36,842 nt of DNA from Nemertoderma westbladi (GCA_032718475.1 JAUCBJ010008897.1:1-36842), one strand, 5' to 3'; numbered from the stretch's first letter, positions 1 through 36,842 are shown. The notes: generated by a model not told the origin, from the sequence alone. Numbers and translations: made by a program.

Positions 1-540
1 AAACGAAAGTCAATAGATCAGGCCATAGTTTTTTTTTTCGGGAGTAATGCATGGGGAGGGATAGAGTTTAATTGCGTCGAAAGTCCCCCCCCCCCCCCCC
101 CCCCCCCCCTTATCTGCATATTTCTTTGAATGGTTTTCTGAATTCCCGGACTTTTTCGCAATTGGTAAAAATTGCAAACGAAAAGTGAAAACCTGGTATT
201 CTTCACATGGGCCACCCGGGGTACTACTGTGTCATCTGAATACAATTTTCGTCAGACAAAGCTTAGCAAAGTCCTCAGTCGAACTGTTGACCTCAAGGTT
301 GGAGAGGGTATACATAGAAATACTAACTGATATCACAAATTTACGTCATCATAGCCTCTCCATGTCAATAGGCCTACTAATCTTCTGCAGCCACTGTACT
401 TAACGCTAATCGTTCACCACTCGTTCATCCAAAATAAGCGACACCGTGCTGTTAATCCCACCACCCAGCCCCCATACACTACACTATATATAACAGATTA
501 CAATTCCCATTAATAAAAAAAACGATACTGTAACCGATTT

Positions 541-593
541 AGGGAAGGAGCAGGTTACAGAGACAGCTTTTTCAATCCAAAACAATAAACGAT
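541..593 (-). repeat. Inverted, diverged single copy of the 68-bp minisatellite unit found at 6229-6535
   Basis: Its reverse complement, atcgtttattgttttggattgaaaaagctgtctctgtaacctgctccttccct, aligns with the tandem unit atcgtttattgttttggttagaaaatcccgtctctgtaacctgctcctttccct. Confidence 0.75.
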
Positions 594-902
594 AAAATTG
601 ATATATATATATATATACATGAAGGGTGTGGGGGTAACAGGAATGGCGGGGGTGGGGGGGGGGGGGGGGGGGGTGGAAATTCTGTATGTGTAACACTACA
701 TAGGGGGGGTCCAGGAAACCCTATAAATAATTTAGAGTATCCCCTATACATTGAAACGTAAATAATGCAAAAGTTTATTATTTACAATTTCGATTGGTTT
801 CCTTTCTACATATATGTGATTAAATACAGTAAATTTAACTGCACCATAACAATTGTATTGTCTACTATACAATAAAACATTACATGTCTGAGATTTACTT
901 AC

Positions 903-1070
903 CTTTTCAGCAACTAATCCAATAATTAAACAAAATACGTCACTGAGCATATGAAATGAGTCTGCGACTAGTGCCATAGAGTTGGTCACGTGACCGACAA
1001 CAATCTCAATAACAAAATAACTTGCCGTCATTGTCAACATAATAGCCAACGAACAAACCCGTTTATTCAT
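903..1070 (-). CDS. First coding exon (56 codons) of a CDF-family zinc exporter, ZnT1/SLC30A1/10-like; the rest of the gene was not found in the window and presumably lies left of it
   Basis: The translation MNKRVCSLAIMLTMTASYFVIEIVVGHVTNSMALVADSFHMLSDV matches the N-terminal TM1-TM2 of ZnT1-type transporters, including the HxxxD zinc site in ADSFHMLSD. Similarity stops exactly at a phase-0 donor AAG|GTAAGT (902-897). A plausible upstream acceptor tttttcctag lies at 1095-1104. The expected next motif (TFGW..AEVLG) was not seen in 1-900. Confidence 0.88.
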
Positions 1071-2094
1071 AGTTAATTATTTTATATGTATTACCTAGGA
1101 AAAATTGCACTTCAATCGTACATAGGTGACAAAGTTATTGTTAGTTTGTTGTTGACAGCTGAAATTACGCCATATGATGTAGCAGAAGACTTATTGATAT
1201 GTATATTTGCGCAAAGAAAAACGAACATTTAAAGTATTAGGCCTACATTCTACAGTACGAAGAATAAATCTGACCACTAATAATACTATTATTGAAACAT
1301 TACGGGTCGTGTTATTCAGAAATTATTTATTTTCTGATTGTAAAATAAAAATGCCGATCTTATAGACGCAGATAATAAATAAAGCATTATACATATAGAA
1401 ATCTCAAACATGAAAATTATTTGTTTTATTACGAAATTACACATGTTGAAAATATTTAGTTTTGACATACCAAATGATAATTGATTAATATTAATATAAT
1501 TTGTTTATTTGTTTATTCTTGGATTCGCCGAAATATAGATTGAACTATAGAACAACCGATTACAGATAAACGTTTATTATCAAACATAGACTGGTGTCTA
1601 ATCTCAATTATTATGATAGATCCCAATGCCCACTCATATTTGAGACAAATTTAGATATTTTTCTGTTACCTTAGCGGCTAGCATTGAGCGAGCTATCATT
1701 ATTACAACCATTACTTGTGCTAATTACGGTATTATTTTAAACTTACATAAATTAAATATATCTACTTTAGATAAATTTAAATTGATATAATAAGACTGTC
1801 ATTAGCTTCATATGTGTCCATCATGTATGCCAGATGTACTTACGGTACTATAGATTATAATGACTTACTAATTCGATTTATTATATCTACAGTCTACTAT
1901 TACTACTAGTATTACTACTAACTACTAGGCCTACAATAATCGGCCAGCTGCATTGCAGTTGCACATCATGCGTCATGGGCAGTACACACTATGCTTATTA
2001 TTCTTTCCAATCCATGAGGCTGCCACAGCACAATATTGTGCACTGGTTGGTACTCGAGGGAAAGGAATGTCCTCCGTAGCGGAGGCAGCTCTGT

Positions 2095-3950
2095 TCAAGG
2101 GTCAAGCTTTAGGTGACCAGCGTGACATCTCCAAATTTGTATATTATCTGCGAGAGACTGAAAAACAAAACTACTGGCCTTAAAAAAACGCTCTGACTCG
2201 GCTAATATTAATCGTACGGGGACGAAATTAACGCGGTTGGAAAGGGGAAGAGTGGTACTACCTTCGTATCGAATGGGGGTAAGATATTTATTAATATTTC
2301 GGGTGGAAAAAGGGGCCGTAACTTTGTCCGTTTTTTCCATCTTTTTTACATAATTATTATTTCCAAAATTTTTAATTCGACAACGCTAGTAGGAATCTGC
2401 CAATTCTTTTTCGGAAAGCGTAGAAGACCACAGGGGCTACATTCCTATCGAATGGGGGTACAAAACATATGTAGGCAAAGGGGTCCAAAAAGGGCCAGAA
2501 AATAATAAAAAGTTTATAATTAACAACTTTTTTATTTTTGACTCTTGAAGGTTAAAGTACATTTTATACGGTTAATATCGATACGGGGAATCCAAATATT
2601 CGATTGGTTTTGCCGCGCAAACGATATTAAAAAAATTAGGGCCCAAATTATAATTTCACGCTTCAAACTCGCTTCGCGGGAACTCGTCTAGCTCGAAAAA
2701 TACATAAGGTCTGGGAGACTTATTTAAACATTCTTATAGAACGTCAAATTATCTATCTTTTAACGGTAGTTACAGCGCCATAGCTATTATATAACTGAAG
2801 CGGCAGACGATCGTGTGAAATATACTACTTATAAAAAAGGGACGAAAAAATATTTTTTTAATAAATCGCCATTACATTATAATTTAACTTTTTGCGCCAA
2901 AAGTTACTGTAAAATGTAGCAAATTAACTCCACTATCTTTATTCTTAACATTTATAATTAAAATAACGAGTTTTAAGGGTCGAAAAATATCGCGTAATTT
3001 TGGCCCTTTTTTTTCATTTTTTTTGGGGCCAAAAATACCCCCTCTCAAAAGATAGAAAAAAAAATTACGGCAAAGAATATACCAATTTTATTGAATTTGG
3101 AGCACCAGAACCGAAATTTAGTCAAAAATTAAAAATATTTTTTTTTGCAAAAAATTAAGAATGGTCATATTGGGTTTCGAACCCACGAACTTAAGTATCG
3201 TTAACGTGATTGATTACCACTAGACTACGTGACCAAGAGAATTCGAAATTTTCGAGTGATTATTTTTAAACATCAATAACTTCTGTTCTACTGGGCCGTT
3301 TGATCTGAAATTTTTTTCATTGGATAGAGGGTAGATTGTAGTGTGTGAAATAGGATACAACTTGGGAAAAGACGCATGTGCACTTAGTGCATAATGCACT
3401 TAAAAAGTACACATTTTTTCGATATTTCAAACACTATTATTTCCAGTTCCATTCATCGTAGAATGTTATTTTTTGGATTAAAATGTAATTTGGAGTGATT
3501 TCTAACTATAATCGTAACATTTGTTTAGCTTTTTATGTATATAAAGTGACTTAAAATGCCCATGAATATGGTCCAAAATCGCAAATGTCGCGATTTATTA
3601 AATTAGATTTTTTACACTTTTAGTGACTGACACTTGATCATACACCATCGTAGATCGGTAGAGGATAAACATAAGTTTGTTAAATAAGAACCACCATTAC
3701 GATCTGCTGAAGTGCACTTGTACAAATAAGAGTGCAAAAGTGCAAATTTTTTAATAAGTTCAAATTATATAGCATTGGGTTCTTTTCTTTGCAGATACTT
3801 TATTTTCATATTAATATGTTGTTTGGCTCATACTGAGCGCATTAGGGATAGGTGTAAAAATAACCGGTCCTTATGAGGCTTCGATTGGGTTAATAAATAA
3901 AACATAAGGTTGTAGTATTCTAAAAAACCAGTGTGATATTAAATGCACTT
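2095..3950. mobile_element. Possible non-autonomous interspersed repeat (DNA-transposon-like interior); boundaries uncertain
   Basis: Non-coding and relatively CpG-rich, with an internal diverged duplication (ctac..tatcgaatgggggta...aaaagg(g)gcc at about 2268-2317 and 2437-2496) and an embedded tRNA-like sequence. No TIR or TSD was identified. Confidence 0.3.
3162..3234 (-). pseudogene. tRNA-like sequence (tRNA pseudogene or SINE-head-like)
   Basis: The minus strand reads GGTCACG-TAGTCTAGTGG(A box)...GTGGG-TTCGAAA-CCCAA(B box/T arm)-TATGACC-A over 73 nt. The acceptor stem pairs at 6 of 7 positions counting G-U. The anticodon arm does not pair well, so no isotype is called. Confidence 0.65.
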
Positions 3951-4776
3951 TAAACAATAAATAGAGATCAAATAACAAATGGACTACACAATTAAAAACT
4001 CGCACAATTTTGTACTTATTATATCGCTTCAAATTAATTTAACAGTGGATATTTGGGGGAAGGGGGAAGTTACAGTGTGCATTCGGGGGAAGTTTGGTGA
4101 ACTGCATTTATGCAGTGAATCCAAACTTCCCCCTTTTAGATATCGTATACTTACATGCTCGGTTGTCAGGGAAATAATTGTTACTGTCACACTTTGCTTC
4201 CATTTATCCTATCCTTTATTATTACCCCAGTCAGATAAGAGATAATAATCAGTAAAAACCAAACTAAACTGTCTTTCATGCAAACAAATTTCTAATTAAA
4301 GACGGGTGAATGACCATGACCATGGAAATAATTTTAAATATAATCGTATATCAACTCTTTGGGGAGGCTTCCAAACCCAAAAACAATTATTTCGTTACAT
4401 ATAATATAGTAAATAACGTTGTATGTTCTTCTTCCTCTCATAATAAAATATAAATGAAATATCTCAGATCGCTATGCCCTGAACATTTCACAACCAAAAT
4501 GTTTCAGTGTGAAAAGTGTAGGCCTACCACACCCCGCCCAAACAGCCGCAAACGCATAGCCAACAAATTTATCAAAAGTTTACATACATGTTGTGTTCAT
4601 GACGAGATGAGTGAAAATTGATCGCGTAATATAAACTAAAAAATTGAGAGTCGGGCTGGCTCTTCTCCACTTTCTTACCCAATGGAAATGTTGTTGTTAT
4701 AATCTAATATTGGGGCGGCTTTCTCTCGTTGACTAACGACTATAAAATTATCGAGAAATTTTAATTTTACGTACGT

Positions 4777-5416
4777 ATGGTAAAGACATTAGCAGGTGTT
4801 AGATATCAAACTCTTACCGACATACTGATCGAATTAGGGCTACCAACCATTCTAGAACGTATAATTAAATGTAGGAAGCAATTTTATATGAAAATACTTC
4901 ATAGCGATCCCGATACACCGATTAATCAGGGGTTCCAACTTTGCAAATCGGCAAATAGCCCGGGTTATAATTTGTTGTACAAAGCCTCGTTCAATTTATT
5001 CACTAGCAGTATAATAAAATCCCGTGTTATAAACAAACCAGAATCCGCGACAAAGTTTTTTACATACCGTTCTGTTTTAAACAGCGACTTGTCTGTACGC
5101 CCGATATACAAATCTGCCAAACCGTATATTCCGGAATATCACCCCGCTGCTTTTACCCCGAGTCAGATTAATGAGTCATAGACTGCGTATAGAAACCGGC
5201 CGGTGGTCCAGGATACCACGATTGGACAGAACTTGTATCTGTGACAACACCTCTGTACAAAATGAGTTGCACGTTTTATGTGTGTGCCCACTCTCCAAAG
5301 ATTTACGTTTAAAATACCAGACTCTCTATTTTGCCGGGCGCTTGAATACTCTTTTTAAAGGTGACTTTCATACCCTCTGTGCATATATTTACGAATTACT
5401 AGAATTGTTTAAATGA
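4777..5416 (+). mobile_element. 5'-truncated non-LTR retrotransposon (LINE) remnant: post-RT C-terminus, frameshifted near 5170
   Basis: Two overlapping ORFs. The second reads SHRLRIETGRW...CIC...NELHVLCVCP, the typical C-terminal Cys/His region of LINE ORF2 proteins. Confidence 0.8.
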
Positions 5417-5547
5417 TTTGATTAATATTATTTTGATATTATTTTGATTTTCTACGTTTTCCTGTAACATACTGGATATTGAATTTGTGATATTTAATTT
5501 GTGACATAATTCGAAATAATCGGAAATATATAGCTCTCCAGGCGCTA

Positions 5548-5672
5548 CCTAACTAACTATCTATGGCGAGCAAGGTGGTATATATTATAATAAACCTTTG
5601 TTGTATGCCTAACTAACTAACTATGGCGAGCAAGGTGGTATATATTATAATAAGCCTTTGTTGTATGCCTAA
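5548..5672. repeat. 60-bp tandem duplication (2 copies)
   Basis: cctaactaactaNctatggcgagcaaggtggtatatattataataaNcctttgttgtatg occurs at 5548 and 5608 with 2 mismatches. Confidence 0.9.
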
Positions 5673-6228
5673 GTAATGGGATTGTATGGCAGACCTAAAA
5701 ATGAAAGTTTTTATTATACATTACCGGTTGTATTCTCTCTACTAAAAACCGCAATAATTTTTATTGTCCGTTTAAATCCTTTTTTTGTCCTTTTTTTTTA
5801 TTTTTTATGTCCTCCAAAAGTCTAATGTTAGGTTCCATGCTACCGGTTTCTCTACTGCTGTTCTCTCAGGCTATCAGTACCGGTATTAGTATATATAGCA
5901 CTATTTTGCTGTATTGTAATTGTATGTACAGATGTAGGTATAAAGCAGGTATTTCTGTATTTTAGTACCGGTACAGGCACCGGTACTGCTATAGGCCTAC
6001 TGTGTAGCCTACCATTTAAATACGGTAATGGTAGGCCTACCGGTTGTGCTAATAAATTTTAAATAATTGATAGGCCAAACTGGATTGCAGGATTGTGGAA
6101 AATGTGGATATACCTTTCACATAATTTAGGCCTATTACTGTATTAGTTTTGTAATCAATAATGGATCATGACTACTGTCTGAGTAGTGTTACGGATAGCG
6201 GCACCACTACTTCCAACAGCACAGAAGG

Positions 6229-6535
6229 CCCGCCTCTGTAACCTGCCTCTTTCCCTCAATTAGTTAAATGATTGTTTATTGTTTTGGTTAGATAATCCCG
6301 CCTCTGTAACCTGCTCCTTTCCCTCAATAAGTTAAGTGATCGTTTAGTGTTTTGGTTAGAAAATCCCGCCTCTGTAACCTGCTCCTTTCCCTCAATTAGT
6401 TAAGTGATCGTTTATTGTTTTGGTTAGAAAATCCCGTCTCTGTAACCTGCTCCTTTCCCTGATTTGGTAAAGTGACTGTTTATTGTTTTGGTTAGAAAAC
6501 TCGGCCTTAACCTGCTCCTTTCCATCAACTGGTAA
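6229..6535. repeat. 68-bp minisatellite, about 4.5 copies
   Basis: Units starting cccgcctctgtaacctgc begin at 6229, 6297, 6365 and 6433, with a degenerate unit at about 6500. Confidence 0.9.
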
Positions 6536-6716
6536 TTGTTTTTGCCTATAAAATGAGTGTTTTGCTACGTCATGTAGTAATCGATTATTGACAACAACCA
6601 CAAACTATTAAATATAGAGTCTTGTTACCACAGGCGCATATGGAAATCTATCTCATGGTCTATAAATCATGGAATCATGGAATGTTTTGGCACAGGCATA
6701 GTGAAATCAACTGTCT

Positions 6717-7468
6717 TGTACAATCCAATGATGTACATATTGTTTAAACATAAGCAAAATTTATTTCCCGGATAAATCACATTGAAAACTCGATTATTTA
6801 CTTTCTTGGAACATTACTGCATTATAATATTAAAAACTCTCAGCTTATTTAAATCCTTCCAATTCGTTCCGTTCGATTCGGTTCTCTACAAATACAAACA
6901 AATACAAATTTATTTACATATTAAACTTCCAATAAAACCAGTATATATATATAGGGCTATTTAAGTACTTAGGACATCATTAATACTATAGGCATTAAAA
7001 TATGGTGGGAGCGGTAGACCGATGCACAATACATAAATATATATATCACTTGCCCAATACCGTAAGTACAGTGTAACCCTAGAAATAAGCAATATAAATT
7101 GACTCACCGATATGTGCTCTCTTCCGGGTAAATAATATCATATACAATCAATCAAAATATCAAATCATACTGCAACAGTGCAGACAATAATTTATAATAA
7201 TACGAGTAGCAAACACTGCAACAGTGCAGTCAATTAATAATAAGGCAAAAATAATAATTACTGATGCCACATACCGTTCACCGGCAGACCGGTACAGCAC
7301 TACAACGTCCAGCCAAACAACAACCGGTACTTAAACATACTGACACTCTCAGTGAATGTTACAGCTTACTGCATACCGGTACTGGCATTCACTGAAGCAA
7401 AGCGGATTCAACAATCTGTTCTATGTAACCTTTTACCGGTAACTGGGGATTGCACACTGGCGCTTACA
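6717..7468 (-). repeat. 3' LTR of the BEL/Pao element
   Basis: Matches 13975-14726 at offset 7258, with no difference seen by eye. It is preceded on the minus strand by a short G-rich PPT-like tract GCAGGGGCTG. Confidence 0.95.
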
Positions 7469-7608
7469 CAGCCCCTGCAAATGGGCTTCCCCAAAAGCAC
7501 ATTTAAATATAAAGCGCCTATTTACATAGTAAAATTATTACTTTCAGTTTCAATCGAAACAAAAATAATAATCAATCCAATAAGATCCAAACTCAAATTA
7601 AGCTTAAA

Positions 7609-10600
7609 TTAAGTGTTTTCTAATAAGCACAATTTAGTAATAGGACGAGTCATTAATTTTCCACCACATCTGAGTTCTACAGACCGAACATTACCATCCC
7701 TTCCTGGAAATATCTTTGTTACCAAACCTAGAGGCCATGTTCCTCTTGATGTTTTTTGATCTAATACCAAAACAAGGGCTCCTTGTTTAACGTTCTCTTG
7801 CACAGTATTCCACTTTTGACGTATCTGGAGTTGGGGGAGATATTCACGCTTAAACCTTCTCCAGAACTCATCAGCCATGTATTGAATGTGTCTCCACCTT
7901 CTCTTTGCTCTGTTTGAATAACAATCATCTTTGTCAAATATGCCAGGAGACAATGCATGTGATGATTTCACCATGATCAAGTCATTAGGAGATATAGGTT
8001 TAACATCATTTGGATCATCACTATTCACTGTGAGAGGACGACCATTGACAATGTATTCAGCCTCCGTCATAAAGGTTAATAATGCTTCATCAGTTAAAAT
8101 ACATCCTCTAGTTATCGTTTGAAGGATACGGCGGACTGAGCGGATCATCCGCTCCCAAACGCCACCCCAATGGCTGGCGAGTGGCGTATTAAATTTCCAT
8201 TCAATTCCTTCTTGAGTCAAAAATTTTCCAATTGTTGATTTATTCCATTGCTCAATAGATTTCCGCAGTTCGATATCAGCAGCCGTAAAATTCGACCCAT
8301 TATCACTACGTATGAGTTTAACTTTGCCTCTTCGGCATATAAATCTTCTTAGCGCACATATGAATGATGAAGTATCAAGTGAATGTGCAACTTCTAAATG
8401 AATGCCCCTACTAACCATGTCAGTAAATATGCAACCATATCGCTTATGCATACTACGACCCACTCGAACTAAAAATGGACCAAAATAATCCACACCTACG
8501 AAGGTAAAAGGTGCATAATCAGTCAATAAACGATCAATTGGCAAATCTGCCATTAGTTGTGAGATAGCTCGAGAATTTAATTTCTTGCATTCAACGCATT
8601 GCCTTATTACTTTACGAACAATAGATCTAGCACCAATTATCCAGTATGATTCTCTGATCAATGATAGTACATAATCTTGACCACAGTGTCTAGATATTTC
8701 ATGATAATGGCGGATCATTAAGTAAGCAACATGACAATGCTTTGCTATAATGAGAGGGTGCTGTGTATTGTATGGAATCTTAGCATTGTGCAATCGTCCT
8801 CCAACTCGCAATAAACCATTACTATCAATAAATGGAGTGAGCTTCAGTAAAGAACTTGTTGGGGCAATAGTACCACGAGCAATTAAAGATGACAGCTCCT
8901 GTTTAAAATGCTTAGTCTGTATATATCGAATGATATCAATTGATGCATCATGGAGTTCTCCCACTGTTATGTTTCCACAACCAATGTTAACCTTTATCAG
9001 ATACAACCTGTATCGATTCCACCATGCTATACCATTTACCAAAGAATTCCACGACGAATAATGTGCTATTATAACATCCAGGGGCTCATCAATCTGTACT
9101 ATGCTGTATATTTGAGCTTTCTTTATCTCAGGATCATTATCAAAATCAAATTTATCTAAAACAATATTATTTGGCCAGTCATATTGGGCTTTCCACAAAT
9201 AGCCTGGGCCACGTAGCCATATAGATGGCTTTTTGTCATCTATGCAAACACCTCTAGATACCTCATCAGCTGGATTATCTACAGTATTAACATAATGCCA
9301 CTGTTCAACATTAGAACCTTCATGAATCATTGATAGTCGATTTGCAACAAAAACATTAAAACGGCTGGTTCGATTACGAATATAACCTAATACTGCTGTT
9401 GAATCAGTCCAGCAATATATCTCGTCTATGGAGATGTCTAACTCATGAATTATAGTAGAATTAATTTTTACAGAAAGGCAAGCTGCATTCAATTCAAGTC
9501 TATGTATATGTTGGTACTTTATTGGTGCGAGGCGACCTCTTCCCATGATCAATGCACAATGAATGTAACCTTTCTCATCTTCAAGTCGAATATATGAAGC
9601 AGTACCAAATCCCTTTTCTGAAGCATCTGAAAAATGATGCAATTGTGTCTTTACGATAGTACCCAACTTTGCAGCCTTTATCCAACGAGGAACTGTAATA
9701 TTATGCAAGCTTGATAAGCTATTCAACCACTTCAACCAATGTTTCACATGTAAATCTGGCACTGGAGCATCCCAATCCAATTGCTCCCTAGTAAGATTCT
9801 GTATAATTATTTTACCTGGCATTACAAATGGGGCCAGGAAACCTAAAGGATCATAAATCGATGATATAATTGAGAGAAATCCCCTTCTTGTATTTGGTTT
9901 GTCCTTCTTAACAAACTCAAATATGAACATGTCTGATTGAATATCCCATTTGATACCTAATGTTCTCTCTACAGGAAATTTTTCAAAATCAAGATTCAAG
10001 ACTTTAGGTGACTTATATTCTTCATTAATAGCATGTAACACTTCTGTATTATTGCTCACCCATTTTACAATCTTGAAACCACATGTATCAAGTAAATCAA
10101 TTATTTCATGGACCAGCTTTATTGCCTCAGCAACTGATGTGACTGATCTCAATAAATCATCAACATAAAAATGTTTCAATACAGTTTGAATTGTCTTATC
10201 ATCATACTTACCTGTATTATCAATCGCAGATCGGCGAAGCCCATAAATACTACAAAATGCTGACGATATGCAACCAAATATATGACGCAACATTCTGTAT
10301 ATACACGGCTTCTCTTCTAAATTTCCATTCGGCCACCAAAGAAATCTTAATGCATCACAATCATCCTTGGCAACATATACTTGATGATACATTGCTTCAA
10401 TATCAGCCATTAAGGCGATTTCATCCTGCCTGAACCTTAGCAATACTCCAATAAGTGATGATGTAAGATTTGGACCTTGATATATATAATCATTAAGAGA
10501 TTTACCTCCAAATTTGGCAGAGCAGTCAAAAACTACCCTCACCTTATCAGGCTTATTCACATTAATAACTGGATGATGAGGTAAATACCAAACACGGCCC

Positions 10601-13600
10601 TTTGTCATCATCAACTCACTATCAGGCACCTTTTCAGCATAGTTATTATTTACATAACTTTCTATAGTCTCTACATATTTTTTGTATAACTCATTGTCTT
10701 TCAATAACCTATTTCTGAGATACCTCAATCTCGACTCAGCAACAATATAATTATTTGGCATTGTTGGAAGCCCACTCTTCCAGGGAAGTGGTAATTGGTA
10801 ATGACCATCCTCTCTCCTTATTATATTATTATTCAGTATTTCAATCGCACATTTATCGTCAATGGATAAATCTAAATTGTCCCTTTTTTCCATGCATGTT
10901 TTGTCGACACCTGCTGTCTCCAATAACCAGAATTGTTGAAGCTGTTTCTCCAATGTTACATCAGTATTCAAAAAATTTACTGACATCTCATTCATTAGTT
11001 TATTATTTCTTCTTCCCATAGGACCAAATATCACCCAACCAAGATTATATTTAACTGCATATGGATCACCAGGATCTCCTTTCCTATCATCTAAAATCCA
11101 AAAAACCTCTGGTTTATCCACTCCAATCAATATTGAAACTTCTGATACATCTACATTTGCTACATCGATGTCCTTCAAGTGAGGCCATTTCTCAACATCA
11201 ACCTTTTGTGGTATGCTGTGATGTGATATAGGAAGGTTATCAACTGTCCAAACTTCTGGTAATGTAATTTTATATGATTCAGAATAATGACTTAGCTCCA
11301 ATTGAACAATATTGCCTTTATGAAGGAAATCACCAGATGCACTTGACATCATAAATTCTTCTTCAACACCATGAGCATTTCCTACCCGTTCTGATAAGCT
11401 CTTAGTGCATAAACACGTGTCTGATCCTCCATCTATAAGAGCATATGCAATAAATGGATCTCCAATATTAGTATGCACTCGAACGGCCACAATAGGTAAT
11501 CTAACACATTTTCTAGTAGTAGTGGTATTAACATGTGCCACTCTACTACTATTCTGTGAATTATCGACTTTGGTTGAAACATTTGCCTTTAACTTTGATA
11601 AATCCTCATTTGTCGAGGAAACTTCTGACTCAAGTTTCGAAACTGCAGATACTGGTGTACCATTTGCTGATCTATGTAATAATGTATGATGCCTTCCACC
11701 GCATCCACCAACTTTGCAAAACCACTTTGATGTACAAAACCTTGATATATGTCCCCTACGAAAACATATACGACAAAGTCTAAGTTCATCAAGAAATTCT
11801 ATCTTTTCTTCCCAATTCAATGCTTCAAATGTTTCACATTGAAATAAATAATGATCAACAGATTTACAATACCAGCATTTCGCAGCTTGATTTGAATAAC
11901 CCCGTGTAATACTTGCAGTTGTTGAAGCTTTATTTGATGCAACATTTATTGCCATAGAGACACCCTTTTTTCCACTATATTGCTTTGAATGAGTTTGCCT
12001 AACAGTGTTAACAACATTGCTGGATTTCTCATTCATAATTTTCCCAAACACGGGATCAGTTGCAGCCATTGCAAATTCCATTATGAATGTTGAAAGATGT
12101 TGGATGTTAATGTCAACATGGTTTGCTCTATATAATGCAACTTTACCTAACCATTTACCTCTAACAAAATAAGGTAGCCTTTCTGCAATACTACTTAAGT
12201 TATCACCACTATTTATATCACTCAAGAACCCCATAGATTCAAGGGTGAGTTTACATGTAGCTATATCATCGGCAAATTTCAAAAGTGCCTGAGCATCATT
12301 ACCCTTTATCACAGGACCCTTTGTAAGAGCATCTATATGTGTTTTAGCTATTATATATGGTTGTCCAAATCGCTTTGCTAACAATTCGCGAGCAGTTTTA
12401 TATCCAACATTTACATTAAGGATTATGCAATCCTTTATTACACGATATGCATCTTTAGTACAAAATTGTAGTAAATAAGTAAGACGTTCAGTGTCTGAAT
12501 CTACTTTCTTTGCGATACCTTCTTCAAAACACCTTATAAATCTCCAATAATCTGCAGGGTTGCCATCAAAATACTTAATTTCTGACTTTGGCATCGACAT
12601 TGTTGCTGATAGCTTTTTGCAAGTTTGTTCTAGTGCATCACTAACATTATGTGTATTATCTACTACTCTTTCATAACCTGACTCCTCATTTCTATTTCTA
12701 ATATATCCTGGATGGATTTCTGGCGTAGAATGAATATGCATTGTAGTTGCTCTGTCATCACCAATTTTTGTACTATATTCATTATTTTTCCAAACATTGG
12801 CATTAGCATTCAAATTGAATTTTACTCCATTTTCTTGTGAATTTATTGCTCTTTCGATATTTAATGGATCATCATATAAACATTTATCCTCTTTCACTTC
12901 ACACTTGAAATCAATTTTATTTTCATTATCTGAAAGCTCTTGATCAAATTGGTACTCATTAAAAACCTTCATGGATGCATTTGCTTTTTCTATTTTTGTT
13001 TCTATACTTAATATTCTTTCCATATTGATTATTTCATTTCGTTTCATTTCTGGCGCTTGTTGCCTCTTTATTTGCATAAGCTCTACCTCAGCAACTGCCT
13101 TTTCTGCTTTAGATATTGCTGAAAGTTCACTTATAGAGACGAATGAGTGTCTAGATGACTTTTTTGATGTGCAACTTGTATGCCTTGATGAATTACTACC
13201 TTTTGCAACAATATTACCCTTTTGTAATGTTTTAGTAGCTACATTCATGCTTGCTAAACTAGCATGAGCTGGGTCTACATGAGCTGGGGTTGCAGAGTCA
13301 CTAAACCATGAATCAAATTGCTTAGTGAGCTGTATGTAAACGTCTTCTTGAAGATCCCAATATTTGACTACATCATCAATTTTGTGACTTGTTCCAACAA
13401 CAAAGTTAGCATATGTCTGATGAGCAGTCGCAAATTTCGTAAATGCAACCTTTATTTCTGCATAGACTTCAATTAATCTTGCATCATTATCATGTGACTG
13501 CATGTAATCAGATGCAATATTATACAACTTAGTGAGATTAGACTTGTAACCTGCACGAATATTTTTTAATTGAGTAGCCTTGGTATTATATTCCCTTGTA

Positions 13601-13665
13601 ACCCGTTTCTTTTGCCTGACTGTACCATTTGTACCAGCAGACTCTGAACTACTTGCATCGGACAT
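7609..13665 (-). CDS. BEL/Pao Gag-Pol polyprotein, 2018 aa, intact
   Basis: Gag region FDGNPADYWRF; three BEL-type Cys/His knuckles (CWYC..H..C, CRIC..H..C, CKVGGC..HHTLLH); protease LIDGGS; RT YLPHHPV, RVVFD, ADIEAMY, YVDD; RNase H FSDAS; integrase HHCC, VDYFGP, SDNGSNF, GGVWERMI. Confidence 0.97.
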   Translation of the reverse strand: MSDASSSESAGTNGTVRQKKRVTREYNTKATQLKNIRAGYKSNLTKLYNIASDYMQSHDNDARLIEVYAEIKVAFTKFATAHQTYANFVVGTSHKIDDVVKYWDLQEDVYIQLTKQFDSWFSDSATPAHVDPAHASLASMNVATKTLQKGNIVAKGSNSSRHTSCTSKKSSRHSFVSISELSAISKAEKAVAEVELMQIKRQQAPEMKRNEIINMERILSIETKIEKANASMKVFNEYQFDQELSDNENKIDFKCEVKEDKCLYDDPLNIERAINSQENGVKFNLNANANVWKNNEYSTKIGDDRATTMHIHSTPEIHPGYIRNRNEESGYERVVDNTHNVSDALEQTCKKLSATMSMPKSEIKYFDGNPADYWRFIRCFEEGIAKKVDSDTERLTYLLQFCTKDAYRVIKDCIILNVNVGYKTARELLAKRFGQPYIIAKTHIDALTKGPVIKGNDAQALLKFADDIATCKLTLESMGFLSDINSGDNLSSIAERLPYFVRGKWLGKVALYRANHVDINIQHLSTFIMEFAMAATDPVFGKIMNEKSSNVVNTVRQTHSKQYSGKKGVSMAINVASNKASTTASITRGYSNQAAKCWYCKSVDHYLFQCETFEALNWEEKIEFLDELRLCRICFRRGHISRFCTSKWFCKVGGCGGRHHTLLHRSANGTPVSAVSKLESEVSSTNEDLSKLKANVSTKVDNSQNSSRVAHVNTTTTRKCVRLPIVAVRVHTNIGDPFIAYALIDGGSDTCLCTKSLSERVGNAHGVEEEFMMSSASGDFLHKGNIVQLELSHYSESYKITLPEVWTVDNLPISHHSIPQKVDVEKWPHLKDIDVANVDVSEVSILIGVDKPEVFWILDDRKGDPGDPYAVKYNLGWVIFGPMGRRNNKLMNEMSVNFLNTDVTLEKQLQQFWLLETAGVDKTCMEKRDNLDLSIDDKCAIEILNNNIIRREDGHYQLPLPWKSGLPTMPNNYIVAESRLRYLRNRLLKDNELYKKYVETIESYVNNNYAEKVPDSELMMTKGRVWYLPHHPVINVNKPDKVRVVFDCSAKFGGKSLNDYIYQGPNLTSSLIGVLLRFRQDEIALMADIEAMYHQVYVAKDDCDALRFLWWPNGNLEEKPCIYRMLRHIFGCISSAFCSIYGLRRSAIDNTGKYDDKTIQTVLKHFYVDDLLRSVTSVAEAIKLVHEIIDLLDTCGFKIVKWVSNNTEVLHAINEEYKSPKVLNLDFEKFPVERTLGIKWDIQSDMFIFEFVKKDKPNTRRGFLSIISSIYDPLGFLAPFVMPGKIIIQNLTREQLDWDAPVPDLHVKHWLKWLNSLSSLHNITVPRWIKAAKLGTIVKTQLHHFSDASEKGFGTASYIRLEDEKGYIHCALIMGRGRLAPIKYQHIHRLELNAACLSVKINSTIIHELDISIDEIYCWTDSTAVLGYIRNRTSRFNVFVANRLSMIHEGSNVEQWHYVNTVDNPADEVSRGVCIDDKKPSIWLRGPGYLWKAQYDWPNNIVLDKFDFDNDPEIKKAQIYSIVQIDEPLDVIIAHYSSWNSLVNGIAWWNRYRLYLIKVNIGCGNITVGELHDASIDIIRYIQTKHFKQELSSLIARGTIAPTSSLLKLTPFIDSNGLLRVGGRLHNAKIPYNTQHPLIIAKHCHVAYLMIRHYHEISRHCGQDYVLSLIRESYWIIGARSIVRKVIRQCVECKKLNSRAISQLMADLPIDRLLTDYAPFTFVGVDYFGPFLVRVGRSMHKRYGCIFTDMVSRGIHLEVAHSLDTSSFICALRRFICRRGKVKLIRSDNGSNFTAADIELRKSIEQWNKSTIGKFLTQEGIEWKFNTPLASHWGGVWERMIRSVRRILQTITRGCILTDEALLTFMTEAEYIVNGRPLTVNSDDPNDVKPISPNDLIMVKSSHALSPGIFDKDDCYSNRAKRRWRHIQYMADEFWRRFKREYLPQLQIRQKWNTVQENVKQGALVLVLDQKTSRGTWPLGLVTKIFPGRDGNVRSVELRCGGKLMTRPITKLCLLENT

Positions 13666-13974
13666 GATTAGACCTATGTTCCTTTACTTCAAATATTAAT
13701 GTTAACATATATACGATAAACAGGAGCAAATCAGTTATATAGTCAGTTCCTTTAAACCACCATTATCATTACCGGTACCGGCAACATATTACAATAATAC
13801 CGGTACTGCCGGTATATATTAGCCGTATATAGGGGCCTATACCAGTTGTATACATTTAATAGGCCGATATAGTTCATGTAGGCCTACGTGGGGCTAGAAA
13901 TAAACATATAAAACATCGATTGAATTTAATATAAATATGGAACATCTATATATCATCTTATATCGAGAACTTTA

Positions 13975-14726
13975 TGTACAATCCAATGATGTACATATTG
14001 TTTAAACATAAGCAAAATTTATTTCCCGGATAAATCACATTGAAAACTCGATTATTTACTTTCTTGGAACATTACTGCATTATAATATTAAAAACTCTCA
14101 GCTTATTTAAATCCTTCCAATTCGTTCCGTTCGATTCGGTTCTCTACAAATACAAACAAATACAAATTTATTTACATATTAAACTTCCAATAAAACCAGT
14201 ATATATATATAGGGCTATTTAAGTACTTAGGACATCATTAATACTATAGGCATTAAAATATGGTGGGAGCGGTAGACCGATGCACAATACATAAATATAT
14301 ATATCACTTGCCCAATACCGTAAGTACAGTGTAACCCTAGAAATAAGCAATATAAATTGACTCACCGATATGTGCTCTCTTCCGGGTAAATAATATCATA
14401 TACAATCAATCAAAATATCAAATCATACTGCAACAGTGCAGACAATAATTTATAATAATACGAGTAGCAAACACTGCAACAGTGCAGTCAATTAATAATA
14501 AGGCAAAAATAATAATTACTGATGCCACATACCGTTCACCGGCAGACCGGTACAGCACTACAACGTCCAGCCAAACAACAACCGGTACTTAAACATACTG
14601 ACACTCTCAGTGAATGTTACAGCTTACTGCATACCGGTACTGGCATTCACTGAAGCAAAGCGGATTCAACAATCTGTTCTATGTAACCTTTTACCGGTAA
14701 CTGGGGATTGCACACTGGCGCTTACA
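13975..14726 (-). repeat. 5' LTR of the BEL/Pao element
   Basis: On the minus strand it starts TGTAAG and ends TGTACA, and it duplicates 6717-7468. Confidence 0.95.
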
Positions 14727-14775
14727 TGTCTGACAGTCCAGAAATCAGCAGTCTGACAGTTTGAAGAAATACATA

Positions 14776-14850
14776 CATAAAAAGTCATTAAAAGGACAAT
14801 ACAAGTCATTAAAAGGACAACAAAAGTCAAATAAAAGGACATAAAAAATC
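14776..14850. repeat. Short tandem repeat of about 21-bp aagtcattaaaaggacaa units (about 3 copies)
   Basis: Directly visible in the sequence. Confidence 0.7.
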
Positions 14851-14857
14851 ACTGCCA

Positions 14858-15600
14858 CTAAAAACTACCAAAGATATCAATTAAACTGTTGAATTTAAGA
14901 TAAGCAGTTGTGAAGTAGTAGTAACTTAGTAGCACAAGGACTATGTATGGGTTTATAATCTCTGCTAACTTTTTAAAGAGGCCAATGTGGTCGATTTCGT
15001 CAAATGCCGATTCTATATCTAACTGGCACAGGTAAAGAGGAAACCCGTTCTTTCTATAATGTTCCATACATTCCAGGATTAAGCTGATGGCAAGATCTGT
15101 ACCTATTCCCTTTTTGAAGCCTAGCTGGTGAGTATGAGTAAGAGCCCCCTGGTCCTTGAAATGTAATTGAAGGATGCAACCTTCAAATATTTTAGCCAGT
15201 GAATAAACTGTGGCTATCGGTCTGTATGAGTTTCCTTTGAGGCGACTCTTACTTTTGCCCTTGTATAGGTGGGTAGCGACTGTATCACCAAAGCATTTAG
15301 GAACTGCACCAAGGCGGATACTGGCATTGAATATAAGGGAAATTGCTGTGCAGGTTGTCCCAGGGTTCGTGTGAAGGAAATGTTCGACAGTTATCGATTG
15401 AAATCAGGGGACTTACCTTTGTTTAATTGTGCTATGACTTTGCGTATTGTGACTGGCGAAATGTTTGGGGATTCTTTGCCTTTGCACCGAAGCAGAAGTG
15501 ACTCTCTTAGGATATTTATATCATCACACTCTTTTGTGTTGGCTTTGTCTGAAATTTTGTCACGGATTAGGAGTTCTGCGGTTGCAGAACTCTTGCAGGT
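14858..15600 (-). pseudogene. Decayed LINE reverse transcriptase fragment (N-terminal half of RT)
   Basis: Motifs LNKGKSPD, YKGK..NSYRPI..LAKIFE, HQLGFKKG and LDIESAFDEIDH..LF are present. There is a stop or frameshift near 15391, and the fragment ends before the QG and YADD motifs. Confidence 0.85.
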
Positions 15601-15603
15601 TGG

Positions 15604-16212
15604 ATTATCGCTCCTCCTGGTCGAGCTGATCAAATAAAGACTTCAATTCGGGATAATTACCTCGAAAGACGCCCTCTCCATTCCCCGTGCTATGGGACTC
15701 CCGGACTCAGGACCACCCGGATTTTATCTTGCTCAGTCAACATTGTGTAATCGTAATGAAACCCGAGGATCCCGCCTGCAGCATGGATTTTCTATCTCTG
15801 ATTAATCCCTTCGACACTACCGCAATCGAGCCCCTGCAGAAGCATCTCGACCATATAATAAATTCAAATACCTTTCGACTCGACCCAAAGGGACGACGAA
15901 ACATCCCTTCTGAAATATATCAGATTGTGGGATTATTCCGCAGTTTTACATCGGATTGCGCGATTACGTTATGTAAAGTTGTTGCGCCATTCTGTTCCCA
16001 CATCAATCGTGGATAGCAAACCTCAACCGGGAATATCTACAGGTGGACCAACCGTACGAACTGTCGCACCCCTTTCTGACTCATTGGAACTTCATCCTTC
16101 CACCGCTGAGGGGCTACGAGTGCAAGGTTCTCCGCCTCCGCTACCTGGTAATGGCTTCCCGCCACCGAAACGTTGCAGTCGACCCCCCAAAAGGAAAAGG
16201 ACCCGGAAATAA
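15604..16212 (+). pseudogene. Diverged, internally deleted paralog of the 21854-26107 exonuclease/zinc-knuckle ORF
   Basis: PPGRADQIKTSIRDNYLERRPLHSPCYG / QDHPDFILLSQH..KPEDP..FLSLINPFD..LQKHLD..NTFR aligns with PPDNRADLVRRMVHDVNIRARPLQNSFYGIKDHPYYVNLTQY..KPEDP..FLPLINPLD..LQKHLD..NSFR. QPGISTGG..SDSLELHPS plus a basic tail aligns with QPSTSTGG..SDAIILHPS plus a basic tail. Confidence 0.85.
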
Positions 16213-16301
16213 ACGTTATTTTTTCGGGTTACTTTTTATTACCGCTATTCTACTTTATGTGACTTATATTCATACTTTATATTATAATGAAAATAAGTAA
16301 G

Positions 16302-16467
16302 TGGTACCCTCAATAATTCATTTAGCTCATTTGTTCACGAGCTGAGACATTTTATATGTATTAGATATACTGTACTCTTTGGCACTACAGTTTACTTATT
16401 TAGAAGTAATTGGTACCCAATAATTCATTTAATTTGATTTTGTTCACGAGCTGAGATATTTTATATG
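16302..16467. repeat. Spaced direct repeat of about 57 bp
   Basis: tggtaccc..aataattcattta..tttgttcacgagctgagaNattttatatg at about 16302 and 16411. Confidence 0.75.
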
Positions 16468-19088
16468 CTGAATATGTATGTTGTACGTAACTTAAGTTTT
16501 ATATTATTAATTGATATATCTGCATACTAGACATCTTTTTGTGTATGATTTGATCTCATACCTTCGTTTTTACCATTGCATTAGCTAAATGAATAGAATC
16601 TGTGTTAATGAAAGTTTGTTCTTGGCTATTTTAGATTACTTATTTTGCTAAATTTAAGTTCAAAACACCATTTTTATTGATAAAGTTGGTTGCGTCATAA
16701 TATCGATATCTTTTACTTAATTTTATGCATTACTAAAAGTTTGACGCCATCTAGTGCCATTATCTGCATATCCAACTTGTCTTAGTGCCTCATTGGTTGT
16801 ATGCTCCTTCCTGTTAAGCCTGTATATAAGCACGATTGGTTCTATGGCTTATTCACTTCTTCTTTGTTATTGTTTGACAGTGAAGTCACATCGGCCATGC
16901 AGAGGGAAAATCTCCGGTCAGGTTTTAATGACTGGTGATTATTACAAGTGTGAAGTCTGTAAAGTCTAAAATTATATTGTCTAAAGTATTAATAATTGAA
17001 TTATAATTATTTATCGTTATATTTGATATTCTACTGGTAAACTCAATTTGTCATTATTATTTCCTTAATATATCGCCGATATTACGAAATCAAGGAAGTT
17101 TTACACGCGCCACAACCAGGTAGCGAGCTAAGCTCTAAGCGCTATAGCTAAGCATTAGTGATAACCTGGACAATTGCATCAGATATACGTGTGCCGTCTT
17201 ACCTTTAACTTAATAAATAATTAATATATGGCGATATTTCAGACCATCATTGCAAGCAGAGCTCGTATTATTAATTACATCACGATTGAGAGTTGTCACA
17301 AATTGAATACTGTAACTGTAGCGATATCAATATAATTAGATAGAGACTTGTCGCAATACGTTTCCCCTAAAGGGAAACACCGTCACCAGACTTGAGCCAT
17401 ACATGATTAATTTGTCAGACATTTGCTTGTTGTATTGTGTTGCCACACCCTCCCGGTACTGTATACCAGGGAAATATAATAGATGATCAAATACCGTATT
17501 AGACTGACCGAAACATTGAGCAAATCAAGACATTGTGGGAGAAAGGAAAGAGTCAAAATATATGAAAAATTGAGATTAAAAACGTATTTTTTGTCAAATG
17601 CGCTAACAAAAATTATAGATTTATAAATTACATGCAAAATTAATTGGGCTATAAATAAATAAATTTATAAATATATTTTTTGGAAAACATTACTTATTTA
17701 ACTAAATATAGAATAATAACTGGAACACAATTCAATTAAATCACATCAACTCAACAGAATATACAAATAAATATTAAAAAGTAATGAATAGGGTTAGCTC
17801 ACAATAATGATGCTTCAATAATTATTAGCTGAACATCTGACTTGGTTTCCTGTCACCGTTCCATATCTGTGTTACATATGAATGTAAGTATAGGAACGAA
17901 CCCCCTGTGTATCCAATACAGAACCCCGAGGTTTACTGACCTAGTCTGTAACCAATCCACTGGTCGCTGTAATTAATGCTACATATATCCTTTATAAGGA
18001 TATAAATAGCTGAACTTGTGTTTTTGGGAGCAGAATGGAGTGCGATTGTCCAAACAGAGTTGATAGTTTAGTAACACGGACGGACGTACAATGACATAGG
18101 GTTGTCGGGTAACTTTAGGGAAACCACAACCAGCCACAGTGGGACCGAGATAATTAGAATAGATTAGATAAACATATAAAATTATAGTAGTTCTGAATGG
18201 GAACCAACTCCGTTACACTCATTGTAAACCAACGTTTTATTGGTTAAAGAACCGATTGGTTAATAATATAACCAATGGGAACCTCTGAGTTATAATTAAA
18301 ACTTTATATTAGTGGATGGACCAGGTTTGTGTCTACCAAAGGGACGTAGCAGATACACAGGTATTACTCGAATACACAATAAAGATAATATGGGAATAAA
18401 ATCGAACAAAAACTAATTAAAATGAAAATCAATTGAGGGAAATTTATATCATTTATGTATTTATATCTGATATAAATTAATTATTTTAGATATAATTTTA
18501 GCGAAAATTGCGAGCTCTCCCTATGGAAAATAATTAAATCATTATTATTATTTATAATATAAATAAAGTTATAAAATTCCCATAATATAAATAATTACAT
18601 AAACCTATTTATAATACTGGCCCTCAACATCAATACTATTAAATATTTTCGGTAACTGAATATAATATTCTGTAAGATACGGGATTGAACTGGTTGTTAT
18701 TCAATCAATTGATCTGATCTTCTTTTGAATACTTAGGAGAGTTTGAGTTTAGAACATCGGAACTACTGTCTGTCTGTAGGGTTGGATTACTTTATTGGGA
18801 TGTTATTTGTTAATTTGTTGATTTGTTATAATTAAGTTTCTCTTCTCTGATATTCCAATATTATATATATAATAATCTGCTTCTGTTTTCTTATAATCCA
18901 AATGGCATCTTGTTTGGTTTGAGATTATTCTGTAAATATAGAAATTAAATAGGTCCATAAAATTTGCATATTATTGAAACTTTTTTTTATGTTACATTTC
19001 TTTATATAATATTTAATTTATTTCGAATATGCACCAAACAATACCCACAACCAACAGACAACATGTATTAATTGACCAAGTAGAAAAG

Positions 19089-19150
19089 GGCGGGAAATTA
19101 AAAACTATCCGTATGATAGGCCCTAGTGATATAAGGCGGGAAATTTAAAA
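19089..19150. promoter_or_regulatory. Two E2F-like sites, GGCGGGAAATT(T)AAA
   Basis: GGCGGGAAA (TTTCCCGCC) at 19089 and 19135, each followed by a CHR-like TT(T)AAA. Motif match only. Confidence 0.35.
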
Positions 19151-20133
19151 CGATTTCAACATTGAAACTAATTCAATGCAACTAAATAGTACAGTAATAT
19201 TTTTAAGAAGCATTTCTAACATTCTAAAAGGATAAATTTCTTCCTGACTGAAAACCAAAATTAGTTCTAGAGGCCGTTGTGACTCAATGTATCTCACCTT
19301 ATTATATCGAAGATTCAACTCCTTAAATAAATCGGATTGTTGGTCTAGTTGGAATATAAGATATGTTGCCGAAATCTCAATGTTAAATAATAATCTGTCC
19401 GAGTTGAACTGAAGTTGTTGATTTAGAAGTCAAGAGTTGATACTTGTCTGGAAAATAGCAAAACGGAAATGATTTCGTATAAAAATTGATTAGCTTATCT
19501 AATAATTAATTTGTTAACAAATTCATTTATTTAATTTTTCACTCACCAAAATGTAAAATAATCGTAATTTTTATCTTAAGTATTTCTCTAAGTTCTAAAC
19601 AGAGACAATATTAGTGAATAATGGTTCTGGGGTTGGTTTTTCAACTCAATGTAACTCACCGACGACATATCGAAGCTTGTCTTAATGGATCTTTCGGAGA
19701 TTTTGAGCTAATTTCATTGAGTTGTAGATTTGGAAACCTTCTAGATAATTGTCTGAAATATAACAAAAATGAAATATTATGATTTCATAACTTTAATTAG
19801 CTCATCTAACAGCTTAACAAACTCTGTGTAACAAATTAATAAACACTTGTCTGTTGTTGTTATTTAATAGCAAAAACCAATACCGGTACCATTATAGAGG
19901 TAGGACAAGTAACTAAGTCATTGTATATGTTATGCCCGACTGCTATACTTACTTTAGTATTTATTTAGTTAGTGGCGACCAACTGGGTTCCTTCATTGAA
20001 TTCACAAGTTGTGTTTCTTTTTGCGGCAGACTTAATCTATAAATAAATTAAGGATAATAAATGTCTAAATGGCAGTCAACGGAAAATTAAATCATTAGCT
20101 AAACATCAGCTGGAGAAAACAAACTAACAAACT

Positions 20134-20565
20134 CCGAGCTCTATGGTACTATACCATCTGTATCAACCACCCTCCGTGAACGCCGAGCTCTATGGTACTA
20201 TACCACCTGTATCAACCACCTTCCATGAACGCCGAGCTCTATGGTACTATACCATCTGTATCAACCACCCTCCGTGAACGCCGAGCTCTATGGTACTATA
20301 CCACCTGTATCAACCACCCTCCGTGAACGCCGAGCTCTATGGTACTATACCATCTGTATCAACCACCCTCCGTGAACGCCGAGCTCTATGGTACTATACC
20401 ACCTGTATCAACCACCCTCCGTGAACGCCGAGCTCTATGGTACTATACCATCTGTATCAACCACCTTCCGTGAACGCCGAGCTCTATGGTACTATACCAT
20501 CTGTATCAACCACCCTCCGTGAACGCCGAGCTCAATGGTACTATACCATCTGTATCAACCACCCT
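20134..20565. repeat. 49-bp tandem repeat, about 8.8 near-identical copies
   Basis: The unit ccgagctctatggtactataccaYctgtatcaaccaccctccgtgaacg starts at 20134, 20183, 20232 and so on to 20526. Confidence 0.97.
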
Positions 20566-21853
20566 GTACGCGCTTTTGAAGACCTTTAGCAGTTTAACCT
20601 GCCAAAATTTATATGTCTTTTGGTTTATAAATAGACTTTAGAAGATGACAAATATTTAATACCAATAAACACAACATTAGCAGAAGCCAGCCTAGTGCGC
20701 GTCCATTCACCCGCTGGATATACCCGGGAGACTGGATTCTGAGGGCTTAGATTATTATTGCAGTGTAAGCTTACTGTATTGTATTATTCGATTGATCGTT
20801 AATAAATAATTTCTGACTAATATTATTCACTTTCGGGAAATATTAACAGTTCCTTTAGGACGTGGCGCTCTATCTAGGTAAACAGAGATATGACTTATAC
20901 TAATCACAACGGTAAGTCGGTAAGGCTTATGATTCACGTATGAGGCGCATTCTTTAGGAAATGCTTAGTTATCAGTCACAATCATGCACACTACCGGTAA
21001 CACACAATACTGCTCACTAATTTGCCGACCGTCAATGAATTTTATCATATATAAAGCGAACAGCAACTGACTCATGTAGGGCTTATCAAATAGCATTAAA
21101 TTCACTACAAACCACAATAATATAAGTCGCAATCGCTATATATAACCCGTCTCTCTAACCTGTAGTGTATCAAGAAAATTGGGAAATTTGGGTTCTTTAT
21201 ATATGTTCTCCAAATAATATTCAACCAAAACACAACAGTAAACAGCATTAAGACGGTGTGACAAGATAACAGTTATACGCTCTATAATCTTAAGCCTACT
21301 AATGTTTCTTCTAAAGTCTGAAACGAATTGACTCTAGAGCCGGTGTTCCTGGCCTAGATAGCAACAACACAACAGTATCACAAAAAACAGTAAGACTGAA
21401 CACTCCTAGTATCATCGGCCGAATATCTACACGTCGACAGAAAAAATCGCTCTGATTGGCTCAAACCAAACAAAGAACCGTGCGTCCAATGGCTGTTTCC
21501 ATGCCAGCAACCAGCTGCTAGATGTCGCAATCTGAATCATCAAGGCCAAGCCGTGTAAAGGTATTTGGTGCATTGCGGGTTTTTTGCCTTACCATGTCCG
21601 CCAAAGCAGGTATATAGACGAATGACTTTTATGTCCGTTAAAACACCTGTAACAGTACCTTGCGGGCGAGGGGAATATATATACAGTTAGAGAACCTTTT
21701 AGAGTATTCCAGCGCCTGGGGGGAAACTGGATTGCGAAGCAAAGGGGCCAGTTATATCCCACAGAAGCTTTTACACCGCTCCCAGAAAATGGGATTTGAG
21801 TCTATAAAATATACAAAATCACAGTTTCTAATATACATAAATACTCTAAACAG

Positions 21854-24115
21854 TTAGTCTTTCTTGCGTGGACGGCGTTTACGCAGTTTTTTAAAGCTAG
21901 CCAGAGTCCTTTTCTCTTTGGGGCGAGCCACTTTACAAGGAGGGCTATAACTCCTGGGTGAAGGGTGCAATATGATTGCATCAGAGGGTGTAGGATTATG
22001 GTCGGTGTATCCGCCAGTCGAAGTACTGGGTTGATTGACATCAACGTCAGATGAGAGGGGTCTAACGGCTTTGAGAGCTCGTTTCAAGACAGCCGCTCTT
22101 ACGGGTCCTTTACGAGTGGTCTGAACGAGGGCCGTGGGTGGACCATAGGCAGTTAGAAACCTCCGGGGTTTAATGGTCCTTTCCAACTCGCGTTCGCGGG
22201 CTCGGTATTCGTAAGGCCGTCGATATACTTCCTGTAACTCAGGGTGTGAGTTAACAAACAAGTCTCCATAGTCCGGATCCTGACGGATATAATTGATTAA
22301 GTTATAGGAATGAAGGTCGCTAGGATTAACACTCCTGAGAAATTTGCGTACGAATTTGGTTGAAATACATTCTCCGACGCGCTTCAGTAGCTCGTAACTT
22401 GATATGCGTGATTTCTGTTCAACCGAAGCGAATAGATAAGGATGGAACGCATAAACTCCTTCGTAAGCGCGTCCGGGATAATAGCGATGGCGCGAATCAC
22501 AATGTAAATCAGCGTTCGCTTCCCAAGCTCTGATGTAACGTAGTGTGATCATTTCATCTACGCTTTCCAAATCGTGATTAAAAGGGCAATCGAAACTGGC
22601 ATGTCCCTTTAGTTGACAATGGTGACATTGAGTCATAAATTGAGGGCAAACCGCAAAGATATGCAAGTTATTGAGTCTGCAATATGCGCAATAAATTTCC
22701 ATAGTCGGTTGTTCTTGGAAATAGGAACAGCGGACGTTGGTGTCCATGGGCGTATCGTGGTCTCTCGATGCGCATAACCGACAACGTTGCCTAGAAACAT
22801 AGTTGGCATGTCGATAATCGTACGCAGTGAGACACTGTGGACCTTGATACCATTCTATGATGTAATCGTTGTCGCTGGTCTGGGGCGCGATAGGCTGAAT
22901 CTCTTCAGATTCTAGACATATTGGTTCGTCTTCCAAGTGCATAGCTGAAGTGGGCGCGTCTGTCTCTTCAGGTGGACCTATTGTCTGAATTTCCACGACA
23001 GAATAACCTGTGGGGATTCGAGGTCTTTGTATAACAGAGGAGTGCAAGTTCGATATACAAATCTCTTGGAAAACGGCGAATCCAGCGCTATCCAACTTCT
23101 CTGCAGCTGAGTCTCTTAGGCTGAGCTTGGTCAAAGCGCGGTCTTTAAATTGGCTATCCACGTTGCGGAACGGGGTTAAAAATCGCCGGAAACATTCGAA
23201 ACGGATGAATTTATTATGTTCATCTAGCTTAGCGAGTTTGGTCCCAAGTATTAATGGATGGGCGCGTATAGTACGACTGCACACATCGGCTAGCCAACCG
23301 GCAAGTGCGGTGTTTTCAAAGATCGTGTATATAGCTAAGGAGGGACGGAGTGGAACACTCATGAAGCTATACACGGCGCCAGGTGCGGTTAATGGTCCAT
23401 CAAAGTACAATCGAGAATAATGATCTCCGTATACTTGTTGATAGTTAATGGGATTTCCGACTTTGAAATTCCATCCGTATTCCTGAAAGGCAAGATGTCC
23501 GATGGAAGTTCGTTGCACCTTTGTAATGTTGCTAGGCGTATTAGCATACATAGTGCGGAAGAAACCTCGACCTTCTGCCCAGGGAGCAATCAGCTGAGTA
23601 TCAACGAAAGGGTATGGAATGTTCTCCATATTCCGAAAGTCGTTTTGGAGATCTCCATAAACAGCTGAGCCGATTTTAAGGATTCTTTCGTTGAACAACA
23701 TCTCGAGTATGGGCTGGGGTAACATCGATCCATCGATGCCCATGGCCGGTTTGCGTTCGGTGTCAATGACGTAACGCTGCGCGAGTTCGAATTGTCCATG
23801 TCGGAGATTCTTTTGTGTTTCGGTGAGAGTTTCAAAAGAATAATCAATCATTTCGGAACACGCTCGAGTAAACACGTGGGTAGAACCAGCTAATCCGCGT
23901 ATATGGATCATGCGCGTAGTTCCTAGTTCTCCGACCGGAACGCTACCTTCATTATCGTAGGTGACAACTCCATACATCTCAATAACATTAAGAGTTTCAT
24001 TCCACTCCTTGGTGGCGTTCTCTAGGGTCATCCCTATTGGATGCCACAAGGTGGCGCATTGGTTAGCGTCAGGGAGATCACTATACTTCATGTGCCGAGT
24101 GGTATACGTCTCCAC
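21854..24115 (-). CDS. C-terminal part of an unknown protein: DEDDy 3'-5' exonuclease-like domain, three CCHC zinc knuckles and a basic NLS-like tail (frame open up to 24247)
   Basis: ExoI-like VVTYDNEG, ExoII-like LPQPILEMLFNERILKIGSAVYGDL, then FVDTQ, SIGHLAFQEYG and ExoIII-like PLRPSLAIYTIFE. Knuckles: CRLC-x4-H-x9-C, CAYC-x5-H-x4-C, CHHC-x4-H-x4-C. C-terminus KKLRKRRPRKKD. Confidence 0.7.
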   Translation of the reverse strand: METYTTRHMKYSDLPDANQCATLWHPIGMTLENATKEWNETLNVIEMYGVVTYDNEGSVPVGELGTTRMIHIRGLAGSTHVFTRACSEMIDYSFETLTETQKNLRHGQFELAQRYVIDTERKPAMGIDGSMLPQPILEMLFNERILKIGSAVYGDLQNDFRNMENIPYPFVDTQLIAPWAEGRGFFRTMYANTPSNITKVQRTSIGHLAFQEYGWNFKVGNPINYQQVYGDHYSRLYFDGPLTAPGAVYSFMSVPLRPSLAIYTIFENTALAGWLADVCSRTIRAHPLILGTKLAKLDEHNKFIRFECFRRFLTPFRNVDSQFKDRALTKLSLRDSAAEKLDSAGFAVFQEICISNLHSSVIQRPRIPTGYSVVEIQTIGPPEETDAPTSAMHLEDEPICLESEEIQPIAPQTSDNDYIIEWYQGPQCLTAYDYRHANYVSRQRCRLCASRDHDTPMDTNVRCSYFQEQPTMEIYCAYCRLNNLHIFAVCPQFMTQCHHCQLKGHASFDCPFNHDLESVDEMITLRYIRAWEANADLHCDSRHRYYPGRAYEGVYAFHPYLFASVEQKSRISSYELLKRVGECISTKFVRKFLRSVNPSDLHSYNLINYIRQDPDYGDLFVNSHPELQEVYRRPYEYRARERELERTIKPRRFLTAYGPPTALVQTTRKGPVRAAVLKRALKAVRPLSSDVDVNQPSTSTGGYTDHNPTPSDAIILHPSPRSYSPPCKVARPKEKRTLASFKKLRKRRPRKKD

Positions 24116-24247
24116 ATTTCCATATCTTTGTATTTTCTCTTCTTCAAATAATACATCTAGATTCCAATGGACTAATCGAGTTTTAATAAATCCATCGAGA
24201 TTATAAGGAGGTTCTATATCTTTCTCGATTCGAGAAATGTTATACGG

Positions 24248-26107
24248 TTATCTAAATGAGTTTACCTTTACTAACTGATCCAGATGTTTCTGCAATTGTT
24301 CGAGTTCGACAATGTCTAGAGGATTTATTAGTGGTAGAAACTTTAAATTATGTGTCGGGTCTTCTGGTTTTACCATATAATATTGAGTCAGATTAACGTA
24401 ATAAGGGTGGTCTTTAATCCCATAAAACGAGTTCTGTAAAGGTCTAGCGCGTATGTTGACATCGTGTACCATACGACGGACAAGATCCGCTCGATTGTCC
24501 GGAGGTTCAACGAGTATACCGTCAACACGAGCGGCCTCGATCGGCGGACGCTGTAACATAGGGGCGTCAGCGATAAGATTTTGCGATCCTGTACTGATAT
24601 CAACCGGTTGAGGTTGTATCGTCGCGAAGAGCTTGTCCCCGAAATGTGGAATCATCGAGGGATGACGAACGGTTTTAGAGTAGAGGTCCGTCATGAGGAT
24701 TTGAGCTTCCGGTTGGGCTAAAGCGGCTTCTTCTCTCTCTTCCAGTTTCGTGTGTTTCTCCTCGAGTAGAATTTCTTCCGCTTGTCTCTGTAAGCGTTCA
24801 TCTAAAAATTCTTGTAGAGAATACGTGCGTCCAAGCTCTATGTCTTCCTCGAGGTTTTGGATTTCCCTATCGAACTGTGGCAAGGCTAACTCCTTCACCG
24901 ATTGGACTTGTTGTTGTAATTTACGTTTCTCTAAACAATCTTGTGTTCCCTTTCCGATTTTCTGTCGAATGGCGTCTAAAGCGTTTCTTATAACGCTCTC
25001 CTCGACTTCCGTGGCGGGTTGCATCGGGTTTAATCCTGGACGATTGTAAGGATCAAAGGGCGATATTAGCTGCCCGCGTCCCAATCCGGCTAAGTAGGAT
25101 GGGCGGATGTCTAACGAACCCACTACCGGAGCACCACTGATTAATTGTTCGGGTAACACTAAGTCTTTGAACAGGGAATATAGTTCGGGAGGATCAGTGA
25201 TACTGTTAGGATCAAGAGTTTGAGGTCTCACTAGGGAATGAGGAGGCCTGACCGAGTATTCCGGAACTCTGATCATGGGTTTATTCAGTGATCGTTTAAG
25301 ACGAGCGATCGTGGGTGGTATGTCGAACAGGTTTCGCTCGAAACTCCCGTAAGTGTAACGCGTAAAACTATGTTTAGCGCAACGTCTCCGCGGATGTTTG
25401 TGTCTTTCCGTTTGTTGGTTGGGTCTAGGGCATTCGTCACAATAATACCAAAGACGTACGTCCTGTAGAGGAAACGCGGGTGAACGTTCTCCAGTTTTGC
25501 AATATTCTTCCATTTGTTCAAAACTATCCGGGATAACAGGTAGTGGACGATCGGCGGTAAGATACATCATAGTGAAATAGAGCCGTTTGAGTTCTACCAC
25601 AGGGTCGTGATGTATACCTTGAGGATATCGAGTCTCTAAGTTCTGCTGACTAGCGATGTTGAGATAGGTTTCTCTCAAAAATTCTAGGTATTCGTTGAAG
25701 TCGATGCGTTTATCCGGTTCTTCAACGTTTTCTCTTTCCAGTCTATTACGAATAGAATTTTCGTGATCTATTCTCGGTTTATCGTTACGACTCCGCTGGG
25801 TATGATATTTAAATAGAACCATTTCCCTCTCTGTATCTACATCGTCCGTATCATGTAAATCGATAGGATGGCCGGTCGTTAAGAAGTCCATATACGTACC
25901 ATTACGATTCGTATAGCGAGTGGTGAATTTTCGATAGTCCAATTCACGCGCAAGTTGCTCTTGGGACATCGGCGGTTCGATATAACGACCATCGTCCTCC
26001 GTAATGGTTGGATCGGCTTCACCGCGTATTAAGCTATCCACAAATGCTTGTAAAGGTAGAGTATATCGCTCCCTAATACCAAGATCATCTTCTATCAACT
26101 CCGTCAT
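24248..26107 (-). CDS. N-terminal part (619 aa) of the same unknown protein; one putative Cys/His finger and a Glu/Gln-rich coiled-coil-like segment
   Basis: A long ATG-initiated intronless ORF containing CDEC-x9-HKH-x4-C. It is in frame with 21854-24115 across one TAA and 44 stop-free codons. Its C-terminal end is conserved in the paralog at 15604-15880. Confidence 0.7.
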   Translation of the reverse strand: MTELIEDDLGIRERYTLPLQAFVDSLIRGEADPTITEDDGRYIEPPMSQEQLARELDYRKFTTRYTNRNGTYMDFLTTGHPIDLHDTDDVDTEREMVLFKYHTQRSRNDKPRIDHENSIRNRLERENVEEPDKRIDFNEYLEFLRETYLNIASQQNLETRYPQGIHHDPVVELKRLYFTMMYLTADRPLPVIPDSFEQMEEYCKTGERSPAFPLQDVRLWYYCDECPRPNQQTERHKHPRRRCAKHSFTRYTYGSFERNLFDIPPTIARLKRSLNKPMIRVPEYSVRPPHSLVRPQTLDPNSITDPPELYSLFKDLVLPEQLISGAPVVGSLDIRPSYLAGLGRGQLISPFDPYNRPGLNPMQPATEVEESVIRNALDAIRQKIGKGTQDCLEKRKLQQQVQSVKELALPQFDREIQNLEEDIELGRTYSLQEFLDERLQRQAEEILLEEKHTKLEEREEAALAQPEAQILMTDLYSKTVRHPSMIPHFGDKLFATIQPQPVDISTGSQNLIADAPMLQRPPIEAARVDGILVEPPDNRADLVRRMVHDVNIRARPLQNSFYGIKDHPYYVNLTQYYMVKPEDPTHNLKFLPLINPLDIVELEQLQKHLDQLVKVNSFR

Positions 26108-26919
26108 ATCTGCTATCTGAGTTTATTAATATCAAATAAGTTTATATTTAGGCGAGCGGGCGTCGCTGCCTACTTCTCTTTGCCCCCGGACAGTGGGATT
26201 CTCAGCGCCGATGTACCGTCGTCGCGGTGTTTACGCCAACATGTAGCAACAGCACGACAACGATAACCGGCACAAGTCACTCCACTGTCCGTCCCAAAGG
26301 CTTGGATCCACTTAGGTTCTTTCTATAGGAGAGTTGGGCTACTTTTACAATTGCGACTAGCTACTGTAAACATACTTTAGCAGTAACATTCACCTATAAA
26401 CGCACAAATTCCACACAACTGTCACCAACTGCACACATACAGGCCATTTGTCCGTTAGTCAGTGCCTTCCAGAATGTCACGTTATTACTGTGTATCCTTG
26501 GATACTAGCAGTGTGCTATATTCTCTATGCTATGCAATGGGACAAGCTTTCTATTGTTCTTTTAACTTGCTTCTAATTCTAGCGTGGGTGTTGCTATGGT
26601 GACATTATGGAATGCTAGCGGTAGAATTAGGGTAATTCTCATGCATACAGATCTGGGATGCTATTTAATAATAATTCTTTAATTGTCAATATCCTCTTTA
26701 TGCATGATTTTATTAATTTTATCGGCTATTGACTATATGTTGGAGATTCTCGCACTCTAATACACTCAATAGGATGAATCTCCGCTCCCATGATCTATTA
26801 ATTAATGGAATTTTGGGAATGTTATAAATTGTACAAAATGACAATTTATGAAATTCATTTAAAATATGAATTTAAATTTATTCCTGTGAATTTTATTATT
26901 TGATGTTAAAATTGACACA

Positions 26920-27212
26920 ATTTGATTCCAGAGCAGGTCTGGGGACATAGGATCCTTAATTCTATGAAATTTGTCTTTTAAGAGTATCGGTAAGTGCTAC
27001 GATATCTTAATCGACTAGAATTGTTAACGGATCTGAATTTTACAGATTTTACTAAATATTAAATTAATTTTAAGATGGGCACCGATTTATTCCAGAACTT
27101 GTCTGGGGACGTTAACCACTGATTCTAGAATTTGTCTTTCAAGTATATCGGTGGGTGCCGCGATATCTTAATCGACTAGAATTACAGATGGTCAAAAAGT
27201 TTAACAGATTTA
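26920..27212. repeat. Diverged direct duplication with a period of about 160 bp in the pol-to-ORF spacer
   Basis: attccaga..gtctggggac..atttgtcttt..tatcggt..gtgc..cgatatcttaatcgactagaatt..acagattt occurs twice. Confidence 0.8.
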
Positions 27213-27726
27213 TTTGCGTTTTACGCTACTGTTAGAGGGACATCACGCTACTATATGTATTATTTAATATAAGGTAGAAGAGCAATATCGCACGAAGCAA
27301 TGTCAGTGTGAAGAGGCAAGTCGTTTCCAAGGTCTACCCAGAGCTTGGTTTAGCCGAGACACGAGGATCTGAACTTTGCATTCCTAATACTCTGCCTACT
27401 AATAATACTTGAATATAGTAGTGGCTTTATTGTACTTTAATAAGTACGGACATTTCATCTTACTGTAGTCACGTATTTATAATATGATACGGACAGTAAG
27501 GAAAGAGAAAAAATTATTTCTCGCCGTCGCACTAAATATATTATAAGTGATTACGTACGTAATAAACACTAATATATTGCACTAATCTACTAAATAATCA
27601 CTAAAATAACATTCTACTAAATAAAATTGAATAAAAACGATTATAATAAAGTACATAATAAAGTTCGCATATAAAAATATAATAAAATAGATAAAACAAT
27701 ATAGTCATACACCCACTCCAGACGTA

Positions 27727-30198
27727 TCACGTTGGGGAGTCCCTAGATGTTTGAGGAATTAGGGAGGTGGTCGTGGGAAGAGTGTCTTGCCTTCCATAGT
27801 TTCCAGAGAGTTCTCTGTCTCTTTCCAGTAAACATAAACGACCAACTGGGCGATTGAGTTGTTGCGTCTCAAAGATTATGCCTGGCTTCTTGAAGTTACG
27901 CCGCATGACGACAAGTTCTACTGAGCGCACTAAACCATCATCCGAGATGTGAGTCTCGATGATACGACCTGTCTGCCACCGTTTACGTAGGAGGTCTGGA
28001 TCTACAATAAGCACCATATCTCCGGCGCTGACGTTTTCTTGCTGCGCAAACCACTTAGTTCGAAGTTGTAGCGTGGGCAGATAATGTTTCTCGAAATGGT
28101 CAGCGAAACGACGGGATAGCAACTGCATAAGTTGCCAAGTTCGACGGCAGTATTCGTCTCCGTCGGCAATCTCCGATCTTGGGAGCATGGCTACAGGTTT
28201 CTTCAGTAGGAAGTGCGCGGGTGTTAGCGCTTCCAGGGAATCGGGACTCGATGAGACTGGCATAAGCGGTCTCTCGTTGAGATAGGCAGCGATTTCCTCC
28301 ATTAATGTCCGCAAAAGTTCGTCGGTGAGATACGCGCGGCATGGCACTATAAAGTGAAATGCGGTTTTGACACTTCGAATTAATCTCTCCCAACTTCCTC
28401 CCCACCAAGGGGCGTCGGCGGCGTTGAAGGTCCAGCTAGACGCTGTTATCCTTAGTTGGTCGTCCACCTGTCTTTGGTTCCAGTCCTTCACGTAAGCCTG
28501 TATTTCGTTGTTGGCACCAATGAAGTTCGTTCCCTTATCCGATCTCATGGTATTACTCGTCCCGAAGCGAGCGATCTGTCGTCGTAAACTTAAGACGAAG
28601 CTGTTGGTAGATAGATCGTTCACCATATCGAGATGGATGGCTCTACAAGTCATGCACACGAAGATGACACACCATCTCTTGACTATAGTCCTAGCACGAT
28701 ATACTTCAATAGGGCCAAATAAATCTACACCAGTATTAGTAAAAGGTGGTTCATAGAAGCTTACTCGTTCCCTAGGTAATTCTGCCTCTCGCTGTGTTAA
28801 AGGCCTACTGAATGCTTTCCTACAGGGTATGCAGTTCCTAAGAACTTGGTTCAGAGCTCTACGGGGTTTATAAAAATAATAGCGAGTTCGGATTTCGCTA
28901 AGAACTCGTTCTCTACCAGCATGATAAAGTTTGCTGTGAACATCTACAATCATCTTGATTTGTACTTCAAGATTTCTAATGAGTATGGGGAATTTAGTGT
29001 CAAAGGATAATGGCGCATTGGTGAGTCTTCCTCCAACACGTATTAACCCATCTATCATTGTGCTCGAGAATCGATCCCTTAAGCGCATCTGCGGATTTCT
29101 CAACAACAGGAAATACTTTTCGGAATCCTCATAGCATTGCAGGAGTCTCAGTATCTGCTTATTGGTTTCTTCATGCTCCTGGTGACTAATTTTCTCCTTT
29201 AGAAAACGGTCAGATGTCTTATATTTGGGTAAATTTTTAATAACATGAACTTGTGCAGATGTCAATGGAGCGTTATCGCTAGTGGTCCTCGTCCTGGAGT
29301 AGTGATGATGAAAACATCGTCTTAAATATGTGACGGCTTTACAGAGCCGATTCCAGGAACTGTAATGATGCATTGCTCTCTGCAGCATGGGTGAGATTCC
29401 TTGCGAGACGTCTGGTATTCCAGATTTCCAATCTCTATCTCTAATTTCCACAACAGACTTATTTGTGTTGAGGGATTGTGGATCCGAAGCATCATTCCCG
29501 GAAGTATGTAATACAGATAGATCGATAGTCGGTTTAAATAACTTCAATTTACTCGCCCGGGTTTTAGGTTTGACTGTCTCCGCTCCCTTGGCTTGTCTAA
29601 TCTCTGTCGTAGTAAGGTGAGGAGGCCATTCATCCTCTTCCTTGCTCAGGAAGTCGGGTCCACCCAACCAGTCAGGGGTATCTATCAGTTCCTGTGGAGT
29701 TGCTCCTCTGGAGGCGATGTCAGCTGGGTTAATCGTACCAGGGCAATGTCTCCATTGATCTATCGTTGTGCGACTAAGAATAATGGCCACTCTGTTAGTA
29801 ACAAAGATGCTGAACTGACAGACTTCATTCGTTATATATTCCAATACAAGTAAAGCGTCGGTCCAATAAACAGTTTTCTCCAGTGGATAATCGATCTGTT
29901 CTGTTACATTCCGGCCGATAGCTGTAGCGTATAAGGCTGCTTTTAACTCCGCCCGAGGAACCTTAAGCTTGTTGTTAATCAATGCCTTAGAGGTAACCAA
30001 GGCAACTTTGATTCCATCCGGAGTTTCGACTCGCAGGTATGCTACTATACCAATTCCCATATCGCTGGCATCTCCAAATACATGGAGTTGATAGGAATAC
30101 GTAGGGAGAACATGACCAAAATATGAACGAGAAATTATAAAGTTCTCGATGGCAGGTAGCGAGTCCTCCCATTTCATCCATTTCTTTAATAGTTCTCC
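27727..30198 (-). CDS. Second BEL/Pao pol, 5'-truncated: RT-RH connection, RNase H and integrase; RT core absent
   Basis: GELLKKWMKW connection motif, LHVFGDAS, PRAEL, YWTD, NPADIASRG, RVGGRL, HHCC, VDLFGP, SDKGTNF, GGSWERLI. Clearly diverged from the 7609-13665 element. Confidence 0.92.
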   Translation of the reverse strand, partial: GELLKKWMKWEDSLPAIENFIISRSYFGHVLPTYSYQLHVFGDASDMGIGIVAYLRVETPDGIKVALVTSKALINNKLKVPRAELKAALYATAIGRNVTEQIDYPLEKTVYWTDALLVLEYITNEVCQFSIFVTNRVAIILSRTTIDQWRHCPGTINPADIASRGATPQELIDTPDWLGGPDFLSKEEDEWPPHLTTTEIRQAKGAETVKPKTRASKLKLFKPTIDLSVLHTSGNDASDPQSLNTNKSVVEIRDRDWKSGIPDVSQGISPMLQRAMHHYSSWNRLCKAVTYLRRCFHHHYSRTRTTSDNAPLTSAQVHVIKNLPKYKTSDRFLKEKISHQEHEETNKQILRLLQCYEDSEKYFLLLRNPQMRLRDRFSSTMIDGLIRVGGRLTNAPLSFDTKFPILIRNLEVQIKMIVDVHSKLYHAGRERVLSEIRTRYYFYKPRRALNQVLRNCIPCRKAFSRPLTQREAELPRERVSFYEPPFTNTGVDLFGPIEVYRARTIVKRWCVIFVCMTCRAIHLDMVNDLSTNSFVLSLRRQIARFGTSNTMRSDKGTNFIGANNEIQAYVKDWNQRQVDDQLRITASSWTFNAADAPWWGGSWERLIRSVKTAFHFIVPCRAYLTDELLRTLMEEIAAYLNERPLMPVSSSPDSLEALTPAHFLLKKPVAMLPRSEIADGDEYCRRTWQLMQLLSRRFADHFEKHYLPTLQLRTKWFAQQENVSAGDMVLIVDPDLLRKRWQTGRIIETHISDDGLVRSVELVVMRRNFKKPGIIFETQQLNRPVGRLCLLERDRELSGNYGRQDTLPTTTSLIPQTSRDSPT

Positions 30199-30213
30199 CT
30201 AACACTCCCCCCC
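30199..30213 (-). other. Polypurine tract followed by a 6-nt LTR-start-like stub (GGGGGGGAG-TGTTAG)
   Basis: Has the classic PPT-TG junction shape and sits exactly where pol homology ends. Confidence 0.55.
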
Positions 30214-30678
30214 ATGCTATCTTCCCGGTGAGAAGATAGCATCCAACTCAAGTGCGCTACAATTCCGCTGGATCCCGATCTATTATCGGGTGTGGGGTGG
30301 GTCTATTTTTTTCGGAGTCGGCTTTCCAGGCCGCTCCCTATGGGTATGATGTCACTACCCTCTGGCGTCTCGTGTCGGGCCGATCGTGCGCTTCTCTCAC
30401 ACAATTTTTGTTTCCCCAACACTCTCACCACTCTAACTCCGCTTTCTGACTCAACTCGCTCTTACCCTCTCCCCACACCTGAATCGCACTCCTCTTTCTC
30501 GCCAACAGTTCCTCTCACTATCTCCTCTCTAATCTCTGCCACTCTCTAAGGCCCTGACCTCTAATGCTACCCCTGTGCTATCATACTATCTACCTACTAC
30601 TCACTTGCTAACTATCTAACTCTCTTACTAACTCTAACTATCTCTCTAAGCCTACTAACTTTAACTCTAACTCTTTTA

Positions 30679-31351
30679 CTACGTGGCGCTTAGGGTGCCC
30701 ACAACCCTCTGCTACTACCTCCATCTACGTGGCGCTTGCGGTGCCCACAACCACTCTACTACTAACTCTAACTAAAACCCTCTATCTACGTGGCGCTTGT
30801 GGTGCCCACAACCACTCTACTATCTACCCTCTACTACTCTACTACCTGGCACCCTATGTGCCCTCTCTACTACTCTACTCTCTGGCACCCTATGTGCCCT
30901 CTCTACTACCTCTAACACTCTAACTCTACTACCTGGCACCCTATGTGCCCTCTCTACTACTCTACTCTATCTACATCTCCACCTCAACTAATACCTCTAT
31001 CTACGTGGCGCTAACGGTGCCCACAACCACTCTACTACTACTTCTACTCTGCTACTATCTTTCTACGTGGCGCTTCCGGTGCCCACAACCACTCTCTGCT
31101 ACTACTTTCTACGTGGCGCTTGCGGTGCCCACAACCCCTCTCTGCTACTACTTTCTACGTGGCGCTTACGGTGCCCACAACCTCCCTACTACTACTCGTG
31201 GCATGACAATATGCCACACTCCCTTACCCCGCCGCCTTCTAACTTCTCTACTTACTATCCTTCTACGTGGCGCTTACGGTGCCCACAACCTCCCTACTAC
31301 TACTCGTGGCATGACAATATGCCACACTCCCTTACCCCGCCGCCTTCTAAC
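30679..31351. repeat. Array of 13 short palindromes separated by CTA-rich low-complexity spacers
   Basis: 8x GTGGCGC-N5-GTGCCCAC, 3x GGCAC-CCTAT-GTGCC and 2x GTGGCAT-GACAAT-ATGCCAC. The last two blocks form a 108-bp-period duplication. Confidence 0.92.
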
Positions 31352-31497
31352 TTACCCTCTACTAACTTATCTTCTGCTAACTATTATTATTTAATTATTT
31401 ATTATTATTTATTTTTATTTTTAATTAAATAATTAATTTCTTGTGGGAAGGGCGTCTCGCCCTCATTCCCACCCCCCTCAGTCCAAATATTGGACGA

Positions 31498-33171
31498 CTA
31501 AACTCTAAGCTGCCCCTCGATCTTCCATCGATTCTTCCATGAGGCACTGTCCCGATGTCCCCCTGCGCGTCCTCTTATCTTTCCACCCACTTTCCTCGCC
31601 AACTCCAACTCATCTGGAATTGGCTCTCCCCCTTTCACCACCCCAAAATCGGGTCTCTCCACCGCCTTCTTAACTATGTCCTCTCTTGGCATCAAAATGC
31701 CATCTCTTTCTTTGTTGTCTCCCGCCGGCAGAATGAATAGAAAGTGAAAGAACAGGCAGAACAGTAGTCCTATTCCTTTCCATCCTGCCTTCCTTCTCGA
31801 CTTCCCCCTTGTCGGTATGCCTCCAAACCGGACCGGCATCTCTTCCGGACACTCCTCTAGACACTCCTGCAGACACTCCTCTGGAGTGTTGTCCTCCGGA
31901 CACCTCGCCGTCCGCTCCGCTTCATCTCCATACCGATGCTTGCTGGGAAACCTACTCTCCTCTGCCCACTTTCTTACTGTCACCTCCCTATCTGGCTCTA
32001 CTATATCCTCCGGCTTCTTATCTTCGTCCTCTATGTCTGCGGTGCCTGGTAACATGCATCCTGATGTCTCTGTCACACTGCATGGTATCTTAGTTTTAAC
32101 TGGGCCGCTAAGCATCCACCCGAACGGCGTGAGGATCGCCGTCGGATCCCGCTGCCTGTCTTCGCCGAAGACCATCTTCGTTCTCTCGTGGGCCGTCGGG
32201 CAGTCCATCCCTACTATAATGGACACCTTCCTAAGGTCCACCTTTGGTATTGAGAAATCGATACCGTCCAGGAATCTATATTGTTCGACCTCAATGTTGG
32301 TTGGTCGCCTGGCATTGATGTTTATCGATTCTATGACGTGGATGGGGTCGATCGTCGCCCCATAGTCGTATCCCGGTGCAATCGCTGCTATCCTGCACCG
32401 CCCCGCCCTCGTCTCCAGGACCTCATCTTTACTCGAGACGGTAGTCACCGCCATTCTATTCGGCCTTGTCTTTAGCCCTATCTCTTCGGCCACCCAGTTC
32501 TCCACCAGCGTGAAGGCTGCTCCGCTGTCGACCAGCATTAATGTCGTTACTGATCGACCGCCCTCTCCTGATATCTTTACTGGTACTACCCCGAGTAGTA
32601 CTTTTCTCTTCTTCTCCTCTTCTGTCGTGCTTGTGGCCATTGCCTGGCCTCCAGTCTCGGACTCTCTAACTGCTGTCTCTCTACACTCTCCGGATCTGTG
32701 TCCTTCTACCACACATCGATGACATAGTCCGTTCGCGTCTGTGTAGGCTATACGATCTTGTTTGGGCAATGCTTGCCAGTGCTTACAACTCCTGGTCTTA
32801 TGTGTTCCATCCCGATGTAATTGACATTCGAATCCTGGATCATAGCGTTCCCTGTATAGTCCCTCACGTATCGCGCCTAGGTTTATATGTACCGATTTAG
32901 TGTTTTGGTTGTCTGTATTCGGCCTACTGGGCACATTGGGATTATGTTTATTTATGGTGTTATTTTCTTTCTGTCCCCGCCACGGTGTGGCCCTGCTACC
33001 AGCTAACTGTGGACTAGCAGTCCCCTGTGTGGCCGCATGTGGTAGTGATTGTCCTACTCTCGGGAGTGGATCTGCAGGATCGTGTTCGGGTTTATGGCTT
33101 GTCCCCAAACTATCCTCGCTATAGACTGGGTCTGTTATTAATTCGGCTTCATAGTTGAGGAAGCTCGACAT
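31498..33171 (-). CDS. BEL/Pao-derived ORF (557 aa): two Gag zinc knuckles and an aspartic protease; no capsid region, no RT; novel C-terminal tail
   Basis: CQLH..H..C and CHRC-x4-H-x4-C, VLLGVVPV, MLVDSGA, IIVGMD and PTAILTPFGWMLSGP are present, followed by unrelated sequence containing a hydrophobic stretch. Confidence 0.85.
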   Translation of the reverse strand: MSSFLNYEAELITDPVYSEDSLGTSHKPEHDPADPLPRVGQSLPHAATQGTASPQLAGSRATPWRGQKENNTINKHNPNVPSRPNTDNQNTKSVHINLGAIREGLYRERYDPGFECQLHRDGTHKTRSCKHWQALPKQDRIAYTDANGLCHRCVVEGHRSGECRETAVRESETGGQAMATSTTEEEKKRKVLLGVVPVKISGEGGRSVTTLMLVDSGAAFTLVENWVAEEIGLKTRPNRMAVTTVSSKDEVLETRAGRCRIAAIAPGYDYGATIDPIHVIESININARRPTNIEVEQYRFLDGIDFSIPKVDLRKVSIIVGMDCPTAHERTKMVFGEDRQRDPTAILTPFGWMLSGPVKTKIPCSVTETSGCMLPGTADIEDEDKKPEDIVEPDREVTVRKWAEESRFPSKHRYGDEAERTARCPEDNTPEECLQECLEECPEEMPVRFGGIPTRGKSRRKAGWKGIGLLFCLFFHFLFILPAGDNKERDGILMPREDIVKKAVERPDFGVVKGGEPIPDELELARKVGGKIRGRAGGHRDSASWKNRWKIEGQLRV

Positions 33172-33257
33172 TTCTTCTAGGCCCGGTTCCGCACCTTTCT
33201 TCTCACGTGTGGAGAAAGCGATTTTATACGCGTCCCCGCCGTGTGGATGAAAAGAGT

Positions 33258-33744
33258 TGTTGTTCTGACGTTGTTGTTAAGGATATAAATTGAGATAACA
33301 TATAGTGTATAGGTACAATAGCAGATAGCACTGAATACTGCTGCACTGGTACCGGTAATGTGATGACGGCGGTGACGGTCCTAACTGTCACCGTACTACC
33401 TGACTGTACTGACCGACTGAGATAACTGACTGAATAGGGGAGCACCAACAGGTAATATACTGCACGGTTGGCCATATTAGTGTACCTAGTCGATGCTGTC
33501 ACCCCATTGGCTAATATCCCTGTTGGCACCCTTTGCCCCCCTCTGAAGTGCTTCCCTTCGCCCTTGCTGTTCTCTCTTGGTTAGGGGTTTGGCCCCTGAC
33601 CCTTATTGTGTGTGTCTCCTTTGGGGCCTGTTGTCCCCGTTTACTGGGGTGACACGAGGTTGATTGGTAATCAACCTCGTGCTCCCAATATTGCTTAATG
33701 GCTCACTCTATGGGTTTGTGTTAGCGGAATTGGATAAGCTAACA
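33258..33744 (-). repeat. Candidate unpaired 5' LTR of the gag-protease element
   Basis: The minus strand begins TGTTAG (same as the stub after the PPT at 30204), contains CCAAT and a TTCAGTCAGTT initiator-like motif, and ends ...AACAACA upstream of the ORF. No twin copy exists in the window, and the 3' boundary is uncertain (33521 is an alternative). Confidence 0.4.
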
Positions 33745-33765
33745 ACCTTTAATCTTATACTAATC

Positions 33766-33833
33766 CAAGGACTTCTAGAACATAGTATATATTCATATAA
33801 CATAGAATATATACTATGTTCTAGAAGTCCTTG
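33766..33833. mobile_element. 68-bp TIR-only miniature DNA element with a 7-bp TSD (P-superfamily-like signature)
   Basis: A perfect 29-bp inverted repeat CAAGGACTTCTAGAACATAGTATATATTC around a 10-nt core, flanked by ACTAATC at 33759-33765 and 33834-33840. Confidence 0.8.
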
Positions 33834-34213
33834 ACTAATCTTAATATACATAATTATAATAATGTCATATCAAAGTTATACAAAACATTAATCTATATAA
33901 GCATGAATATCTATAATACTTATATGTATTTTATTAACAAAAATTCAAAGTAAAAGATTGTAGTTCTTAATCTTAAGATTAATTTAAAACTTACACAGCA
34001 TTGGGGTAAAATATTAATATGATATAATAAAAAATAATAAAATAAATAAATAAATATCAGTAGGCTAAAGGTAAGTGGAGTCATCTAATTTAACCGAATA
34101 ACTAACCGAATAGGATACAGATATTCTTCGATAATCTAAAAAAAACAAGTTTATACGGTGCTTAGTACTATTACTCGGCGGGTGATGCCTCGGTAATCAA
34201 CCCCACGGGCGGG

Positions 34214-36838
34214 TTGATTACTCTCGCAAAGCCAGAGCTCAACCCCTCGCTGATTTACGAGAACGACTCATGTATAATTGTTAAAACAGATATAGCATTC
34301 TTCATTGTTTATTATTTCGTACCCGTCACACAAATTGCAGATATTATTCTGGATGTCAACCATTCGCTATCGCACATTGATAGCTCCAGGTCTATTCTAA
34401 TCGGTGGTGACTTCAACTGCCGGTTGGACTCGGGAACCCGAGGATTGGAACTAACTGATCACTTACAAAACCTCGGATTTATCATTCTTAACGATAAAGA
34501 TGTATCAACTTATGTTTCCCCGCAAGGTGATAGTGCTATTGATATACTCTACATTAAATATCCTGGTGCTGTTCCCCAATGTATCCCGATAGTTTCAATA
34601 AAAAACGATCCCATACGAAAACACCAACGCGCATCAGTTACCCTTCATTTCCCGTCACCTAATAATGGTCTAATAATGAGAGGTAGACCTTCTCAGCTAG
34701 GTAGGAAGTTAGATGTCAATCAACTCATATCTAACTTACATGGGGAAGTAATTATTGAGTCAATAAATAACAATGATCTGGATGCGGCTAACGAACTACT
34801 AACCAATGCCATAGTAAACTCAACTGTACCGAAATGCTCACATAAACACTCTAATAAACCATGGTTCGACGCAGAATGTAAAGTTCTCAAGGCCAGTCTT
34901 GTAGAAGCAATGACAAAACGAAATGAGTCGGATAATAATAAACAACGCTTTTGGGAATTACGGAAACAATATAAACTGGTTATAAAGAGTAAACGCGAAT
35001 TATTCGAGGAACAACAATTGACTGAGAAGCTGAGTAAAGCTGAAGTTAAACCTTGGGATCTCTTCCGAGACCGCAAACCCACAGTGGCCCCCATCGAAGC
35101 TGGTCAACTAGAAACACATTTCGAAGATCTCCTAGGCTGCGCCAATGATCCCCCGGACTGCCCAAATATACCTTACACTACAGAGCAGGAAAGGACTGAA
35201 CAGGAATGGTTTAACGAACCAATCACAGGGGCTGAAATTAAATCAGTAATCAATGAGGCTGCAAACAATAAAGCCAGTGGACCCGACCGACTATTTTACG
35301 AGCATCTGAAGCAAGGGCTGCCTATCATCCTAACTTTCCTCACTCTGATCTACAACGCCTGTTTAAATGTAGGAACTCTGCCTTGTATTTGGCTTGAAAG
35401 TTTTATCGTTATACTCTACAAGGGAAAAGGAACCATAACAAATCCTGACAATTACCATGGGATCACACTTCTATGTGTACTTCTTAAGACCCTGACATCC
35501 ATAATAAATATGAGAATTCGTTTTAATATCCCGCCGACCTCGATTCCTCAGGAGCAATTCGGGTTCACTCCTGGAAGGTCTACAATGGGAGCCATTAGTC
35601 AGTTAATAAGCGATATCGCAGAAGCTTTGAACAGCCCTAACCCTAAGAACCGAAACACTTATGTTTTGTTTGTCGATTTCCGAAAGGCCTTTGATTCAAT
35701 CAGCAGGTCAGTGCTACTATGGAAACTACACAATTTTGGCATCAGAGGTAAGATTTACGACCTAATAAAGGCGTTGACTCATAACAAAATCCGAATATTT
35801 GATGGCCTCAGACTATCGAATATAATAAATCAATTACGTGGAGTTTTACAAGGGGACTGCCTATCACCAACCTGCTTCATTTTATACATCGCAAACCTCG
35901 CCAATGCTATTCGAAACGCCGTCGCCCTCATAAAGTTTATATTTTATGCCGATGACTTGGCAATCTATGCAAGTAACCGCGAAGAAATTCAACTTGTATT
36001 AGACATTTTGTATAAATGGTGTGTAGCCAATGGAATGAGTGTAAATCTAGTCAAAACAAAGGTTGTAAAGTTCAGAAGGGGTGGCCGATTGGCCGCTACC
36101 GATATGTTCCACTACGACAATAAACCGGTGATTATTGCTAATCAATATGAATATCTTGGGGTCACTCTTCAGTCGTCCTTGAGTTTCACCGAGCACATAA
36201 AGGCAAAAAAGAAATCAGCCTGTAGCGTCATCGGCTCCCTTAACAATCTACCTCTACTGTCTACTGAAACTGGCATAAATGTGTTCCAAATGAAAATCTC
36301 CCCCATAGCTTCATACGCAATTAAGGAAATTGGTAAATATCTACGGCTACAGCATCTTAAAGATTTGGATATCATTAAAACAACCCACCTCAAACGAATG
36401 CTAGGGCTTCACACCTCTGCCTCCTCGACACTTTGCCTGCGCCTCCTCAACGAGAATTCGTTTGTAGAGGACCTCGCCGTTAAGTTCCCAGGAGCGTTTA
36501 ACGTGGAGATTCTCTCTGCATACAGAGAGTTTCGCGCCGAGAGAGATGCAAACTTTGTCGCCGAACAATATTCCGATGGCCCAGCTTTCTCCTCGGCAAC
36601 GTGGAAGAAGCCTGGTCAGAAGAACCGGCACCTGGTCGCGCGAGCGACAGCCCACGGATTTCACCACAAGCTGTGTCTGAACAACCGGGGGTTCCATGAA
36701 CTCTCCTCTAGCTGCGTCTGCAGATTCTGTATGGAATCGTCCCAGTCGCGTTACCATGCGCTTCATTGCCCTCAATGTTCGCGCTTTCAGACCTTTGGCA
36801 GTTTAACCCACCAAATTAAGATGTCTTCTAGATATTAA
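34214..36838 (+). mobile_element. 5'-truncated non-LTR retrotransposon ORF (partial APE endonuclease, RT, C-terminal Cys/His finger); clade uncertain, RTE/RTEX-like
   Basis: Endonuclease GGDFN and SAID; KPWFD; KASGPD; NYHGITLL; QFGF; FVDFRKAFDS; GVLQGDCLSP; FYADD; YEYLG; C-terminal HGFHHKLC..CVCRFC..H..HC. The frame is uninterrupted for 874 codons. Confidence 0.93.
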
Positions 36839-36842
36839 ATCA

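Follow-up and report, generated by a model that had tools for sequence, protein, structure and literature searches.

What would a retroelement gain from a DEDDy-type exonuclease encoded in its env slot? The role of such third open reading frames (ORF3s) has been an open question since their description in rotifers (PMC5408684). The same question is raised by a reading frame of Nemertoderma westbladi, here also called ORF3, at positions 21854..26107 of a 36,842-nucleotide stretch of DNA (GCA_032718475.1 JAUCBJ010008897.1:1-36842) that is referred to as the window. Features lie on the minus strand unless indicated otherwise.

Reading frame of ORF3

The initial annotation described ORF3 as an intronless open reading frame of about 1417 codons. 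Translation of 26107-21854 showed that this accessory frame is real; in 1000 base-shuffles of the region, the longest open run was 212 codons and each shuffle contained at least 54 stops. The frame is not open in the window, where one in-frame stop at codon 620 (24248..24250) cuts it into 619 and 797 codons. According to the contig variant table, this stop is private to the window copy. Nearly all contigs covering the site differ from the window in the four runs (37, 9, 5, and 6 contigs), and the share of depth that differs is 100%, 99.9%, 100%, and 100%, respectively. These findings indicate that the gene of the family is one long ORF and that the window copy is broken.

A BEL RNase H-integrase ORF, encoded on the strand of ORF3, has its stop (27727) 1.6 kb upstream of it, in agreement with the first placement of ORF3. 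A CpG-rich likeness to pol had also been claimed; the G+C content is indeed equal (0.453 in ORF3 and 0.454 in pol, with 0.30-0.39 in the flanks), but the observed/expected ratio of CpG is not (1.28 and 0.94, with 0.8-1.06 in the flanks). The codon usage of both ORF3 halves correlates best with that of the RNase H-integrase ORF (0.49 and 0.55).

Predicted exonuclease domain

A DEDDy-type 3'-5' exonuclease domain is predicted at 23270..23975 from motifs and profile homology. Motif scanning places ExoI at D718 (23954-23956) and E720 (23948-23950) and ExoII at D819 (23651-23653), with F-V-D836 after it, and ExoIII is assigned to Y927 (23327-23329) and E931 (23315-23317) as Y-x3-E; the motifs stand where the initial annotation had put them. 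A distant homologue, P0001, is a 648-aa protein from one ENA contig of 9.4 kb, with about 30% identity to ORF3, and it retains D-x-E, D, and Y-x3-E. Like ORF3, it joins an exonuclease with a Y-x3-E-N-T ExoIII to a low-complexity linker, three CCHC knuckles, and a basic tail; unlike ORF3, the called protein is devoid of a long N-terminal region.

When the entire ORF3 protein is scanned with the ExoI profile, D718/E720 ranks first by a thin margin (3.2 bits, the next site 3.1), and it aligns ungapped with P0001 at a score of 15, compared with -1 for the site chosen by MAFFT and HH-align. That alternative placement of ExoI, on a different strand of the protein at aa 755, lacks D-x-E and scores lower, and it was rejected. 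D819 of ExoII is invariant in all 70 rows of alignment A3. The assignment of ExoIII is based on the pairwise match to P0001, as profile scanning for this motif gave negative scores only, for both the ORF3 protein and P0001. Glu replaces Asp at ExoIII, as had been noted for ORF3, and P0001 has the same residue, which suggests a family trait and not decay of the window copy. The balance leans slightly towards an intact metal site with Glu as its fourth residue.

The DEDDy assignment was borne out by HH-align, a match of the ORF3 protein to NCBIfam RNase D (E 0.0026), and the overlap of a two-row exonuclease profile with PF01612. Against 51 DEDDy domains that were selected independently of the query, HH-align gave a probability of 91.8%, while none of 30 column shuffles exceeded 1.5%; the score was 9.1 bits, and the maximum among 1000 protein shuffles was 5.6. 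The probability was 94.6% against a 73-domain profile, 22 domains of which had been picked by the query's own profile. The two-row profile matched in 39 of 201 bacterial genomes, and by hand count 19 of its 22 matches overlap listed PF01612 matches in genomes searched with both. This statistical homology spans the ExoII region only. Pfam PF01612 itself did not match the window protein and reached no better than E 0.2 with P0001. The top three Atlas clusters are all PF01612 (best 0.88), which serves as a lead only; in the first of them, a euglenozoan cluster of PF01612 with zf-CCHC, knuckles accompany PF01612 in 61% of members. The best DEDDy signals of ORF3 do not single out the WRN/MUT-7/EXD branch named in the initial annotation; they are divided among RNase D, EXD1-like, and CCHC-bearing clusters. 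With regard to the expected RNase H-like fold, a single-sequence structure model reached pLDDT 33, so a fold search from it is meaningless. Seeding raised the pLDDT of the model to 52, with a best Z of 3.7 over 94 aligned residues at rmsd 4.5, but this seeded model is circular and weak and is not counted as evidence.

When 1.84 billion representatives were searched unfiltered, one match came up. In a word-indexed protein search restricted to near lengths, neither the 753-aa part nor the two-row exonuclease alignment found a relative, and P0001 matched itself only. No relatives were found in viral, metagenome, or prokaryote contigs, no PHROG matched under E 0.05, and the PDB sequences gave no exonuclease match. 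Phages and plasmids gave one chance-level match each, the phage ORF being without evident exonuclease motifs. The window itself contains a diverged, internally deleted relative at 15598..16212 on the plus strand (tblastn E 2e-13, 47% identity), which covers ORF3 aa 530-619, ~1184-1209, and 1338-1401, with the exonuclease and knuckles absent; the scores of its pieces were reached by none of 200 shuffles.

Zinc knuckles and flanking regions of the protein

The N-terminal 619 aa (24251..26107) contain a Cys/His cluster at aa 223-246 and an acidic stretch at about aa 400-500, by motif and charge scan, and have no match in Pfam, NCBIfam, PHROG, or Atlas. Motif scanning and profile matches locate the three expected CCHC knuckle-like motifs at 22586..22783, but only knuckle 3 has the canonical CX2CX4HX4C spacing, which is altered in knuckle 1 (CX2CX4HX9C) and knuckle 2 (CX2CX5HX4C). 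The match to Pfam zf-CCHC_3 (E 0.0093) is below the cut-off, and profile A1 gave nucleocapsid matches at E 0.0016. The translation ends in a basic tail (21857..21925), as first described. No TM-like stretch was found in ORF3, the best 19-residue Kyte-Doolittle mean being 1.18, which supports the earlier view that it does not look like env.

These features would also suit a pseudo-nuclease that binds RNA 3' ends or stem-loops with its knuckles and acts as an adaptor for localizing, packaging, or shielding element RNA, like EXD1 or Egalitarian. We regard this as possible but unlikely. The Glu at ExoIII in both proteins points in this direction, as does the similarity of the ORF3 knuckles to retroviral nucleocapsid. 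Egalitarian keeps all DEDDy residues, yet they are dispensable for binding RNA and for its function in vivo (10.1101/2025.08.03.668247). EXD1 is an inactive RNA adaptor, but it has lost most of its acidic residues (SDLN, AELE; PMC4712191), whereas ORF3 and P0001 retain four plus the Tyr despite their low identity.

Probable host element of ORF3

The pol ORF upstream of ORF3 (27727..30198) encodes a BEL/Pao RNase H-integrase with Pfam matches to Peptidase_A17 (E 7e-18), DUF5641 (E 2e-19), and Integrase_H2C2, and it shares 31% identity with the polyprotein of the intact BEL element in the same window. It is cut upstream at about 30200, where the break is visible as a 24-contig loose end; in contigs, other copies of pol run on beyond this point. 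Neither an RT nor a 5' LTR for this piece was found in the window, and there is no RT remnant upstream of 30200. Downstream, ORF3 is followed by a PPT-like motif (21776..21783) and TGTA at 21775, the pattern seen in the intact BEL element. A putative 3' LTR then occupies 20650..21775, as a single copy in the window with an approximate far end; it contains CCAAT at 21459, a TATA-like motif at 21203, a GT splice donor at 21159-21158, and ATTAAA at 20660. The intact BEL element has identical LTRs, was recently inserted, and carries no exonuclease gene.

Repeat finding and local alignment detected no LTR pair for the ORF3 element in the window. What the two non-coding flanks share at best is a 63-nt AT-rich stretch, whose score was reached by 1 of 200 shuffles and which is not an LTR pair. 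No Rfam families were found in 17000-36842. The suggestion that ORF3 fills the env position of a BEL element stands for its repeat-borne nature and probable ORF3 position; for a place between paired LTRs together with this pol, the unbroken coverage of the repeat and the splice joint described below speak indirectly. ORF3 probably belongs to the BEL unit. The absence of the RT and 5' LTR here, together with another LTR-like segment directly behind pol, keeps this link at the level of likely.

That segment lies in the spacer that separates pol from ORF3 (26325..27726, defined by contig coverage), which is non-coding and high-copy. Its 27719-27301 part is LTR-like, with a purine run (27719-27712, the second PPT candidate besides 21783-21776), TG at 27711, TATAAA at 27481, AATAAA at 27431, and CA at 27301, and adjoins the pol stop, where an ordinary BEL 3' LTR begins. 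ORF3 may accordingly come from another LTR element or from an ORF-plus-LTR unit that stands alone; the BEL piece would then end with its own LTR (27711-27301) and be a separate insertion or fused relic. A diverged copy in run X4 retains the purine run and TG (loose end 27731), each of the four runs shows a summed depth over the spacer of about two times the pol value (depth not being copy number), and no BEL pol precedes the deleted relative at 15598-16212 on the strand of that relative. All of this favors a separate origin, which is nevertheless judged unlikely. Depth does not change stepwise at 27301, and among those listed, the spacer contains neither a loose end nor a joint to unrelated sequence; the three spacer loose ends listed (best 24 of 2107) read as variants of the window's own sequence. 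Variants and indels lie on both sides of 27301 in 21-85 contigs of run X1, and ORF3 and pol have G+C and codon usage in common.

Putative splicing and signs of selection in the repeat family

The region 20700-30600 is a high-copy repeat, with 30 of 30 bins covered in all four runs from four studies. No single molecule spanning pol and ORF3 was seen among the contigs, which are short. The ORF3 ATG is preceded by a splice acceptor with a pyrimidine tract (AG 26324-26323) and a 215-nt leader (26108..26324), which contains one 3-codon uORF (ATG 26242). One contig of run X5, whose DNA or RNA status is a guess, ties 21160 to ~26322, at the GT and the AG, with 19 diverged letters at the joint. The donor ranks in the top 5 of 80 GT sites and the acceptor in the top 4 of 101 AG sites. 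An env-type spliced RNA would be expected to have such a junction, and the LTR and this joint, as read from the contig sequence, are assigned with good confidence.

Among the best 40 of 2662 differences, 14 of 21 in ORF3 are synonymous (0.30 expected, P 6e-4), as are 7 of 11 in pol (0.30 expected, P 0.02). None of the 12 indels listed (best 12 of 181) falls within ORF3 or pol. The excess of synonymous differences in both genes gives signs of purifying selection.

Proposed function

An even chance is given to the overall explanation that ORF3 is a third BEL/Pao gene in a high-copy repeat and encodes a knuckle-guided 3'-5' RNA trimmer that aids the survival of element RNA. Its message would be made as a spliced subgenomic RNA from the donor in the putative LTR, the zinc knuckles would guide the predicted exonuclease to RNA, and 3'-5' trimming may help element RNA to survive host RNA surveillance. 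It is tentatively favored that the enzyme acts in trans on the 3' ends of cytoplasmic RNA, either host small RNAs or element RNA tails, over a role in the particle, since ORF3 appears to be expressed apart from Gag-Pol and is without a membrane anchor. Should host small RNA prove to be its target, the ORF3 product would be an element-encoded counter-defence enzyme. It is rather improbable, in its full form, that ORF3 is a BEL/Pao counter-silencing nuclease that is made from a spliced message, has a D-E-D-E-y active site and nucleocapsid-like knuckles, and trims host piRNAs or siRNAs, forms with P0001 an undescribed retroelement family of exonuclease-knuckle proteins, and helps to explain the very high copy number.

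An active enzyme may instead have its place within the particle, with nucleic acids of the element itself as substrates: it would trim the tRNA primer, the 3' end of genomic RNA, or mismatched cDNA ends. Among named profiles, RNase D, which processes the 3' ends of tRNA, comes closest, and Rodriguez et al. suggest that the RNA of the element is processed at its 3' end (PMC5408684). For the DEDDy domain of Dada transposases, a part in processing the ends of cut DNA has been suggested (PMC3706591). ORF3 is not fused to Gag or Pol, however, and the intact, recently inserted BEL element manages without such a gene, so this role is held to be fairly improbable. Passive capture of a host nuclease gene of no function for the element would fit the broken state of the window copy and the 15598 relative and the deletion derivatives that have lost the exonuclease (joint 22933-25738, abundant in one run), but it is hardly credible given the synonymous excess, the absence of listed indels from ORF3, the frame open in other copies, the lack of introns, and a splice acceptor tied to the LTR.

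Comparison with known systems

The rotifer elements Juno and Vesta belong to a Ty3/Gypsy-like clade. The rotifer elements that host DEDDy ORF3s are Ty3/Gypsy-like or Penelope-like, whereas ORF3 here likely has a BEL/Pao host. Cellular RNase D, EXD1, EXD2/WRN, Nibbler/MUT-7, and Egalitarian have the ExoI-II-III motif order of ORF3, with ~10-38% identity in the ExoII segment only (bacterial rows). ORF3 differs from them in its insertions after ExoI and before ExoIII, its Glu at ExoIII, and its repeat-borne, intronless state. Dada DNA transposons are also mobile elements encoding a DEDDy exonuclease, but their domain lies inside a DDE transposase and has all four DEDD residues (PMC3706591). Belpaoviridae with a third gene have a BEL-type RNase H-integrase, as here, and the third ORF before the PPT and LTR, as is likely here; that gene is env-like, in contrast to the nuclease/knuckle protein, and their range of 4.2-10 kb is exceeded by the full element implied here (PMC8742986; PMC3118150).

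Rodriguez et al. 2017 (PMC5408684) describe ORF3s that encode a DEDDy exonuclease and occupy the env slot in the bdelloid LTR retrotransposons Juno and Vesta, so the combination initially thought undescribed is new only in part; literature searches found no description of a BEL/Pao case with knuckles. The Juno/Vesta and Athena/Terminon ORF3s are, like ORF3, DEDDy/RNase D-like, downstream of pol, and without TM or signal features, and they share an altered acidic motif and activity that is predicted only. Compared by description only, the motif is DEED there (PMC5408684) and D-E-D-E here. Knuckles are not mentioned for those ORF3s in the text consulted, whereas ORF3 has 1417 codons, three knuckles, and a 619-aa N-terminus. 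The rotifer study further reports that ORF3s are typically expressed from spliced messages and that the DEDDy ORF3 elements are low-copy, with activity not shown and selection examined for other ORF3 types only (PMC5408684). The present case carries the arrangement to a likely BEL/Pao host and adds knuckles predicted to bind RNA. As its family is of very high copy number and shows signs of purifying selection and a splice junction of env type, it makes the role of DEDDy ORF3s testable.

Reading frame and domain architecture

The minus-strand frame 26107-21854 (ORF) begins 1.6 kb past the stop codon of pol (27727-30198, minus strand), an ORF that bears the signatures of a BEL/Pao RNase H-integrase. 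The large ORF of the initial annotation exists as a frame of 1417 codons, but in the window copy one in-frame stop at codon 620 divides it into a 619-codon and a 797-codon open part; the longest open run in 1000 shuffles was 212 codons. The exonuclease motifs named earlier are present at D718/E720, D819, D836 and Y927-x3-E931, and so is the basic tail. Three Cys/His knuckles were also found as described, but only one of them is canonical. The product lacks a hydrophobic anchor, in agreement with its reported non-env character. Its proposed compositional similarity to pol holds for G+C but not for CpG. A Cys/His cluster in the N-terminal half, C-x2-C ... H-x-H-x4-C-x2-H (25372-25441, minus strand), is a possible zinc site.

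Homology to DEDDy exonucleases

Assignment of the product to the DEDDy exonucleases is supported by profile-level homology. A Pfam search returned no exonuclease match, and the NCBIfam RNase D model matched the ExoII region (E 0.0026). The sole homologue among 1.84 billion representatives (E 1.5e-6) was P0001, an unnamed 648-aa singleton from one 9.4-kb contig, which shares the layout from the exonuclease through a linker and three knuckles to a basic tail. When 201 bacterial genomes were searched with a profile of these two exonuclease domains, 39 had matches at E up to 0.1; where PF01612 was also used as a query, 19 of 22 matches overlapped a listed PF01612 match. HH-align against 51 bacterial DEDDy domains, chosen without reference to the query, gave 91.8%, compared with at most 1.5% for 30 shuffled controls. 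The whole product scored 9.1 bits against the bacterial DEDDy profile, and 1000 shuffles reached at most 5.6. Each of the three best Atlas clusters was a PF01612 cluster, and the top one has CCHC knuckles as well (score 0.88, a lead only). Structure prediction did not help the assignment: pLDDT was 33 for the sequence alone and 52 when bacterial rows served as the seed, with a best Z of 3.7.

D819 (ExoII) was invariant in 70 of 70 alignment rows. For ExoI, 718-720 narrowly scores highest against the profile and is consistent with P0001; the alternative strand picked by automatic aligners was rejected for its lack of D-x-E and its lower score. ExoIII was placed by pairwise match to P0001, and both proteins carry Glu there. 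The architecture and homology of the product form the established part of this account.

Copies and selection

Six of the seven listed sequencing runs, from four studies, contain part of the stretch, and one of the runs may be the source of the window itself. Four runs (71,306, 19,457, 412 and 889 contigs) were compared over 20700-30600, and all 30 bins were covered in each; high copy number therefore applies to pol, the spacer (26325-27726), the ORF and the kilobase beyond it. At the internal stop, nearly every covering contig in these runs departs from the window, and the stop is thus private to the window copy. Differences from the window were taken from the best-supported 40 of 2662 rows, which is not a full dN/dS. 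Of these 40, 22 fall in the ORF; with the stop site omitted, 14 of 21 are synonymous, against an expected fraction of 0.30 (P 6e-4), and the ratio in pol is 7 of 11 (P 0.02). The ORF and pol, together 68% of the stretch, contain none of the best 12 of 181 indels. The ORF is a genuine accessory gene, under selection and carried by a repeat, that combines a DEDDy domain with knuckles and is broken in the window copy.

A 2804-bp deletion joint, 22933-25738, is present in X1, X4 and X5, with a depth of 2918 in X5; it removes the exonuclease, leaves the knuckle region and the two ends of the ORF in place, and is not a multiple of three in length. Deletions of ~1.7 kb affect the integrase region (27862-29577) in 4 of 4 runs. 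Together with a diverged, internally deleted ORF relative at 15598-16212, the deletion joints in several runs show an old family that sheds non-coding derivatives.

Putative LTR and spliced message

The segment from 21775 to about 20650, with a purine run, TGTA, CCAAT and a TATA-like box, is most simply read as an LTR. The box lies 40 nt ahead of a GT (21159-21158, minus strand) that fits 7 of 9 positions of the donor consensus and ranks in the top 5 of 80 GT sites. One X5 contig (depth 493), listed in a pool of 68 joints and 41 rows of a further table, joins 21160 to 26304 through 19 letters resembling a diverged 26322-26305. An AG at 26324-26323 (minus strand), preceded by a pyrimidine tract, is in the top 4 of 101 AG sites, and the chance of GT and AG together is ~0.3% per joint. 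In the simplest reading, the contig represents a spliced RNA, or a reverse-transcribed copy of one, for which a 5' LTR copy would supply the donor; the acceptor would lie 215 nt upstream of the start codon of the ORF.

Probable membership of the BEL/Pao element

The ORF is probably linked to the BEL element. Codon usage of both ORF halves is closest to pol. The spacer has no depth step at 27301 or elsewhere, and no joint or unrelated loose end, 27301 included, among the best 24 of 2107 loose ends. Against the link, no contig in four runs bridges pol and the ORF, and the summed depth of the spacer is ~2x that of pol. Also against it, the segment 27719-27301, at the expected starting place of a plain BEL LTR, has another purine run with TG, TATAAA, AATAAA and CA; this segment may be a relic LTR within a compound element. 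The likely identity of the ORF is the ORF3 of a BEL/Pao family.

At 30200 other copies continue with sequence unlike that of the window (24 contigs in X1), so the window copy is truncated there; no RT remnant was found upstream in the window. The adjoining 30200-33276 (minus strand) holds a gag-protease fragment (33276-31498), purine-rich tandem repeats (units 46/92/108 bp) and a G-run plus TGTT that abuts the truncated RNase H-integrase. The gag-protease piece differs in codon usage from every other window ORF and may derive from another element. A near-perfect 68-bp palindrome (33766-33833) lies upstream of it.

Other elements in the window

An intact, recently inserted BEL/Pao element occupies 6717-14726 (minus strand), with a single 2024-codon frame (7609-13683), identical 752-bp LTRs, a 5-bp target-site duplication and no third ORF; the bases past its 5' LTR do not begin with the usual TGG. 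A LINE endonuclease-RT frame of 890 codons lies at 34166-36838 (plus strand), and LINE-like fragments were seen by inspection at 14858-15403 (minus strand) and 4765-5416 (plus strand). The region 20130-20632 contains nine copies of a 49-bp unit and an adjoining 68-bp piece with 78% identity to the LINE ORF 3' end (36776-36840). A 68-bp tandem repeat array occurs at 6229-6528, and an inverted, diverged copy of its unit lies near the window start (516-593). One host gene, of the cation-efflux (SLC30/ZnT-like) type, is represented by an exon at 744-1076 (minus strand; Pfam E 1.4e-11).

Possible function

Conservation of four acidic residues and the Tyr at 30% identity suggests that the metal site is maintained. 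The knuckles are similar to those of nucleocapsid and would bind RNA. The predicted enzyme may act in trans on RNA 3' ends, which would help the element against RNA surveillance; separate expression and the absence of a membrane anchor favour action in trans. A serious rival, by analogy, is that the product could be an adaptor like EXD1 and Egalitarian, the models for this role in the accessible parts of PMC4712191 and bioRxiv 10.1101/2025.08.03.668247. A role inside the particle is also a serious rival to action in trans.

Comparison with known systems

Env-like genes are carried by the BEL elements roo, Tas and Cer7. BEL/Pao elements have one to three genes, the third being env-like (PMC8742986; PMC3118150, accessible part). 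DEDDy domains are also contained in Dada transposases, according to the accessible part of PMC3706591. The combination was initially considered undescribed, and this stands for a BEL/Pao exonuclease ORF3 or an ORF3 with knuckles, neither of which was found in literature covering few subscription papers. It does not extend to DEDDy ORF3s in general: in the accessible part of PMC5408684, the rotifer Juno and Vesta elements and Terminons carry them, with the motif DEED and activity unshown, and ORF3 is typically expressed from a spliced message.
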